Origin: a virus
Taxonomy: Duplodnaviria; Caudoviricetes
Length of the DNA stretch: 64,000 bases
IMG/VR virus record: IMGVR_UViG_3300036770_007283
Direction: 5' to 3' (one strand)
The notes under the pieces: generated by a model
Told to the model about the DNA's origin: nothing
Databases searched by the model: none
Seen by the model: the letters and a program-made list of their open reading frames with translations, nothing else
Shown here: positions 1-64,000 of the stretch, one piece after another
Position numbering within the stretch: the first letter of the stretch is position 1
How the letters are laid out: the number at the start of each line of letters is the position of its first letter
Position numbers and translations under genes: made by a program

Positions 1-964
1 TTTTTATTAAATCTGTATTACCAGTGCTAATTTCTGTAATGACGGGAAGTCCTACTGTTAAATATTCTAAAAGTTTAGCATTGCCTGCCGAACTTTTATT
101 TTTAGACCATGATGGTGATAAATCTATTCCCAAGTCTGAATTAATTAAATAGTTCCAATGCTCACCCCATGATACTGGCTTATGAACTGTAATATTTTTT
201 GATTTTGAAAAATATTTTTTTAACCACTGAAGATTATCAGAAACCTCTGGCCCAAATTTATTTTTTCCATTTAGATTTAATTTATCCAGCATTTCGGGCG
301 GCTTTGCAAAACTACCTGGTAATATATTTAAATGATACTCTTCTGAAAAATTATTCATTACATCAATTAAAAAAGGCATTTTAGATGGAGAATGCATCAT
401 TCTGCCCATATAAATTAAGTTATGCTTTCTTTTTAAGAATGGCGCATCTTTTAAATTATCTTTTACATATTCTGTGCCCATTTCTGAATAAAAAACCTTT
501 TGCTGTGGATCACCATTAACTTTTTTCATAGAATTCATAAAACCTATTTCTTGACAAAAAAAGAAGTCAGCTGCTTTATATATATAATCAAAAGAAAACT
601 TTGATTTACTAATCCAATTATGTGTCGCGTGTTTAATTACCAGCAAAGTCTTTGTTTTTATACCTGCTGCTTTCTTATCCATTAGATTCTTAAGCGGCTT
701 TATCGAATCAATAACTTTTTCTATTGCTAGGTCTAGTCCTAATATTATTATATCAAAACTTTCTAATAATTCAAAATCTATTTTGGAATAAGGCATCATC
801 TGTATATTATGTATTTTATCTAGTTGCAATCTTGAAACATAAAAAACTTCATGGCCTAAATTAGAAAATCCTTTTGCCAATCCAAAAGATTTATATATAC
901 TATAATGTATTTTGAATTCATTTTCAAAAGGTGAGGCTGTATTTCCTGCAATTAATATTTTCAT
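1..964 (-). CDS. GT-B (GT4-like) glycosyltransferase, 3' end truncated by the window edge; missing from the ORF track
   Basis: Manual translation from ATG at 964 (ATGA overlap with the upstream stop) is open to base 1. It begins MKILIAGNTASPFENEF...GLAKGFSNLGHEVFYV (Rossmann beta1 plus the G-H-E-V motif) and ends ...SAGNAKLLEYLTVGLPVITE (KLLEY-x-x-x-G-L-P-V donor-binding motif). Confidence 0.8.
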   Translation of the reverse strand, partial: MKILIAGNTASPFENEFKIHYSIYKSFGLAKGFSNLGHEVFYVSRLQLDKIHNIQMMPYSKIDFELLESFDIIILGLDLAIEKVIDSIKPLKNLMDKKAAGIKTKTLLVIKHATHNWISKSKFSFDYIYKAADFFFCQEIGFMNSMKKVNGDPQQKVFYSEMGTEYVKDNLKDAPFLKRKHNLIYMGRMMHSPSKMPFLIDVMNNFSEEYHLNILPGSFAKPPEMLDKLNLNGKNKFGPEVSDNLQWLKKYFSKSKNITVHKPVSWGEHWNYLINSDLGIDLSPSWSKNKSSAGNAKLLEYLTVGLPVITEISTGNTDLIK

Positions 965-1449
965 TTTTTTACACAATAATAGATTGACTGTTGTGGTGGT
1001 AAAACCAAATCTTTCTTAAGAACTTCTATTTTATAATCATTTATAAATAATTTTTCAAATGAATCAAAACTTTTATTTAGACATGAAAAAATGAAATGAT
1101 TGAAATTTTTTTGTATATATAAGTTGAAACTTTTTTTATCATCTATGTATTCTAATAGTCCAAGAAAAAGTCCTAACCCTGGATCTTCAATATTAGGCCT
1201 ATCTATATTTAAATCAACTAAAATTGTTAAATCTGTATGTTTAATACTATCAAACCCAAAATATTTTATATCTTTATTTATAAAGTTAACAATGTTTGAG
1301 TCACCACAACCAAAATCATATAGATATTCTGGATTTACTTCGTTTATTTTTTTTGCTGCCGTCATCATTCTTTCTGACCAATCTAAACCTTTGTTAGCTG
1401 GATAATCCTTAAGTAATTTGCAGCCTTTTTCCGCCCATCTATTTGCCAT
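961..1449 (-). CDS. Small class I SAM-dependent methyltransferase
   Basis: Motif I LYDFGCG, acidic residue after beta2 (YFGFD), and an LGLLEYI post-motif. GGAGG RBS upstream. Confidence 0.65.
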   Translation of the reverse strand: MANRWAEKGCKLLKDYPANKGLDWSERMMTAAKKINEVNPEYLYDFGCGDSNIVNFINKDIKYFGFDSIKHTDLTILVDLNIDRPNIEDPGLGLFLGLLEYIDDKKSFNLYIQKNFNHFIFSCLNKSFDSFEKLFINDYKIEVLKKDLVLPPQQSIYYCVKK

Positions 1450-1466
1450 TAGACCTCCCTTCTAAA

Positions 1467-2456
1467 TTATGCATCACATATATTTTCAAAAAATAATATA
1501 ACTTCTTCAATTCTTTTTTCATAGGTCCAATTATTAATAATTTCTTTATATAGATTTTCCGAAATATCTTTTCTTAAACTTTTATCATCTTTAATTTGTA
1601 TTATTTTTTTTGAAATATTAAAAATATTATCATCAACGATTAATCCATTGAATTTATCAACAACAATATCTCTAGACAAACCAACATGCGTAGTAATAAC
1701 TGGAATAGCGCAGGCTCCAGACTCTAACATCATCATTGGACCACCTTCAGATTTGCTTAGGCAAATAACAGCATCCAGTTTATTATACCATTTATTTAGT
1801 TCTATTCTATCCAGGTCTTTTGCAGCCTTAAGGATAACCCCAGCCATCGTGGCAGATTTACTAACCAATTCAAAATTCTTTATAGGATTATTAAAGTTTC
1901 CAGACCATCCCAGCGTAAATTTTTTATTTTCTACTAAGATATTATTTCTTTTTATACAAAAAATTTCATTATTAATTGCTTGTGATACACGAAATATATT
2001 TGGATGTAATCCTTTAAAATTTTTAATAATAAAAGAATTACAACAAGCTAATGCTTTTGTACCTTCAAAATATTTTTTGTAGGTAGTTTGCGCACCTTCA
2101 TTTACCCATTTTTCATTATTTATACACACACCAACTTTATCTAGAGGAAAATCTGTAGATAATAGCCTACCGTCCCAAATTGCTCTGTGATATAAGAAAA
2201 CAATTCCATCATATTTAGAATGATCAAAGATATTTTTTTTTCCATTTTTAGATATAAAATTTTTTTTATATTCTAAAAAGCTTTCCATATTGCTATAAAC
2301 ATTTGCATTATTTACTTCTTCATTTTTTACACTACTATATTCTTTAAGATAAAGTATCTCTATATTATACTTTTTAAAGAGAAGTTTTTTCCAATTTTGA
2401 ACGGCATCATCATATGCCCACCCCCTTACATCTACAATCAAAAGAATATTTTTCAT
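1467..2456 (-). CDS. GT4-family glycosyltransferase
   Basis: SKSEGGPMMMLESGACAIPVITT (intact E-X7-E), GWSGN...KNF motif, and DKFNGLIV. Confidence 0.9.
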   Translation of the reverse strand: MKNILLIVDVRGWAYDDAVQNWKKLLFKKYNIEILYLKEYSSVKNEEVNNANVYSNMESFLEYKKNFISKNGKKNIFDHSKYDGIVFLYHRAIWDGRLLSTDFPLDKVGVCINNEKWVNEGAQTTYKKYFEGTKALACCNSFIIKNFKGLHPNIFRVSQAINNEIFCIKRNNILVENKKFTLGWSGNFNNPIKNFELVSKSATMAGVILKAAKDLDRIELNKWYNKLDAVICLSKSEGGPMMMLESGACAIPVITTHVGLSRDIVVDKFNGLIVDDNIFNISKKIIQIKDDKSLRKDISENLYKEIINNWTYEKRIEEVILFFENICDA

Positions 2457-3490
2457 TAGATAATCTCTTTCATCTTTTCAATAAGCGAATTTTTATTTAA
2501 AACATTAAAAGCAACCTTATTTTTTAACAAATAAGATATTTTATTTATCCATTCTTTTTTATCATAAACATCATCACATATAAACTCAGATGGGTATGAT
2601 TCATACCACCCGCAATTTCTACTCATTAATATATTTGATCCACATAAAATTGCTTCTTTTATTGTGTTAGGTGAAGCATCATAATAGGAAGTGCATAAAA
2701 TAACTTTTGTATTTTTCATTATCTCAAGAACTTCTCTCTGCGAAGATAGGTCCCTACATTCCATATTTTTAATACCATTAAAAATTGAAGAATTCTTACC
2801 AACCACAATTTTTTTGTTCATATCAAACTTTTTTTCTGACATAATATTTATTGCTAATTCAGAATTTTTAACCTTCCTAGAAAGGTTGGAGCAAATAAAG
2901 GCCAAATCCCATTTTCTATCTGTGAAATTTTCACCCAGACAAATATCGTTGTTAAATGCCAAAGAAGTGTCTATGGGGTTTGAAAACTTCTTATTTTCAC
3001 CATAATTTTTAATTAATAATTTTTTACCTAACCAACTATTTGGAACCACCAAATCAGAAGCCCTGATACAAGCCTCTTCCTGCTTGAATCTAATGATATT
3101 AAAACCAGATAGATATTTTTGCGCAGAAATTCCATTTTCTGAAGCAGATGACATTTGAGGTGACCCAGTTACCAAATACACTATTTTTACATTAGGAAAT
3201 AATTCTTTAGAAATAACAGGTGCTGCATAATTTTTTCCAAAAATGACATCTGGTAATCCGCCCAACTGCCTAGTTATTAGCCTATTTAAAATACTCTTCT
3301 TATCCTTACCTGGATCAAACTTCCAGACACCACCAATTTTATCAGGATCTACATTTACCCTGCTAGATTCAAAAAATACTCCTGCAACCATATGGCCAAA
3401 ACTTCTAAGATATTTTATTAAGGCATAGCTGTTGGTTGCTGCACCGCCATAATAAGGATATTGTGTACTTGTTATAAGAATTCTAGCCAT
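2456..3490 (-). CDS. GT-B glycosyltransferase (divergent GT4-like)
   Basis: N-terminal RILITSTQYPYYGGAATNSYALIKYLRSFGH, RKVKN motif, and SYYDASPNTIKEAILCG (D-X7-E). Confidence 0.75.
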   Translation of the reverse strand: MARILITSTQYPYYGGAATNSYALIKYLRSFGHMVAGVFFESSRVNVDPDKIGGVWKFDPGKDKKSILNRLITRQLGGLPDVIFGKNYAAPVISKELFPNVKIVYLVTGSPQMSSASENGISAQKYLSGFNIIRFKQEEACIRASDLVVPNSWLGKKLLIKNYGENKKFSNPIDTSLAFNNDICLGENFTDRKWDLAFICSNLSRKVKNSELAINIMSEKKFDMNKKIVVGKNSSIFNGIKNMECRDLSSQREVLEIMKNTKVILCTSYYDASPNTIKEAILCGSNILMSRNCGWYESYPSEFICDDVYDKKEWINKISYLLKNKVAFNVLNKNSLIEKMKEII

Positions 3491-4361
3491 AACTAATACC
3501 TAAAAATGGTTGAAATCCTTTTGATCTAGTCTTCCAAGACCACTCTTTATATATATGTTCTTTAATAATTTTTCCATACTTAGATATCAAGGCAGGATTA
3601 TTTTTATGAAATTGAATGGACTTTTTAAGTTCTTCCTTTTTAGATGCAGATGTAATTGCTCCACATTTTTTAATCTGAATTACATTCCCTACGTTGGTAG
3701 ATATAATAGACCTTCCACAAGCACCTGCTTCCAAAATAGGGTTAGGCGTACCCTCTGATTCGCTAAAACAAATTAAGGTACCAATAGAATTATAAAAGTC
3801 TAACATCTGCTTAGCGTTTAAATTATCAGACTGAAAAGCAGTTTTAAGTTGATAATCTGGACCTAAGGTTTTGAAGATATCATTTATTATATCGAATCTT
3901 TTCACTGCCCTCTTGTGATTGCCTACCCAACCAAAAACACTGCTATATTTAGAAGGTTCCGTTGTACTGTAAAAATTTTCTGTGTTGACACCGAAAGGAG
4001 TATTGTAAACCTTCTTAGGATAAGCAGGCCTAAACTCACTAAACAACAAATTACTAGAGGTACTAATAGCATCGTAATTATTTAAAACACTAGATATGCT
4101 TAGCGGTCCATTACGACCAACATGGCTAGATATTGTTGTTACCAAACGATAGTTACGCCTAGCAGATATTTTTTCACGAATATAAGTATGGATAGGCCAA
4201 TTCAAAGAATAAACTAGATCAAAATTATTAAAGTTTAAATCATTAACATCTCTAAAGTGCTTTATCAAAATATCATGTTTTGAGAAGTATTGTTTAAGAT
4301 TAGCTGCCCTATTAGCCAACGCCCAGGTATAACTATCCACAATAAACAATGCTCTAGCCAT
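3483..4361 (-). CDS. GT4-family glycosyltransferase (start revised to the ATG overlapping the upstream TAA)
   Basis: SESEGTPNPILEAGACGRSIISTNVG (E-X7-E), GWVGN...KRF motif, and PFGVNTENF. TAATG coupling at 4361. Confidence 0.9.
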   Translation of the reverse strand: MARALFIVDSYTWALANRAANLKQYFSKHDILIKHFRDVNDLNFNNFDLVYSLNWPIHTYIREKISARRNYRLVTTISSHVGRNGPLSISSVLNNYDAISTSSNLLFSEFRPAYPKKVYNTPFGVNTENFYSTTEPSKYSSVFGWVGNHKRAVKRFDIINDIFKTLGPDYQLKTAFQSDNLNAKQMLDFYNSIGTLICFSESEGTPNPILEAGACGRSIISTNVGNVIQIKKCGAITSASKKEELKKSIQFHKNNPALISKYGKIIKEHIYKEWSWKTRSKGFQPFLGISYG

Positions 4362-5278
4362 TAAATCATTCCAAAGATCTGATTCCATTTTAAAAGATAA
4401 TCTTTTATATGAAATTTTTCAATAGCAATTTGACGTGATGATAAGCTGTAATCTTTTTGCATATTTTCATTATTAATCAGCATTTTTAACCCAGTCAACA
4501 GCTCATCTTTATTATTTGATAGAATGGCAGTCTTACCATTTTTAAAGTACAAGTCTATATCAAAATTATTAGTTGATACCAATGGCATTCCGCACATCAC
4601 TGCTTCGGCACGACTTCTAGGCATTGCAGATGATTGTGTTGGGTTAAAATAAACATTGTATTTATTATATATTCTTACAAGAGCTTCCAAACTTTCTGCC
4701 ACATTATCATTTCTGTTGATGTCCGTATTTCCATGGCCCACCAAATCTATAAGCCCTAATTCATCGCTGATGCCTTTCCATAAATTATATCCCATAATTT
4801 GGGAACGCTTCTTGAAAACATTGGCAACAGTTAGGATACGATTATTTTTTTCTAAGTCTATCTTTTTAAATTCTTCAGGATCAAAACCATGAACAATATG
4901 ATAGTGATTCATTTTAGGATAGCGATGCCTGTTAGAATTTAAAACCGACAAGCAGTTCCAAACTACATGCCTACATTCTCTTGGAAATGGAAATGCATTA
5001 GTGGTTTGTACTACTGCAATAGGTTTCGCACCACGCCTAATAACATTTGTATATTTTATAGGTAGAATCGGGGAACGAATTATCACCGCATCAAAATTAA
5101 TCTTGCTAATTTCTTTTTCATAAATTAAATTAACATTACTATTTAATGGCCTGTGCATCCCATTCCAGTTTGGCTTACCACCATCAATACCCACTAGATA
5201 AAAATCATGACCAGTTTTAAAAAACTCATATTGATGACCTTGGTGACAATACCAGTCTAAAATCTTTAGTTTTTTCAT
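4361..5278 (-). CDS. GT4-like glycosyltransferase
   Basis: HGFDPEEF, NPTQSSAMPRSRAEAVMCGMPLVST (S-X7-E), and FKNGKTAIL. Confidence 0.8.
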   Translation of the reverse strand: MKKLKILDWYCHQGHQYEFFKTGHDFYLVGIDGGKPNWNGMHRPLNSNVNLIYEKEISKINFDAVIIRSPILPIKYTNVIRRGAKPIAVVQTTNAFPFPRECRHVVWNCLSVLNSNRHRYPKMNHYHIVHGFDPEEFKKIDLEKNNRILTVANVFKKRSQIMGYNLWKGISDELGLIDLVGHGNTDINRNDNVAESLEALVRIYNKYNVYFNPTQSSAMPRSRAEAVMCGMPLVSTNNFDIDLYFKNGKTAILSNNKDELLTGLKMLINNENMQKDYSLSSRQIAIEKFHIKDYLLKWNQIFGMI

Positions 5279-6366
5279 TTGAAATCCGAAAGCTCTCTAG
5301 AGATAATTTTAGATACAGATTCAATATCAAAGCTTTTTCCAATCTCCCTAGCTTTTTCAGCTTTATGTCCATACTTATCATGATTCTCGTAAACATCTCT
5401 AAATAACTTCATAAGATGGTTAACATCTGGATAGGCCCAATTTTGATAAGAACCATAAAGCTGGCACCAATCCATATCCACCACTGGCCCAAGAGAATGA
5501 TTTATAATGTGTGCAGACTGATCAGATAGCCATTCTGTAACACCACCATACCTTGTAACAATTATTTGCTTCTTGCTTAGCATTGCATCATGAATTGGCA
5601 TTCCCCAACCTTCACCATGATGTGAGCTAACAAAGCAGTCACCTATATTATGGAGGGCTCTAATTTCTTCTGTTTTTATAATATCTCTCATCAAATAAAT
5701 TGGAGGATAATATTTTTGATTAAGCTTTCTTTTTATCTCTAAAATATCTTGCTTAATTCCCTCATAATTGGAGCCTTTTATATTAAGTGGGTTTACTTTT
5801 AAAAGTAGAATAACCTTGTCACCCTCTTTGAAGGTCTTGTAATAAGCATTGAGTAAGGTTTTGTATCCCTTTCTATTCTGCCACTGAAAAATAGAATAAA
5901 ATTTATAAACATCATTACTAACGGTATATCCGTCTGATAAGTTTGATGGGATTACAGCTCTTTTTTCTGTATAGAAATCTTCTGATGGCGTTGGAACGAC
6001 TTTTATTTTTCCCCTAAAGCCAGCACGTTGGCAAGCCTCTTTGGTTAGATTACATGGTGCCCAAATTTCATTTAAATAACCTAAACTGCTAGCCCAAAAC
6101 CTTGGTAATCTATCTGCTTCCCAATAAAAATAACCAATTTTATAACTTTTGGACTTGTGACGATTGTAAGGTGGGCAGTGTAAGTAAAAATCTACATTTG
6201 TTATAGAGTCATAGTTATTTAAAGAATCTAATAACCCAGAGGTTCCACTTCCATTTAAAACAAACTTAGTTCTAATTCCTGACATAGAAAATGCTTTAGT
6301 AAAATTAATTACTGCATTTCCATATCCAGTATGTGTATTGGCAGGACCAAAAAACCTAACTGGCAT
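5275..6366 (-). CDS. GT4-like glycosyltransferase
   Basis: TGYG N-terminal motif, YWEADRLP, RKGYKTLLNAY, and HGEGWGMPIHDAM (E-X7-D). Confidence 0.85.
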   Translation of the reverse strand: MPVRFFGPANTHTGYGNAVINFTKAFSMSGIRTKFVLNGSGTSGLLDSLNNYDSITNVDFYLHCPPYNRHKSKSYKIGYFYWEADRLPRFWASSLGYLNEIWAPCNLTKEACQRAGFRGKIKVVPTPSEDFYTEKRAVIPSNLSDGYTVSNDVYKFYSIFQWQNRKGYKTLLNAYYKTFKEGDKVILLLKVNPLNIKGSNYEGIKQDILEIKRKLNQKYYPPIYLMRDIIKTEEIRALHNIGDCFVSSHHGEGWGMPIHDAMLSKKQIIVTRYGGVTEWLSDQSAHIINHSLGPVVDMDWCQLYGSYQNWAYPDVNHLMKLFRDVYENHDKYGHKAEKAREIGKSFDIESVSKIISRELSDFK

Positions 6367-7974
6367 TTAGATATACTCACCCTTTAAAACAACAACATTT
6401 CTTTCCGCCTCTTGTTTTTTAAAGAAGCTCTGTACTTCAAAAACTGTATTAACAAATTTTTGGCTATTAACAACAGCATTATGATTATCACTTACAAATT
6501 GCATTGCTGCGCCAATCACTTCTAAATTACCTATATTTTCTTTGATAACATTAGATGCTGCTTCTACATCTGAATCAATCTTAAAACCAGTAACACCATC
6601 CTCTATTAGGGATGGAATCGATCCGACCATATTAGAAAAGACTGGGACACCGGAAGACATTGCTTCTATAATTGAAATGGGTGTCCCCTCCATATTGGAA
6701 GCCAAGACAAATCCATCAAAAATATTATAATATTCCTCTGGATTATTTACATGTCCTGCAAAAATAACATTTTTAATATTGTCGTTATTAACTGCCGAAA
6801 TTAAATTATGTTTTTCTGGCCCATCACCCACTATGACAAAATAGCAGTCCTTCATTACTTTGGCTAAAGATATAATATAGTTAAGGTTCTTTTCTTTGGA
6901 TAATCTGGCTACAGTTCCTAGCACTGTAGCATACTTTGGGATACCCAATTTTTCTCTAAGCTGAAAATTTTCCTTAGGCATAAATCTATCTAGATCTATA
7001 CCAACCGGAACTACTTCCCTTAGAAAAGTGCCAGAAATATCGTGGCCTAATAATTTAGAGACAAAGATTACTTTATCTATGTTTTTTCTTTCCTTCTTTA
7101 AGGATAGAGCGCCAGGCCAAGTAAAATCACTATGATAGATTTCTATCAGCGAGCTAGCCATCTCATTATCTTCTTTCATCTTAACTAAGGTTTCATAAAT
7201 ATCTAGTCTGTTATAGTAAACTATAAAATCATAATAATTACTTCTAAGTACACCAGGTAATTGGTCCAGACTTTTTACAACTTTATGTACAACGCTGGGC
7301 CTGGTTATTTTTTTCTGTAATATATTTTCATTTAAATAAAGAATTGTGATTTGATATTGTTCTGGAATTCTATTGATAATACTCTCTAAATAGACTTCTG
7401 CACCGCCATAAATATGATAGGGAATAATAAATGCAATCTTGTTAAACATCCCATTTTCAGGGGTAGGGATAAAAATCTTTTTTATATCCTTGTAGTTTAC
7501 TCTGACTGGTTTAAACACTTTTTCAAGGCCTATACTTCTTACTTCTATATTCTTTTCTGTTGGATGTGCAGCTTTAATTATTCCTGTATCTAAGGTTTTT
7601 TCTTGCTGTTCTACATCCACAATTATCCTGCTTAATTCTAGACTCCCGTAAACATTGTTTTCTCTAGATATCTTAATGCTAGACAATCCAAAATTAAAAT
7701 TAGATTCGTAAGTGTAAGTTTTTTCGGTTAAGGAATTCCCTTCAAATTGAATTAACTCTTTGAATAAGGATTCTCCTTTTCCTCCGATGATTTCTAAAAA
7801 CATTTTCCCATCGCCAGTTCTTTTTTTGCCAATTATTTTAATATTATGCTTACCCTGCCTAATATTAATTGGCTGCATAAAGTTGGCTGATTTAAGAACT
7901 AGGATTGAATCACTTTTGATATCTAAACCTCTACCTGACCAGCTTTTATTTTTAATAGTATCAAAAATTCTCAT
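6367..7974 (-). CDS. GT4-family glycosyltransferase with an extra N-terminal beta-rich domain
   Basis: YGGAEVY, VGIDLDRF, GTVARLSKEKN, IVGDGPE, and SNMEGTPISIIEAMSSGVPV (E-X7-E). About 170 extra residues precede the GT core. Confidence 0.9.
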   Translation of the reverse strand: MRIFDTIKNKSWSGRGLDIKSDSILVLKSANFMQPINIRQGKHNIKIIGKKRTGDGKMFLEIIGGKGESLFKELIQFEGNSLTEKTYTYESNFNFGLSSIKISRENNVYGSLELSRIIVDVEQQEKTLDTGIIKAAHPTEKNIEVRSIGLEKVFKPVRVNYKDIKKIFIPTPENGMFNKIAFIIPYHIYGGAEVYLESIINRIPEQYQITILYLNENILQKKITRPSVVHKVVKSLDQLPGVLRSNYYDFIVYYNRLDIYETLVKMKEDNEMASSLIEIYHSDFTWPGALSLKKERKNIDKVIFVSKLLGHDISGTFLREVVPVGIDLDRFMPKENFQLREKLGIPKYATVLGTVARLSKEKNLNYIISLAKVMKDCYFVIVGDGPEKHNLISAVNNDNIKNVIFAGHVNNPEEYYNIFDGFVLASNMEGTPISIIEAMSSGVPVFSNMVGSIPSLIEDGVTGFKIDSDVEAASNVIKENIGNLEVIGAAMQFVSDNHNAVVNSQKFVNTVFEVQSFFKKQEAERNVVVLKGEYI

Positions 7975-7982
7975 CTTTAAAC

Positions 7983-9089
7983 CTATTTGTAAAGATCTGT
8001 AATTTTAGTGGCTGCACTTTCCCAAGTGAATTTTTGACAAGTATTTTTGGCTTCTTCTGCAAACTTTTGCTTAAGCAAAAGACTATTTCTATAAGCCATC
8101 AACATAGACTCAATAATCAACTCTTTCTTGGGGATAAATGTTTTTGCACCAGGAGACGCAATCCAATATTGGTATTTGGAACCAGCATCAATAGACTCTA
8201 CATCCATTAGTAATGAATTTTGATTATTTAAAAAGTCTAACTGCCCAGAGCATCTTGGCGCTATGACTAAATTACCTGCAGCCAACCCCTCTAATAGAGG
8301 CAATCCAAACCCTTCAGATGATGACGTGCTAATTAATGCATCGCAGGCCTTATAAAGTGGAATCATACTGGGAAGGTTTTGCTGTATGATTTCAATTCTA
8401 GGTAAACCTCCTGGACGGTCTTTATGCTTAGCTTGCAGAAGCTTTATAGCATTTCTAACGTCTATTTCAAAGTTATATGGCTTTCTATCCTTTGGCATAT
8501 CTAAGCTTGTTTTTAATACCAGGCATACATCATCCTTATCAGAGAAGGTGGTGTAGTATGCATCAATTAAAAGGTCTATATTTTTTCTGTAATGTGGGAT
8601 AGATATATTTAAAAACTTGAATTTTCTATCAGTTTTAAGCTTAAAGGTTTCTTCCGTAGAAAAATCATCTAAGTTGATGCCGTGAGGAACTACCACACAT
8701 TTAGATTCTGGCCACCCAGAGTTAACAAAAACCTCTTTTGAGAAATTGCTAGATGGCAAAACAAAATCAACATGCTTAATTGAATCTAACCACATCTTTG
8801 GCATGATTTCTGTTTCGTAATTATAAATTGCCATTTTTAGTTTAGATTTCTTTTTAAATCTAGAATAAAAATTTCTAGGCAACGTGTAGCAAATATCAAT
8901 ATCTGGAATTGCAATATCTCGATCAATCCTGGAAAGTAAATCTGGTGGGATAAAGTCTTTGCCATTGATACTTTTCAAGTATAGCTTATGGCCCTTGCTT
9001 TTAAATTGTAATAGTAAATTTCTCATAGTAATGGCCCAACTGTGATGGGTTCCCAACATAGATTCGCTTCTAATATTTAATGTAGACAA
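7983..9089 (-). CDS. GT4-family glycosyltransferase (TTG start)
   Basis: VVPHGINLDDF, RKNIDLLIDAY, and SSSEGFGLPLLEGLAAG (E-X7-E). Confidence 0.9.
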   Translation of the reverse strand: MSTLNIRSESMLGTHHSWAITMRNLLLQFKSKGHKLYLKSINGKDFIPPDLLSRIDRDIAIPDIDICYTLPRNFYSRFKKKSKLKMAIYNYETEIMPKMWLDSIKHVDFVLPSSNFSKEVFVNSGWPESKCVVVPHGINLDDFSTEETFKLKTDRKFKFLNISIPHYRKNIDLLIDAYYTTFSDKDDVCLVLKTSLDMPKDRKPYNFEIDVRNAIKLLQAKHKDRPGGLPRIEIIQQNLPSMIPLYKACDALISTSSSEGFGLPLLEGLAAGNLVIAPRCSGQLDFLNNQNSLLMDVESIDAGSKYQYWIASPGAKTFIPKKELIIESMLMAYRNSLLLKQKFAEEAKNTCQKFTWESAATKITDLYK

Positions 9090-9104
9090 AGTACACCACC
9101 CGCG

Positions 9105-9132
9105 ATTATATTACGTGCTATATATTTAACAA
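9105..9132 (-). promoter_or_regulatory. Candidate sigma70-type promoter for the glycosyltransferase island
   Basis: Minus strand TTGTTA (9132-9127), 16-nt spacer, TATAAT (9110-9105), preceded by an A/T-rich UP-like tract. The predicted leader would be very short. Confidence 0.4.
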
Positions 9133-9154
9133 TCTATCTAGTTTATTATTTATT

Positions 9155-12100
9155 TTATAAAGTACATGGGAAAGGGCCTTCTACGAAGACTCCTACTTCC
9201 GTGCTTCCGGTGATGAAATAACATTGATCATCTATAACAACTGGTGATTCAAAACAGGAGCCAATTCCAATTCGGCTTAAATCATCAACGCTTAATTCGA
9301 TATCCTTATTCTTAAATCCTGCTTTCTTAAGGTAAACACCAAAATTTAAAACAGTCCTATTGGTCTTGGTCATAGCATCGAATAGAATATTCCTTGTGTT
9401 AAAAGTAGCAATACCAGTATTTGGATTCAAATCTATGCCAACCTTAAAGATCATTCCGGTGCTATCATCTAGATATTCCACTACAAGTTTTATATTGGAA
9501 GATATTGTGAAAGAAGTTGTAGTGTCTGCATCTGGCTCAATTACAAGACCCTTTATAAATCCAGGAAGATGACCTAGCTTTATTTGCAAAGAAGTATATA
9601 AAGATGTAATATCTATACTGATTTCGCTACCAGAGACTATAGACCCAGGGCTAAAGCTTTTCATTAATGAAAGATCTTGTTCTAGTGGTATATTAGACCA
9701 CTTTCCAATATTATCTGCATTTAAAAGCACCAAAGGTATTATATTAAAGAAGTCTGTTAAAAAGTCGGTGGTTTCTGATGTAAATACCAAAGTGGCAGAC
9801 ACTATATTTGTTTTTCTTGGCAGACTAAATGGCAAAGTAATTATTGCTCTATCAACTACACTTGTTAAAGAATCTCTACCTAATGTTAATGAACTTGGTG
9901 AGCTGTCTGTTGTGTAACTTGAATTGAAAATTACTTCACTCAATCTAACAAAGAAAGATAGGCCTGCTGTAGGTGCGTTCTCTTGATTAATTTCAAAGCT
10001 CATCGTAGCTGGGCCTGTTCCAGGGTGCATCTCTGGGTTGGTTCCTATTTTAATATACTGCCCGAATGAATCGACAGTAGATTCGAACAACTTATCTGGA
10101 ATTACATAGTAAGCTGATATAACATCATTTATTCTTCTAAACCTAAAGAGTACATCATCACCTACAACATCTGGTGCATCTACCTCAAAGTTAAAAGTGC
10201 TAATTATAGTGTTTAAATTATTTTTAATAACACCACCATAGAAAAGCTTGGTTGTATAGCCTGCTATAATTTTCCATCCTAAATTAAGGGTTGCGGTTGT
10301 GTTTGCATTAACAACTTCCAAGGTTGCAAAAGAATAAACCGCACCATTTATTAAGGAACTAGAAGGCCAAGTGGTTCTTGTTGCCTTAAAGTCAACAACG
10401 AAATCACCAGTAAAATTTTGAACAGAAGCTGGTGAATTTAAACGCCCAAACCTTTTTCCTGTGTTAGAAGATGTAGTTAGTTCAAAAATCGCTGGTGTAT
10501 TTATTATAGCAGGATTGCTGATACTCACAATAGGATCATTTAAACCATCCAAGGTCCAATTATTAAAAGCATTGTAAGAAGCATCTATAAAGTTTTCTGT
10601 AATGACCTCTATTGCACTTGATGTATCAGTGGCTTGACTTAAATCCGTATACCCATCAATATATCCATCAACCAACGCATCGACGCAAATAGAAGCCACT
10701 GCTGTAGAAAACTTAACTCTTCCCTTTGTAATGTCCGTATTAGACCCAATATCTTCACAGCCAACCAAAGTTCCATCTGAATATCTCATAGCAGGAAAAC
10801 CGGCTGCAGTTAGGCAACTACCATCTTTTGACTTAAGGAAGCTGGAATATAAATCTACAGAACAGTTAGTAATGCTTCCTGGTGGAAGTGGTATTTTAAT
10901 ATTGGTATATTCAAAATCGCCATGATGTGGAACACCTGGGGCAGACAAGATATTTCCATCTGGAATGTATAGATCACCAGGTATGTAAGTTTGGTTTTTA
11001 TATATTGGACTTGCTTCATTGGTTGGGAGACAATCCGTCTCTACGCACTGGCAACTACCGTCTTTTTCTTCGATAAAAGAAGAACCCACGAATCTTCTTA
11101 AATCATAAATCTCAACAAAAGAAGATTGATAAGGTGCATCTATAAAGTCAATTTCAAACTCGAAAGATGAAAATGGTATAGATAGAAGCTTAGGATTATC
11201 TGCAAATAAATTAACTTCAGAACGACTAGTAATTTCAAAATTAAGACCAGTGCTACCATTAAAAGTAGTTTCTTCACCAAATAAATCTGTTACGCTTAAA
11301 GTAACTGTATAACCATCGGGTGCTATTTCTTTGCTAGCAATTAGGTATTGACTTCCAGCCCCTGGATCATCTAAAGTTAAAACATCACCAACGCTTATGG
11401 CTAAGGCAATCTCTTTGCTTGGTGAAGTGAAAGTTGCTGTGGAAGCGCCGACAGCTGTAGAACCTGTAAATAGATCATCCAAGAAAACTCTTGGGTAGTT
11501 ATTTTCTTCCAAGATGTTTTCTAGATATAAGGTTAAGGTTTTGAATTCTTCTGGAATAGAGAAATTTATGTAACCATCTATGGCATTTTCCAAAATCTCT
11601 ATATCAGTTCCATCCACACTTCCATCTAGATTTAGATCCGCCTTAATAAAATCAACAACGTCTATCTCACGATTTAAAATTTTTCTTTCTGTTTCTTCAG
11701 AATTTATGGTGTTGCCAACTAGATTTAGCATCTCGCCTAGATCTGTAGTTGTTAGCTCCTTATCATCATTTAGATCACCTGCTTTAACAACCTTACATTC
11801 TACCTTTACGATTCTATATCTATAATTACAATTACAGTTTATATCTGGTGTAACTACTCTGTTTATTAGATTTGAATTTAATAAATCCTGGCTTGGATTT
11901 ACAATAGTAATTGTATTTAGTCCAATCAACCCTGGCTTGTCAAGTAAGCCGCTGATTCTGTAGGCACTCCTTACGTTATTATCATTGATTTTTGCCAAAA
12001 GTAAAGGAATACTTTCTGATGTAATTTTTTGAAGTTCTTCACTATTAACAACAGAAAAGGATGGTGCATCTAGAACTCTGGTAAATACAAAGTTATTAGT

Positions 12101-13687
12101 TCTTGGATGAACATTGGGGTCGGAAAAGGCTTCTTGTTGTGAAAGTACTAGGTAATTATCACTACCTTCTGCTACAGTTCTTAAATTTAAATATCTTTCA
12201 AAATAAGAAATTTGTGTGCTTCCAACGAAATCTGTTGTTTTTGGAACGGTGACTGCAATACCGCTATCTGTATAAGCGGTTCCATCTGTAACTTCAATTG
12301 CGTCAGTATGAATTACATACCATAGTGAAGAATTTGAATCATTTATAAATCTTTTAGTGATGGGGTCATATTCTATATACTTAGATTGTTGCTTTCCAAA
12401 TCTTTCTAATACAGTAAGTGGTACGCCTAAATCAGACTTTTTATAAACCTTATCAAATCCTTTTTCTACGATAACCGTACCGACCTGGTTATTACCCCTT
12501 CTTGATATCAATATCGCATAGTATTTATCTTTCTTGATGCTTGGATCAATATTGGGGTCTGCAATTAAAGTTCCTGCAAAGTTAAAACTTACAACCTGTG
12601 GTGTATCATTTAGTTTATAGCCTAAGGTTTCTAAGTCTTCTTGGCTAAAAGAAACCTCTGCTAATGGTGTAACTTCTGGATCAAAGTCTATAAGATCATC
12701 TGGTACTGCATCTGAGCTGCAAACTACGCTTGTAACTAACTCATGAATGCTTACTACTAAGTCGCCAGAGAAGTCAAATTTATTTTCCAGCGGAAGCGTG
12801 GTATCGCCCTCTACTGAAAGTAATAAATCTACTCTTTGTATGTTGTTAACTTTAGATAAAAACTTTTGACCATAAGAAATGGATACTAAGCCAGACTTTT
12901 CAAACTTAAGTTTTTCGCTACCTTCCAATTCAATATAAAGATCATTAATATTGTTATTTGGACCCAAAGCTATTTCAATTTCTTCTTCCATAGATTTTCC
13001 AACGGAGGAAGAAATATAATTGTTGATATCAAAGTTTGGTGATTCAATTTGGTAGCTTGCCTTTTCTGATGGATATGCAGATAGTGGTGGTGCCACTCTA
13101 ACAATCATATACCCATTATTTTTAGAAATAAGGTTAAGGCTTTCTACTTCTGGGTCTTCATAAGTTTTACCTATGCCACCAGAAAAATTGTTAAAGAATA
13201 CGGCTATAATTGATGTGTAGAATTTTTTAGTTACAAGCTTAGTATTTTTATAAAATTCTAAAAATTCTGCAACTAACTCACCTTGTGAGTTTTCGCCATC
13301 AAAAGCTCGTCCCAGGATTAAAATCTTGGTTCTTTTCTTTCCCATCACTTCTGTATTAACTAATTCAAATTCTACCCTAGAACCTTTTACTGGGTCCGTT
13401 GGCTGACGGTCTAATGTAATTCCGCGACCATCATAGGAACCAGATTCTAGATAGAATTGGGATGGGTTTTCACCTGACAAGCAGTACTTAGAAGGAAACC
13501 TTGTGTCTAGTAAGATAACTTCTTCAAATGGGGAACCCCTAACAATGCCACTTCCATGAAAATCAGATGCCAAATTAGATACAATAGCATTATTATTAAT
13601 TTGCTCTGAATCTAAATCCTGCTCTGTGATTCTATGGCCATCATAAAAATTGACTCTTTTGGTAACAAGCCTTTCCTTCTTAGACAT
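9155..13687 (-). CDS. Baseplate-attached tail fibre-like protein with an internal dockerin-like domain
   Basis: The N-terminus RVNFYDGHRITEQDLDSEQ...FHGSGIV resembles the baseplate-attachment motif of contractile-system fibres. It is the last gene of the baseplate block and carries a paired EF-hand dockerin signature. The ATG at 13687 has a GGAG RBS. Confidence 0.65.
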   Translation of the reverse strand: MSKKERLVTKRVNFYDGHRITEQDLDSEQINNNAIVSNLASDFHGSGIVRGSPFEEVILLDTRFPSKYCLSGENPSQFYLESGSYDGRGITLDRQPTDPVKGSRVEFELVNTEVMGKKRTKILILGRAFDGENSQGELVAEFLEFYKNTKLVTKKFYTSIIAVFFNNFSGGIGKTYEDPEVESLNLISKNNGYMIVRVAPPLSAYPSEKASYQIESPNFDINNYISSSVGKSMEEEIEIALGPNNNINDLYIELEGSEKLKFEKSGLVSISYGQKFLSKVNNIQRVDLLLSVEGDTTLPLENKFDFSGDLVVSIHELVTSVVCSSDAVPDDLIDFDPEVTPLAEVSFSQEDLETLGYKLNDTPQVVSFNFAGTLIADPNIDPSIKKDKYYAILISRRGNNQVGTVIVEKGFDKVYKKSDLGVPLTVLERFGKQQSKYIEYDPITKRFINDSNSSLWYVIHTDAIEVTDGTAYTDSGIAVTVPKTTDFVGSTQISYFERYLNLRTVAEGSDNYLVLSQQEAFSDPNVHPRTNNFVFTRVLDAPSFSVVNSEELQKITSESIPLLLAKINDNNVRSAYRISGLLDKPGLIGLNTITIVNPSQDLLNSNLINRVVTPDINCNCNYRYRIVKVECKVVKAGDLNDDKELTTTDLGEMLNLVGNTINSEETERKILNREIDVVDFIKADLNLDGSVDGTDIEILENAIDGYINFSIPEEFKTLTLYLENILEENNYPRVFLDDLFTGSTAVGASTATFTSPSKEIALAISVGDVLTLDDPGAGSQYLIASKEIAPDGYTVTLSVTDLFGEETTFNGSTGLNFEITSRSEVNLFADNPKLLSIPFSSFEFEIDFIDAPYQSSFVEIYDLRRFVGSSFIEEKDGSCQCVETDCLPTNEASPIYKNQTYIPGDLYIPDGNILSAPGVPHHGDFEYTNIKIPLPPGSITNCSVDLYSSFLKSKDGSCLTAAGFPAMRYSDGTLVGCEDIGSNTDITKGRVKFSTAVASICVDALVDGYIDGYTDLSQATDTSSAIEVITENFIDASYNAFNNWTLDGLNDPIVSISNPAIINTPAIFELTTSSNTGKRFGRLNSPASVQNFTGDFVVDFKATRTTWPSSSLINGAVYSFATLEVVNANTTATLNLGWKIIAGYTTKLFYGGVIKNNLNTIISTFNFEVDAPDVVGDDVLFRFRRINDVISAYYVIPDKLFESTVDSFGQYIKIGTNPEMHPGTGPATMSFEINQENAPTAGLSFFVRLSEVIFNSSYTTDSSPSSLTLGRDSLTSVVDRAIITLPFSLPRKTNIVSATLVFTSETTDFLTDFFNIIPLVLLNADNIGKWSNIPLEQDLSLMKSFSPGSIVSGSEISIDITSLYTSLQIKLGHLPGFIKGLVIEPDADTTTSFTISSNIKLVVEYLDDSTGMIFKVGIDLNPNTGIATFNTRNILFDAMTKTNRTVLNFGVYLKKAGFKNKDIELSVDDLSRIGIGSCFESPVVIDDQCYFITGSTEVGVFVEGPFPCTL

Positions 13688-13726
13688 CAAAAACTCCGTA
13701 CTTTTTCCTAGAAAATTAATAGAGGT

Positions 13727-16700
13727 TTAGCACCTTAATTTTTTAAATTTAACTAATGCATTAGTATGAGCAGGTTTTAACCTATTTACCAAGTCAATAA
13801 TTAAATCTTCTACTTCTCCGTTATTTATACCAATAACTTTATTAAAATTATCTAAAACCTCAATATCAAAATTATATATTCCTCTGACTGGATCAATTAC
13901 AGTAGCAAACTTATCTATTTTATTAAGATCTGCATCAAAATCTATAAGTAACGTTGTTGCATCATCTTTTATTACTGGCATAACTGTATTTAAGTTACTT
14001 GAGTAATTTAAGTCTACTGCATTGCCACCGGAATCTCTAATGACAGTTCTCATAACTCTACTAAATCTAATATTATCCATTCTAGCATTACAGCTTAATT
14101 GACCAAAAACATCTGAACCAATAGAAACAAGCTTGAATTCATCAAATAGATTTATATTATATTCTTTGTTTCTTATCTGACCTTCTTTTTGTGCAAACTG
14201 GCCGTAGACATATTCAGTTCCGTAGATTAGTCCAGTACCATACGTTACGAAGCCACCTTCTTTGCCATCACAGAATATTCTCATTGTATCATAAAAAGAA
14301 TTAGTCTTATACATACAAACTACACGATGCCAAGTATTCTTCTTCCAATCAATATCAATCTTAACAACGTTATCTATTCCTTCTGCGGTGATTCCAAAAA
14401 CTAGTTGATTAAATTCATTTTTAAATATAGAAAATCTATCGCCATTAGAACCAAAGGGCACATAAGTAACTACAACGTCCACATTATGTCCTGGCAAAGA
14501 CTCTGCCAAATATACCTTCTTACCATCTGGTGATAATCTACATCCAATAGAGAAATTCTTGTCCGACCCAGTTCCGCCCTCTAATCTTCCAGAAATAGGA
14601 CTCCTAGATATTTCATCGAATAAAATTGTATCTGCTTCGCTAGATATATATAAATCTTTAAACTCTTGTGTTTTCTTAAGCAACTTAATAGATAGTATCT
14701 TTCTGGCAGGGTTAGGCAATTCAATGATTGTGGATGTCATTGACTTGACACGTTCTTGCTTTCCAGAGAATATATCAACATAATATTTTATTTCTTTGTC
14801 AATTGCCGTATCTATAACTGGGCTAATCCAAAGCTCTATAGTCCCTTCATCTTTTCTAAACTTCCCATCATTGTTTAAAAGTAGAAGACCTTTACCACTT
14901 GTAAAGTTTCCTGACCTCATAAACATATCATTTACACTGTTATTGCTCTTTGGAAATTCTTCTACGTTTCTATAAAATTCCGCTTCATTAAATAATGGAC
15001 CACCTTCTGCACGATGAACCTCATAGAATGTCTTTGTGGCATCATCTAAACTAAATCCCCAGTTTATCATCTTAGAAATAAATCTGGCAGAATCATTGAC
15101 GATTTCTAATAACTGTTCTTGCTGCGTCCTGCTGAGATTGTAAGTTATATTATTGTATGTATCTAAGAATTTAGTTCTTCTAAGTCTTCTTGCCTGCAAT
15201 TCAATTGGATTATCAAATCTTAGCAGGGTTAGGGTTTGACTATCGGCACAAGATGGATTAGATTTATTATAACCATCCGTTACACTTCTAGTTCCAGAAG
15301 TGTAAGCTTCTGTTACCCTAGTGTCACTTGACATTTCAGAAATAATTTTAAAGTCATCTATAATACCACCAAACTGCTCTTTCTCATTAAAATTAGAACC
15401 AATATAAAGATCATGGCCAATTTCTGGAAGATTTAAGGTTAGGTAAGCAGGATATTCTAAATTATAAAAGCCTGGGAAAATTTCAAATGGATAAGTTCCA
15501 AATGAGCCTACTGCACTTAAAATAAGATGGCCGTTTCTATATTCAAATACTTCAGCCCTTACACCACCATTATCAGAAACGGAAATTGGATTGGTTTCCA
15601 AAATAGAGATAATTGCTGCTTCTAAATAATCAGGATCAATCACTAGCAAGCTTCCAGCAATCTTAGTTACAGTTTTAAAATACTTCTTGCCGTCTATAGT
15701 TCCATTTTTACTTACAAAGTAAGTTTCTTCATTGATACCATCGGTAGTTTTTCCATAAATAGTTACTGTATTAATTTGACCATCTAGATAGCCATCCTGA
15801 TAACCATCCTCATATCCATCAAAGTTGCAATAGTTTATATTATCAGAATCAAAATATAAAGATAACAACCTTCCTAGATTTTGTTTGAAAACCAAACCAG
15901 ACTCAGAAGTTAAACTATGAAATTTTTCTGAGTTATCTATATTAATAACGAAGTCTACACGATAACCAAGACCGGTATAGGGTGTAGGGTCAACAGTACT
16001 TACGATAGTCTTATCTAAAACTATCCTTGTAATCTTTATATCTTGAAGTGATACGGGCTCTGTGCCATGACTTCTAATGACGCTCTTACCGCTGAATAAA
16101 GTATCGTTGTCATCATTCTTGTAAGAAGAAGATGATAGTAACAACTTTTGCTTGCAGTTTTCTAAGTTAAGCCCATAAGTCTCTATATGAACATCAATAT
16201 CTGTTGGTTTTACTGTCTCAACAAAATTACAATCACTATCCTCACCAATAAATTCTATAATTTTCTTATCTAAATCTGCCCTAAATTGTGGCTTAATAAC
16301 ATTCCTTCCTCTAATAACATTTATTTCGCCCATATTTACTGTATAAAAAATTCCTGACATTTCTTTTTTAGTGCCATCATTTTCAGTTCTAAATATAGAA
16401 ATTCTTGAATTCCTAATGTCAGTTAAAATATTTGACTTAATACCGGCAGTTGCTGGGAACTTAAAGTTAATATCGCTTGCAGAAACTTGGAAAGCAACTA
16501 TATCTATATTGTCACCACTACCCAAGGTAACCTGTGTAGAATCAATTACTGACTTAATAACATATTCTTTTCCAATTAAAGTTGGGGCCATAGTTGAAGA
16601 AACAAAGATGAGGCTTCTTCCAACCATACTTGGTGTAAAGTTTGCTTGATTTGACTTAAAGATTGCACCACCAGCGGAAATTGTACCATCTGTAAATGGG

Positions 16701-19700
16701 TTAAAAAACTGAATGTCATTAACCAAAAAGTCATAAAGAATTTCTTTGCTAACATCTCTAAATTTATCATTAACCCTGACCGGTACTTTTCCGCCAAACT
16801 TATAAATATTTGGTGCCTCTTGACCATCCACAAATAAGTGCATCTCATCTCTTTCTTCGATAGTGTTAAGCCTCCAACTTGCTGCAATATGATGAACTTC
16901 GCCTGGCTTAAAATGCTTAATGCTGGTAGCCAAATTAAACATAGCAACCTGATTATCTCTTGCTAAACTATCATCAAATATTCTAAAATTAAGGAAACCC
17001 TTTCCATCTTTAAAGATAGAGAATCTGCGATCTGCCTCACCAACACCAGTATCCAATAGATAGCGTTTTTTATCGGAAATCATAAAGATTTCATCTACAC
17101 CAATAAAGTCTTTATATCCATCATATCCATCTGGCTGAGCGTATCCATCAAAGTTATCTATGTTAAATTCAAACTCAACCTTAGAATCTGTACTTATCAA
17201 AATATCATTTGATTCTAGATTAGGTTTGCCAAGTACTTCCATTCCAGAGAAGAATAGTAAGTCAATATCTAGAATGTTTGGTAGCAAAGTATCATGATAT
17301 TCTTCTACGTCCATAAAACTATGGTCAATTAAATAAACAGCAATTACTGGCTCTATGAATTGTGAATTTTCAGAATAAGTTGGGGTAGTAAAATCCCTGA
17401 TCAATACTTGGCTAACCATGTAGTTATCTATATAAAAATAGACCTTTTTATCTTCCTCGTCTTTTACTATTCTATATTGATGAAATAGCTGGTCATTCCA
17501 AACATAAGGTATTGTATCCAAGATTTGATTGATTTCTGCATCAACAATTAGGACTAGTGGCTGACTAGCAGTGCTAAATGCTAAACAAACTTTTACATTT
17601 AGACTATGATCGCTAATATGGATGGAGTTTATGCCTGTAATATTTCCTGATGTGGCACCTGAAAATTTTCCAAAATTAGTACTTACTATATTTGGATCCA
17701 CCTGTATTACTTTCAAAGAAGATATTGCTTCAAATTTACCATTAGGACAAGAGTTTCTAGTATAAACAAGATTTCCTAATCCTTTATCTACATCAAGAAC
17801 ATTTGCTGAGGAGGGACCCATTCTATAGATGCCTTTTGAATTGGAGGTATTATAACTACCAACCTTTCTCCATTGAGATCTTTGAGTTTCACGTCCTCCA
17901 ACTATTACGTTTATAAAGTCGGAGTCTGAATCTTCAATCTTTGCCCATCCTGCATCTTCCAACAATTGATTGCCACAATATCTAAATGTAGCATTACATA
18001 GAACACCAACATCACATCCTGAACTTGACTCGCTACGATAGGATCTTGTTACAGAAGAAAATTCTCCATCAGTAGTGATGTTTCCGGAAAAAGTATGTTT
18101 TGGAAATAGATATCCATAGATATTCTTATATCCATCATTATTTACAACAACATCTACTGGGTAAAGCAAGTTTCTATCAGACCTCACCCTAAAGATCCAC
18201 TGGCCTGATTCTTCATCTATTGGTGATCTGCACAATTCATCGAACCAAATAAAAATTCCTTCATCTTTGTCAGCATTGGGTGGTTCGCCTACTGGTGACT
18301 TTGGAAAATCTTTTCTATTTAGGGAGAAGATACTTCTATTAGGATTAAAGCCTTCGGTTCCAATATAAACATTATTTACATCATATCTATTATAAACAGT
18401 TCCGTATGATTTAAGAATTTCTAAGTTCGATATAGAATTATAACCAAATGTACCAATCAAATGTCCTTGTAACTCATCAGGATCTATATTAAGTCCAATA
18501 TCTAAATTACAGATAGGCAAAGTATCAGTATAGAACATTCTAAATTGATTGTTATTAATTTTAATATCAACTATGTTTTCTTTTGGATCACGCTCAATAG
18601 TAAACTCATTAAACTTAGACCAATCAAGAATGTAGCTTTTCTCAAAATTAAAGGCCTGAATAGAGTTACTATAATCAAACTTAGTTAAAATGTCAGCAGA
18701 CTTATACAACAACCTTATGGTTCCATCTGGTATTGTTGCGTTTATATCGTCTGTACTTTTTGAAGAAAGTGCGGGGTTGTTAACGCCAAACTTTTTGATG
18801 ATAAACTTTTTAGATGTATTTGGGATAGTCTTTGTATTTAACTCATCAGCTTCGTCATAGAACCCAATTATTTGATAAAATATACCATTAGTATCAACCA
18901 AGAAAAACATTCCGGGGTCATCTGTTAGAATATTAACAGATGATTTAAAGCTTAGAAAGTCAAATGCCTCTACCAATTCTACTGTAATTGTAAGATCATT
19001 AAACCCGGATAATTCTTTAATATTATTGTTTATATGGCAGGTACAGCCCCTAAGTGGAAATGGTTTGTTATAATTTTGTAAAGTATCGGTAGTTATGCTT
19101 TCAATATTTGATGGGGTAACTTGTGGGTCAATTTCAAATATAAAACCAGGTACCTGGTTAAGTTGCAATGAAATTCCAGTTACAGTATTTCCATCTGCAA
19201 TCATAAAAGAACCAAGAGCATAATTAGTTGCTGGTGCAGATATTCCGCTTGGCCAACCTCCACCTATTAATGAGCCAGCACCGTAAGTTCCTATAGTAAA
19301 TCCTGCTTCAACATTTGCATCGCAATTTTCCAAAGGCACGGGTGATTCTGTAATTATTTTTCTTAAATCATTAAAGTGAAAGCCAACCATGCTTACGGCC
19401 ATAACTATCGTTGACTTAGTTTTAACCAATCTATCAAGATTTTTTTGTTCCTTGTAAATACCATATGCGCCATAGTCTAAGCCGAATTCTTGACTGGCAT
19501 CTGATTTATAATTGTAAATGGTAATGCTGGAACCAGTAAGATCGGTACTACCAACTAGCCTTGTGGTTGGAACTAACTTCCAATTATTTTTAGAATCAAA
19601 GGGATTAGTTCTTTCTTGCAGCAAGAACTTCTCTGGCCCTAGATTGTTAATATTGAAGGTCAGGGTTGCATCGTTATTAATACCTGCCCACTCTGGCCTA

Positions 19701-22700
19701 ACCCAAGTTTCTATTGTACCTTCATCAAGCGATAATCCAGATAAGGCTGGTACTTTTACAACAACATCATCATTGAAAATTAATCCTTGATTAAACTTAC
19801 CTTCACCAAACTTTAATACACCTTTGTAATCTACCTTGCCAGGGTTTAAATAATCACGACCTAAGATCCAGTTTCCAAAGACCAACTCATTAATATTGGG
19901 ATTTATCTTGGTAAAAGATTTTACTAACTCTTTATAGGAGCTGATCGTTGGTCCCTTTGGGAAAGATTGTAAAGTAGCCTTTATGGCATCACGATATAAC
20001 TCTCTATCTGTATTTACACCAAAAGATTGGAAAAATGGTATGTTAGTTAGGCTTCCAAAATTGACCCGTAAGGCTTCTCTCAACGCGCCGTACTTGTATG
20101 TAACATAGTACTGCTCCCCTTCCTGTAGGGCATCGCTAACGCTCCAATCCAGGGTATTATCACCATACTCATACCAAACCACTATTTCATCTGCCAGGTA
20201 AGAATAATCAACGAAGATAAACCCAAACCTATAATCAATAGCCAACGGAGTACCAATTGCTGGTATCAAATTTGTTAAGTAAGTTACATCAACTAGGTCA
20301 CCAGCAGTAATACCTACATCTGTTGGGAATCTTAAAATCATCTGATTGTTAGAAAAAGTAACGGTGGCTTTGACTACAATCTTTGTTGAACCAGAAGGAT
20401 CTACAGCCGGCAAAATAATTGTAGGATTGTTATCGGCTGGGGTTTGAACTGTGATAATAGAAAGAAGTGTATCTACTGCTAGAATTTCAAATCTATTCCC
20501 ATTTACATCCAATAAATAATCGCCGTCCGTATCCACAAAGGTTAAATCTATACCAGAACCAATATGAACTTCTGCAGTTCCGGTCTGCTGGTAAACTGCA
20601 GCTACTTCTAATCCGGATAGCTTGGTTATATTTAAATTCTGATCAAAAATGATTCGGTCTTGAACTAGCTGCTTTGCACTAACAAATGTGGTGGCATATT
20701 CATCATAAACAGTAATTGATAAAAGTGAACTATCATCTTTATCAACAGACACCCTTCTTCTTTGCTTCTTTTTGAAATCAATAACATTATCTTCGTAAGT
20801 TACCGAAGTTACATCGTATAAATTTCTTCCACCTTGTTTCACGGGCGTTAAAAGATCATCTTTAGAATATTCTTCTTTTCTATCCAGAGGGCTTGAAGAC
20901 TTGAGATTCTTTCCTTTTAAATCAGAAAGGTTGTAGATACTGTTTATAGAATTTATGTTATATGGAACTACGGCAGTATAGTCATCCAAAACCACACAGG
21001 TAGTTACCATTTCACCATCTTTGTTGTTAGCCTTGGTAACTCCGTCATATATAGATAAGGAATTTTCTAAATCTATAATCTCAATTTTTTCAGAAGCATT
21101 ATTTACTTTATCATAGATGATATTAGACTGGATTGCGCTTTCTGGACTATTATTCTTTTTGTAAGCACCAGATGCAGTTAATATGTTTTTATTCCTAGTC
21201 TCTACATCACCATAGTAATACTTAGCATTTCCTACTCTAATATCTTGACCTACTTTAATGGCAACATAGATGATTCCATTATAATAGTCAACTGCAAAAT
21301 CACCAACCTTTCTTAATCTTGATAGATTTTCTTCGAACTTAGTACCCTTGGTTTCTAAGAATGCACGTGAAATACCACCCAGACTGGTTTGTGATGGTGT
21401 AGTACCCGTGCTTATTGTTTCAAACCATTTTTCATTAGTAAAAATAGAGTCTTCACTCAACTCTAGTGATGAGTTAACTACTGTACCAATGCTATCTAAA
21501 TTCTGATTTAAAATTCTTTCATTCTGTAAATTTATTATAAAACCCTTGGTGCCTATTAGAACTTGACTTCCGACAGATGGTTTATTAGCCGTTGCGCTAA
21601 TTCCAGCAGTAGTGATCAGATTATTGGCATCAGGACTTCCAAAAAATTTAATATTAATATCTTGAACATTATCTTCTGACATCTCTCTAAAGAAGTAATC
21701 AGTAGAGTTTTGAGATATTAATTCTGCTGGAATTCCTGGATAAAATATAATACTATTATTAGAGGCATTTGAAACAATTCTAGTTCTAAAAGCTGGAATA
21801 ACAAACTCACCAACTACAACAAGTTCTTCATCCTGAATTCTTGAAAAGCTTGCTTCTTCAGAAAGGACTGTTTTAACTTCTGGTGATCTATTTCCAGAAA
21901 AGGCCACCTCGGTTTTTGTATGATATAATAAATTGTAAACTTCACCAGTGGTTTGGTTAAAGATCCTAAATACATCTGTTATTGGTGAATTTTTCGTGGT
22001 CAACCTAAATGACTGACTTAACCTATTCTCAACAAACTCGGGCATAACTTCAATATGACTTTTGGCAATATAGTCAACACCTTCTGTAAAGACCTGATCG
22101 TATCTAATGAAAATTTGCGCTTCATCGTTGGCTAGTTCACGATTAGGAATTGCTACGATATTTTGCTCATGTATAGAATAATCTATGTCTTTTGTAAATT
22201 CTTTTCTATAAAAATATGTAGCGATAAAGTTATTACGCCCAGTTCCCTCACCAATCTTTGATTCTCCAACAACAAAGACTTCGCCTGTGTTATAATTAAC
22301 GGAATATTCTCCAAGCTTAGATGGAAGCTTGCTAGAATCAAAAATTAATTCCTTAGAGAATGTTTTTGGAACCAACTCTGAATTTTCAGATAACTTAAAC
22401 TGTACTCCACGTAGTGTAACGATCTCATTTTCTTCATTTACTATGGGAGCATTGCTTAAAAAGAATTTGGTGATGTTGGAAGGAATAGGCTCATTATTTT
22501 TCTTTTCAACCCTAGAAACCTCTACCTGATCTTCTAAAATATATTTTCCAACATTCTTATAAAGATAGGATACAACCAAGGTATCTAGAGTAGATGGTTT
22601 GGGCAAATTTCCAAACTCTGATATTAAAACTTGATTACTTTCTAATTGATAAAATTTAAAAGCATAATCTGGATCATATTGATTGTCTTGAATAGAATAC

Positions 22701-23548
22701 TTAAATGTTTCTACATCATATTCAACACCCAAATCACCATTACAATCTACTTGTTCATTGTTTTTTATATATTTAACTGATAGTAATTTTATTACATTTT
22801 TATTTTTTAAGTTAATCAAAAAACCATCAAAACTATTTCCAGTTGTCTCGGAGCTAATTACTTCATTTAAGACTGCTACTTCTTGTAGCGAAACTGGGTG
22901 ATATGGAAATAAGCTACTTCTAGGTGCTTCATTAGATGCGGTGTAATTTAAAATTTCAAAAGTTGGTGTATCACCAGACTGATTTCTAGAAACTCTAATG
23001 ATATCATAAGCATTTTCGTTAGCCAATCTGTCTGTTGCACCAGCAGTTCTGGTTCTTAATTCATCCACTACATCTACTGACAGGTAGTTATTGCTTAAAA
23101 CTTCCCCGATTGTCTTTTGTGCCGTATAAAATTCTTCTGCATGTGCGGAAAGTATATTCTTTAAGTTTGTATTTTCTATTTGAAAAAGGTCTGGAACTGA
23201 TGCGAACATCCTATCTCTAAATGGATTTACATCATCAATGCCAACGAAAAATAACTCTCTGGAAGAGGTATCATAGGGAATTAACTCACCCTTAACTGAT
23301 TTAAAGACTGTGCTTTGAGTATCTATAAATTTTAAAAGATAATAGTTGCCAGAAACCTGTGGCCTGGTTTTAATAATAGCTGTAATACCTTCAATCGTAA
23401 CACCAACCACTTCCAAATCATCAACCGAACCATTCAAAGAAGTGACAGTAAAATTATCCTTGGATAATCCTAAATATAGTTCAGAGCTAAAGGTTACCTT
23501 TAACTCTGTTGTTGATGGAATTGAAAAAGCAATAGGTCTAAGTGACAT
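13727..23548 (-). CDS. Giant (3273 aa) gpI/gp7-like baseplate wedge protein with Ig-like and LamG/concanavalin-A-like domains
   Basis: It follows baseplate J. It contains a YRDAIKATLQSFPKGPT motif and C-terminal LVNRLKPAHT, both typical of P2 gpI-like wedge proteins. LamG signatures: GTIETWVRP, GEVHHIAASW, GGIIDDFKI, GTIELWISP, NTWHRVVC and MDNIRFS. Confidence 0.6.
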   Translation of the reverse strand: MSLRPIAFSIPSTTELKVTFSSELYLGLSKDNFTVTSLNGSVDDLEVVGVTIEGITAIIKTRPQVSGNYYLLKFIDTQSTVFKSVKGELIPYDTSSRELFFVGIDDVNPFRDRMFASVPDLFQIENTNLKNILSAHAEEFYTAQKTIGEVLSNNYLSVDVVDELRTRTAGATDRLANENAYDIIRVSRNQSGDTPTFEILNYTASNEAPRSSLFPYHPVSLQEVAVLNEVISSETTGNSFDGFLINLKNKNVIKLLSVKYIKNNEQVDCNGDLGVEYDVETFKYSIQDNQYDPDYAFKFYQLESNQVLISEFGNLPKPSTLDTLVVSYLYKNVGKYILEDQVEVSRVEKKNNEPIPSNITKFFLSNAPIVNEENEIVTLRGVQFKLSENSELVPKTFSKELIFDSSKLPSKLGEYSVNYNTGEVFVVGESKIGEGTGRNNFIATYFYRKEFTKDIDYSIHEQNIVAIPNRELANDEAQIFIRYDQVFTEGVDYIAKSHIEVMPEFVENRLSQSFRLTTKNSPITDVFRIFNQTTGEVYNLLYHTKTEVAFSGNRSPEVKTVLSEEASFSRIQDEELVVVGEFVIPAFRTRIVSNASNNSIIFYPGIPAELISQNSTDYFFREMSEDNVQDINIKFFGSPDANNLITTAGISATANKPSVGSQVLIGTKGFIINLQNERILNQNLDSIGTVVNSSLELSEDSIFTNEKWFETISTGTTPSQTSLGGISRAFLETKGTKFEENLSRLRKVGDFAVDYYNGIIYVAIKVGQDIRVGNAKYYYGDVETRNKNILTASGAYKKNNSPESAIQSNIIYDKVNNASEKIEIIDLENSLSIYDGVTKANNKDGEMVTTCVVLDDYTAVVPYNINSINSIYNLSDLKGKNLKSSSPLDRKEEYSKDDLLTPVKQGGRNLYDVTSVTYEDNVIDFKKKQRRRVSVDKDDSSLLSITVYDEYATTFVSAKQLVQDRIIFDQNLNITKLSGLEVAAVYQQTGTAEVHIGSGIDLTFVDTDGDYLLDVNGNRFEILAVDTLLSIITVQTPADNNPTIILPAVDPSGSTKIVVKATVTFSNNQMILRFPTDVGITAGDLVDVTYLTNLIPAIGTPLAIDYRFGFIFVDYSYLADEIVVWYEYGDNTLDWSVSDALQEGEQYYVTYKYGALREALRVNFGSLTNIPFFQSFGVNTDRELYRDAIKATLQSFPKGPTISSYKELVKSFTKINPNINELVFGNWILGRDYLNPGKVDYKGVLKFGEGKFNQGLIFNDDVVVKVPALSGLSLDEGTIETWVRPEWAGINNDATLTFNINNLGPEKFLLQERTNPFDSKNNWKLVPTTRLVGSTDLTGSSITIYNYKSDASQEFGLDYGAYGIYKEQKNLDRLVKTKSTIVMAVSMVGFHFNDLRKIITESPVPLENCDANVEAGFTIGTYGAGSLIGGGWPSGISAPATNYALGSFMIADGNTVTGISLQLNQVPGFIFEIDPQVTPSNIESITTDTLQNYNKPFPLRGCTCHINNNIKELSGFNDLTITVELVEAFDFLSFKSSVNILTDDPGMFFLVDTNGIFYQIIGFYDEADELNTKTIPNTSKKFIIKKFGVNNPALSSKSTDDINATIPDGTIRLLYKSADILTKFDYSNSIQAFNFEKSYILDWSKFNEFTIERDPKENIVDIKINNNQFRMFYTDTLPICNLDIGLNIDPDELQGHLIGTFGYNSISNLEILKSYGTVYNRYDVNNVYIGTEGFNPNRSIFSLNRKDFPKSPVGEPPNADKDEGIFIWFDELCRSPIDEESGQWIFRVRSDRNLLYPVDVVVNNDGYKNIYGYLFPKHTFSGNITTDGEFSSVTRSYRSESSSGCDVGVLCNATFRYCGNQLLEDAGWAKIEDSDSDFINVIVGGRETQRSQWRKVGSYNTSNSKGIYRMGPSSANVLDVDKGLGNLVYTRNSCPNGKFEAISSLKVIQVDPNIVSTNFGKFSGATSGNITGINSIHISDHSLNVKVCLAFSTASQPLVLIVDAEINQILDTIPYVWNDQLFHQYRIVKDEEDKKVYFYIDNYMVSQVLIRDFTTPTYSENSQFIEPVIAVYLIDHSFMDVEEYHDTLLPNILDIDLLFFSGMEVLGKPNLESNDILISTDSKVEFEFNIDNFDGYAQPDGYDGYKDFIGVDEIFMISDKKRYLLDTGVGEADRRFSIFKDGKGFLNFRIFDDSLARDNQVAMFNLATSIKHFKPGEVHHIAASWRLNTIEERDEMHLFVDGQEAPNIYKFGGKVPVRVNDKFRDVSKEILYDFLVNDIQFFNPFTDGTISAGGAIFKSNQANFTPSMVGRSLIFVSSTMAPTLIGKEYVIKSVIDSTQVTLGSGDNIDIVAFQVSASDINFKFPATAGIKSNILTDIRNSRISIFRTENDGTKKEMSGIFYTVNMGEINVIRGRNVIKPQFRADLDKKIIEFIGEDSDCNFVETVKPTDIDVHIETYGLNLENCKQKLLLSSSSYKNDDNDTLFSGKSVIRSHGTEPVSLQDIKITRIVLDKTIVSTVDPTPYTGLGYRVDFVINIDNSEKFHSLTSESGLVFKQNLGRLLSLYFDSDNINYCNFDGYEDGYQDGYLDGQINTVTIYGKTTDGINEETYFVSKNGTIDGKKYFKTVTKIAGSLLVIDPDYLEAAIISILETNPISVSDNGGVRAEVFEYRNGHLILSAVGSFGTYPFEIFPGFYNLEYPAYLTLNLPEIGHDLYIGSNFNEKEQFGGIIDDFKIISEMSSDTRVTEAYTSGTRSVTDGYNKSNPSCADSQTLTLLRFDNPIELQARRLRRTKFLDTYNNITYNLSRTQQEQLLEIVNDSARFISKMINWGFSLDDATKTFYEVHRAEGGPLFNEAEFYRNVEEFPKSNNSVNDMFMRSGNFTSGKGLLLLNNDGKFRKDEGTIELWISPVIDTAIDKEIKYYVDIFSGKQERVKSMTSTIIELPNPARKILSIKLLKKTQEFKDLYISSEADTILFDEISRSPISGRLEGGTGSDKNFSIGCRLSPDGKKVYLAESLPGHNVDVVVTYVPFGSNGDRFSIFKNEFNQLVFGITAEGIDNVVKIDIDWKKNTWHRVVCMYKTNSFYDTMRIFCDGKEGGFVTYGTGLIYGTEYVYGQFAQKEGQIRNKEYNINLFDEFKLVSIGSDVFGQLSCNARMDNIRFSRVMRTVIRDSGGNAVDLNYSSNLNTVMPVIKDDATTLLIDFDADLNKIDKFATVIDPVRGIYNFDIEVLDNFNKVIGINNGEVEDLIIDLVNRLKPAHTNALVKFKKLRC

Positions 23549-23556
23549 GATTTACC

Positions 23557-26500
23557 TTATGTAATTTTAAAATCTTTGCGTGAAACGGCAGTAATTCTTA
23601 CATCTCCGGCCGCAATTGATTGATTATTAAGTGCTTTTATATAAGTCCTTCTTCCAACCGACCCAGACTCATTAAAGAGTGAAATGTTGACGGAATCAAC
23701 ACCAGAGATGGATGTAACCGAATTTATGATATCTGAATAGTCTATTGTAGAACCAAGGGTGGAACTATTTAAAAGATTAACTACGGAATTTAAAGAATTT
23801 TCTATAACAGTATTTGACTCTGAAGTAAAATCATTATTTACTATAATTTCACCTCTTACATCTACATATAAAATTGGGGCTTCTTTTACAAGCACATCTG
23901 CGGTAATACATCTTACATTTTCTAAGTTTACTGTAACATCTGAAATAAGTCTATTTAAATTATATCTTACTGTAAGTCTTTCACCTTCAATTGGTGCAGT
24001 AAATTTATAATCTGAAGAATAAGATAATCCAACTGATGGCTGACTTGTTGGGTCAATTCTAATTGTGCCAATTAAAGAACCTGCTGGGCTTCTAAAACCA
24101 GAGGAAACGGAAACCCTATTGACCCTAGAAAAAACCTTATTTGTAATAACCTTAGAGTTACCAGGAAAATATAACTCTTCTACATCATTAGAATTATATA
24201 CCAATAGGTCTACAACAACTTTTTCACCGCTAGAAAAAGATAAGGCATTATTATTGGCTGTTGCTGGCAATTTAAACTTTGTAGGACTTAACGTTGTATC
24301 TAATTCAACAACACCTAATCCATAAGTATTGTTAGATAGCACATGCCCCATCAAATCAAACTTTTTGCTGGAATCATCTATTGATTCAATATTGTCTACT
24401 CTTGCAATTCCAAACGTGGCAGGAAAAGTAGTTAAAGATAGTGCAAATTTAATTGCAGAAGTTAAATCAAACTGTAATCCACTAATAGAGGTTCCGGCTA
24501 CTACTTCTAACTGAAGCCTAGTTAAAGTCTCACCGTTTACTTTGATTTTGCCTGCTCGTGTCACTGAGGAAATAGTTATAGATAATCTTGTGGGGCCAAA
24601 TCTTTGTGTGCCTAAGATAGTTCCTGCGTTGGAAATATTATAAAATACTGGCTGATTACTTCCAGAAAGTTCTGACAAGGTATTATTAAATAACCTATTA
24701 GACAATGAAGTTCCGTTAATTGGTAATAAAGTTAAAGAATTAGAAGGTAATAATTCTGATATTTGTGCAATATAATCTACATAAATTGGCTCGCCAGTTA
24801 AATAAAGGCTATCTACTTCGTCTAATATAGCATTGGTTGTTAAAATATCAGATGATGGTAAGGTTATTATATTATTAGAAAACGCACCATCACCATTGCT
24901 AATGGTATAGAGCTCTAATTTGTTGTAGAAAACTGTAGCGTTAATAGAGCTACCAACTGGGGAATCAGATGGAAGATATATAGTTTTTCCAGAAAAACTA
25001 CCGTCATTTTTAATTGTATTATATAATTCTACGCCAGTTTCATTCTTGACAGAGATTATATTAGTTATATTGACTTCTGTGCTGGGAAGAACCACGCCAT
25101 TAACCAGCATCCCGCCAATCCCTTGTACTAATTGCACCGTTCCAGTTGCTGTAATGGCAGAATATAGAGAGGTTATTCTGCTTATATCATTAGAAACAGA
25201 AACCTGATATTCTAAACCATCATTTGTTTTTTCAATTACAGAAACCTCAGCCTTGATTCCATTGCTGGTTCCCCAATCAATAGAATCATTTACAAATTGA
25301 TCTACGAATTGAGCCCCAGTATATTTTCCATTATAATCAATATATTTATCGAAATATAATCTCCATATATAGTTAACACTCAAAATATCAGATGGTGATG
25401 GCAAGGTTTTTCCGGAAATAACAATTTCACCAGTTAGATTAATTGCCGCATCTGGATCTAGATTTTGATCTTCTACTACATATACCTCACCAGTGGTTTT
25501 GTTTAAAACACGACTAACAGTGACTACTGGTGAATGATTTAGTTTTATTATGGTACGATCTACTGAATTTACCTTGGAATTTTCTGCATTAACAGAGATA
25601 TCTTGATATACGTTATTAACTATTTTAATACTGGAAAATCTTAATGGGTCTACGCTATTGAGAGATTGTTTAATGATTGATTCATTAACTACTTGCTTTT
25701 CACTAGAAATAAATCTAATCTTATCAAAACCAAAGGGGCTTCCACCAGTTTCTGGATTTGTATCTTTGATTAATTCATAGTTGCCAGATACGATACCATT
25801 TTGGTCAACTAATTTTTCTGCCAGTACGCCTGATTCGCTTCCAATTACAGAAATAACGGCAGTTGCTGGTTGTTGTGGTAAGATGCCATTGTTAAATGCT
25901 AAAACTCTTCTTTCTTCTGAAGTTAAAGTGGTATCTAAAGTTGATTGACCTAAAATATAATCATTTCTTTCGTCAGAAGCATTACCTGTGCCAGAACGGT
26001 CTGTAAAGATATAAGATTCAACGATCTCTTCTAGTTGTTGTCCCAGAATATATAAATCTACTTTTCCACCAGTTCCAGAATTTAAGATTCTAAAACTTCC
26101 ATCATTTACTTGTATCGTCTCTGTGCCATCCCTAAGCATCAAGGTGTTTCCTGGCTCTATTATAATGGCGTCATTAACACCCGTTACACCTAGTGCCGCA
26201 TTTCTATATCCAAATGCGGTACCTGTATTAGCACCGCTGAAGACAGAAAAAACTCTGGCTCTAAAAACTGAATCACTCTCTGTATTGGTACCACCATTAA
26301 AAGAAGTAAGATTGGTAACCCTAACGCTATCTCTTAAGTTATGCTCTATCACTTGTAAGCTAGAAATATTGCCTGTGGTTCCAGAATTAATAGCCCTAAC
26401 GGGTATTTCAATAGCAAAGCTATCATTAATTCCTGCTAGGTCTAAGGAACTTCTTAATCTAGTTGCTGTTGCTGCAAATCTATTTTTTTCTGCAACAGAC

Positions 26501-26874
26501 ATTACGAAGTTTCCAATAGTTTTATATTGAAGATTGCCCCTGGTAGTTACAACCGTATTGGCAGGTATGGAAATATCTGTATTTAGATTATTTACTGTAA
26601 AGACTACTATTCCGTTAGCAGGCGCACCAGTTCTTCTTGTAATTCCAAAGTTATTTGCCCAACGATCTAAATCTTTACCAGTTGCCAATTCGGGAGATTG
26701 CTTTTGTGAAACAGTTAACATAGAACTATGAAGTCTTTGTAACTGATCGGCCTGTACATCAATAAATAGATCCCTAGCCACAGTACCTGGCTTTGTATCC
26801 AGGTTTGGCTGTGTTAATCTTAATCTTTCAATGATAGAATTAACTATCTCGCTAAAAGTTCTAAATATTGCCAC
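23557..26874 (-). CDS. Baseplate J-like wedge protein (expanded, GTG start)
   Basis: PGTVARDLFID, ATGKDLDRWANNFGITRR, GTTGNI, FNGGTNTESDSVFRAR, GTGGKVDLYI, and C-terminal DIINSVTSISGVDSV. Confidence 0.9.
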   Translation of the reverse strand: MAIFRTFSEIVNSIIERLRLTQPNLDTKPGTVARDLFIDVQADQLQRLHSSMLTVSQKQSPELATGKDLDRWANNFGITRRTGAPANGIVVFTVNNLNTDISIPANTVVTTRGNLQYKTIGNFVMSVAEKNRFAATATRLRSSLDLAGINDSFAIEIPVRAINSGTTGNISSLQVIEHNLRDSVRVTNLTSFNGGTNTESDSVFRARVFSVFSGANTGTAFGYRNAALGVTGVNDAIIIEPGNTLMLRDGTETIQVNDGSFRILNSGTGGKVDLYILGQQLEEIVESYIFTDRSGTGNASDERNDYILGQSTLDTTLTSEERRVLAFNNGILPQQPATAVISVIGSESGVLAEKLVDQNGIVSGNYELIKDTNPETGGSPFGFDKIRFISSEKQVVNESIIKQSLNSVDPLRFSSIKIVNNVYQDISVNAENSKVNSVDRTIIKLNHSPVVTVSRVLNKTTGEVYVVEDQNLDPDAAINLTGEIVISGKTLPSPSDILSVNYIWRLYFDKYIDYNGKYTGAQFVDQFVNDSIDWGTSNGIKAEVSVIEKTNDGLEYQVSVSNDISRITSLYSAITATGTVQLVQGIGGMLVNGVVLPSTEVNITNIISVKNETGVELYNTIKNDGSFSGKTIYLPSDSPVGSSINATVFYNKLELYTISNGDGAFSNNIITLPSSDILTTNAILDEVDSLYLTGEPIYVDYIAQISELLPSNSLTLLPINGTSLSNRLFNNTLSELSGSNQPVFYNISNAGTILGTQRFGPTRLSITISSVTRAGKIKVNGETLTRLQLEVVAGTSISGLQFDLTSAIKFALSLTTFPATFGIARVDNIESIDDSSKKFDLMGHVLSNNTYGLGVVELDTTLSPTKFKLPATANNNALSFSSGEKVVVDLLVYNSNDVEELYFPGNSKVITNKVFSRVNRVSVSSGFRSPAGSLIGTIRIDPTSQPSVGLSYSSDYKFTAPIEGERLTVRYNLNRLISDVTVNLENVRCITADVLVKEAPILYVDVRGEIIVNNDFTSESNTVIENSLNSVVNLLNSSTLGSTIDYSDIINSVTSISGVDSVNISLFNESGSVGRRTYIKALNNQSIAAGDVRITAVSRKDFKIT

Positions 26875-26883
26875 AGTTTTTCC

Positions 26884-27315
26884 TTATGCTATTCTGATTG
26901 TAACAGATTCTGTAATAGTAGTAAGTGCGCCAGTTTGCACACCAATAAATATATTGTATAGTCTAGGATCAATAGTATCTCTTTCCACCGAAACTTTGGA
27001 TATTCCAATTAACCTTTCACCAGGCGTTAAAAACTGACTTCTGGACTGTCCCTTTTGTAAAGCTATAATTTTTTGAATAGAGTTTTCTACCGAAGCCTTG
27101 AGGTCAGTCTCTAAGAACTCTAGATCTGGAATATTACCAATTTGGATACTCCCAATCTCGCTTCCATATGTAGGATGGTATTTATTTTCACCTAATTTAG
27201 TTAGCAATATTTTAACTATATCTTGCCTAAGCTTATAATTATCAAATACAGTAGATACAGTTCCATCTGCATCAATTTTAATATCGCCACCCTCTATTTT
27301 TAAATCAAACGACAT
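26884..27315 (-). CDS. gp25/gpW-like baseplate wedge subunit (start revised to MSFDLK)
   Basis: LRQDIVKILLTKLGENKYHPTYGSEI motif, position immediately upstream of baseplate J, and an AGGAG RBS. Confidence 0.85.
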   Translation of the reverse strand: MSFDLKIEGGDIKIDADGTVSTVFDNYKLRQDIVKILLTKLGENKYHPTYGSEIGSIQIGNIPDLEFLETDLKASVENSIQKIIALQKGQSRSQFLTPGERLIGISKVSVERDTIDPRLYNIFIGVQTGALTTITESVTIRIA

Positions 27316-27420
27316 TAACTTTAACAATCTCCTTACTATTTTATTAAAAATAATAGAAAGAAAATTGTTGAAGGATGTAATCATCAACTTTCAAAGATAA
27401 ATATTTTATCTAGTATTTTT

Positions 27421-29379
27421 TTAGAAAATATCTAAACCTTCATTACCCTCATCATCAAATAATTCTTCATATTCTGTGCTTAGCGGTTCAGTATCGTCAG
27501 GTGTCGAATCTGGTCTAGAGTCTGATTGAATTTCTTTTAAAAATAAACTATAGCCCTCATGAATAAGCTTTGTTAATTCGTTTATAGATGCAACAGAATC
27601 ATTTCTTTCCGTATTAGTTAACAACTTCTTAAATTCACCATTTTTAATTCTGTCATACTGTGCCTTTGAAAGTAATCCAAGTAAGCTTTCCTCTGATATT
27701 GTAAATAAAGCCAAAGAAAAAACCGCCAAATCAATTGTTCCAATCCCAATATCTGTTCCCATGCAAGTGTTGATTTCTTGCATCTTTGGCTCAACCGCCT
27801 CACTAAAATGTTGTTCACGCGCATCATTTATTTCAACCAGCCTTTGTGAGATGCCTTTTCTTGGAACATCTATAACATCTATCAGTCCACTCATCATGTG
27901 AGAGTCATAAATGCTAGAAGTTCTTTGTGTTTGGGCCTGCAAATCCAAAGCCTCTGAATTATCACCTAGCAAGAACATGATAGAATCTTCAACTAGTTTT
28001 TGTTGGTTCAATAAATCTATATCGTAACCATAGAATGACTGAGGATTTGCCGGCTGATCTACGTCTGTAGATGGAGAGCCAGCCTCTGCAGAAGTCCTTT
28101 CTGTACCCTGTAGATCATCATCCGAATTTGTAGATGGCCGTGTGTTTGATTTCTCCATCTCGCTTATAATAACATCAATATCTGCAACCAATTTTTTTGC
28201 CAATCCAGAAATAGCACTCCTTAGGCGCAAAATAAATAAAGACTCCAAAATACCATAATCGTCAGATCTGACATCTGTTCCGTCTAATTTAAATAAAGCA
28301 TCATCCTCTTCCAGTACGCCTTTTTTAGTAAAAGTATTAGTACCACTAGCCTTATCCAACCTGATTCTAATTACACTTTCTAAGAGTGCAGGCCTTGTTT
28401 TTACATTATTAATTTTTTTAACTTTAGATGTTGTAAAAAGCGGAGCAACAATTTTTTCTGGTTCATTTATATAATTTGCTATTCCGTAATCTTGAATTGG
28501 CGGAACTAACAAGTAGCAAAATTTCCATATATCTTGGCTAATTTTTGCTATATTAACACTTCTATCTTCATCACTGGCAGTTACGACTAATCGACTAACT
28601 TTTTCATCAGGTATTGGTTCATCTCTAACTGGATTTATAAACGAAGAAAATTGGTCCTCCCTACTTATGGTTGTTGGGAAGGGAATAATAGGCCCACCAT
28701 TGTCGTTTACAATATTACCGCTTTCATCTATGCCCAAATCTAAAAGATCAGCCTTATCTTCGGTGCTAAGCTGGCTAATGTTAATCTCATTGTAAGAAAT
28801 GTTGTTTAAAACACCTGTTGAAATATTATATATTGAATTATCAATAAGATAAGAACGCTCTGTTTTTGTTTTTTTTCTTTGTTCCAATATATCTCTAACT
28901 GCAGCGAATGGTTTGAGCTTTAGCTCACCACTTGCTGGATCAATAACATAAATACTATCAGAAGTTCTAATTTCAATATCTTCAATTGAAACCCCAAGCT
29001 CGGCTGTGCTAACCGATGGCATTCCCAACATCCTCAAGAAAGTATTCTCATAGGATTCTAGATTGTTGGTGGTATCCGCCAAGTCTTCTACTTCCTCTTC
29101 TTCATTAGGTGAGTCTGGCTTAAAAAATTCTGTATTTAAATAACTTGAACGCATTTTTCTAATTGATTTAGCAACAGATAAAAACTGACGTGCAATATCT
29201 TTTCTGTTAGCCTCATCTTTATATAAATCTGACAGCACACCTATATCTAGATAGTCTCCTTCCGTCTGCCTGGTTCTACCGTAAGATCGGTCCAAGGAGT
29301 CTGCCGTGTTGCCAAAAGACCCCTTTAAAGTAACTTCTGCAGATTTAATTCTCTGTTCTAGCGTTTTTTCATTTGCCAT
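27421..29379 (-). CDS. Hypothetical virion/baseplate-region protein (652 aa, acidic)
   Basis: Long ORF inside the baseplate operon. No recognisable motif; it has a hydrophobic helix near the C-terminus and an acidic tail. Confidence 0.7.
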   Translation of the reverse strand: MANEKTLEQRIKSAEVTLKGSFGNTADSLDRSYGRTRQTEGDYLDIGVLSDLYKDEANRKDIARQFLSVAKSIRKMRSSYLNTEFFKPDSPNEEEEVEDLADTTNNLESYENTFLRMLGMPSVSTAELGVSIEDIEIRTSDSIYVIDPASGELKLKPFAAVRDILEQRKKTKTERSYLIDNSIYNISTGVLNNISYNEINISQLSTEDKADLLDLGIDESGNIVNDNGGPIIPFPTTISREDQFSSFINPVRDEPIPDEKVSRLVVTASDEDRSVNIAKISQDIWKFCYLLVPPIQDYGIANYINEPEKIVAPLFTTSKVKKINNVKTRPALLESVIRIRLDKASGTNTFTKKGVLEEDDALFKLDGTDVRSDDYGILESLFILRLRSAISGLAKKLVADIDVIISEMEKSNTRPSTNSDDDLQGTERTSAEAGSPSTDVDQPANPQSFYGYDIDLLNQQKLVEDSIMFLLGDNSEALDLQAQTQRTSSIYDSHMMSGLIDVIDVPRKGISQRLVEINDAREQHFSEAVEPKMQEINTCMGTDIGIGTIDLAVFSLALFTISEESLLGLLSKAQYDRIKNGEFKKLLTNTERNDSVASINELTKLIHEGYSLFLKEIQSDSRPDSTPDDTEPLSTEYEELFDDEGNEGLDIF

Positions 29380-29381
29380 AA

Positions 29382-32300
29382 TTAATTCTCCAGCCTAGTT
29401 CCAAACTCTTGAGGATTTGTATTATTGGTAATATCGCCACTGACCATGGGTATAAATTGATTTGGAGTATCTATAAAGTAAACGCTCAAAATTCTATCAA
29501 CCTTTGTTAAGGCACCTAGTGGTGGTGAGTTTGTAGATATAATACTCTGATTGTCTGGAATACAATCCACTGTAGCTTCCTGCTCTTCACTGATTGTAAT
29601 TCCGCTGTATGTTATAGCCTGTATAGTTCTATCACAAATCTTGGCTCTAATCTTAACTTCACCAACACCTTCCGAGGTGACTTTTGCTAAATATTTGCCG
29701 CCATTTTTGGTAACTAAATTATTGTCTGGACCCTTAATTACTTTGGCGGAATTAGTTTGATCACTAATAATCTCAACTAAGATTCTGCTAGAAAAATCAC
29801 CACCTAGTTCGTTATCGTACGCATCCCTTGGAATAATCTCTATGTTGGCTACAGATCCTGTCTTAATTTTAACTGAATCACCAATCCCTGCTGCATACTC
29901 TCTGGCACCTGTAAATGCAGCACCCGATCCAACAAAGTTTTCTAATATTTCATCAGTAACTGTGCCATCAACATAACCAGCCAACGGTGTTTGATCCTGA
30001 TCTTCCAATATTTTTAGACTAGTGTTCAGGCTGCTAACAGCATACTTACAGATATCATTTGCTGCTTTTTCTAAGCACCTATTTACATCACTATTTAATC
30101 CTTCAAAAGTATCAATCTCAATTCCGCCCAAGGGTAGAATTCCTAATTGACGTTGCTCTGATAGTTTGTTTACCATGCCCAAAAGACCACTCTTCCAATC
30201 AGTAACGCAACCTTGTGCCTGACTAACTATATTCTTAATGTCTTCTACGTTATTATCTTCAAATGGAAAGTTATTTATAGAGGCTGTAGAACAGAACTGC
30301 TCCAACTGTTCTGCGGCCTGTCTCATATCAAAAAAGTAAAGTTGTGGGAAATCAAATAAATTTACAACACCATCATCAGTACTTGGATCACCATCTGTAT
30401 CTAACTCTACTTCTTCTTTTTGAAATTTTTGTTTTGGTGCAGATGAGGCGTTAATAATAGTTGCTTCAATGGATTCTACAAAACCATCGTCATTAAACTT
30501 AATCCCATCCTTATTTATAAAATAAACATTTAAACCATCATCTAAGATCACCAATTTAGGTATGTTATCAAAGGTTCTAGTAACAATATCTACTCCAGTC
30601 TGAGTGGGAACACCAGTTTGTGGATCGGTAGTTAAGATTGGAATTTCTAAATTTAAAATCAAAGGTTTTACAGTTGCAGTCTTTGTATCTAAATTGATAT
30701 CCAAAAAGTCTTCACCATCTACTGGGCTAAAAATATTTCCATTTTGTGCAATCAATAAGTTGTCATTAGACTTTGTAAATAAAGCGATTGGCGAATCTAC
30801 TGTTTGATTTAAATCAATGCTTTTACTATTCAAAGTGGTTGACAAGCCTCTAGACTTAAAAGTAAAGTTAACTTCTGTAGCCAAGCCACCCTTCTTTGAA
30901 CTCTTAGTAAAAGTTGGTGCCATCGTTGGGTTAAAATCTAAATTGCTATTTGCTCTTAGTGAGTCTTGCTCTATATTTAAAGATTCTAAATAGGTTTGTC
31001 CAGAATTATTGGCGACAACATTACCGACATTTGGCTCCACAATATTACCGGCAGATGTACTTCCTGATGTAGTATCGGTAGAATAAGTTTGTGCCACAGG
31101 AAGTAACTTATCTGGAATTATTTCTAACTCTGGGGCCACAATCCCTGCTACAATTCCCGCAATCATGGTTCCATCTACACCGCAATTTTGTTGAGCACCA
31201 TTTGGATTTATGTTACAAGGAAATCTAAATGTTAATTGCAATAGCTCTAAAAATAAAGAAAATATAGACAATACTGGCTCTAAGATACTGATGTCTGCCT
31301 TGATCTCAAATAAGTACTCTGAAAGGGTTTCTTCTAAGGATTTGATTGCTGTAAAATTAATCGGTGTTTTTGCGGCATCACTAATAGCCTTACAAATTTC
31401 ATTTATAGCGGTAATTGTTAAATTAACCTTATCAACCAAGCACTTAAATAATTCTAGCAAGTGTAAGACTAACCTTAAGAACATTACAGGTACTGAGAAT
31501 TGTGGTAAAATTAATATCAGATCCCAGAGAGATTCAAATAACCTTATTACTGCTTTTGCTATTTTAACCGGATTAAGCAAAGAACAAATGACATCAATAA
31601 TACAGAAAATAACTTTAACAGGTACCATCAAGGTTTTAAAACCATTTAGTGATACTTTTAATTCTACAGCCAAATGAAAAGAAAAATCACAGAATGATTT
31701 AATAAAATTCCTTGGGGTTAATGATTTATCTAAAACCTCCTGAACAAATTGCAAAGGATAGGAAGAAGCCTTATCTGCCAGATCTTCTATGTCTGGCGCA
31801 CTACCCTCACCATCATATAACTCTGCTATATCTACAGTGAATGGTCCACCCAGGTTAATTTTGGCACCTTCCCTGGTGGTATTGGTAGTTGAAGCACAAA
31901 CATCAAAGCAGTCTTTTGCAATAATAAATCCTGTTACTTCTGGTGGCATTTGAACTAAGGCTATATAGCTACCAGGTGTGTCATCCACTAAGATCGGCCT
32001 ACCCCTTGGATATAAAGGTATATCATTTAATAAAATGACAAAATCTCTTTCTGAGTTTACAACTTTTATTTTATAAAGTTTTTCAGCAACAATTGTGATT
32101 GGCGTTCCAGAGTCTAAAAGTATAATCTCGCCGTCTTCTGGCCCAATCCCGACAACCTCTGAAACATTATGCTTGATAGATGGTAGTTTTGAATTTAAAA
32201 TATTAAAAAATAATAAAATATTTTTATCGTATATGCGATAATAATCTTTTAAAAAGATTGCACCGCCTGGTAGCACCAAAACTTTTTTATCTAACGAATT

Positions 32301-35300
32301 AACATCAGGGTAGGGTAATAAACTAAAGATATCCTTATCTTCACCATTTATTTTTAATCTTAGATCGGTAGATGGTGTAATATCAAATGGTAAAAAAGAA
32401 TTATAAGATGTTTCAGCATTAGTAGCAGCAGGATTGAAAATCAATCCGTCTGTTTTACTATCCGGGTATACTGCCTCTAAAACATTTGTTGCATCCCCTG
32501 ACGGGGTACCTATAAATCCATAAAATTTTGTTGGATCATTTAAAAAAGAATTTAAGTCTGATATGATTTCTGTACTTGAAATATCTAAGTTGGTAGTAAC
32601 TTCACCAGTCAATTCATCTATGCTGTATGTTATATTATTAACATCTTTTGTGATCGCGGTACCTTGCGTATAATATCCTGGCATTGAATAATTAGAACCA
32701 AAGATCTTCTCTTTTTTATCTATTGAGAATGTAAGTATTCCGCTATTACTTGGTTTAAAATTATCAATTTCAAATATAATATGGGCACCACCATCTTCTA
32801 TGTGTTTGGCACTCTTTATTTTTCTTCTTTTGATAACTTCATCGCCTAGCTTAATTGTATATCTTTTTCTTAAAAATCTTTCCTTAATCCCAGAAACTAT
32901 GAGCACAACCTTTCTTATTTTTTTAAAAGTATTGGGTGCTTCTAAAATAAACTGCCTATTTCCAAAGTATTCTGAAAAATTAACAGAAGAATAATATGTC
33001 TTTTCAAAAGTAGAGGAAACTACTGTATCAGTTTTCTCTACTGCTATACCCAAAACTGTTGCTGGCTCAATGAAGGCTGGTGCTTCATTACTACCCAACC
33101 TCAAAATTGCATGTGAAGTATTGTCACGTTCCACTAAATCTAATTTGGTTTCAGAACCAGTCATTTCATCGATTGAAATATTGGTAAATATAAAATAAGC
33201 TTCTCTTAAAGATTGTAATCCTGAAAAATTATAATTTCTATAATTTTTACCAGGAAATCTTAAATTTGCTTTTTTGTTACTAACTTTAAAAAAGTCTTCG
33301 CTTGTTGAAGCAGAAAAATCATATTTTATGTTTTTAGATACTAAAAATGTTCCAGCGCTAGTGTTTACTTCTATATTTTCTTCTGGCATAGAAAATTGAT
33401 GTAATATTTGCTTAGAAGCATTAGAGTTTGGTAATGCTAAATAAGCATAAACTTTTTTATCACCTTTAAATATTTTATTTTTTGATTTTAATCTTAATAC
33501 TGCACTAGAACCGTTTTTAAATAGTGGGATGCCAATAATAGGCTTAGTACCAAAGTCTAAGGAGACAATATCATCAGTATTAAATTGAGCTAATACAGTC
33601 CCTTTTGGCGGCCTAGATTCTATTATTGATGTGGAAATATAAATCTGTTCTTCATTTGATTCTTCTAATATATTTGGACATTTTAAAGTTACGCCATAAC
33701 GCTGAGATATTGGTGTAAACTCTAGTTGCTGTAAAGTATTAGGACTTATAATAATCAAAATCTCTTGTGTGGATTGTGTATAAGCAATTAATGGATTGGC
33801 TAATTGCAATGATATTTTTTTGTTATCTTCCTTACCCCTAAAGATAATTTCATTTACACAATCTAAGTTTTCACCCTTAATTAAAATATTATTTGCAATA
33901 TCAAAAGCAATAGGCGAACTATCATCAAATCCGTTTGGTATTATTTCATCAATAGTTGGTCTTTGTTTTTGCAGAGATATAACTGGCCCTATAAACTTAG
34001 TAACTTGACCAAATTTATCTGCGGCATAAAGGATAAAGTTATAAACTGAAAATGCTAAGCCATCAACGTCTATGCTTGAAAGATCTGATGCAGAAATAGT
34101 TACTTGATAAGTTTCATCTTCAGATTTAATTGGTGTTTTCTTAATCCATTTGCTTGGAGTATTTAAATAAATCTTTGGTGTAACAGATGCTAACAAATTA
34201 ATGGCACCATATGAAGCAGGGTTATAATACTTGCCCTCGTTTTTGTTATCTGCTACGCCATTATTTGAAAGTAAAATGTCTGGCCTATTTTTAATACCGA
34301 ACCAAACATAAGGATCTACATCATTGGTATATGGTAAATCAGACAAAGGATCTGCACTGGAAATTCCTGGTAAGTATTTTTCTGCCTTAGAATATATTGC
34401 TTGGTCTTTAGATGATGGAATACTTTTTTCATTAACAACCGCAGCCCTACCTTCTTCCAGCCCTAAGGTTAAAACTGGCACAGAAGTGTACTCTATTGAG
34501 GTGTCAAATGTCTTTAAAAACCTAGTTTTACCTAAGAGCCCTGACACGTTAATTGGTGATATATAAATATCAACATCTTCATCTTCTAATAGCTCAAAAT
34601 TGAAAGTGACGGAGTCAGAACCAAGTGGAAAATTATCTGGAATTTCACCAGTAATAGCGGCTAATGGTGGTGGTTTAAAGGCTTCGATTTTAATTCTATT
34701 GACCACTTGCTCAGATATAATTTCTATAAAGATCTCATCTTCTGAAGATATAGATTGGATAACCTCACCAGCAGAATTTCTGCCAGTAAGGTCCGGCATC
34801 TTGATATAGACGCGGTCATTTTTTATTGTATAATATCCGCCTAAGATAGGGTTACTTTTGGTTGAAAATAAGTCTTCTTGTGATATGTTTATCACTGGGA
34901 AAAATTCTAATACATAATCAACAACATTATTATCACCTAAATTAATTTCATCAAATCTTCTTCCTGAAATTCCAACTGTATCAAAAAATTTACCACTAGT
35001 AGAAAACAAAGTATCAATTATTTTAGGAAATACTTCAAATGGAATATATTTAAATTCACAAATTCTGATAACATCTGGGCTGAAAACATTAGGCTGTAAT
35101 GTTGATGAATCTTGTCCGTTATATATACAAAAATATATGTTTGGTGCTTTTCTATTGTATTCTAAGTTTCTAAAATTTTTCTTAGATATATCAAATAATA
35201 TATTGTTAACAGCAACATGAACTTTAGACAAGCTGGTTAAATTATTATTTAAATTAGTTAACTTTGCTAAATCTTCTGCTTTTTTAGTTATAATATCATC

Positions 35301-35531
35301 AACCTTTTTATTTGGTTGCAGCTTTAAATCTTTTACACCAATACTAACAATTGCACCGCCAGATAAAGGTAGTGTATTACCCCACTCCAATTCTGCTTTT
35401 TTAGGAAATTCTATTTTAAAAGAAGTATCTGTATTATCAGAGACAATGATTTCACCACAGTAAACTGGCTTTACTTCTATACAATCATTATTTTTTGCTT
35501 CTGGAATAACACCTTCTAAAACGCTACTCAT
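29382..35531 (-). CDS. Large hypothetical virion protein (2049 aa) with IPT/Ig-like domains and a hydrophobic helical bundle
   Basis: RPTIDEIIPNGF (IPT/TIG-like start), a filamin/invasin-like Ig segment near the C-terminus (IEIIPRDAYDNELG...GEVKIRAKI), and a long hydrophobic helical block. Confidence 0.7.
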   Translation of the reverse strand: MSSVLEGVIPEAKNNDCIEVKPVYCGEIIVSDNTDTSFKIEFPKKAELEWGNTLPLSGGAIVSIGVKDLKLQPNKKVDDIITKKAEDLAKLTNLNNNLTSLSKVHVAVNNILFDISKKNFRNLEYNRKAPNIYFCIYNGQDSSTLQPNVFSPDVIRICEFKYIPFEVFPKIIDTLFSTSGKFFDTVGISGRRFDEINLGDNNVVDYVLEFFPVINISQEDLFSTKSNPILGGYYTIKNDRVYIKMPDLTGRNSAGEVIQSISSEDEIFIEIISEQVVNRIKIEAFKPPPLAAITGEIPDNFPLGSDSVTFNFELLEDEDVDIYISPINVSGLLGKTRFLKTFDTSIEYTSVPVLTLGLEEGRAAVVNEKSIPSSKDQAIYSKAEKYLPGISSADPLSDLPYTNDVDPYVWFGIKNRPDILLSNNGVADNKNEGKYYNPASYGAINLLASVTPKIYLNTPSKWIKKTPIKSEDETYQVTISASDLSSIDVDGLAFSVYNFILYAADKFGQVTKFIGPVISLQKQRPTIDEIIPNGFDDSSPIAFDIANNILIKGENLDCVNEIIFRGKEDNKKISLQLANPLIAYTQSTQEILIIISPNTLQQLEFTPISQRYGVTLKCPNILEESNEEQIYISTSIIESRPPKGTVLAQFNTDDIVSLDFGTKPIIGIPLFKNGSSAVLRLKSKNKIFKGDKKVYAYLALPNSNASKQILHQFSMPEENIEVNTSAGTFLVSKNIKYDFSASTSEDFFKVSNKKANLRFPGKNYRNYNFSGLQSLREAYFIFTNISIDEMTGSETKLDLVERDNTSHAILRLGSNEAPAFIEPATVLGIAVEKTDTVVSSTFEKTYYSSVNFSEYFGNRQFILEAPNTFKKIRKVVLIVSGIKERFLRKRYTIKLGDEVIKRRKIKSAKHIEDGGAHIIFEIDNFKPSNSGILTFSIDKKEKIFGSNYSMPGYYTQGTAITKDVNNITYSIDELTGEVTTNLDISSTEIISDLNSFLNDPTKFYGFIGTPSGDATNVLEAVYPDSKTDGLIFNPAATNAETSYNSFLPFDITPSTDLRLKINGEDKDIFSLLPYPDVNSLDKKVLVLPGGAIFLKDYYRIYDKNILLFFNILNSKLPSIKHNVSEVVGIGPEDGEIILLDSGTPITIVAEKLYKIKVVNSERDFVILLNDIPLYPRGRPILVDDTPGSYIALVQMPPEVTGFIIAKDCFDVCASTTNTTREGAKINLGGPFTVDIAELYDGEGSAPDIEDLADKASSYPLQFVQEVLDKSLTPRNFIKSFCDFSFHLAVELKVSLNGFKTLMVPVKVIFCIIDVICSLLNPVKIAKAVIRLFESLWDLILILPQFSVPVMFLRLVLHLLELFKCLVDKVNLTITAINEICKAISDAAKTPINFTAIKSLEETLSEYLFEIKADISILEPVLSIFSLFLELLQLTFRFPCNINPNGAQQNCGVDGTMIAGIVAGIVAPELEIIPDKLLPVAQTYSTDTTSGSTSAGNIVEPNVGNVVANNSGQTYLESLNIEQDSLRANSNLDFNPTMAPTFTKSSKKGGLATEVNFTFKSRGLSTTLNSKSIDLNQTVDSPIALFTKSNDNLLIAQNGNIFSPVDGEDFLDINLDTKTATVKPLILNLEIPILTTDPQTGVPTQTGVDIVTRTFDNIPKLVILDDGLNVYFINKDGIKFNDDGFVESIEATIINASSAPKQKFQKEEVELDTDGDPSTDDGVVNLFDFPQLYFFDMRQAAEQLEQFCSTASINNFPFEDNNVEDIKNIVSQAQGCVTDWKSGLLGMVNKLSEQRQLGILPLGGIEIDTFEGLNSDVNRCLEKAANDICKYAVSSLNTSLKILEDQDQTPLAGYVDGTVTDEILENFVGSGAAFTGAREYAAGIGDSVKIKTGSVANIEIIPRDAYDNELGGDFSSRILVEIISDQTNSAKVIKGPDNNLVTKNGGKYLAKVTSEGVGEVKIRAKICDRTIQAITYSGITISEEQEATVDCIPDNQSIISTNSPPLGALTKVDRILSVYFIDTPNQFIPMVSGDITNNTNPQEFGTRLEN

Positions 35532-35536
35532 TTTAT

Positions 35537-37816
35537 TTAATCCCTACTTGGTGTAATAAGATTATTAATCAGACCTTTAGAATTTATGGCCTGTACCTGG
35601 CTACCTTTTAACATTATATTTTCTGTGCTCTCAATTAGAACCGCACCATCATTTCTAATGATCATCGGCTTTCCTGTTTTCATTCCTGCAATAACCAGAC
35701 CTTCTTCACTAATTGAAATAATATAATCTGATTGTGCCCCAGGATTTTCACCTGCTTCAAAGCTTGTAGCAACAAATTTTTTATCAGTTACGTTAACACG
35801 TAACTCAAAACGACCAACCGTCATTTCTCTATCTTGACTGTCAGTTCCTGGATATGTGCCACCAATATTAAAAAGAACTTCTCCATCTGTTTGAACGACA
35901 AGCGACCTGTTATTTTTATCCCTTCCTAACCAAGAAATAATTGAACCGGCAGTATCTAAAAGAATGCTTTTTTTATCATGATTATCACTACCAACTGAAA
36001 CTTCAACAGAACCTTCCATGTTTGCATGGACACTTTTCCCACCTACTGGTTTTGCCTGGCCATCCTCCCCTATATCAATAGAAACTTCATCGTTTTTAAT
36101 AGTAGAAGAAAATTGATTTGAATAATTTGGATTATTTGCCTCACTATAAAATTTTCCAGCAATAACCATCCCACCATCTTCACCGCCACCACCATGATAA
36201 ATTGCTGGTGCCTGTGGTTCTACAGCTACTACGGACATATAATTTGGCAATCCTACAGATTCTTCCTCTGTATTATAATTAGCCGGAATTGCCACCTCAA
36301 AAGGCTTGCTGTTTGACAAAACGCCTTCTGTACCAAAAGATTTTGGAATGCTAATAACTTTGATCGTATTTGCAATCAATCTTTCCGCCGCAGCATACAT
36401 ATTATGATATTTGGTTGGATTAACTCTAGATTCTGATGATTGCCCATTAGAATTTACAGATGGAAAATATCCCGACTCACCACCGCTGCTATATTTAATA
36501 CCTGTTTTTCTACTGGTTAAATTTTGAGCCCTTTTATCTGGAAAAACTATTTCACCGTTTTCATCTCTAAGCGTAACTGGAACTGGCTCTGTAATACTTG
36601 GATTAAGAACAGTAACTTCTACACCATCATCTTTTCCAGCATAATTTGCATTAGAAGCAAAAGGGATATTTCCAGTATCAGTAGAAGCAGGAATGTTTAT
36701 TTTAAGCAAGCCTTCTTTATCAATATCAAAAACAAAATTTTTAGATGATTGACAAGAATCAGTAGTTCTAGTATTGGTTGTTAATTGAAAATGATAACCC
36801 ACTCCTCGTCGGCTAATTCTGCGAGCTCGATCGTAACTAATTTCAAGATCTTTTTTTGGTACTCTATTATTTTCACTATAAATTAATGGTAGAAAATTTA
36901 TATCTAACAGGGTTCCATTAATGTCCAATAAGTTTCCTGCAATGATTTCAATCAATTCAGCTTCCGAAAGGTAGAGGGTATTACCCTGCTCTCTATGCCT
37001 AGCTTTACCAGTCAAATCTAGTAAACCAATATCTCCTGCCGCCCTGGCCACCTCTTGATCAAAGCCTGTAAAATAATTATCTGATAAAAACTCATAAAAT
37101 ACTGTTCTATGTTCTGCTAGTTCTGGATTTCTAGTTCTTCTATCATAGGTTCTTTTAGAAGGTATGCTACTAGTAAAAAATCCATATGGCACTGTTCTAA
37201 TTGCATATTCTGGATCTGCACCTAATGGAACCTCAACTATATTAGGCTTGGGCCTATGATTTCTTTTATCACTAGACATCCTTCTTACGGGGCCTGAGAT
37301 TACCCTTGATCCGCCAGTATATTCAAAATAATCTTCTACAGCTAATGTTGAGGATGTTCTATTTTGATTTCTTTTAACCCACAAGCCACCGCCATTAACA
37401 GTTGTAAACTGTAAATCACCATAGCTGTTTAATTTGATTCTAGCGCCACGCTCACCTTTGATTACCAAATCCCCTTCGGTAATTCTTGGGTATGAAGTTG
37501 TGCCATTTGGTAAGTTTAATAAAGCATCTTTTTTATAATTTGATGGATTTAATTTTTGATTAGGAATTACTGCAGCAATTAAGGTTAAGTCCCTACTATT
37601 TCCAGAGGTGTGAACAGCCAAAACTCTAGAACCAACGCTTAGCCCACGAAAGATTCCAGCATTAGAATTGCCCGCCGTATGTGGCAAAGGCACGTTTGTA
37701 ATATTTGAATCTTGATTACTATTGCCTGGGGAAATTGTACAGGTACCTGCATCATAGTTGATATCAACTATGTTGGCTTCAAATATTTGATCTGAAAATT
37801 TATTAGTTATAGCCAT
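35537..37816 (-). CDS. Baseplate central spike (gp5/gpV-like)
   Basis: N-terminal OB-fold-like segment (ANIVDINYDAGTCTI...VPLPH...GLSVGSRVLAV), C-terminal short beta repeats (LIESTENIMLKGSQV), and position immediately after the hub. Confidence 0.6.
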   Translation of the reverse strand: MAITNKFSDQIFEANIVDINYDAGTCTISPGNSNQDSNITNVPLPHTAGNSNAGIFRGLSVGSRVLAVHTSGNSRDLTLIAAVIPNQKLNPSNYKKDALLNLPNGTTSYPRITEGDLVIKGERGARIKLNSYGDLQFTTVNGGGLWVKRNQNRTSSTLAVEDYFEYTGGSRVISGPVRRMSSDKRNHRPKPNIVEVPLGADPEYAIRTVPYGFFTSSIPSKRTYDRRTRNPELAEHRTVFYEFLSDNYFTGFDQEVARAAGDIGLLDLTGKARHREQGNTLYLSEAELIEIIAGNLLDINGTLLDINFLPLIYSENNRVPKKDLEISYDRARRISRRGVGYHFQLTTNTRTTDSCQSSKNFVFDIDKEGLLKINIPASTDTGNIPFASNANYAGKDDGVEVTVLNPSITEPVPVTLRDENGEIVFPDKRAQNLTSRKTGIKYSSGGESGYFPSVNSNGQSSESRVNPTKYHNMYAAAERLIANTIKVISIPKSFGTEGVLSNSKPFEVAIPANYNTEEESVGLPNYMSVVAVEPQAPAIYHGGGGEDGGMVIAGKFYSEANNPNYSNQFSSTIKNDEVSIDIGEDGQAKPVGGKSVHANMEGSVEVSVGSDNHDKKSILLDTAGSIISWLGRDKNNRSLVVQTDGEVLFNIGGTYPGTDSQDREMTVGRFELRVNVTDKKFVATSFEAGENPGAQSDYIISISEEGLVIAGMKTGKPMIIRNDGAVLIESTENIMLKGSQVQAINSKGLINNLITPSRD

Positions 37817-37835
37817 TATAATTCCGAAAGGTTAT

Positions 37836-40800
37836 TTATTGTTTTACTGTTTCCTTAAGCGCTCTTTCTATATCCAAGAGTCCTATCTCAATAATGTTAG
37901 AAACATTAATTTTGTTTGGATTTAGTGTGTAAGAAAACTCTCCAGATCTAATATCCAACCAAGTTCTTTGCTTAGGCCCACCCTTAGGGAAGATGGCATC
38001 ATAATCACTAGAATCTACTTTTTTACCGTTTATGGTTTGACTTGTTACAATTTCTGGATTTAAACATCTAAATTCTGAAGAGGTTCTATCTTTATCTAGA
38101 AACACTATTTGCTCAACAATTTTATTTATTGGTACCGCTGCTACTGGTAGTCCATTAGGCAAGGTTAATGGCGTAGTAGACTTATTATTACCAATCTGCG
38201 CTCCCATCTTATTTAAAATATTTATACCCTGGTCTAATAAATCATCAGCAACATAAGTTGGATTTTCTTGCGTTAAACTAACTGGATTCTGTAAAAGTTT
38301 TTTAAATATTTCTAGATTATTCTTTACCCTCTCTAAATCTTCTTGGCTATTATCTTTTACGAAGCCTCTTAGTAAAACTAATCTATTTCCAATTAATATT
38401 GTACTTAATTCAGCCATAATATTTACAAATCTAAGCGCATTATTTTTGTGTGATAATAACAAGTTTATATTATCTTCTGTAATATCTAATCTATCAGGAA
38501 AGACTAGTGCGCTATCTGGTTGAAGTACACGATAACTGTCATCGCCTTGTGAATTTCTATAAGTTAGATTAGTACCTACCAGTGGGTCTTTAACATATTG
38601 CTGTCCAATTACATCTAATGGGCTTGGCAAATAAGTTCCGGGTGGATGTCCAAACTCTAAGGTTAGAGTAGTGGAAAAAGAATCACCTTGTGAATAGGAG
38701 TGAGAAACTTGACGAACATAATAAATTAATTGTTTTGAAGCAACATAAACAACATCGCCAGGTTCATAATATTCATTACCAACCAACTGAATTGTACCAG
38801 TGTTGATTTTTAATCTTTGCAATTGCAATAGGAATAAGGCATATGGCCTAGATTGTGTTTCTGCATCATTAATAAATGGGGCGCCACGATTGGGTCCGCA
38901 TTTATAACCATACTGCCTACACAAATCAAAGTCAGTTGCACCAGCCCAGAAATAAGTATCATTAAAAGCATTGCTTAGAGCGGCACCTGTAATGGGGGAA
39001 TCACCAACAACGTCTACCCTGCAATAATCTGGTGGATCTTCACGAAAGGAACAAGATTTAATATCATGATCATATATAATATGTCGCTTACCAGAACCAG
39101 GGCCAAGTAAGTTTCTTTTATCATCTGCAATTAAATGATCAAACAAAGTTCCGCTGTTAGCATCACCAGTAAAAATATCGGTAATTGTTTTTGTTGTATT
39201 TTTTGCCCGGTCTAGAATATCTGTAATATAATCAAGACGTTTAAAGGTGGCATTACTTTCTAAAGATAATTCCCAAGTTACTGGTGAAATAGAAGTTAAG
39301 ATATATTCTTGGTTTGTATCAACCTGATAGCCTTTTTTATAAAGATCTGATTCTTGATAATTAGTGCTATCACTTAGTCTTTTATTTTCATTTGCAAATA
39401 TTTTTAAATAATTTTGGGAACCTAATATTTCAGAAGAAACAATGTCTTCAACTTCATCCAGCTCCCTTTGTTTCTCTGTATTTCTTTTAAGTATAGTAAC
39501 TAAATTATCTCTATTTGAAATAGTTTCTTGCAGTTTATTTAAATAATTAGATGCTTTTGTTACATTGTCTGTTTCTGAGGATTCATTATTTAATATAAAG
39601 TCTGAATCTTTAAACTTACCATTATCCGTAACCAAATCTGAAGCTGGATCTATGCCGGCTAATTTTACAAACGACTCTCTAAGATTATTAATATTGGATG
39701 CATTTGCAATTTTTATTGGATTAATATTGCTAGGCTGAATAGCAACACTTAGAACACTCTGGGTAACATTAGTATTTTCTTGAAAGACTGGATCAAACTC
39801 CCCTAGTATAGTTTCTGTATCACCAAGCAGAACATCTCCTTCGTGACCTAATCCACCAGAAATATTTAATCCTTCGCCAATTAATTGGTTGCCGGTTTGA
39901 ATGTTGTTTCCAATTCCAAAGTTAAAATTTCTAGTTCTAAGCTTAACGGCTGCTGAATCTCTGGTTTCTACACCAAAGAATTTTAAGCTAGCCTTACCTA
40001 ACCTAGATTCACTAGAAATAGTGTTGCTTGCAGACTCTTCTGGAATTAAATAAATAGATGCAGATGGATTAAAATTAGGAATCAACCCTTTATCTGGATA
40101 TCTATTTAACAGCAGGCATAGAATTACAATCCTAATGTTAAGGCTATGAATTTCTCTACGAAGTGAAGAACTTCTAGTTTGAAAAACTTCTGTCAGGAAT
40201 TCTGGCACCACCTTTCTATTTGTTTGCTTGTTAATTTCAAACAACCTCTCTAAAACTGTAAGTGGTGTCTTATTCCATTGTGGTGGCCGAAACTCTAAGT
40301 GACCTTGTGTATTACAGAAAAATTCTAAGTTAACAATGTCTGCCGCCTTAGTACATTTTTCATAAATACTGGTAAAGTTACCTTTGAATAATTTAAAACC
40401 TGATTCTCTTAGTTTAAAAATAAACGGACGAATATCACTTTGTTCATCGTATTGGTCTGAAACAATGAAAAGATTTTTATCTCGATTTAAACGAACATCT
40501 TCAATTCTTCTCTGTGCTCCAATCAAGGTCATGGCTCTTGTCAACTGATGATCTGCCGAATAATTTCCTGTAAGTGGTAAGGTTTTAGATCTTCCAAATA
40601 AATTAAAGTTTTGTGTTAACAAGTCTCTAAAGTTTGTCGCCCCGCTATCTTTCAACTTATTAATTTGCTCACGAATTCCTATTTGTATGGACTCTCTTTC
40701 AAAGGTTAACGATTTTGTAATTAAATTATTTTGATAATCATTTTTTTCTAGCTTCTGCAATAAAATATCTAACTCTATTCTTCTCTTCTGAAGTTGCCTT

Positions 40801-42803
40801 ATTTTTTCATTAACTTCGTTCCTTAAGATGCTGTTGTTTGCAGTTTGTAATAATGTCTGATTACTCAAAGTAATCATTCGGTATGGTCTGAAGTTTCCAA
40901 AGTGATTATTTTGTCTTCTAACTACATCTAGTACAGCAGACAATGGGTCTGTTGGATTTAAGGCTCCGGTTTGTTCGCTAATATTATGTGCATTATAAGC
41001 TTGAGTAATAAAGGTTTCTACGTTGTATGGTTGGCCTACAATTAGAAGGCTTAATATATTTGCAATATCCAAATTATTTAGAACATCTTGTGCAACATTT
41101 AAACCATAAGTTTGTGCTAGTAACTTTTGGGTAATTTGATTTTCATAAAAAGGATCAACCAGATTAACGCCAGCAGTTGCAGTTATAATTCCCTGCTTCC
41201 ATCGGTAAACTAATCCATTTGGATGTTGAAAAATTTTTGTACCAGATAGTGAACCACTACTATTATATTGGCCTTGTAATAAGTTTTTTTCTGTTGCAAC
41301 TTGTCCGTTTAAAATTCCGGAATCATAAAATAATAATCCGTTACTAATTAATTTTTTGTTTTCTTCTAAGAGCTGTGGGCCTCCGGCCGATAAGACTGTA
41401 CCCAGCGCATCAGTTTTTATCTCATAAGGTGTTAATGGATCTTCCAAGATCCCCTGCGGATCTTGTAATGCTGGCTGCTCCATAAAGCGTGACCACCTCA
41501 ACCAACCCATATTATCCACACAGCTTACTTCTAAGGTCCACCTACCATTGCTCCAGGCTTCAGTACTTCTTTCTATAAAGCCGCCATATACGTGACGCAT
41601 ACCAAATGAGTTGTCACAAAATTGTCTTAGCTTTTTATAGGTATCTAAATCTATTTTCCCATTGGTAAATAAAATTCTTTCTGCATCTAAAACAATTTCA
41701 TCTATGGATGAAAAACCTAAGTCAAAAGATTCTTGGTTCTTATTAAAATCTTGAACCGTCTTCTTACCTCTAATATAAAAATGTACACCATCTCCAGGGT
41801 TTATAAAAGACTTGCCCAAATAAAAAACACGTAGTCTATCTCTGATATAATGAATATCTACTGTAGAGTCTAGTCCACCCAGCCCTAATAACTCCAATCC
41901 AGCACTAACAACTAACCTTGTATCAACTGGTGGGCTAGATGGGTCTGATAGATATTTTAAGAGACCTACGGTGCCTGTGATTGCTTCCTCTATTGCTATT
42001 TCTATATCACCCTCTGTAATATGCATAATTCTATAAGGGTCTTGCAGTGAAAAGGAACCTGAGCTAGTTTGAAATGTAAGGCCACAAGACGTACTAAAGT
42101 TTGTAAAGTTTCCCAACTCTATAACACCAGTTCCTGGACCAGTCCCATAATTATCTGTATCATTAGGATCTACAACCCAAGTAGTTAATTGTAGATCGCT
42201 AGCAAATGCATTTCTTTCTAACAGCAACAGGATATCTTGCTTATATGCTTCGAACCCCACTTCTTGAATATTGTAAGATAGAAACTTACCAAGCTTCTTC
42301 CACAGGTCTGCATTCTCTAAAGTTTGTGCATCTGGCTGAATAGATAAAAACTGTGAATTGTGATATAAATCAACCAATAGTGATAGGTTAACTTCTGCAG
42401 AATCTTCTAGACTTTTTTCTAATTTTGTTAAGCTTTCATAAGATCTGATTTGCGCAACCTTATAAGCAAACAAGGCTTTTGTTGCACGTAATAAAACTTT
42501 CTCAGTTTTATCTAGCCATTGCAAATCATTATTAAACTTAAAAGTAGAAAAAGCTTTCTTTTTAATAAGAATAGAAGCATTGGGTGTAAGAGTGACTAAG
42601 TTTCTTTGCTTTAGTTGGGATGCAAAGGTTTTATCCTGACCCAATAATATATCAACACCATCATCAAATAAATTTATCTCTGATGAGGTGGGCCTTGCTA
42701 CTGATTCATAGTTTTTTCTTAAAGAATAGTCGCCACGAACTGTATTTTTTAAAATTTTATTGATATTAGAATTTATTAACTTTGAAAAATTATTAATTGC
42801 CAT
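37836..42803 (-). CDS. Baseplate hub protein (gp27/gpD-like, expanded)
   Basis: gpD-like C-terminal signature GTIQLVGNEYYEPGDVVYV...YYVRQVSHSY...FSTTLTLEFG, internal FFCNTQGHLEFRPP, and position after the tube initiator. Confidence 0.65.
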   Translation of the reverse strand: MAINNFSKLINSNINKILKNTVRGDYSLRKNYESVARPTSSEINLFDDGVDILLGQDKTFASQLKQRNLVTLTPNASILIKKKAFSTFKFNNDLQWLDKTEKVLLRATKALFAYKVAQIRSYESLTKLEKSLEDSAEVNLSLLVDLYHNSQFLSIQPDAQTLENADLWKKLGKFLSYNIQEVGFEAYKQDILLLLERNAFASDLQLTTWVVDPNDTDNYGTGPGTGVIELGNFTNFSTSCGLTFQTSSGSFSLQDPYRIMHITEGDIEIAIEEAITGTVGLLKYLSDPSSPPVDTRLVVSAGLELLGLGGLDSTVDIHYIRDRLRVFYLGKSFINPGDGVHFYIRGKKTVQDFNKNQESFDLGFSSIDEIVLDAERILFTNGKIDLDTYKKLRQFCDNSFGMRHVYGGFIERSTEAWSNGRWTLEVSCVDNMGWLRWSRFMEQPALQDPQGILEDPLTPYEIKTDALGTVLSAGGPQLLEENKKLISNGLLFYDSGILNGQVATEKNLLQGQYNSSGSLSGTKIFQHPNGLVYRWKQGIITATAGVNLVDPFYENQITQKLLAQTYGLNVAQDVLNNLDIANILSLLIVGQPYNVETFITQAYNAHNISEQTGALNPTDPLSAVLDVVRRQNNHFGNFRPYRMITLSNQTLLQTANNSILRNEVNEKIRQLQKRRIELDILLQKLEKNDYQNNLITKSLTFERESIQIGIREQINKLKDSGATNFRDLLTQNFNLFGRSKTLPLTGNYSADHQLTRAMTLIGAQRRIEDVRLNRDKNLFIVSDQYDEQSDIRPFIFKLRESGFKLFKGNFTSIYEKCTKAADIVNLEFFCNTQGHLEFRPPQWNKTPLTVLERLFEINKQTNRKVVPEFLTEVFQTRSSSLRREIHSLNIRIVILCLLLNRYPDKGLIPNFNPSASIYLIPEESASNTISSESRLGKASLKFFGVETRDSAAVKLRTRNFNFGIGNNIQTGNQLIGEGLNISGGLGHEGDVLLGDTETILGEFDPVFQENTNVTQSVLSVAIQPSNINPIKIANASNINNLRESFVKLAGIDPASDLVTDNGKFKDSDFILNNESSETDNVTKASNYLNKLQETISNRDNLVTILKRNTEKQRELDEVEDIVSSEILGSQNYLKIFANENKRLSDSTNYQESDLYKKGYQVDTNQEYILTSISPVTWELSLESNATFKRLDYITDILDRAKNTTKTITDIFTGDANSGTLFDHLIADDKRNLLGPGSGKRHIIYDHDIKSCSFREDPPDYCRVDVVGDSPITGAALSNAFNDTYFWAGATDFDLCRQYGYKCGPNRGAPFINDAETQSRPYALFLLQLQRLKINTGTIQLVGNEYYEPGDVVYVASKQLIYYVRQVSHSYSQGDSFSTTLTLEFGHPPGTYLPSPLDVIGQQYVKDPLVGTNLTYRNSQGDDSYRVLQPDSALVFPDRLDITEDNINLLLSHKNNALRFVNIMAELSTILIGNRLVLLRGFVKDNSQEDLERVKNNLEIFKKLLQNPVSLTQENPTYVADDLLDQGINILNKMGAQIGNNKSTTPLTLPNGLPVAAVPINKIVEQIVFLDKDRTSSEFRCLNPEIVTSQTINGKKVDSSDYDAIFPKGGPKQRTWLDIRSGEFSYTLNPNKINVSNIIEIGLLDIERALKETVKQ

Positions 42804-42807
42804 TTAA

Positions 42808-43767
42808 TCAGCTTCCTCTGGTAAATCTATTCCTACTAATTCCTACGTTATTTATCTCAAGATTTGTTGATTCTTGTGTGTTTGAGAATCTAGATGTTAT
42901 AGATTGACTAGAACTTACACCTGAATCATTCGAGTTTGCCTGGCTATCTTGCCTTCTATAACTTTCTGAAACTGGAAAAGTTAATTCATCTTCTCTTGGT
43001 CCTTCTACAGGCATTGAAGCAGAACGTGGTTCGTTATTTGCATCATAAGGGTTTCTATGCCAAGGCATAAAGTTTGATCTACTACCAGATCTTTTAAATG
43101 CATGAAATGTAAAGGTATAAGTAAAATTACCCGTTGTTTCTGCACCTTCATCGAAGTTAAAATCTTTAAATATTCCCTGGTATCTTTCACCATGCCAATA
43201 CATAATTACACTAGTTGCATAAGCACCTAAAGTTGGAGATAATTCAATTGCGGCAGGATTATTATTTACAATTCCTGCTGCAGCATCTGTTACTTGTTCT
43301 ATAATTGAACTAACACCATTTAAAATATCGGAAGCTCCACCTCCAGTAAAACTATCTAAAACACTTGTAGTATCGCTTAAAAAGTTATTTAGCGACACAC
43401 CATTCCCTATAGTTCTACCTTCAAATGCGCTTATAAATTCTTGCGAGTTATTTGCTGCTCTGTTCCTTAAAATATTTGTAAATTGGATAATTTCATTTCT
43501 ATAAACGTCCCTTAATATATTTATAGCTTCAATGCCACCAGACCCCACCTGACCAGTCACGCTAATATTGGTATATTGTTCGCCCCAGTATTGAACTATA
43601 TATCCACCCTTGGTATTTGACTCATTCATTAGTTTTGAATTTGTAATTCTTATCGTTGTTGGATTAATATATAGTGGGATTACAGACCTTCCCAAGACAT
43701 CATTTCTACCTAGTGACTCAGCAGACACAGGAACTAAAAATTTCATAGTTCTTCTTTGAACTGGCAT
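42808..43767 (-). CDS. Tail tube initiator (gp48/gp54-like)
   Basis: LYINPTTI...TKGGYIVQYWGE...ISVTG and YQGIFKDFNFDE...NFTYTFTF tube-like strands. It lies between the tape measure and the hub. Confidence 0.65.
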   Translation of the reverse strand: MPVQRRTMKFLVPVSAESLGRNDVLGRSVIPLYINPTTIRITNSKLMNESNTKGGYIVQYWGEQYTNISVTGQVGSGGIEAINILRDVYRNEIIQFTNILRNRAANNSQEFISAFEGRTIGNGVSLNNFLSDTTSVLDSFTGGGASDILNGVSSIIEQVTDAAAGIVNNNPAAIELSPTLGAYATSVIMYWHGERYQGIFKDFNFDEGAETTGNFTYTFTFHAFKRSGSRSNFMPWHRNPYDANNEPRSASMPVEGPREDELTFPVSESYRRQDSQANSNDSGVSSSQSITSRFSNTQESTNLEINNVGISRNRFTRGS

Positions 43768-43782
43768 ATATGCTCCTAATCG

Positions 43783-45552
43783 CTATCTTGCAGTGAGAGT
43801 ACCGCTGATTGAATTAATTAAAAGATCAATTTTACTTATCAATACGTTCATAACATCTGTTGTGCCATCAACTGCGGTTGCTGCTGCAGAACCAAATTGG
43901 GTTTGTCTAATCTTATTAAATAAATCATCAAATTCTTGTCTAAGTTCTTCAAAAAATTCATCGATATTACCTGCTGCAGTTTTAATTTTATCGAAGACTT
44001 CTTCACCAAGCTCATTAAAATCAACAATTGGTTGATTACCATAACCCCTATTAAATTCGGTAATGTCACCCCGAAATCTATCAACCCCCTCTCTCTGCAT
44101 CCTTCCTACCAATGCTGCCAAAGTATCCGCACTTAATCGGACACCCTCTGTAAACTTTTTGTTTAATAATTGTAACTCAACATAGGTTGAAGCAGTAGAG
44201 GCAGCAGTTTTTTCTTCATATGATGTGGTTTGATTTCTAGCAGAGATTATTTCCTGTAAGTCTGTCCCCAAGGACTCTGCCAAAGATTGGTCACCACTTT
44301 TATTAGCTTCGTTTAATTTTTCTAACAACTCCAAAGTTCTATCTTGTGTTGCGGTATCTGTTATTTTATAAATGTCACTTAATAATTGTGTTTGTGTAAA
44401 AAATGCTTGTTGTAGCCTGGGATCCTTATCTGCTTCGGAGACTGTAACTATATTTCCGCCCGCAAATGAAGATAAAGTATTTTTCATTGCATTAGCTAGA
44501 TCCATCGCTAGTTCTGATTGGTCACCACCCTCTGCTAGTCTAGCCCTCAAACCAATGCTGGCACCCAATGCGCCCTGTCCAGAGCCAATATCTAATCCAC
44601 CTCTTTGAAAAGTTAAATAAGCGGCAGAATAATTAGATGACAAACCCACCAAAGAATTGCTTAATGTTGTTGACAAGCTTAAAGCATTTTCCATACCCAA
44701 GCCCATATCTTCTAAACTATCTGCAAAGCCTTCTAATGCTGGACGACCAAAGCTAGCATTTACACCTAGCTTACTGAGGTTGCTAGCAAAACTATCTAAA
44801 TTATCTGCTATTTTACTTACCTTAAGACCTGTATCTGCTGATATATCACCAAACATAGCCATTTGCTCTACAGCATCTTGTGCTGATAATCCCTGGACCA
44901 TCATGGCACTAGATAAGCCTTTCATATAATCAGTTAAAGTCATCCCCAAAGAACTAGAATGTAAAAATGCTGTATTTAAAAGATCCATACTTCCTGCTGC
45001 GGAAGTTATTGTTTTGCTCATATTTTCTATAGAAATTCCAGCATCAGCCATTGTCTTTGCAACAGCTACCCTATCTGCTGTTGTAATAAACCCAAACTCT
45101 GCAGTTGCAAATTGTTGCGCAGAAGTCATTATATAATCGCTATATTTTTTTGCCTCTTCAAAGCCCTTACCAAAGCCTGCTGCATTCTTATACATTGCCT
45201 CGTTTAGATCCCTTGTGTATGCAGTGGCAACATCCATGGCTTTTCCGAAGCTATTTAAAAGCGTAATTGCTTCGCCGCCAACTCCCAATATTGAACCAAA
45301 AGTTTCGTTAACTTTGTTAAGACCATAGGTAAGCGGACTTAATGCACCAAGTGAAAGCTTGTCGGCAAATGAAGTCATAAGAGATATTGCACCACTAAGG
45401 TTATTATTAACTGCACTAGCAGCCGCCGCAACTTTGTCAAATCCTATACCACCAGAAGCCGCTGCTTTATTTAAGTTATCAAAGGCAGCAATACCACTAG
45501 CTACAGACTGATTTAGTTTGTTTAGAGCTTGTGTCGCTGAATCTGTTGCCAT
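43783..45552 (-). CDS. Tape measure protein
   Basis: Ala/Gly/Ser/Leu-rich and largely helical, located directly downstream of the frameshifting chaperone gene. GGAGAGG RBS. Confidence 0.7.
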   Translation of the reverse strand: MATDSATQALNKLNQSVASGIAAFDNLNKAAASGGIGFDKVAAAASAVNNNLSGAISLMTSFADKLSLGALSPLTYGLNKVNETFGSILGVGGEAITLLNSFGKAMDVATAYTRDLNEAMYKNAAGFGKGFEEAKKYSDYIMTSAQQFATAEFGFITTADRVAVAKTMADAGISIENMSKTITSAAGSMDLLNTAFLHSSSLGMTLTDYMKGLSSAMMVQGLSAQDAVEQMAMFGDISADTGLKVSKIADNLDSFASNLSKLGVNASFGRPALEGFADSLEDMGLGMENALSLSTTLSNSLVGLSSNYSAAYLTFQRGGLDIGSGQGALGASIGLRARLAEGGDQSELAMDLANAMKNTLSSFAGGNIVTVSEADKDPRLQQAFFTQTQLLSDIYKITDTATQDRTLELLEKLNEANKSGDQSLAESLGTDLQEIISARNQTTSYEEKTAASTASTYVELQLLNKKFTEGVRLSADTLAALVGRMQREGVDRFRGDITEFNRGYGNQPIVDFNELGEEVFDKIKTAAGNIDEFFEELRQEFDDLFNKIRQTQFGSAAATAVDGTTDVMNVLISKIDLLINSISGTLTAR

Positions 45553-45563
45553 AATTCCTCTCC

Positions 45564-46010
45564 CTAAGTATTAAATTTATCTATAGTATTTTTAATACTA
45601 GATAAATCAGATGGTAACTTTGCTCTTGATACATCATAATTTTCATTCTGCTTTCCACTTTGCTCTAGCTTTCTCATCCTAATAACTGCATCTAACAAGT
45701 TGTTATTCTTAAAATCGCCTGTTACGATCGACTTCTCAAACTCAGCGTCATCTTTAAACCTATGGTCTGGTGGACTTTTTCTATATTCTTGAATCTTTTT
45801 AACTGCTTCTGCATTCCAGAATGAAGCAAGATAATCTATTTTTGATAATTGTTCCTCGTGTTCTTGTTTTTTATCTTGATATAATAATTCAGAATATAAG
45901 ACCCATTGATGTATGGTTATATCATCAAAGATAGGATCGTCTATTCTACACTTCCAAAGCTTAGATAATTCCCATCGGAGCCAGATTTCTGGCTCCTTTA
46001 TTAGTTTTTT
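45564..46010 (-). CDS. -1 frameshift extension of the tail assembly chaperone (GT-like); missing from the ORF track
   Basis: The -1 frame is open from the slippery site to TAG at 45566-45564 (LIKEPEIWLRWELSKLWKCRIDDPIFDD...IDKFNT, 146 codons). It has no ATG/GTG/TTG in its 5' two-thirds, is closed upstream by TAA-TGA, and fills the 450-nt gap before the tape measure. Confidence 0.8.
   Translation of the reverse strand, partial: KKLIKEPEIWLRWELSKLWKCRIDDPIFDDITIHQWVLYSELLYQDKKQEHEEQLSKIDYLASFWNAEAVKKIQEYRKSPPDHRFKDDAEFEKSIVTGDFKNNNLLDAVIRMRKLEQSGKQNENYDVSRAKLPSDLSSIKNTIDKFNT
45977..46010 (-). other. Programmed -1 ribosomal frameshift signal
   Basis: In-frame heptamer A AAA AAC (46010-46004) lies immediately before the stop. 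It is followed by a 7-nt spacer TAATAAA and the perfect hairpin GGAGCCAG-AAAT-CTGGCTCC (45996-45977). Confidence 0.8.
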
Positions 46011-46543
46011 GAGTTTTCCTTGATGCCTCCATCATTATATAGACCCATTGATCTTTCGACCATCTTTTCATAATGTTCAAAAATTTTATCTACTAGCGAG
46101 GCTTGAAATTCCATAATAACCTCTACTTTTTGTTCATATTCTGACAGATGTTGCTCGCCAGAGTAAATTTCATTTAGTGACAGACCATTAACTGATACAA
46201 TTGCCTCAGCTAAAGTATAAGGTTTTATATTAAGAATTCTTTCATCTTGTTCTATCTTCATTAATCTTTTGACTATTTCCTTTTGCTGCCTGCTTGATAG
46301 TGTTGATATTTTAATTGTTGAATCACCAATAGAAATATCTTCGACCAACTTTCCAAAAAGTGCTAGATTTTTAAACCCAGGGGGAATGGGCTTGTCTTCT
46401 GCTGCCTCATTTTCAAATACTTCCTCGTTAGCTTCACGAACTTTGTTAAGTGCGCCAACAACACCCTGTGGTAAATTACCCATAGCATTCTTAGCTTTTG
46501 TTGCTGTTTGGTGTTCAACTACACCTCGGCCTGTTCTACTCAT
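46001..46543 (-). CDS. Tail assembly chaperone (lambda gpG-like role)
   Basis: It lies between the tube and tape measure genes. It has an acidic alpha/beta chaperone-like sequence (IKISTLSSRQQKEI...LAEAIVSVNG) and ends in a slippery site. Confidence 0.7.
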   Translation of the reverse strand: MSRTGRGVVEHQTATKAKNAMGNLPQGVVGALNKVREANEEVFENEAAEDKPIPPGFKNLALFGKLVEDISIGDSTIKISTLSSRQQKEIVKRLMKIEQDERILNIKPYTLAEAIVSVNGLSLNEIYSGEQHLSEYEQKVEVIMEFQASLVDKIFEHYEKMVERSMGLYNDGGIKENSKN

Positions 46544-47151
46544 TTATCACCTCTCTTAATGTTTTCACTAACTTTAATGCACATGGTTATAAATTGCAAA
46601 TGCGTTAGATTGCCTTTAAACTTTTGACAATCTATACAACATGATACCAGATTATCAATATTATAACCACCGGAAATATTTATCAACTCCAACCTAATTT
46701 TTTTTACTTTAGAACTACAATAAAAACAATCTTTGTTCCAAAAGCTATCAAACTCTTCTAACTCAATACTGAATGGCACCTTTTCTTTTTGTGCTTTTTC
46801 TTTATAGATTGCATAACTTCGTGCTGGTTTATAATTATGACATCTTCTGCATTCTGCTCTAAAATAAGGTGGATTGGGAAGTTTTGAAAAATTATCTAAT
46901 GTTTTAAACTCACCACATCTTTTACAACTTTTTCCGCCCTCACAATTATATTTTTTTTGTGTATAAGAAGCTCTGCCTGATCCAGCACATTTTCTACTGC
47001 AATAAACACCCTCTGCATTTCTTCTTATTACATTATATAATGTTCCATATTTAACTTCAAAATCAGAATTACACCAGGTGCATTTGGCAGGAATAATTTC
47101 TAAATTTTTCCAAATTTCTTTATCATTTTTAAGCTGCTCTAAAGTATACAA
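46540..47151 (-). CDS. HNH-endonuclease-like multi-zinc-finger protein, probably catalytically degenerate (TTG start)
   Basis: Six Cys pairs (CTWC, CSRKC, CKRC, CRRC, CFYC, CCIDC). The C-terminus CFYC...GGYNIDNLVSCCIDCQKFK matches the phage HNH pattern CxYC...GY..xNxVxCCxxCNxxK. Confidence 0.7.
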   Translation of the reverse strand: MYTLEQLKNDKEIWKNLEIIPAKCTWCNSDFEVKYGTLYNVIRRNAEGVYCSRKCAGSGRASYTQKKYNCEGGKSCKRCGEFKTLDNFSKLPNPPYFRAECRRCHNYKPARSYAIYKEKAQKEKVPFSIELEEFDSFWNKDCFYCSSKVKKIRLELINISGGYNIDNLVSCCIDCQKFKGNLTHLQFITMCIKVSENIKRGDK

Positions 47152-47231
47152 AAACTACTCCTGTTTATATGTAAAAAAGTACCAGAAATAAATTTAAAAG
47201 ACTTTTTTATTTAAAACAGAATTTTTTAAAG

Positions 47232-47263
47232 AAAATAAAAAACCCCCTAAAGAGGGGGTTTTT
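47232..47263 (-). terminator. Intrinsic (Rho-independent) terminator after the sheath-tube genes
   Basis: Minus strand AAAAACCCCCT-CTTT-AGGGGGTTTTT followed by TATTTT, about 18 nt after the tube stop. Confidence 0.85.
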
Positions 47264-47280
47264 ATCATTTAAACTTGTGA

Positions 47281-47886
47281 TTAGAATGCAGCGCTAATTA
47301 GACCAGGGAAGTCTAGGGCACCTCTTCTAGCACCGGAATCTGCCAGTAATTCAACATCATCCAACTGTGTTGGAACCTGTCTACCACCACCAGTACCTTG
47401 ACTCAAGGCTACTGCTTCACCACCGCGGATGGTCCTAACAGTTTCTACTAGTACGTTTGCAGTTTCAGATATTACATAGTTTTCTGAACTGTAAGTCTTT
47501 GATAGAGTCTTGAACCAGCAATTTTGATAAGTGGTAATAACTGCATCATCATCTGTTCCAGTGTATTGATCAATTACTACAATATCAAAAGGTATTCTTT
47601 GTGCCTTTAGATTCTTAAATCCTCTGGAGAAAGCTTCTGGTAAGCTTAATCCATCGAATACAATTCTAGTAATTGTAAGATCTACGTCTGCAGAAGAATC
47701 AGGTACAGCTTCGATAACGCCGTCTGTACCTACTTCACGAATTCTTTTGATCTGTCTATTTTGTGTTTCTTGGAATGACTGAACAGCACCAACAGGTTCA
47801 TTATTAACTAGAATAAGAATCTGTGTAGATAATGCTGTTCTGGTAGTTCCATCTAATACAGAGCCAGATTTAGGATAAGTTGCCAT
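47281..47886 (-). CDS. Tail tube protein
   Basis: ILILVNNEPVGAVQSF...IREVGTDGVIE...FDIVVID...TYQNCWF, the pattern of myophage tube proteins. It follows the sheath and has an AGGAG RBS. Confidence 0.85.
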   Translation of the reverse strand: MATYPKSGSVLDGTTRTALSTQILILVNNEPVGAVQSFQETQNRQIKRIREVGTDGVIEAVPDSSADVDLTITRIVFDGLSLPEAFSRGFKNLKAQRIPFDIVVIDQYTGTDDDAVITTYQNCWFKTLSKTYSSENYVISETANVLVETVRTIRGGEAVALSQGTGGGRQVPTQLDDVELLADSGARRGALDFPGLISAAF

Positions 47887-47898
47887 TTAATACTCCTA

Positions 47899-50800
47899 TT
47901 ATAGGATACCGACTTCAATATCGATAAAGATATAGTTAATTGGATATGCTGGCTGGAATCTCAAATACACATTCCACTGTCTTGGGTCAAGCTTATCTCT
48001 TTCAACCTTAACATTTTTATAACCAGTAATTAATCCTTGTGAGACTAAGGAAGATAAAATTCCAATAATTCTGGATGTCATTGCACCCTGTGTATTGTTG
48101 TCTTCTACAACGCCAACGAATGCTTTGAGTCCTTGTCTTAGAACTTCTTTAACTCTATCTCTAATGAAGATTATGGAAACTTCCTCATCTTCTACGAATC
48201 CAGACTGGCTAGTAGTCCTACCTGCCAAAACCTGTCCACCACCAACAACTGGCTGTACAACTGTGGCACCAACTGCACCTAGTTGATTTAGAATTACAGG
48301 GCGGTACTTCTTATCTCTAAGAATTGTGAAGCCTGAAAGAACTTTGTTAGTTAGTGGTATTGCAACGTTTTGTGTAGCAGATAAATAACCAGCGGCAGCA
48401 GCAGCCATATAGAATCCGTCAATAAAGGTGTTTGCACCCTGAATGGATCTTACTACCTGATCTGGATAGAAATAGACGGCTCTATTGCTGGTGTAGTTAT
48501 CACTAAGCTTGTAGTTTTGTAGATCTTCAGTATTTCCATCAAGAACTTCTTCTGGATCGTCGCCCTGAATACCTTCTAGAATGCCAATGTCTTCTACTGC
48601 AACTTCTTCTAATCCAATAAGAGCCTGAGGTGTTACGCCTTGTTGTGCGCCAAACATTGTAACTCTTTCTTTTTGGATTGCAATAGTGCTCATGGTTTCT
48701 ACGTGCTGAATTGCAGCGCGGAAAATTCCACCCCTATTTTGTAGTGGTAATGGAACTACAATCTGGCACTCTTCTGCTTCTAGAGCCTCAAATGCTTCAA
48801 ACCAATTTGTATCAAAGAAATCTGCATCAACTTCATCAACATAAGAAATCTTAATTCCATCGCCAGACTTTAAAGTTCCGCTAGATACTAAATCTTTGTG
48901 GAAAAGTACTGCGGCTCTTTTGTTGGTAACATCACTCTCATCTTTGATAAAGAATTGCATTTCGGTAGCGCTGTTTGTAAGGCTGGTTGATAAACCATCA
49001 TTAGCAACAACAATAACAGTTTGGTCATCCACAATATCAGTGATTATCAATTCTATACCTACGGTGGTAGAGCCAAATAGTGCAAGGCTAATATCGTCTG
49101 ACTTAGTCTTTAAAGAACCAAAAGAATCTTTAAGGCTCTGGACAACTATAATCTTGCCTACGTCTGTACCATCAAAATTTACCTCTGAACTGGTAAAAGT
49201 TTCTGATGAAGCAGCCACACTGCCAGCAAATCCTTGGCCAATAATCTTGGTATCTGTATTGATTATAGTGTAAGAGAATGGATAGGATGGATTTGATATA
49301 AACTGTGCTTGTCCAGTTGGGCTTTCAATTTGTGAATTGTAAAACTCTACCTTATTTGGGAAGATTTGTGTTTCAACACCCTTTCTGACAACAAAGAAGT
49401 TAACTTGCGAATCGCTTTGTGGTCTTGCTTTTTGTAATCCAGATAGGGGCCTTGGAATTATAAAAGTAAGATCATCTGGTTCACAGTTTGCTGCGTTGCC
49501 ACCGCAGGCCTTAAATCCACCTTGACCATTAGAATTTGCTTCTTGAACTAAGAAGGCAGTTGTTCTTCTTGGAATTGGTGGCTTGCACTGTAAGGCTAGA
49601 ACATAAGGTGCTTGGTTCTCAAAGCAAAGTCTAGCGCCAAGTGATAAGGTATTTTTAACACTCTCTTGACCATGCTTTTTAGCAAGCTCTTGTGCGCTGA
49701 CAAAAAGTTCTGGATCGTTAATATCACTTTCTGCAATATACTTAACTTCTAGTCTATCATTCTTTTTTAGTACTCGGGATTTTACATCGATAAAGAATTT
49801 ATCGCCAACTTCAAATGGAACATTTCCTGCTTTAATTCCAAAGACTAAAACACCATTGGTTTCTAGCATATGGAACTCTAGATCTTTTTCACCTAAGCCA
49901 TCTGCATCATCATCAACTAGGTTAGGGAATCCAACATTTGGCTCGCCTAATTTGCTAACTCTTAATCTTCTAGAAGAAGTTACTTTATCTACTCTGTAGA
50001 ATCCAGAAAGTCCAGGTGTGTCACCGCCACAAATTGCTAAAACCTTTCCAAGATCGGAACTTGAAAAAGCGCCAGCAGTTGCAGGGGCACCAGTTATACC
50101 GTTATGTACTACGCTGGGATCATCAATAAATAAATTCTTTGCTCTAATCTCCCAGGCTACATTGAGTGCATCGTAAGAAAAACTATCAGTTACCAAGGTT
50201 AAGGTTGTGGTATCAGTTCCTAAGTCATAATCGATATCTTCAATTTCAATTCCGGTATATCCATCTGCACAAAGAAAATCACCAGGAACTACCTGGCCTT
50301 GTGTTATAAGATCGCCGTCGAACTTAAAGTATCTGGTAGTAAGTGGTGTAGCATCACCACTTAAAACAACCGAGTTACCTAAACCAAAGTCATCGCTAGT
50401 AGCTACAACAAAGCCGTCTTGGCAGACATCTTCATTTCCTGAAACCGCACCCTTGATGCTAGTATAGTAAGAATCATGAAATAAAATTGGTTGACCACCT
50501 GATGTAGTTATTTGTCCTGATACAGAGCCAGATAATGTAAAAGTAGTTTGGCCAGGAATTGGATCGCCGTTAGAATCTCTGATAACAGAGACTGCTCTAA
50601 GTGTCCATCTTTCTGGTGGTGCGTTTTGATCTAAGATTGAGATAAGATTTACGCTGCCACAGATGCCATCTGGTAAGTAACCATTTCCAACGTTGATGCT
50701 ACTAGCAGACCACTTCTTTCCATCTTGATCACCTATACTAGCGCCCTGAAGTTCAAGGCATCCGGTATCTGGATCAAGCCTAAAATCAAATTGACCATCA

Positions 50801-51117
50801 AATGGTAGTCCATCTAATTCTGCTTCAATACCTCTAAGTGAGGAACCGTTTAAAAATACTTCGGTTCTTCCGCTTATAATTGGTGAAAATTGTAAGCTAA
50901 AGAATCTACCTGCTGGATTTCCATCGGGACTGCAATCTGGATTGCCATCTCGACCATTACCTATAGCTGCTTCAACGACAGTCTCTTCTCTAAGACCTTC
51001 ACCCATAATGCAGGGAATTCTTAATCCGCCCGGGATTGTTACGCCCCGAGAGATTACTCGATCCCTAGCAAATACGCCAGGTTGTACATATCCTGATATT
51101 CCTGGGATGTTAGCCAT
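47899..51117 (-). CDS. Tail sheath protein (1072 aa, with large insertions)
   Basis: N-terminal PGVF motif, and C-terminal sheath domain EEVSIIFIRDRV...YLRFQPAYPINYIFIDI. GGAGG RBS. Confidence 0.92.
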   Translation of the reverse strand: MANIPGISGYVQPGVFARDRVISRGVTIPGGLRIPCIMGEGLREETVVEAAIGNGRDGNPDCSPDGNPAGRFFSLQFSPIISGRTEVFLNGSSLRGIEAELDGLPFDGQFDFRLDPDTGCLELQGASIGDQDGKKWSASSINVGNGYLPDGICGSVNLISILDQNAPPERWTLRAVSVIRDSNGDPIPGQTTFTLSGSVSGQITTSGGQPILFHDSYYTSIKGAVSGNEDVCQDGFVVATSDDFGLGNSVVLSGDATPLTTRYFKFDGDLITQGQVVPGDFLCADGYTGIEIEDIDYDLGTDTTTLTLVTDSFSYDALNVAWEIRAKNLFIDDPSVVHNGITGAPATAGAFSSSDLGKVLAICGGDTPGLSGFYRVDKVTSSRRLRVSKLGEPNVGFPNLVDDDADGLGEKDLEFHMLETNGVLVFGIKAGNVPFEVGDKFFIDVKSRVLKKNDRLEVKYIAESDINDPELFVSAQELAKKHGQESVKNTLSLGARLCFENQAPYVLALQCKPPIPRRTTAFLVQEANSNGQGGFKACGGNAANCEPDDLTFIIPRPLSGLQKARPQSDSQVNFFVVRKGVETQIFPNKVEFYNSQIESPTGQAQFISNPSYPFSYTIINTDTKIIGQGFAGSVAASSETFTSSEVNFDGTDVGKIIVVQSLKDSFGSLKTKSDDISLALFGSTTVGIELIITDIVDDQTVIVVANDGLSTSLTNSATEMQFFIKDESDVTNKRAAVLFHKDLVSSGTLKSGDGIKISYVDEVDADFFDTNWFEAFEALEAEECQIVVPLPLQNRGGIFRAAIQHVETMSTIAIQKERVTMFGAQQGVTPQALIGLEEVAVEDIGILEGIQGDDPEEVLDGNTEDLQNYKLSDNYTSNRAVYFYPDQVVRSIQGANTFIDGFYMAAAAAGYLSATQNVAIPLTNKVLSGFTILRDKKYRPVILNQLGAVGATVVQPVVGGGQVLAGRTTSQSGFVEDEEVSIIFIRDRVKEVLRQGLKAFVGVVEDNNTQGAMTSRIIGILSSLVSQGLITGYKNVKVERDKLDPRQWNVYLRFQPAYPINYIFIDIEVGIL

Positions 51118-51180
51118 TTAATTCCTCCAAAAACCTATATAATAAACAATCATCTCAAACCTTTATATTAGTAGTTAAAT

Positions 51181-51996
51181 TTAAAGTTTTATTTCCGCAA
51201 TTTCTATTACATCTTCGAATTTCAAAGATTGTACATCCGATATTGTATTTTTTCCAGGAATTGGTGTTCTTGATACATCAAAATAAAATACAATTTTTTC
51301 AACTACATTTTCTAATGGAATCTCAACCCGCCATTCGGATCTGGTAGAGATTGATATCGTGTGACTAAACACAAAATCATTAGCATATGGTTCCGCATTT
51401 TCAGCGCTAACATTTAAACTTTTTATAAATAAACCATTTGCTCTTAATTCATTCCAAGATACATATTGCAAAATTAATTTGGTTATTTCTGTTATTTCCT
51501 CTAACTCACTATGACTTTCAGAATAAATTGATATATCAAAATTAACTTCCCAGGCTCCAGCATAAACACGATGTGTCGGTGTTAAAATTTCTTTGACTGC
51601 ACCAAATTCGTCTTCGACCAAATCTTTTCTATACTTAGTAGAATAATTCTGATTAAAACCTAAAGCGACAGAAGTTCCGCTGGAAGTCTTTACCGTTATA
51701 GCAGGGTAAAACTTAATTTCATATCTATAAACATCTGTTATCAAAATCTTGGTTGTAGATGGATCGTCAATCGTCAAACCCGTTAAGTCAGGTGTGGCTG
51801 GATAACCATATTCGTCATGCCTATATGTATAAATATTGTCCTTGCTAAAGTGCTTTCTTAAAGTATCTATCAGCAAGTTCTTGGGCTGAACAATAGAAAC
51901 GTTTTGAACTATATAGTTATCAGCAAAAAAATTAGAATATACTCTGTGATCTCCGCTAAATCCTGTTCCTGGAAGATTTTGAGTATCAATTCCCAT
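51181..51996 (-). CDS. Putative tail terminator / tail completion protein
   Basis: Directly upstream of the sheath. FYPAITV...WEVNFDISIYSESHSELEEITEI resembles the gpU/gp15-type terminator fold. The call rests mainly on synteny. Confidence 0.55.
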   Translation of the reverse strand: MGIDTQNLPGTGFSGDHRVYSNFFADNYIVQNVSIVQPKNLLIDTLRKHFSKDNIYTYRHDEYGYPATPDLTGLTIDDPSTTKILITDVYRYEIKFYPAITVKTSSGTSVALGFNQNYSTKYRKDLVEDEFGAVKEILTPTHRVYAGAWEVNFDISIYSESHSELEEITEITKLILQYVSWNELRANGLFIKSLNVSAENAEPYANDFVFSHTISISTRSEWRVEIPLENVVEKIVFYFDVSRTPIPGKNTISDVQSLKFEDVIEIAEIKL

Positions 51997-52003
51997 CTGT
52001 TAA

Positions 52004-52342
52004 TTACCTCATGTTAATAGGTGTATATCTTATTTCTTCAATAGTCTTTGCTTTTTCACAAAAGTTTTTTATTTTAGATAGGTGACGATCTAAAATCTCC
52101 CTATCTTTAAAATCTGAATTATTAATAATAATATGTTTCCTTATTAATAATTCTACCACAATCTCATCTTCCCTTGGGAATGGTTCTTTCCCAGTAACTA
52201 TTTCGGTACAGTTATTACTAGAAGTAATTCTAGGCCCTTCTTTACCTAGCTTATCATATATAAAATTTACTATATTATTAACTGTTTTTTCCAGCTCAAA
52301 ATTATATTCTGAGTTATTATTAAAAATTTTTACAGAAAACAC
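52004..52342 (-). CDS. Hypothetical protein (GTG start overlapping the upstream TAG)
   Basis: Fills the gap in the operon; GAGGTG RBS. Confidence 0.6.
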   Translation of the reverse strand: MFSVKIFNNNSEYNFELEKTVNNIVNFIYDKLGKEGPRITSSNNCTEIVTGKEPFPREDEIVVELLIRKHIIINNSDFKDREILDRHLSKIKNFCEKAKTIEEIRYTPINMR

Positions 52343-52845
52343 TATTTCACCTCATATTCCAGCATATTTTCTAAAACTTCTATATTAACATTCTTGGTCA
52401 AAAACTTCTTATTAATACCTGTTGGGTCAAGTTCAATTACATATTGCCCAGGTAAAACCCTAGCCTCCCAATAACCTTCCGTATCTGTTTCCCTACTTTT
52501 AATAAGTATACCCTTAGGGTCGTAAACTTTAATATACACACCCTTCAATGGTTTTCTGGCCTGATTCTTTACCCTACCAAATAACTTTACCGTATGGGCA
52601 GCCTCTGATGTAGGCTTGCTTGGAGGCACCACGGCAGTTGCAGTAGGCATTGCTGGAACTGTTGCAGTGGGTACTGGTAGACTTGCTGCAACAGTCGGTA
52701 CTGGTACGGTTGCCATTTTAGATATTTTATTGTTTAATAATTTTATATTGCTATCAATATTTACAATTTCTTTTCTTAACTCTTTAACTTCATCAAGAAG
52801 CTCATAAATAACATCTATAGCAGATTGTTCACGATTCTTGCTCAT
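52342..52845 (-). CDS. Coiled-coil + Pro/Thr/Ala linker + carboxypeptidase-regulatory-like beta-sandwich protein
   Basis: N-terminal heptad helix, low-complexity linker, and GRVKNQARKPLKGVYIKVYD...TDTEGYW...PGQYVIE (CarboxypepD_reg-like pattern). Confidence 0.7.
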   Translation of the reverse strand: MSKNREQSAIDVIYELLDEVKELRKEIVNIDSNIKLLNNKISKMATVPVPTVAASLPVPTATVPAMPTATAVVPPSKPTSEAAHTVKLFGRVKNQARKPLKGVYIKVYDPKGILIKSRETDTEGYWEARVLPGQYVIELDPTGINKKFLTKNVNIEVLENMLEYEVK

Positions 52846-55800
52846 GGTGTAATAAACCCAGTTCTATATGTATTCGATGCTTCCACTATATTATTAGTGG
52901 TTAAAGTTGGTGAATAGGAAAGCAAAACCACATTGCTATAATTTGTATTTGGTGCGGAATTAATTACAATATTGTTACTAATTATAACATTTCTTGTCTC
53001 TGATGCTGCTGACTCTGTAAACATGATGGCCCCCTTCTCCACGCCCATTCTATTTACCAGGCAGTTTGTAAAAAGTATGTTCCCCATTATTAAATTTGAA
53101 ATAGTGTTTAATGTTGCCGAATCTTGCTGGCCACAAAAAATAACAAATTCACCAACTTTATTTGGGTCTGGTATAGAGCCATCTATTGAAGTCGGACCAT
53201 CAAAATTAATATTTGAAAACTTATACATGGCGTTTGGCGATACACCAAGTCCGTCCTTAAACAAAGGTTGTGTTAAAGCAAAAACGCATCCAACCGCAAC
53301 AAGAAAGTCACTGGTCTTATATGTGAAATCAGAAAAAGATACCCCATGCTCAATAAAATCTGATTCTGTACTAGAACTTGAACCAATTAAAAATAAGGCA
53401 GTTGACATATCTACAGCCCTATCTACTAAGGACTCACCCACCCCTAATGTAGAACCCTTCTTCAAAATGGTGCCAGGACCAGAGCCCTTGATAGAAACAT
53501 CAAAGTCGATAACAATAGTCTCATCAATAACGTAAGTTCCATTTTCAATTAAAATAGTCGGTGGACTTATATTTGGAAACATTCTAGAAAATCTTTTGGA
53601 ATATTGAACAGCAGAATATAAATCTGTAAAATGAGAGTGTGCTATATTGTTAGATACCTTAATATCGCCCAAAACCTTTAAATCTAAATTATCAATAAAT
53701 AATCTAAGATCAATATTGGTCGTATTGATTGTATCATTTGATATCTCTGCAAGATAAGCAACATCTTCTTGGAAGAATGGTGAAATTGCATTTCCTGGAT
53801 TTGCAGGATCATTTATATATGAACCTACTACAACACATCCTTGCTTGTTAATTGCAACAATATATGTATAAGAAGAATTTACCCTAACATCTTCTATACC
53901 AGGAAACTCATACCTAATTCCATTAACGACTACCACTCCAGATGTAACGCTAAATATTTGATGGCCATCGTTAATATAAGCTTCATTAACTACCTTACAT
54001 CCCCTGATAATTCCGCTAGCCCTCAGCTCATTTCTAGGGCCTTCAATATATCTCTCTATAAAGGTAGTCCCTATAACTTTATGATCTACGGTACCTGTTA
54101 CCTTCTTATCAACCAAAGAAGGTATCCCTGGATCATTGGAAGTTCCTAAAATTCTACCTAGACCAGTTGAAAAAGCACCACGACATAACATATAGTTATT
54201 GCTACTTACTTCACCAAATCCATAAATAGTTGTAGATATTGATGTAGTAGGTAATGTACTGGCAGATACACTCAATGTTATAAAAGAAAATCCGTCATTT
54301 GCTAAAATATTATAGATTCCACTTGTTCCAACAAAAACTGGTTGGCCTGGCTGTAAGCTAAGATCAGTTAATGTTGCGTATCCTGCGGTATCTATATTAA
54401 GTGTTGCTGTCTCATCAGATAAGATAAATCCTTTTGAAACATCTGAAATAACTGCATAAAAAGAACCAGAAATAATACTGCCTTCTATTTCCAACCTTTT
54501 TGATTGAAAAATGTTTTTATTTTCATCCATAAAAACATCAAATAAGATGGTTCCATCAGCAGTTCCAATTTCTTCAAAAGTAAATTCATCTATTGGTGCC
54601 GTAACTCTAAGGATATGAAATACACTAGCATCATCTAGCTCTCCAAGGAATTGGGAACCTGCCAAATCAAAATAAACAATATCATTTGAAATAGATTTTA
54701 TTCTATAAGTTCCATCATCCGAAATTTCACTAGAACCAGCTATGGCCACCAAGTCACCTACCCTGGCTCCTAATTCAACAAATTTACCACTAAATAATTG
54801 TGCAGACAAACCACCTACTGTTAACTTTACATCTGCACCAGTTAAAGTTTTTACTACTCCAAAATTTTTAAGAATTGAGCCATTTAAAAATAAAGAAGCA
54901 CCAGAAGTTCCTTCGTAAGTAACGTCTAATATATCTGTAAATCCCAAGTCAGAAGTTCCATCATTAGATGGTGCTGCTGAAATCTTTATTGTTCTAAGCT
55001 TTACATCAGAAGATATGTTGGGGATATTATGAGAGATTGCCAGTTCTTGACAATTACTTATCTTAACTGGAAAAGCTGTAATGTTAAGATGCTGATCTAC
55101 TGACTGGTCATTTATTTTTTGAACAATAGAATCCAGTGATTGCTCTGCAATAGTTGAATTATAAGTTTCTAATGTAAAAGGTACTTCATCAATTTCAATT
55201 ATAAAATTATGATTTGTTGCAGTTATATTGCTGGGCTTTATATTTTTAGATATTATTGTTGCACAATCTGGATTTAAAATCTGAACATCTGGTGTATTTG
55301 TTTTGTTAGCACGTGGTCTAGTTACGGTAGCAAACCCTGCTGGATTATAACTAGTATATCCATTTTTATTTACTTTAATTGTTAAACCAGAAGTAGAAAT
55401 ATATTTGGGACCACCATAAACTTCAACTTCTTGTAAAAGTAGTCCAGACAACTTAACTGACTTTATTTGATAAGTTATATTATCTTCTTCATTACTGGAG
55501 CCAGATAAAGTTAACAAATCGTATTGGTTAATTTCGGCAATTGGTTCTTTTGGTGTTGATAAAATAAAGGTAGTTGTAGAACTGCCAGATGAATATAGAT
55601 AAGTTACAGATGTGATATCCAATAATAATTTAGAAAAGGTATTTGATTCAAATGCACTATTTACCTTACCATTTCTAACACGACCGTTGGATGCTAAATT
55701 TGTTAGGGTGTCTTTAAATGAAAAGTCTTCTAGATTGGCCAGGACCTCTACTGCACTTTGTAAATCATTAACAGTAGATAGCGGTGGTGTATTTGCATTA

Positions 55801-56426
55801 TCAAAAAATATTTGTGATGCTACATGTGAATTATTTATACTGGAGATATTAGCGCCGCTGTAATTAATATGAGAATTATAAATCTCTTGTAAAGTATTTT
55901 GTAGGGTATTAGATTCCAAATCTAATGTAGCAATATCAGATGGTATTGAATCAGCAGCATCAACTTTTATTGAATTTGCTTTGTGGCTATTTAAAGCATT
56001 TGGTTCTAAGTGTATAGCTAATCTAACAGAAAGATCCTCTATAGCTTGTTTTATAGAATCTATTTCTGAATCGAGTATAGATATTTCACTTTGTAGTAAT
56101 TGCGTTGGAAAATCTAATCTTAACTTGGACTCACGTATAGCAGCAACCTTGGAAACATCGGAATCAATAATTGGACCAGCCAGGACGTTTGCCCTATCCA
56201 GTGCTTCTTTTAGCAAGTTACCATTAGAATCTAGCGAAGTAGCTAACCTGTTAGAAAGCGTATTGCCAGTAGCACCCTGAGGATTTATGCCTAAAGTTTT
56301 TTCAATATTGAATATAGCAGAACGAAGGCTGTTGATAACATCAGAGCCTATTTCTGTAATATTATCTCTGACCGGTGGGATTTCTGTTGATGTATCTAGT
56401 TTTTGTGGATACTTAGAAGATGGCAT
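52842..56426 (-). CDS. Fibre/appendage protein with C-terminal pectin-lyase-like parallel beta-helix (paralogue 1)
   Basis: HFTDLYSAV...ILIENGTYVIDETIVIDFDVSIKGSGPGT is a beta-helix entry motif, followed by Asn-ladder strands (NVIISNNIVIN). The N-terminus is shared with the neighbouring gene. Confidence 0.65.
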   Translation of the reverse strand: MPSSKYPQKLDTSTEIPPVRDNITEIGSDVINSLRSAIFNIEKTLGINPQGATGNTLSNRLATSLDSNGNLLKEALDRANVLAGPIIDSDVSKVAAIRESKLRLDFPTQLLQSEISILDSEIDSIKQAIEDLSVRLAIHLEPNALNSHKANSIKVDAADSIPSDIATLDLESNTLQNTLQEIYNSHINYSGANISSINNSHVASQIFFDNANTPPLSTVNDLQSAVEVLANLEDFSFKDTLTNLASNGRVRNGKVNSAFESNTFSKLLLDITSVTYLYSSGSSTTTFILSTPKEPIAEINQYDLLTLSGSSNEEDNITYQIKSVKLSGLLLQEVEVYGGPKYISTSGLTIKVNKNGYTSYNPAGFATVTRPRANKTNTPDVQILNPDCATIISKNIKPSNITATNHNFIIEIDEVPFTLETYNSTIAEQSLDSIVQKINDQSVDQHLNITAFPVKISNCQELAISHNIPNISSDVKLRTIKISAAPSNDGTSDLGFTDILDVTYEGTSGASLFLNGSILKNFGVVKTLTGADVKLTVGGLSAQLFSGKFVELGARVGDLVAIAGSSEISDDGTYRIKSISNDIVYFDLAGSQFLGELDDASVFHILRVTAPIDEFTFEEIGTADGTILFDVFMDENKNIFQSKRLEIEGSIISGSFYAVISDVSKGFILSDETATLNIDTAGYATLTDLSLQPGQPVFVGTSGIYNILANDGFSFITLSVSASTLPTTSISTTIYGFGEVSSNNYMLCRGAFSTGLGRILGTSNDPGIPSLVDKKVTGTVDHKVIGTTFIERYIEGPRNELRASGIIRGCKVVNEAYINDGHQIFSVTSGVVVVNGIRYEFPGIEDVRVNSSYTYIVAINKQGCVVVGSYINDPANPGNAISPFFQEDVAYLAEISNDTINTTNIDLRLFIDNLDLKVLGDIKVSNNIAHSHFTDLYSAVQYSKRFSRMFPNISPPTILIENGTYVIDETIVIDFDVSIKGSGPGTILKKGSTLGVGESLVDRAVDMSTALFLIGSSSSTESDFIEHGVSFSDFTYKTSDFLVAVGCVFALTQPLFKDGLGVSPNAMYKFSNINFDGPTSIDGSIPDPNKVGEFVIFCGQQDSATLNTISNLIMGNILFTNCLVNRMGVEKGAIMFTESAASETRNVIISNNIVINSAPNTNYSNVVLLSYSPTLTTNNIVEASNTYRTGFITP

Positions 56427-59400
56427 TATAATAGTCCTAAAGCTTCTGAAATATTGTTAAATTCAAAGTAAGCCTTTATATAAAAGAAGTCTATGTAGCT
56501 TAAATCATTGTGACTTAACTCTATGAAATAAAAGCTGTCGTCTGAAATAATCTCGTCAACCCCGGTGAAGTTGACGATGTTTAAAGCACCACTAACTACA
56601 GCACCTGTGCTAATAGTATTTGTGTAATGGTTTACTTTGATGTTTATGGGTGGTAATGAAGGCGAAGTCTTAAAAATACTGCTTAATGTTGCTGTTATTA
56701 AAGTATTTGGACTTAGCTTGAGTCCTACCATGAAATTAGTTAATTTACATCCAGCAGGTAGACGATCTAAGATTAGAGAAGTAGATTGACCTACTGGTGT
56801 CCTAGATGCTGTTAGTGTATAAGAGTAAGCGCCGACCGACAGAGATGACTGAGCGTGTGTTGCGGTAGATGAAGTTAAACCATCAGTAACACTTACACAA
56901 TTTGAGAATCTATATGTTTGTGAGAATGACTTCGTTGTTAGATAACTAAAATCATCCTCTGTTCTAACCAACCCCTTAGCATAAAGGTTTGAGTTTGCAT
57001 GTATAATTCCACCAACACGTAAGTCTTTACTAATCCTATCGGACCAAGAACCCAAACCAGAATAAATTGAAGGTCTAGAACCATCTGCCGTCGCCACAGT
57101 TCCTGTTGCTGTATTTCCTGAAATGGTAATATTTGAACCAGAATCTGCGCTGTTAAAAGTAACTATATCGATATTTATTAATGATGTTGTACTGGACTCT
57201 GCAACAAATCTGTTGTTTGTTATAGATATGTTTTTGGTTTCATTTGCAGATGAAAAGATGATTGCAGAGCCAGATGTATCTGCAGGATCTGTTATAAAGC
57301 TACAATTACTGATTGATAAATTACCCTTGCTTGTAGTTGTATCATCAAATTCTACTGACAATATAGAACTAAATTTAAATGATGCATCTATAGGATTTGG
57401 TGATTCAAAGTTTTGATGATCAAAAGTAATGTTGTCTATTGATATTAAAAATGGCAAATTGTCTGAACCATCTTTTATGTTTAAGTCAAAGCAAGTAATC
57501 TTTGAGTTATTCATTTTGAAGTTACTAAAGGTATAATTTCCCTTGTCTATTTTTTCAATAGGTACCGTATGCGATGCAAAACCTTTTCCGCACAATATAA
57601 AGGTTCCCTTGTATGTATAGGTTACATCTGTATAGATGTATTTGTTTCTTAACACAACCTCGGTAGAATCACCCTCGCCATATATAGAAACAGGAAAGTC
57701 TATTACCAGGCCGGCCTTTGCTAGGGCATCTACCAGCTCAGTGGTTGTTGTTATTGATGATTGCGAGGCCCAATCCGCATAAGATAGGTTTGGTTCAAAA
57801 ACTACCTCTACATTATGGGTTCCTGATTTTAGATGAATAGCAGGAACACCAGCCTTGGGAAATAAAGATGAAAATCTTTTTGCATATTTAACAGCTTCGC
57901 CTAATTCTGAAAAATGACCCATTCCTATTTGCGGACTAACTGTTATTGAGTTTAGTAATTTTAAGTCCAAGTTATCAACAAATAACCTGAGGTCTATATT
58001 ATAGATACTAGTTCCATCCCACTCCAAAGTGGCTAATGGACAAGCTTCTAGATATTCTAACGGACTTAAACAACTTGGGGTTGATGATTCTACAATTATT
58101 TGGCCATCTTCATTTACATAAATAAATATTTTGTCAATAACAGCAGAATCTATATGTGTTATAAAATTTGTAGTCTTTGGAATTTTTATTCTTTTTCCTC
58201 TAACATAGCAAGTTCCGCTTTCTATGTTGAATGTAAAGTATCCAGAAGTTAAAACCGGGCTTGTTATTTCCAAACCATTAACTACACCATTAGATCTTAA
58301 CTCAGCCCTTGGTTTATTTAAAAGGTTTTCCTTAGCACTGGTAGATAAATCATTTTCACTGATCAAACCAAAATCTGTTTTCTTAATTGCTCTTGAAGAA
58401 TATTCATAACCAACAATGCTTCCATTGCCAGTATAGTTGTTGTATGGAAACCTAGCTATTTTTAAATTACTATCCGTGTTTAATCCATCAAAACCATACA
58501 ACGTCATATTTATTTCTGTTGACAACATAGATGTTATTTTAGAGACAACATCTGCAACGCTAGGTATATAAAATTTAAACCTTAGATCTTTTATTCCAGA
58601 AGTAATCCAAAAGTAATTATTGTCACCATAAACATCTACTTCTTTACCACCATCAAGTGAAAGTGTAATGAAGTCTATATTATTCTTTATGTTTAAAGTA
58701 AAGTTTTCTTCAGTAAGTTCACCATCAAAATCTAACAAGGTAATCAAGGACTTTATTCCAAATAATAAAACCGTATACTCTACCCTTTTATCTGCAACTA
58801 AGTCCCGGTCTTCGTTTAAGAAGATGTCAAATAGCGAACCACCAAAGGTGCTGGATACTTTATCAAAAGTATAATTATCTAGATTATAGGTGTTAGAAAA
58901 TACCTTAAAGTTTGTTAAATCATCTGAGGAGCCCAAGAACCCTGATGGTAGCTGGGCAGCAGAAATAGTTAACTGGTTACTAGATACTGATTGTATAACA
59001 TAAGTTCCATTATCATTACTATTAGTTGCGTTGGTAATGATCAAAAGATCTTGATTTTTAATACCTCTTTTTAAGAAGTCAACTTGTTGATCTGTATTGG
59101 TCACAATATTAGATAGTGATAAAAAGATGAGTGAATTACTATCTAGCTTGGACTTTAATCCAGTAAAAGGTTTACCACCAATATAATATTGCGTTCCAAA
59201 TTTAGAATAGACAGGTAAATCTTCAACATGAGAAAATCCGCAAGAATCAATAGCATCATCTGAACCTCTAGATATTGTAATGTAATGACTTACAGTGTCT
59301 GTATCTGGCAAGTTATATACTATTGCTATTTCTGGCTGTAAATCTTCATAAAAAACCTTATAAGCCAAAAAATCATAAGCACCTTCTGCACATTGCTCGT

Positions 59401-60730
59401 TGATCCGACTAATGATAGATTCTAGTGTTTGTGTAGTTACTGAATTATTGTACAGATCTAGAATAATTGTTGTGCCACCATCAATTGAAATATTTATATA
59501 TCTATTTGATACCGAAATATTGTATGGATTAATTCCCTTTGTAATTACGCTGACAGCATTTGGATTAGCTAACTGTACAGTTCTGGCAGAAGTAAGTGTT
59601 GCTTCTTCTCTAGCGGTAGCCAATAGTGCTGCTTCGTTTGTTTTGACTTTTGTATTTTTAGTGATTTTAATTACAGTATTGGCAGTTGAGTTTTCAGAAA
59701 AATTACCAATTACAGTTACTGTATTTAATATGTTAGATGTTTTTGAAAATCTTATTATTTCAAAACTTCCAATATATGATGCACCACTATTTGAAGTATC
59801 AGATATAGTAACAATGTCTGATTTTTCTAGATAAAAATTAGATATATCTACTGTATCATTTAAAGTTATTAAAACTTCATTATATTCATTGTTTAAAGAT
59901 TTAGAGAAAGAAGCAGAGGCAGATTCTACTAGAACCTTACCAATAGATGCATTTAATGGTGTGTTTATATTTCCAACTCTAAGAATTCCATTAGAATGCA
60001 TTAAATCCTGATGCTCTATGACCGAGGCATCAAGGTTAGAAGCTAAGTCTTCTATGGCATCTTGAACATTTATATTTTTTATAACGCTAGAGACGTTAGT
60101 ATTATCAAAATAAACTTGAGATGCTAAGTGAGAATTATTTTCTGAAGATATATTGAGACCGGTATAATTAATGTGGGCATCGATAATATCTTCAAAAGCA
60201 GATTGCACGGTCCCAGATGCCAAATTTTTTATAGCAACATCATCACCATTAGCAATGTAACTTGAAATGCTTATTGATTTAGCGGGGTGTCTATTTAAAG
60301 AACCTGGATATATGTGTAAAGATAGTTCTGTTGATAGTGTAGAAATTTGTGAAATAATATCATCAAGTGTACTATTTAAAATAGAAATTTCATTTTGAAG
60401 AAGCTGGGTAGGAAAATCTAGTTTAAGTTTAGATTCTTGAATAGCTGCAACTTTGGAAACATCGGCATCAATAATTGGGCCAGTTAGAATATTTGCATTA
60501 GATAATGCTTCTGACTTTATATTACCGTTTGAGTCCAGTGACTTATTTAATCTTTCAGAAAGTGTATTGCCAACAGCTCCCTGTGGATTTATACCTAAAG
60601 TTTTTTCAATGTTGAATATAGCAGACCGAAGGCTATTAATAACATCAGAACCCACTTCAAGTATATTATCCCTAACAGGCTGTATTTCAATAGAAGTATC
60701 TAGCTGTTGCGGATATTTTGATTTTGGCAT
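56426..60730 (-). CDS. Fibre/appendage protein with beta-helix and an additional C-terminal domain (paralogue 2)
   Basis: HFSELGEAV...IHLKSGTHNV...DFPVSIYGEGDST, and NISITNNRF / NITISGNTA strands. The N-terminus is near-identical to paralogue 1. Confidence 0.65.
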   Translation of the reverse strand: MPKSKYPQQLDTSIEIQPVRDNILEVGSDVINSLRSAIFNIEKTLGINPQGAVGNTLSERLNKSLDSNGNIKSEALSNANILTGPIIDADVSKVAAIQESKLKLDFPTQLLQNEISILNSTLDDIISQISTLSTELSLHIYPGSLNRHPAKSISISSYIANGDDVAIKNLASGTVQSAFEDIIDAHINYTGLNISSENNSHLASQVYFDNTNVSSVIKNINVQDAIEDLASNLDASVIEHQDLMHSNGILRVGNINTPLNASIGKVLVESASASFSKSLNNEYNEVLITLNDTVDISNFYLEKSDIVTISDTSNSGASYIGSFEIIRFSKTSNILNTVTVIGNFSENSTANTVIKITKNTKVKTNEAALLATAREEATLTSARTVQLANPNAVSVITKGINPYNISVSNRYINISIDGGTTIILDLYNNSVTTQTLESIISRINEQCAEGAYDFLAYKVFYEDLQPEIAIVYNLPDTDTVSHYITISRGSDDAIDSCGFSHVEDLPVYSKFGTQYYIGGKPFTGLKSKLDSNSLIFLSLSNIVTNTDQQVDFLKRGIKNQDLLIITNATNSNDNGTYVIQSVSSNQLTISAAQLPSGFLGSSDDLTNFKVFSNTYNLDNYTFDKVSSTFGGSLFDIFLNEDRDLVADKRVEYTVLLFGIKSLITLLDFDGELTEENFTLNIKNNIDFITLSLDGGKEVDVYGDNNYFWITSGIKDLRFKFYIPSVADVVSKITSMLSTEINMTLYGFDGLNTDSNLKIARFPYNNYTGNGSIVGYEYSSRAIKKTDFGLISENDLSTSAKENLLNKPRAELRSNGVVNGLEITSPVLTSGYFTFNIESGTCYVRGKRIKIPKTTNFITHIDSAVIDKIFIYVNEDGQIIVESSTPSCLSPLEYLEACPLATLEWDGTSIYNIDLRLFVDNLDLKLLNSITVSPQIGMGHFSELGEAVKYAKRFSSLFPKAGVPAIHLKSGTHNVEVVFEPNLSYADWASQSSITTTTELVDALAKAGLVIDFPVSIYGEGDSTEVVLRNKYIYTDVTYTYKGTFILCGKGFASHTVPIEKIDKGNYTFSNFKMNNSKITCFDLNIKDGSDNLPFLISIDNITFDHQNFESPNPIDASFKFSSILSVEFDDTTTSKGNLSISNCSFITDPADTSGSAIIFSSANETKNISITNNRFVAESSTTSLINIDIVTFNSADSGSNITISGNTATGTVATADGSRPSIYSGLGSWSDRISKDLRVGGIIHANSNLYAKGLVRTEDDFSYLTTKSFSQTYRFSNCVSVTDGLTSSTATHAQSSLSVGAYSYTLTASRTPVGQSTSLILDRLPAGCKLTNFMVGLKLSPNTLITATLSSIFKTSPSLPPINIKVNHYTNTISTGAVVSGALNIVNFTGVDEIISDDSFYFIELSHNDLSYIDFFYIKAYFEFNNISEALGLL

Positions 60731-60762
60731 TATTTCCTCTAAAACTATCTTTAACTTTAGTA

Positions 60763-61065
60763 TTAATTATTCTTATTCTTTGGTATCGCCACAGTTTCGT
60801 CCAACATGTTTTTTTGACCTGCCGAATCTTCATTAGTAAGGAGTGACTTAATTCTTTCTTTATCTAACTCTATGGTTTGCTCTTTACAATCTTCAAACTC
60901 TAAATATTGTTCATGATTGCTTTTGCTATTTTTAATAATATTTAAGGCCTCACTAATTGTCTGCCTATCATCTGAATAATTTAAGCTTAGATTGGCAACT
61001 TTTTTAAGTAATTTTGTATTACCTACCTTTAGGTAATCCATAAGCCAGATTAATTGTTTGGACAT
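60763..61065 (-). CDS. Hypothetical protein
   Basis: ORF fills the operon gap; no recognisable motif. Confidence 0.6.
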   Translation of the reverse strand: MSKQLIWLMDYLKVGNTKLLKKVANLSLNYSDDRQTISEALNIIKNSKSNHEQYLEFEDCKEQTIELDKERIKSLLTNEDSAGQKNMLDETVAIPKNKNN

Positions 61066-61074
61066 TTTTAAACC

Positions 61075-61662
61075 TTATTGAAATTTTTCCATTTGAGGTA
61101 TTCTTTTTCTAGTACGGGATACTTTCTTGGTACCCTCTAGTAGAGATTGTGCATTAACTTGAACTGGCTTTAATGCTTCGCTAACAACTTCCTCTACCTT
61201 AGAACCAGTAGACTTAGCAACATCTTTAACCACATCCTTAATTACATCTTGGGCCATATCAGAAACTACTTCAGATACCAAGCTTTGAATAGGTTGTGGT
61301 GAGCTTTCTTCCATAACTGCAGCAGGGATTGATTCTAAGCTTGATAGTGGTTTTTCAAATTCATCAGTTTTTTCCAAATCTGATTCGCTAGATGGGACGG
61401 TTAGTTGCCTTTGTAACACCGTATTTTCTGCATCTGTTTTGTATTTTCTATCAGTCCATCTTCTAGAAACATAAGCTGTAAAAGTAGAGCCAAGATAAAT
61501 TGCCATAATGGAGCCATCTAAGGCTTGAAAAGTTACAGAATAATTATCAACAGCGACGGTCCCGAATGTTGATAAAAATACATTCAAAGTTACAATTAAA
61601 AAAGAGAAAGCTGCAAATGTTAACATTGCATCTTTTTTACCGTTTGTATTTTTTAACCACAT
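61075..61662 (-). CDS. Two-TM membrane protein, possibly a holin (start revised to MWLK)
   Basis: Hydrophobic segments AMLTFAAFSFLIVTLNVFLSTF and GSIMAIYLGSTFTAYVS, then a long acidic tail ending in a basic patch. AGGAG-N5-ATG. Confidence 0.55.
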   Translation of the reverse strand: MWLKNTNGKKDAMLTFAAFSFLIVTLNVFLSTFGTVAVDNYSVTFQALDGSIMAIYLGSTFTAYVSRRWTDRKYKTDAENTVLQRQLTVPSSESDLEKTDEFEKPLSSLESIPAAVMEESSPQPIQSLVSEVVSDMAQDVIKDVVKDVAKSTGSKVEEVVSEALKPVQVNAQSLLEGTKKVSRTRKRIPQMEKFQ

Positions 61663-61670
61663 AATCACTC

Positions 61671-63707
61671 CTATTTATCAATATTAATTTTTTGCAAATC
61701 TAATGGATAAGTATAAATTATATCAGTCTTATCCATTCTCTTTAAAGATACTTTCTGTCTACCAAATTTTCTGTTAAATATTTTTTCTCTAGAAACATTT
61801 AATACTTCATATATAAATTCAATATCATTTGTAAAATCGAACCTGACTATTAAATCTCTATCTCGTATGGTTGGTGTAGCCAAAGTCCAAATGTGCGGAT
61901 CGAAATTTTGACTTAAGTTATCTTTATCACCATACTTAACATTTTCAGGTGATTCATCAAATGATACTAAAATCCTTCTATCATTTCTTCTTGGATACAT
62001 ATATTGAAGATAACCACCCTCGTAACCGGTGCCATAACAATCCTGACAAGATCTAATTTTAGGGCTAACTTTTCTAGCATTCATGCAACTACAAGTGACC
62101 CCGTCCCAGATTCTCTTCAAAAGAACAACTGGTTCACCCGTAGTTTGTAGCAAAACTTCTTCACGACCCAACATTCTATCGTATAAATTAAAACCTCTAA
62201 ATCCGTTATATTCTCCGCCTAAATAGCTTCCACAGTCACGCTTTCCAGTTAATGTATTAATAGGTTGCTCATCACGCCAACTACAATAATCAAAACCCTC
62301 AAAGCTTTCTTTATCTACATCGTTATAATCTGTGACCACCACACCAATACCTTTAATAAACCTATCAATCTTTTCATCACCTTGGTGGGTTGGTGTTCCG
62401 GCGATTATAACAGTATTTCTATCAGTACATTCTAAAAATAATTTAACACTATCACCAACAACATAAGGTACTGGCTTACTACCCAATAAAGCCCGACCAT
62501 TAGAAGGAATATTGAAAATATTGTTTGTACGATCTATTGAAGTATATCTAATTGCTTCTTTGCCAATCAATATTATTCCAGCATTTGGATAACCTGTTGT
62601 AGAATTTACCTTAATTTTTAAACTACCAGGATTGACGGCCTCTACCACTTCAACCGAAGATGGGATTCTATAAAAATCAGGTGAGACAATCTCCATACCC
62701 GTAGGGTCTAAGATGCCAATTGGAAACTCTAATGCTCTAGCGCCAAAAGAAAGTGTATCGCCAGTTTTTAAACCAGGAACTTTGCTTTCTAAAACATCTG
62801 AAGTAGAGATGTAAGTTGGAGAATCAAACACCTTTAATCTATAATCACTTTGGTAAACAAGAACATAGGCTTGATTTTGATAGGTTCTTTTTATAGGCTT
62901 ATTCCATCTTAACTCAAGCGTAGAGCCATCACCAATATCAGTTACCTTCTGAATACCTTGGAAAAAGCCAAGGAACTCTATCTGGGGAAAGGTTAATGGT
63001 AAAACCTCTTCTTTTTTATTTACTTCAAAATCTATGAATGAGGATAAAGTATTTCCTAACAAATCTGAAGCTTTAAAAGATAATTTATATTTTCCATTTT
63101 TAAGTGCTTCCAAGGGATCCACCCTGGCGGTTACAGTAGTACCGCTAGTAACCACCTCTGAAAAGCCACCATTATAATTGGTAACAATAACACCATTATC
63201 AATGTATTTTAATCCATTTATCAATACAGTGATGGAGCTAGGATCTACACCCTCCACAATATCTTCAAATTCTAAAGATAAAATTTGTGGTGTTGTCAAA
63301 ATATCTTTGTTTTTTGGACTGCTATCTAGAAGGATGGGTTCTTTTGGTACCGTCTTGAAGGCATAGTTAAAGTTGAAAAATTTAGGATTTATACCTTGTT
63401 GTATTTCTATGTCTTCTAACTTTTCTTTGCACTGTACTTTTACTTCATACACACCACCTAATGAAAGTGGCAAAACTGGCTCTATTATGATAGTATATGT
63501 ATTATCAGCATAAGTAAGGGAGGAGCTTGGACCATTATAAGCTTGACTAAATATAGAGTTTTTAATTGCTTCAACACCAGAAATAAGAACTGTAATACTA
63601 TTTGGGTCAACTATTGTTTCATCTTCTAAAATAGATAACTCTATTAATGTATTAGGTGAAACTAATTTCTCTCCTGGTGATGGTGACTGACCGGTTAAGG
63701 TAATCAT
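61671..63707 (-). CDS. Head-closure/neck protein with N-terminal Ig-like and FN3 domains and a Zn-finger insertion
   Basis: C-terminal TGEPVVLLKRIWDGVTCSC...SCQDCYGTGYEGGY...WTLATPTIRDRDLIV resembles Zn-bearing head-closure proteins of large myophages. FN3 pattern TLELRWNKP...GLKTGDTLSFGARA. Two Big_5-like repeats at the N-terminus. Confidence 0.6.
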   Translation of the reverse strand: MITLTGQSPSPGEKLVSPNTLIELSILEDETIVDPNSITVLISGVEAIKNSIFSQAYNGPSSSLTYADNTYTIIIEPVLPLSLGGVYEVKVQCKEKLEDIEIQQGINPKFFNFNYAFKTVPKEPILLDSSPKNKDILTTPQILSLEFEDIVEGVDPSSITVLINGLKYIDNGVIVTNYNGGFSEVVTSGTTVTARVDPLEALKNGKYKLSFKASDLLGNTLSSFIDFEVNKKEEVLPLTFPQIEFLGFFQGIQKVTDIGDGSTLELRWNKPIKRTYQNQAYVLVYQSDYRLKVFDSPTYISTSDVLESKVPGLKTGDTLSFGARALEFPIGILDPTGMEIVSPDFYRIPSSVEVVEAVNPGSLKIKVNSTTGYPNAGIILIGKEAIRYTSIDRTNNIFNIPSNGRALLGSKPVPYVVGDSVKLFLECTDRNTVIIAGTPTHQGDEKIDRFIKGIGVVVTDYNDVDKESFEGFDYCSWRDEQPINTLTGKRDCGSYLGGEYNGFRGFNLYDRMLGREEVLLQTTGEPVVLLKRIWDGVTCSCMNARKVSPKIRSCQDCYGTGYEGGYLQYMYPRRNDRRILVSFDESPENVKYGDKDNLSQNFDPHIWTLATPTIRDRDLIVRFDFTNDIEFIYEVLNVSREKIFNRKFGRQKVSLKRMDKTDIIYTYPLDLQKINIDK

Positions 63708-63743
63708 ATTAGCTCCTCTATGTTATAGAAAAACTAATAATAG

Positions 63744-64000
63744 TTAATCTACCTTTTCCATTAATTCCTGTTTCTTATCCTCTACTTCTTTCTTTGGAAT
63801 TTCATGGAATTCTACTAGGTGCTCTGCATAATCTTCTGCTTCTTCTAAACCAATGTTATCTGCTTCATATTTTATTTGGTATTGAAAAGCTTCCAACTCA
63901 TCACCACGATCTAGGTACTCTTCGTCCTCCATCTCTTCTCGTCCAATATCTCTCATGTGTTGTAAGGCATGTACCAACTCATGGATGGCATATCTCATGA
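63744..64000 (-). CDS. HExxH zinc-metallopeptidase-like protein, 5' end probably outside the window
   Basis: RYAIHELVHALQH motif with a downstream DELEAF third-ligand-like segment. The frame is open to the window edge. Confidence 0.6.
   Translation of the reverse strand, partial: MRYAIHELVHALQHMRDIGREEMEDEEYLDRGDELEAFQYQIKYEADNIGLEEAEDYAEHLVEFHEIPKKEVEDKKQELMEKVD

Follow-up and report, generated by a model that had tools for sequence, protein, structure and literature searches.

Gene content of the locus

The window analysed here is a stretch of 64,000 nucleotides of DNA from an uncultured phage. Its positions 1-9089 carry nine ORFs on the minus strand, eight of them encoding GT4/GT-B glycosyltransferases and one a small class I SAM methyltransferase. 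Seven ORFs matched Pfam Glycos_transf_1/Glyco_trans_1_4, some below gathering score. Pfam matches, SAM motif and ESM-Atlas models agree, so the count of eight GT-B enzymes plus one methyltransferase made in the initial annotation is correct. Adjacent ORFs overlap by 1-28 nt or are separated by gaps of 0-17 nt, confirming the tight head-to-tail packing. As noted in the initial annotation, the gene block continues off the window edge: a further ~9.2 kb lie to the left on contig L001, and the whole island of ~18.3 kb contains 12 glycosyltransferases, two methyltransferases, a pyruvyl transferase, a GDP-mannose 4,6-dehydratase, a GalE/TviC-like epimerase and a short UDP-sugar dehydrogenase. The glycosyltransferases are mutually divergent (identity ≤33%, most pairs below BLASTP detection) and are thus distinct enzymes rather than recent duplicates.

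The contig has 177,932 bp and is 52% complete by CheckV, and the size behind the earlier label of a 'jumbo' phage is therefore an estimate only. The phage lineage had no match among 50,697 phage records. Since 148 of the 152 ORFs on the contig lie on one strand, the common strand of the glycosyltransferase and tail genes says little.

All features with window coordinates are on the minus strand. Core glycosyltransferase 1 (GT4, 368 aa; 7983-9089) matched PF00534 (8.9e-10) and phrog_2170 (1.1e-32) and has the EX7E motif EGFGLPLLE; its true start may be ~10 codons downstream of the TTG. We found 467 homologues, the best 120 of which are 52-67% identical and are located on contigs of up to 420 kb. 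Core glycosyltransferase 2 (535 aa; 6367-7974; PF00534, 4.2e-28) consists of a CBM-like beta-jelly-roll (residues 1-122), a disordered linker (125-174) and a GT-B catalytic domain (178-515). In the AlphaFold model (pLDDT 87), the predicted GT-B part resembles BshA, PimB' and HepE (TMt 0.72-0.78). The modelled N-terminal domain (pLDDT 93.6) is closest to a porphyran-binding CBM (VIA Z 12.7, rmsd 2.4 Å over 117 residues), followed by CBM4/6/16/22/36 (Z 11-12.4). A search of 5.8 billion proteins yielded ~80 full-length homologues with this CBM-plus-GT4 architecture, largely on long, phage-size contigs. Core glycosyltransferase 3 (GT4, 363 aa; 5275-6366) matched phrog_2170 (2.3e-20), with Pfam just under gathering score, and is 24% identical to core enzyme 1. 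Core glycosyltransferase 4 (GT4, 305 aa; 4361-5278) matched PF00534 (3.8e-07) and PF13524 (1.7e-06).

The remaining ORFs of positions 1-9089 encode three accessory proteins, namely a GT4 of 301 aa (3483-4388; Pfam match, EX7E motif EGTPNPILE), a GT4-like protein of 344 aa (2456-3490; sub-threshold PF00534, 1.9e-4) and a GT4 of 329 aa in the low-GC cassette (1467-2456; PF00534, 3e-16; EX7E motif EGGPMMMLE), as well as the methyltransferase (162 aa; 961-1449) and, at the edge, a GT4 of 383 aa with its first 325 codons inside the window (1-976, ORF from 2; contig 11129-12280; weak PF00534, 2.5e-5). The methyltransferase matched no Pfam, PHROG or NCBIfam family; it has the motif I YDFGCGDS, and its Atlas model aligns with class I SAM methyltransferases (TM 0.80, feature score 0.95). 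The ESM-Atlas model of the edge enzyme aligns with GT4 clusters at TM 0.69-0.76.

Nucleotide-sugar genes, which the initial annotation had suggested looking for to the left, are present there. Further from the tail module, L001 carries a methyltransferase (10513-11106), a CsaB-like pyruvyl transferase (9617-10516), a GT4 (8703-9614), the short UDP-sugar dehydrogenase (7780-8613), the GalE/TviC-like epimerase (6826-7761), a 108-aa protein without assigned function (6495-6821), the GDP-mannose 4,6-dehydratase (5534-6502), a thioredoxin (4729-5058), a GT4 (3807-4724), a GT2 (3096-3806) and a GT4 (2096-3118). A TubZ-like tubulin gene (706-2118) is outside the island. The distal cassette of the island includes the lowest-GC genes of the contig (23-30% compared with 35.7±4.3%), and the gene of the 329-aa GT4 has 26.8% GC.

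On the other side, 65 nt separate the island from the stop of a 1511-aa gene (9155-13690), which encodes a putative distal tail/fibre protein, judged by its position. This protein had no Pfam or PHROG family except for a weak dockerin-like match. Further upstream lie the genes of a 3273-aa protein (13727-23548) with a Laminin_G_3/ConA-like domain (PF13385, 2.1e-09, residues 3028-3106), putatively a fibre or baseplate-attached protein and likewise without a PHROG match, and the baseplate wedge genes (23557-27387) for a gp6-like (1105 aa; phrog_6, 5.6e-40) and a gp25-like protein (167 aa; phrog_120, phrog_2669), which tie the locus to the tail genes. The island had been described as starting 65 nt after the last baseplate/fibre gene. 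The spacing and the nearby baseplate genes bear this out; that the two giant proteins are fibre proteins is a putative assignment from their position after the baseplate genes and the Laminin_G_3 domain.

Conservation among relatives

We compared the locus with ten relatives (31-67% identity) of freshwater, marine and subsurface origin. The order giant Laminin-G protein, ~1500-aa protein and directly thereafter core enzyme 1 was found in all ten, so that the linkage of the island to the baseplate/fibre locus, put forward as a point to check, is kept down to 31-46% identity. All four core enzymes are kept in nine of the ten, and the same number has a ~300-311-aa glycosyltransferase at the place of core enzyme 4. 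In the marine relative L014, proteins of 609 and 911 aa stand in place of the 1511-aa protein.

Identities of the core enzymes track those of structural proteins. In L006, L008, L009 and G001, core enzyme 1 is 61, 57, 54 and 46% identical, and the 3273-aa protein, whose orthologues in all relatives range from 36 to 61%, is 61, 56, 55 and 36% identical; the baseplate wedge of G001 is at 47%. Across L006, L008 and L009, identities are 52-62% for core enzyme 3, 46-52% for core enzyme 4 and 52-59% for the 1511-aa protein. The four core GT4 enzymes thus appear to be vertically inherited across freshwater, marine and subsurface relatives.

Orthologues of the 301-aa and 344-aa accessory proteins (57% each) were detected only in the closest relative sampled (L006/L007), where the latter has a weak PF13439 match, and the 329-aa GT4 was without an orthologue in the relatives compared. 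The distal cassettes of the relatives carry nonulosonic acid/Kdo genes, sulfotransferases or dTDP-amino-sugar genes where the island phage has uronate and pyruvate genes, and the relatives also carry GT8 and GT25. By this gene content, the cassette varies like a serotype locus. In G001, a glutamine synthetase gene adjoins the island. The retention of four core enzymes while others are swapped argues for a complex sugar chain made by the phage itself.

The predicted glycan and its candidate acceptors

Judged by homology, the dehydratase, the UDP-sugar dehydrogenase and the 4-epimerase would make 6-deoxyhexose and hexuronate donors from the GDP-mannose and UDP-sugars of the host. The four core GT4 enzymes would lay down a conserved glycan core, during which core enzyme 2 may use the CBM-like domain on its flexible linker to grip either the nascent glycan or the acceptor. 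The chain would be extended by eight lineage-specific transferases (seven GT4, one GT2) and decorated or capped by the pyruvyl transferase and both methyltransferases. The product is probably acidic. Our tentative reading, in which we place a little less than even confidence, is that the island is a fully cytoplasmic, phage-encoded assembly line for a complex glycan on a virion protein; the likeliest acceptor would be one or the other of the giant proteins from the two adjoining upstream genes. The number of transferases with sugar-nucleotide and tailoring enzymes, the fixed place after the giant tail proteins, the conserved core with its swappable cassette and the precedents of virus-encoded cytoplasmic virion glycosylation are all consistent with it. 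No mucin-like Ser/Thr-rich acceptor tract was found in any ORF (best: 14 of 30 residues), which speaks against this reading, as does the positional nature of the fibre assignment.

A doubtful but serious alternative is remodelling of the host envelope. The soluble transferases would act at the inner membrane face on host lipid-linked intermediates, host flippases or ABC exporters would move the product out, and an O-antigen, capsule or wall polymer altered during infection would block superinfection or keep progeny from sticking to lysed-cell debris; the fibre linkage would then be a functional tie between receptor binder and receptor modifier. Sites beside receptor-binding genes are typical for lysogenic-conversion and receptor-modifying genes. 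Pathways that assemble cell-surface polysaccharides on lipid carriers typically include GT4 enzymes, pyruvyl transferases and Kdo/nonulosonic acid genes, and soluble GT4s can use undecaprenyl-linked acceptors and host flippases. The GT4, GT2 and CsaB-like enzymes of the island match such loci, the Kdo and nonulosonic acid genes, GT8 and GT25 of the relatives fit them, and the cassette is hypervariable, as are O-antigen loci. The islands of pelagimyophages and cyanomyophages (PMC7029224) and of jumbo cyanophages (PMC7824862 section 3.4.10; PMC12801897) have also been read as host O-chain modification, which favours this alternative over a virion acceptor. However, no membrane segments were predicted in any island protein, and the 178-kb contig yielded no initiating transferase, flippase, polymerase, ligase or Gtr-type membrane protein. 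Bac_transf and Polysacc_synt (Wzx) had no match there, nor had Wzx on the 132 kb of G001. Hydrophobic segments number at least two in only three of the contig's ORFs, the highest count being five in a 2049-aa protein between baseplate and tail-chaperone genes, which is probably the tape measure. The contig represents about half of the genome (~52%), so missing export or DNA-modification genes could be elsewhere. Vertical inheritance of the core enzymes at the rate of structural proteins would be unexpected for enzymes matched to fast-changing host glycans, and the CBM-GT4 enzyme occurs mostly on phage-size contigs.

The solubility of every island enzyme would also suit another cytoplasmic acceptor, which we consider rather unlikely: a free or small-molecule-linked oligosaccharide, or host proteins glycosylated to take over the cell or counter its defences. 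Among the closest relatives of core enzyme 2 with solved structures are the small-molecule glycosyltransferases BshA and MshA, and core enzyme 1 has a sub-threshold match to PF20706 ('GT4 in conflict systems'; E 0.0079), with precomputed matches on many of its homologues. These matches are weak, however, and confined to the generic donor-binding half of the enzyme; with 12 transferases and capping enzymes, the product is more likely a long glycan of defined structure than a single glycoside, and the CBM-like domain suggests that the ligand is a sugar polymer. A role in DNA hypermodification, in which hydroxymethylated phage bases would receive sugar chains to evade restriction, is very improbable. 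5-Hydroxymethylcytosine is indeed a substrate of phage GT-B enzymes, which in some cases attach several sugars (bioRxiv 10.1101/2023.12.21.572611), and the Atlas neighbours of the 383-aa GT4 include one DNA alpha-glucosyltransferase cluster, but it is one among many equal-scoring generic GT-B rows. Neither a thymidylate-synthase-family hydroxymethylase nor, in a search without positive control, a TET/JBP dioxygenase that could supply the acceptor base was found on the contig. To our knowledge, pyruvylation, Kdo/nonulosonic acid, sulfation and as many as 12 transferases are unknown for DNA.

Comparison with known systems

The initial annotation knew of no characterized equivalent in contractile-tailed jumbo phages, but similar islands have been described: in pelagimyophages and cyanomyophages, glycosyltransferase and NDP-sugar genes beside tail-fibre genes form the 'host recognition cluster' (PMC7029224), and the jumbo cyanophages P-SSM2, S-SCSM1 and S-SCSM2R have 'LPS/capsular polysaccharide' clusters (PMC7029224; PMC7824862; PMC12801897). 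Those phages, too, are large, aquatic and contractile-tailed, and their islands combine many glycosyltransferases (up to 13) with NDP-sugar dehydratases, epimerases and dehydrogenases and differ in content between relatives. They are, however, T4-like with islands described as non-syntenic, unlike the four-GT4 core found here, which is invariant, vertically inherited and fixed in place and includes a CBM-fused enzyme. The Moraphages (200-307 kb), likewise large and aquatic, have a near-core genome that contains four glycosyltransferase orthogroups (PMC12619734). By the published description they share with the present phage and its relatives the habitat, four core glycosyltransferases and glutamine synthetase genes (one in G001); the paper does not describe a fibre-gene linkage or a variable cassette.

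For mycobacteriophages Che8, Corndog and Myrna, virion O-glycosylation is reported (Freeman et al. 2023, as cited in PMC12619734 and PMC11256854). As far as these secondary accounts go, phage-encoded glycosyltransferases modify their own particle, an acceptor class that we propose for the present island. The number of transferases there is 2-4, the hosts are actinobacteria, and the glycans are attached to capsid and tail-tube subunits at their C-terminal tails. The present island has 12 transferases and supplies its own sugar nucleotides, and no acceptor tract was recognized.

Chlorovirus PBCV-1 glycosylates its capsid with the transferases A064R, A111/114R and A075L and has a GDP-mannose 4,6-dehydratase (A118R). 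The capsid N-glycan of chloroviruses has a conserved core with strain-specific decoration. Soluble, cytoplasmic, virus-encoded enzymes without membrane machinery, the logic of conserved core and variable outer part, and methylated sugars, which are predicted for the present island, are common to both systems. PBCV-1, however, is a eukaryotic virus of a different capsid lineage with multi-domain GT-A type enzymes and an acceptor shown by structure and mass spectrometry. Fibril gene clusters of Megavirinae (mimivirus) are similarly clade-specific, and their rare bacterial-type sugars and transferases coat the particle fibrils; in these giant eukaryotic viruses, sugars and acceptor are established by experiment.

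If the acceptor is a virion protein, each clade would have a 'serotype' glycan of its own on the particle, comparable to those of chloroviruses, mimiviruses and some mycobacteriophages.

Content and setting of the glycosyltransferase island

Window positions 1-9089 are filled by nine minus-strand ORFs joined by 1-28 nt overlaps or 0-17 nt gaps, and 65 nt separate the first of them from the stop of the gene for a 1511-aa protein (9155-13690, minus strand). Seven ORFs matched the Pfam families Glycos_transf_1/Glyco_trans_1_4, and most of these also matched phrog_2170 ('glycosyltransferase'). The window-edge ORF (1-976) encodes a 383-aa protein with a weak GT4 match, whose ESM Atlas model aligned with GT4 clusters at TM 0.69-0.76. 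The ninth, of 162 aa, had no family match; it carries the SAM motif I YDFGCGDS, and its Atlas model aligned with class I SAM methyltransferases (TM 0.80). The initial annotation, which had read eight GT-B glycosyltransferases (GTs) and one methyltransferase here, is correct by Pfam, PHROG, motif and Atlas models. A promoter and terminator scan was not above shuffled expectation; only one promoter-like match fell in the 65-nt gap.

The array had been described as at least eight GTs running past the window edge, and the real island proved twice as large. It spans ~18.3 kb, continuing on the same strand to the left of the window (locus L001, contig coordinates), and contains 12 GTs, two methyltransferases, one pyruvyl transferase and three sugar-nucleotide enzymes. 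Immediately left of the window-edge GT4 is a SAM methyltransferase gene, followed by a CsaB-like polysaccharide pyruvyl transferase (L001:9617-10516; PF04230), a GT4, a 277-aa protein of the UDP-glucose/GDP-mannose dehydrogenase family (L001:7780-8613), a GalE/TviC-like NAD-dependent epimerase, a 108-aa protein with no assigned family and a GDP-mannose 4,6-dehydratase (TIGR01472, 341 bits, under the equivalog cut-off of 415). The last of these, the epimerase and the dehydrogenase-family protein are the nucleotide-sugar genes sought left of the window. Beyond the dehydratase lie a thioredoxin gene and then a GT4, a soluble 236-aa GT2 and a GT4, which end the island; the next gene, for a TubZ-like tubulin, is outside it. 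The 277-aa protein retains the NAD-binding and central domains and lacks the usual C-terminal UDP-binding domain, with the next gene starting 19 nt downstream; it may have been truncated or be an unusual short variant. The 476 nt between the thioredoxin and dehydratase genes (L001:5059-5533) contain no ORF of at least 80 codons; small genes or an internal regulatory region may lie there.

The island GTs are mutually at most 33% identical, most pairs lying below BLASTP detection. They are therefore distinct enzymes rather than recent duplicates, and an origin of the array by tandem duplication was rejected. Among the 11 GT4s, the GT-B fold was supported by structure for core GT 2 (6367-7974, minus strand; our own model) and the 383-aa enzyme (Atlas model), and the other nine were judged by sequence. 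Six exceeded the PF00534 gathering score of 26.4 bits (59.9, 30.2, 98.5, 38.8, 46.8 and 45.3 bits) and five scored just under it (21-26 bits). The canonical C-terminal E-x7-E motif (EG..(6)..E type) was found in seven; it was absent or atypical in the 383-aa enzyme, a 344-aa enzyme (2456-3490), the 305-aa core GT 4 (4361-5278) and the 363-aa core GT 3 (5275-6366).

A single virus contig of 177,932 bp (35.4% GC, without terminal repeat) contains the window at bases 11305-75304; 148 of its 152 ORFs are on the minus strand. CheckV rated the contig 52% complete, and the full genome is therefore probably longer than 300 kb. The sequencing runs with this sequence are subsurface metagenomes of one study, with no RNA runs among them. 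Neither the island (megablast) nor the tail sheath (tblastn) had a match among 50,697 phage records, and the sheath and baseplate families gave remote PHROG matches only.

The island is preceded upstream by the 1511-aa protein and then by a protein of 3273 aa that contains a Laminin_G_3 domain (13727-23548, minus strand); baseplate wedge proteins of gp6-like and gp25-like type come next, and the tail sheath lies further away. By their position, the two giant proteins are candidate fibre proteins; PHROGs returned nothing for them or for other giant proteins, and the ESM Atlas had no usable match for the 1511-aa protein. Scanning every ORF revealed no Ser/Thr-rich acceptor tract. A 2049-aa protein encoded between the baseplate and tail-chaperone genes (29382-35531, minus strand) has five hydrophobic segments bunched at residues 1297-1454; it is probably the tape measure protein, in which these segments would form an internal region that inserts into membranes.

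A fixed core and variable cassettes in relatives

Core GT 1 (7983-9089, minus strand) had 467 homologues, the best 120 of which were 52-67% identical and lay on contigs up to 420 kb. A viral-contig scan with this enzyme as single query confirmed no locus, and the ten relatives examined were obtained through a baseplate query and protein look-ups. All ten keep the order of a giant Laminin_G_3 protein, a ~1500-1700-aa protein and a ~360-aa GT, so that the linkage of the island to the baseplate/fibre locus held throughout this sample; one marine Tara contig has proteins of 609 and 911 aa in place of the ~1500-aa protein. The next GTs, of ~475-535, 365 and 305 aa, were present in nine of the ten. 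In G001, a 132-kb contig and the most distant relative checked in detail, only the first GT was confirmed, together with further GT4s not matched to core members. Insertions occur now and then (small ORFs, homing endonuclease-like genes, a GT25, an opposite-strand gene), with the core order preserved. One relative carries LAGLIDADG-like homing endonuclease genes between the giant tail genes and inside the GT core (L009:3451-4185 and L009:14673-15533), and in another an opposite-strand gene for a 697-aa protein (L097:11078-13171) separates core GT 1 from core GT 2, the order being otherwise intact.

Core GT 1 was 61, 57, 54 and 46% identical to its counterparts in the relatives L006, L008, L009 and G001, and the 3273-aa protein 61, 56, 55 and 36%, respectively; the baseplate wedge of G001 was 47% identical. 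The core enzymes diverge in step with the structural proteins, as expected from vertical inheritance within the structural region.

The distal part of the island varied. NeuB occurs in five relatives together with a KdsA-like synthase and one or two CMP-sugar synthetases (three of the five also have a SIS isomerase), one relative has sulfotransferases and two have additional GT4s. The G001 cassette consists of RmlA/RmlB/RmlD-like genes, a cupin, a DegT aminotransferase, a formyltransferase, GlmS and two GT2s; there GlmS ends the island, and beyond it lie a glutamine synthetase gene on the opposite strand and an FMN reductase gene (L012:15429-19236). The contig studied has a uronate/6-deoxyhexose/pyruvate/methyl set. 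Its ~5-kb cassette at contig positions 8703-13760 has the lowest GC content (23-30%, against a gene mean of 35.7±4.3%), with the contig minimum of 23.2% in the pyruvyl transferase gene, and no orthologues in the relatives examined, which suggests that it was acquired recently. Most cassette variants would add negative charge, as nonulosonic acid or Kdo, as sulfate, or as uronate plus pyruvate. A search of the unassigned cassette genes of the relatives for Maf-like or sialyltransferase families yielded only a weak GT-like match and a HAD-phosphatase-like match.

Core GT 2 was modelled from an alignment of 39 homologues (pLDDT 87). In the model, residues 1-122 form an all-beta N-domain and residues 125-174 a disordered linker, which leads to a GT-B domain that aligned with BshA, PimB' and HepE at TMt 0.72-0.78 (rmsd 3.3-4.7 Å). 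Modelled alone, the N-domain is a beta-jelly-roll (pLDDT 93.6). Its best matches were carbohydrate-binding modules (CBMs), namely a porphyran-binding CBM (Z 12.7, rmsd 2.4 Å over 117 residues) and CBM4/6/16/22/36 (Z 11-12.4); domains of toxins and ephrin receptors with this fold scored similarly, and a shared fold does not establish a shared function. The model suggests that a CBM-like module tethered to core GT 2 could hold the glycan during its extension. The full-length CBM-like plus GT architecture was found mostly on long, phage-size contigs. One core GT 2 homologue is filed under a Pacearchaeota bin, on what is probably a mis-binned phage contig.

Similar islands with many GTs and NDP-sugar enzymes by the fibre genes, variable between relatives, are already described in other large aquatic myophages. 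Host envelope modification is their proposed role in pelagimyophages and cyanomyophages (PMC7029224), in jumbo cyanophages (PMC7824862, section 3.4.10) and for the 13 transferases of S-SCSM2R (PMC12801897). The present island resembles these HRC or LPS-like clusters in having GTs and NDP-sugar enzymes beside tail-fibre genes, with content varying between relatives, but differs in a backbone that is not T4-like (Tevenvirinae-type). New here are a lineage without match among the deposited phages and an invariant four-enzyme core at a fixed place, with a CBM-fused core enzyme and a clear split between core and cassette. The lineage may be the same as, or related to, the 'moraphages', which carry four GT orthogroups in their near-core genome and of which glutamine synthetase is a reported hallmark (PMC12619734).

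Target of the glycan

No island protein has a predicted membrane segment, and only three ORFs of the contig have two or more hydrophobic segments, the maximum being the five of the 2049-aa protein. The initiating phosphoglycosyltransferase PF02397 had no match in the contig (52% complete), nor had the Wzx flippase PF01943 in the contig or in G001 (30% complete); controls were detected in both searches. None of the initiating enzymes, flippases or polytopic membrane proteins of a Wzx/Wzy- or ABC-transporter-type locus was thus detected on the contig, and GtrABC-type lysogenic conversion likewise finds no polytopic membrane protein here, the single GT2 being soluble. Soluble transferases without membrane machinery, as found here, characterize virion glycosylation systems of the Che8 and chlorovirus types. 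Because membrane machinery is missing from the searched genes, about half of the genome, the glycan must be built in the cytoplasm, and any export would be by host machinery.

It is quite possible, if short of probable, that virion proteins are the target of this glycan. Such a target would agree with a soluble, self-supplied pathway, with a vertically inherited core largely confined to phage-size contigs and with its fixed place after the giant tail proteins. A core-plus-variable logic is also known from chlorovirus glycans. Virion glycosylation in mycobacteriophages, as cited in PMC12619734, provides a further precedent. Remodelling of the host envelope is a possibility to be held with somewhat less confidence: the enzymes come from families found in cell-surface polysaccharide loci, lipid-linked molecules are the usual acceptors of soluble GT4s, receptor-modifying genes typically adjoin receptor-binding genes, and this role has been proposed in print for the comparable pelagimyophage, cyanomyophage and jumbo cyanophage islands. 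Another cytoplasmic acceptor is rather doubtful. Modification of the phage DNA is very unlikely, as the chemistry does not fit DNA and, in about half of the genome, we found neither a thymidylate-synthase-like hydroxymethylase (PF00303, controls detected) nor a TET/JBP dioxygenase (PF12851, a weak search in which no positive control was detected). A literature search on glycosylated phage capsids and glycan shields returned unrelated antibody work only.

The GDP-mannose dehydratase was rejected as a guide to the host: its best 'cellular' matches (67 and 64%) lie on 8-17-kb MAG contigs, and the rest reach at most 52% and are spread over many phyla. The two best-matching contigs (L016 and L017), labelled Pacearchaeota and Actinomycetota, are probably mis-binned phage.

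With virion proteins as the target, we tentatively propose that the four-enzyme core module of this widespread uncultured huge-phage lineage, with its one CBM-tethered enzyme, would furnish the giant tail proteins with a conserved inner glycan, on which swappable cassettes would install a phage-specific, mostly anionic outer 'serotype' (nonulosonic acid/Kdo, sulfate, uronate/pyruvate or formamido sugars). If true, this would be the virion equivalent of the bacterial core-plus-O-antigen arrangement. We know of no such arrangement in comparably large tailed phages.

Multiple GTs beside the fibre genes are a common feature of large phages, and the literature reads them either as host surface conversion or as particle glycosylation. 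The clade described here is an unusually clean test case: its four soluble core enzymes are invariant and keep a fixed place behind the two giant tail proteins, one of these enzymes has a recognizable glycan-binding domain, and the interchangeable cassettes are of predictable chemistry. Were the particle to carry the glycan, phage 'serotypes' would bear on host attachment, particle stability, grazing and the evasion of defences in the viromes of aquatic and subsurface habitats; were the host to carry it, the island would represent a large system by which a lytic phage rewrites the cell surface. In both cases the result would also inform the annotation of similar islands.

Follow-up and report, generated by a model that had tools for sequence, protein, structure and literature searches.

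A probable programmed −1 frameshift in the tail assembly chaperone gene of an uncultured jumbo phage

Introduction

How is a reading frame expressed if gene callers leave it blank and it lacks its own start codon? This question arises in a 64,000-nucleotide stretch of DNA from a tailed virus (Caudoviricetes; IMG/VR record IMGVR_UViG_3300036770_007283), which we call the window. In the gene calls on record for an identical contig, nothing lies between a gene for a 180-amino-acid protein and a gene for a 589-amino-acid protein. The original prediction, which was made from the sequence without database searches, was that ORF callers miss a coding region here, and the blank in the calls bears this out. 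The 180-aa protein would be a tail assembly chaperone, and ribosomes that slip back by one base near its end would extend it through the gap.

Such arrangements are familiar. According to the passages of PMC5009743 that deal with lambda, a −1 shift at G_GGA_AAG extends the chaperone G to GT (Levin et al. 1993; Xu et al. 2004, 2013, 2014, as cited there), G and T bind the tape measure protein and the tube protein, respectively, and the ratio of G to GT is fixed for tail assembly. More broadly, G-T frameshifting is widely conserved in long-tailed double-stranded DNA phages, including P2-like myophages, and in archaeal tailed viruses (PMC5009743), in agreement with what the original prediction had assumed. 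From comparisons of sequences and predicted structures, we think it very probable that the locus is a chaperone gene with a programmed −1 frameshift of the lambda gpG/gpGT type, in a jumbo phage with a contractile tail.

Anatomy of the predicted slip site

All genes of the chaperone module are on the minus strand of the window. The features at the predicted slip site are as follows.

46001..46543, minus strand: G ORF, the 0-frame tail assembly chaperone (putative), 180 aa (P0001), from the ORF call; its TAA stop codon is at 46003..46001
46004..46010, minus strand: slippery heptamer A_AAA_AAC, in phase with the G frame, with the G stop codon directly after it
45997..46003, minus strand: spacer TAATAAA of 7 nt, read from the sequence; it contains the 0-frame stop
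45977..45996, minus strand: candidate stimulatory hairpin with an 8-bp stem, GGAGCCAG/CTGGCTCC, and the loop AAAT
45564..46004, minus strand: T extension in the −1 frame, 146 codons (P0002), then TAG at 45566..45564
45564..46543, minus strand: predicted transframe product GT, 326 aa (G 1-180 plus T 1-146), put together from its parts

The 3' end of the G ORF reads TCA AAA AAC TAA. The −1 frame is open from 46031 to 45564, which amounts to 146 codons from the slip site, and the T stop codon is 11 nt upstream of the ATG of the next gene (at 45552). So the start of the T ORF and the end of G overlap, with T in the −1 frame. The T ORF lacks a start codon of its own: no ATG, GTG, or TTG comes up in its frame until codon 102 of the extension, a TTG (45698). 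A ribosome that shifted at the heptamer would produce the junction ...ENSK(N/K)-LIKEPEIWLR. The heptamer, the 7-nt spacer, the perfect 8-bp hairpin, the 146 codons, and the TAG before the next gene are all as originally described; there is no conventional start before codon 102, and the lengths of the ORFs agree with the predicted products of 180 and 326 aa.

A heptamer followed by a hairpin is not rare by chance in this window, which is A+T-rich. In-phase heptamers of the form XXXYYYZ occur at 3.4 per kb of ORF, and 17 heptamers (on both strands) are followed by a perfect hairpin of at least 7 bp, as compared to 4.5 in shuffled sequences. (Among the stem arms listed, those of the slip-site stem are the richest in G+C, at 5/7, and most of the others are A+T-rich.) The significance of the site must therefore come from its position and its conservation, not from the single sequence.

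The −1 frame and the heptamer are conserved

We found homologues of the T extension on at least 95 viral contigs from IMG/VR. They are 33-60% identical to it, the best tblastn E-values reach 1e-53, and the alignments begin at residue 1. Some of these contigs are 200-395 kb long. Given their size and the contractile sheath that is described below, it was fair to call the source a jumbo myophage. We analysed 80 of these loci along with the window. One locus, at the end of a contig (L064), gave no heptamer, so the informative set has 80 sequences, including the window, of which 50 are distinct.

All 80 informative loci have a homologue of G upstream, an ORF of 143-194 aa, and the T homologue lies in its −1 frame. 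Conservation of the heptamer had been proposed as a check of the frameshift, and every one of the 80 loci has a slippery heptamer in phase with the G frame, either at the G stop codon or one codon before it. The heptamer is A_AAA_AAA in 50 loci, U_UUA_AAA in 21, and A_AAA_AAC in 9. The A-type heptamers adjoin the stop codon in the relatives. In the U_UUA_AAA group, the second lysine codon has become GAA (AAAAGAA), which breaks A_AAA_AAA, and TTT stands ahead of the first lysine codon. This suggests that the slip site was shifted one codon upstream by a compensating change, rather than lost.

An ordinary start codon in the homologues had been named in advance as a finding that would count against frameshifting. 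A canonical start by T codon 10, which is ahead of the RW.LCK motif, is present in just 5 of the 50 distinct loci, and these five share no position. The commonest position for a start codon in the T frame is codon 39 (29 loci), which comes after the most highly conserved motif, RLRW.LCK.W.C..DD. The conservation of the protein sequence indicates that the −1 ORF is coding, so that the hole of 448 nt that gene callers left is a real coding region.

The relatives were found via T. A pattern search of the viral contigs with G alone found no relative, while the same search with T found them. In the GenBank phage collection, neither blastn nor tblastn found a match to the region, to G, or to T.

A hairpin follows the heptamer

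We then examined the RNA downstream of the heptamer. In the window, the arms of the stem (GGAGCCAG at 45996..45989 and CTGGCTCC at 45984..45977) form a perfect 8-bp helix with six G-C pairs. The 91 nt that span the slip site have a predicted folding energy of −26.9 kcal/mol (z = −4.3 relative to dinucleotide shuffles). In the relatives, the 45 nt that are 3' of the heptamer have a median folding energy of −15.75 kcal/mol, versus −4.8 for controls (45-nt windows from deeper inside the same T ORFs), and z is below −2 for this segment in 62% of distinct loci. No known RNA family was found by Rfam in 45400..46700.

A hairpin is predicted 3' of the heptamer in nearly all informative loci, and it comes in at least two unrelated designs. 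The window's type (GGAGCC../..GGCTCC) is present in 37 distinct loci and is often 10-12 bp long. The other type (GCTCCC../..GGGAGC) is present in 11 distinct loci and uses different codons: its 3' arm is in Trp-Glu-Leu codons, eight bases further on, and the position of its 5' arm varies. The predicted stem is weak only in two or three loci (L024, L029, and L068) and in Bacillus phage G, to which we return below. The distance from heptamer to hairpin is 3-8 nt in the relatives, and in many of them the predicted helix reaches to 3 nt from the heptamer. With its spacer of 7 nt and its stem of 8 bp, the window has a stable structure that starts within the range expected of a stimulated −1 signal, about 5-9 nt past the heptamer, and this structure appears to be maintained in evolution.

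Is it the RNA that is conserved, or just the protein? We counted column-wise covariation for the main stem type only; the second type was judged by its folding energy because its arms are at shifting positions. In the main type, 74% of cells can pair, versus 30-54% if the partner is slid (these counts are not phylogenetically independent). The apical pairs swap between AU and UA (7:7) and among AU, GC, GU, and UA. Covariation is modest in the main helix, with changes on both sides in 3 of 12 pairs. Some of the conservation of the main stem is at the level of the protein, since its 6-bp core coincides with conserved Glu-Pro and Leu-Arg codons; we therefore examined the choice of synonymous codons. 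The Glu codon in the stem is GAG in 35 of 36 cases, versus 32% elsewhere in these genes, and CTC makes up 26 of the 37 Leu codons there, versus a background of 6.4%; like the pairing counts, these are not phylogenetically independent. Because the proteins have diverged to 35-60% identity, however, synonymous sites should be saturated. Covariation of the stem was the other check that had been proposed, and the stem does seem to be kept, both by this modest covariation and by alternative stems.

G and T are related to tail assembly chaperones

Neither G nor T has a match in Pfam or PHROGs at E values of up to 0.01. By their sequences, the pair is outside of the curated chaperone families (Pfam Phage_TAC and PHROGs), so we assigned the family from the predicted fold and from remote profile homology.

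In the AlphaFold model of G, which was built from 49 sequences, residues 60-170 have pLDDT above 90. We compared this model exhaustively to 48,161 solved chains with VIA-align. The two best hits are a chaperone from phage HK97 (PDB:2ob9; Z = 7.8) and YqbN from Bacillus subtilis (PDB:3klu; Z = 7.7), and the next Z is 4.2. The resemblance to 2ob9 covers the core of G (residues 49-168, with 100 of 104 residues aligned) and the resemblance to 3klu covers 101 residues. G differs from both in having an extra helical region at its N terminus. These Z scores are middling and under the level that is beyond doubt, at just 5-7% identity and an rmsd of 4-5 Å, and what speaks for the assignment is the gap to other folds, together with matches in BFVD. 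There, Foldseek matched G to gp181 of Bacillus phage G (E = 7e-7, TM-score 0.82, rmsd 2.9), and also to gp182 of phage G and to annotated chaperones from actinophages. Against the PDB, Foldseek gave no significant match for G, with the HK97 chaperone ranking second (E = 0.18). For the model of T, the sole clear structural match is gp182 of phage G (in BFVD). Taken together, the models support a tail-assembly-chaperone fold for G.

Phage G also provides the closest characterized parallel. Its RefSeq entry (NC_023719, 110944..112046) labels both gp181 and gp182 as tail assembly chaperones and gives gp182 as a coding sequence that is joined from two pieces. The join is at GAA TTA AAA AAC TAG. (At the position of gp181/gp182, a paper on this phage from 2025 names a "programmed frameshift tail chaperone protein"; PMC12484599.) As in the window, A_AAA_AAC is directly before the stop codon; the phage is a jumbo myophage; and the genes are in the order sheath, tube, chaperone, tape measure, with gp181 and gp182 coming after the sheath and two tube proteins and before the tape measure. 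With hhalign, G matched gp181 with a probability of 98.5% and T matched the −1 part of gp182 with a probability of 96.5%. The similarity is remote, with about 17-26% identity in the aligned parts, and tblastn misses the pair. The proteins also differ in length. The G protein has 115 aa in phage G and 180 in the window, which has about 55 extra amino acids at the N terminus, whereas the T part has 252 aa in phage G and 146 in the window. Past the slip site, phage G has a weak 5-bp stem (found by eye), in contrast to the 8-bp G+C-rich hairpin of the window. As judged by these profile comparisons, G and T are remote homologues of gp181 and gp182.

The pair lies between tail tube and candidate tape measure genes

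The nearby genes also suggest a role in tail assembly. The annotated neighbours are as follows.

47899..51117, minus strand: contractile tail sheath, 1072 aa, with matches to PF17482 and to tail-sheath PHROGs and a tblastn match to the sheath of phage G
47281..47886, minus strand: tail tube protein, 201 aa, with a match to phrog_985; PF26461 (Phi812_tail_tube) is on record
43783..45552, minus strand: candidate tape measure, 589 aa (P0003), from its position and from syntenic homologues in relatives

The tube protein has tblastn matches to gp179 and gp180 of phage G. Between it and G is an HNH/endonuclease VII-like gene (203 aa), so the order in the window is sheath, tube, HNH insert, G, T, candidate tape measure. 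The relatives retain the order of sheath, tube, G, T, tape measure, and a 319-aa protein, which has no match in Pfam or PHROGs. The G/T pair thus sits between the genes for the tail tube and the candidate tape measure. The 589-aa protein has a weak match to PF20155 (TMP_3; E = 7e-4), which is under Pfam's cut-off, and pairwise BLASTP found no significant similarity to the tape measure of phage G. Its position and this sub-threshold match hint that it is the tape measure.

Alternatives to ribosomal frameshifting

We considered whether T might instead be translated separately, as a protein of 14-17 kDa. It could start at the ATC at 45986, or by termination and reinitiation at the G stop codon. 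The ATC is in the T frame and follows AGGAG at a distance of six bases, and in one distinct sequence (L021 and L022) the G stop codon is TGA, which creates an ATGA overlap and places a T-frame ATG at the slip site. But the ATC, which had been put forward along with the original prediction as a possible non-canonical start, does not hold up: relatives have TTC, AGT, or other codons at the same position. AGGAG is also the 5' arm of the hairpin. Canonical starts by T codon 10 are as scarce and as scattered as described above, and a separate start for T would leave the retention of the heptamer in all 80 loci unexplained, including the compensating change to U_UUA_AAA. Furthermore, the annotation of phage G presents its homologous pair as a frameshift fusion. 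We consider separate translation of T to be very unlikely.

Another route to the same fusion protein would be slippage during transcription: if the polymerase adds an extra A, then some of the mRNAs encode GT in a single frame. Slippage on homopolymers is a known source of such fusions (PMC5009743), and the slip site does have a run of A, with 6 in the window and 7 in most relatives. But in the 21 loci (of 80) with U_UUA_AAA G, there are only four consecutive A, which is too short for stuttering by the polymerase and yet is still a heptamer that allows tandem slippage. Efficient slippage by polymerase usually needs runs longer than 6-7 A. The phase of the heptamer relative to the G frame is strictly kept, which should matter to a ribosome and not to a polymerase, and the conserved RNA hairpin, 3-8 nt downstream, is placed as a ribosomal stimulator would be. 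So this explanation seems highly improbable as well.

A third concern is that the hairpin may have another function, as an intrinsic terminator for antisense transcription (plus strand) or as an element that affects the stability of the mRNA. Any frameshifting would then rest on the heptamer alone, and the G-T shift in lambda is described as needing little downstream structure. On the plus strand, the stem is followed by TTTATTAGTT, and a consensus scan calls the stem terminator-like. But this T-run is just the complement of the slippery A-run and the spacer. There is no gene or ORF of at least 100 aa on the plus strand upstream of the stem, as the module is entirely on the minus strand. Also, the relatives rebuild the stem from different sequences while its distance to the heptamer is constant. 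We think it improbable that the hairpin is unrelated to frameshifting, but we would dismiss this less readily than the other two alternatives. (We also rejected the stem as a terminator on the sense strand, where no T-run follows it.)

Proposed mechanism and comparison to known systems

Ribosomal frameshifting remains our preferred explanation; the fold matches, the homology to phage G, and the conserved heptamer all support the original reading of the locus as a frameshifted chaperone. We propose that most ribosomes stop at the TAA right after A_AAA_AAC, which yields the 180-aa G protein. A minority would slip back by one base on the heptamer, as the 8-bp hairpin 7 nt downstream resists unwinding, and the tRNAs on AAA and AAC would re-pair with AAA and AAA. 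The shifted ribosomes would translate the 146 codons of the −1 frame and produce the 326-aa GT. By analogy to lambda, G and the G part of GT would coat the tape measure protein that is encoded directly downstream, and the T part would recruit the tail tube protein. The efficiency of frameshifting would set the ratio of G to GT, and neither protein would stay in the virion. In this scheme, we infer the slippage itself, its efficiency, its dependence on the hairpin, and the binding partners of the two products.

In lambda, as in the window, two overlapping ORFs lie between the genes for the major tail (tube) protein and the tape measure, the second of them is read in the −1 frame and lacks a start of its own, and the heptamer is near the end of G. 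The two have no detectable sequence similarity, and they differ in the heptamer (G_GGA_AAG versus A_AAA_AAC) and in the type of phage (a siphophage versus a contractile-tailed jumbo phage). Unlike lambda, the window has a candidate hairpin stimulator that is conserved, and its heptamer adjoins the stop codon. Two other systems can be likened to the window by their descriptions, although their sequences are unrelated. E/E+E' of phage P2 is a −1 shift of the G-T type in a phage with a contractile tail, and the g-t shift of the archaeal virus HCTV-2 is at A_AAA_AAC (both from PMC5009743). In synthetic constructs in E. coli, which may not be the host of this phage, A_AAA_AAC and A_AAA_AAA are far less prone to shifting than A_AAA_AAG (PMC5009743).

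How novel is this locus? The arrangement is the usual one for long-tailed phages, the mechanism has been known since 1993, and a cultured relative, phage G, is already correctly annotated. The original prediction had singled out the complete slip site, spacer, and hairpin in a jumbo myophage. That architecture stands, but its special importance does not: because the pair with the same slip site is already annotated as a frameshifted chaperone in a jumbo myophage, phage G, the importance of the locus had been rated too high. Our results leave the current picture of phage tail assembly and of frameshifting as it was. Their value is for annotating environmental jumbo phages, as they settle, for an uncultured jumbo phage and for some 95 related contigs, the identities of the tube protein, the putative chaperone (G and GT), and the candidate tape measure. 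The family, which includes gp181 and gp182 of phage G, also illustrates how a slip site and a putative stimulatory hairpin can be preserved through compensating changes.

A more specific idea is that the hairpin is an obligatory stimulator in these phages, unlike in lambda; that it was rebuilt at least twice from different codons; and that the stop codon directly after the heptamer contributes via a pause at termination. We offer this tentatively, as a possibility that we lean against. If it is true, then the natural variants, of which there are at least 50, would be a ready-made series for dissecting how the efficiency of −1 frameshifting is tuned in bacteria.

Genes between the tail tube and the chaperone

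Two features lie between the gene for the tail tube and the gene for the predicted tail assembly chaperone (G, 180 amino acids, on the minus strand).

46540..47151, minus strand: HNH/endonuclease VII-like gene, 203 amino acids (phrog_1035, E = 3e-12)
47238..47263, minus strand: strong site resembling an intrinsic terminator, with an 11-bp stem (AAAAACCCCC.../...GGGGGTTTTT) and then a T-run

The stop codon of the HNH gene overlaps the start codon of G (ATGA). Among the relatives that we compared, this gene was found only in the window and in one other viral locus (L001). In five loci with homologs of T, the -1-frame extension of G, the tube gene is followed directly by G, with no HNH gene (L003, L006, L008, L011, and L013). 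The HNH gene looks like a mobile insert that encodes a homing endonuclease.

The terminator-like site is directly 3' of the tube gene and ahead of the genes for the HNH protein, G, T, and the tape measure. It may reduce the transcription of the chaperone and the tape measure relative to that of the sheath and the tube.

N-terminal region and fold of the chaperone

One further feature is at the beginning of G.

46379..46543, minus strand: residues 1-55 of G, the N-terminal region, with predicted helices

The confidence of the AlphaFold model is low across these residues (pLDDT of 42-61), and they are poorly conserved among relatives. Both gp181 of Bacillus phage G (115 amino acids), which is annotated as part of a frameshifted chaperone pair, and the chaperone of HK97 lack this region of about 55 residues.

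When the model of G was compared to predicted viral structures (BFVD), it also matched, with E of about 0.01-0.05, proteins whose names describe them as hub subunits or as assembly proteins of a T4-like baseplate hub. (These proteins are from uncultured Caudovirales and from Campylobacter phage CP220, and they ranked below the matches to chaperones.) These matches hint that the folds of T4-type hub assembly proteins and of tail chaperones may be linked.

Stop codons and RNA structure at the slip site

In L021 and L022 (1490..1510), G ends with TGA, which is the case for just 1 of the 50 distinct sequences. The TGA follows A_AAA_AAA, which creates an ATGA overlap and places an ATG in the frame of T exactly at the slip site. 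Across the minus-strand ORFs of the window, there are two in-phase XXXYYYZ heptamers within two codons of a stop, including the slip site of G.

A second helix was predicted in a 91-nt fold, adjoining the 8-bp frameshift hairpin on its 3' side.

45930..45976, minus strand: predicted helix, GAUGGGA.../...UCCUAUC

As a side observation, if the frameshift hairpin (45977..45996) is read on the plus strand, it is followed by TTTATTAGTT and has a terminator-like score. The T-run beside it is complementary to the slippery A-run and the spacer.
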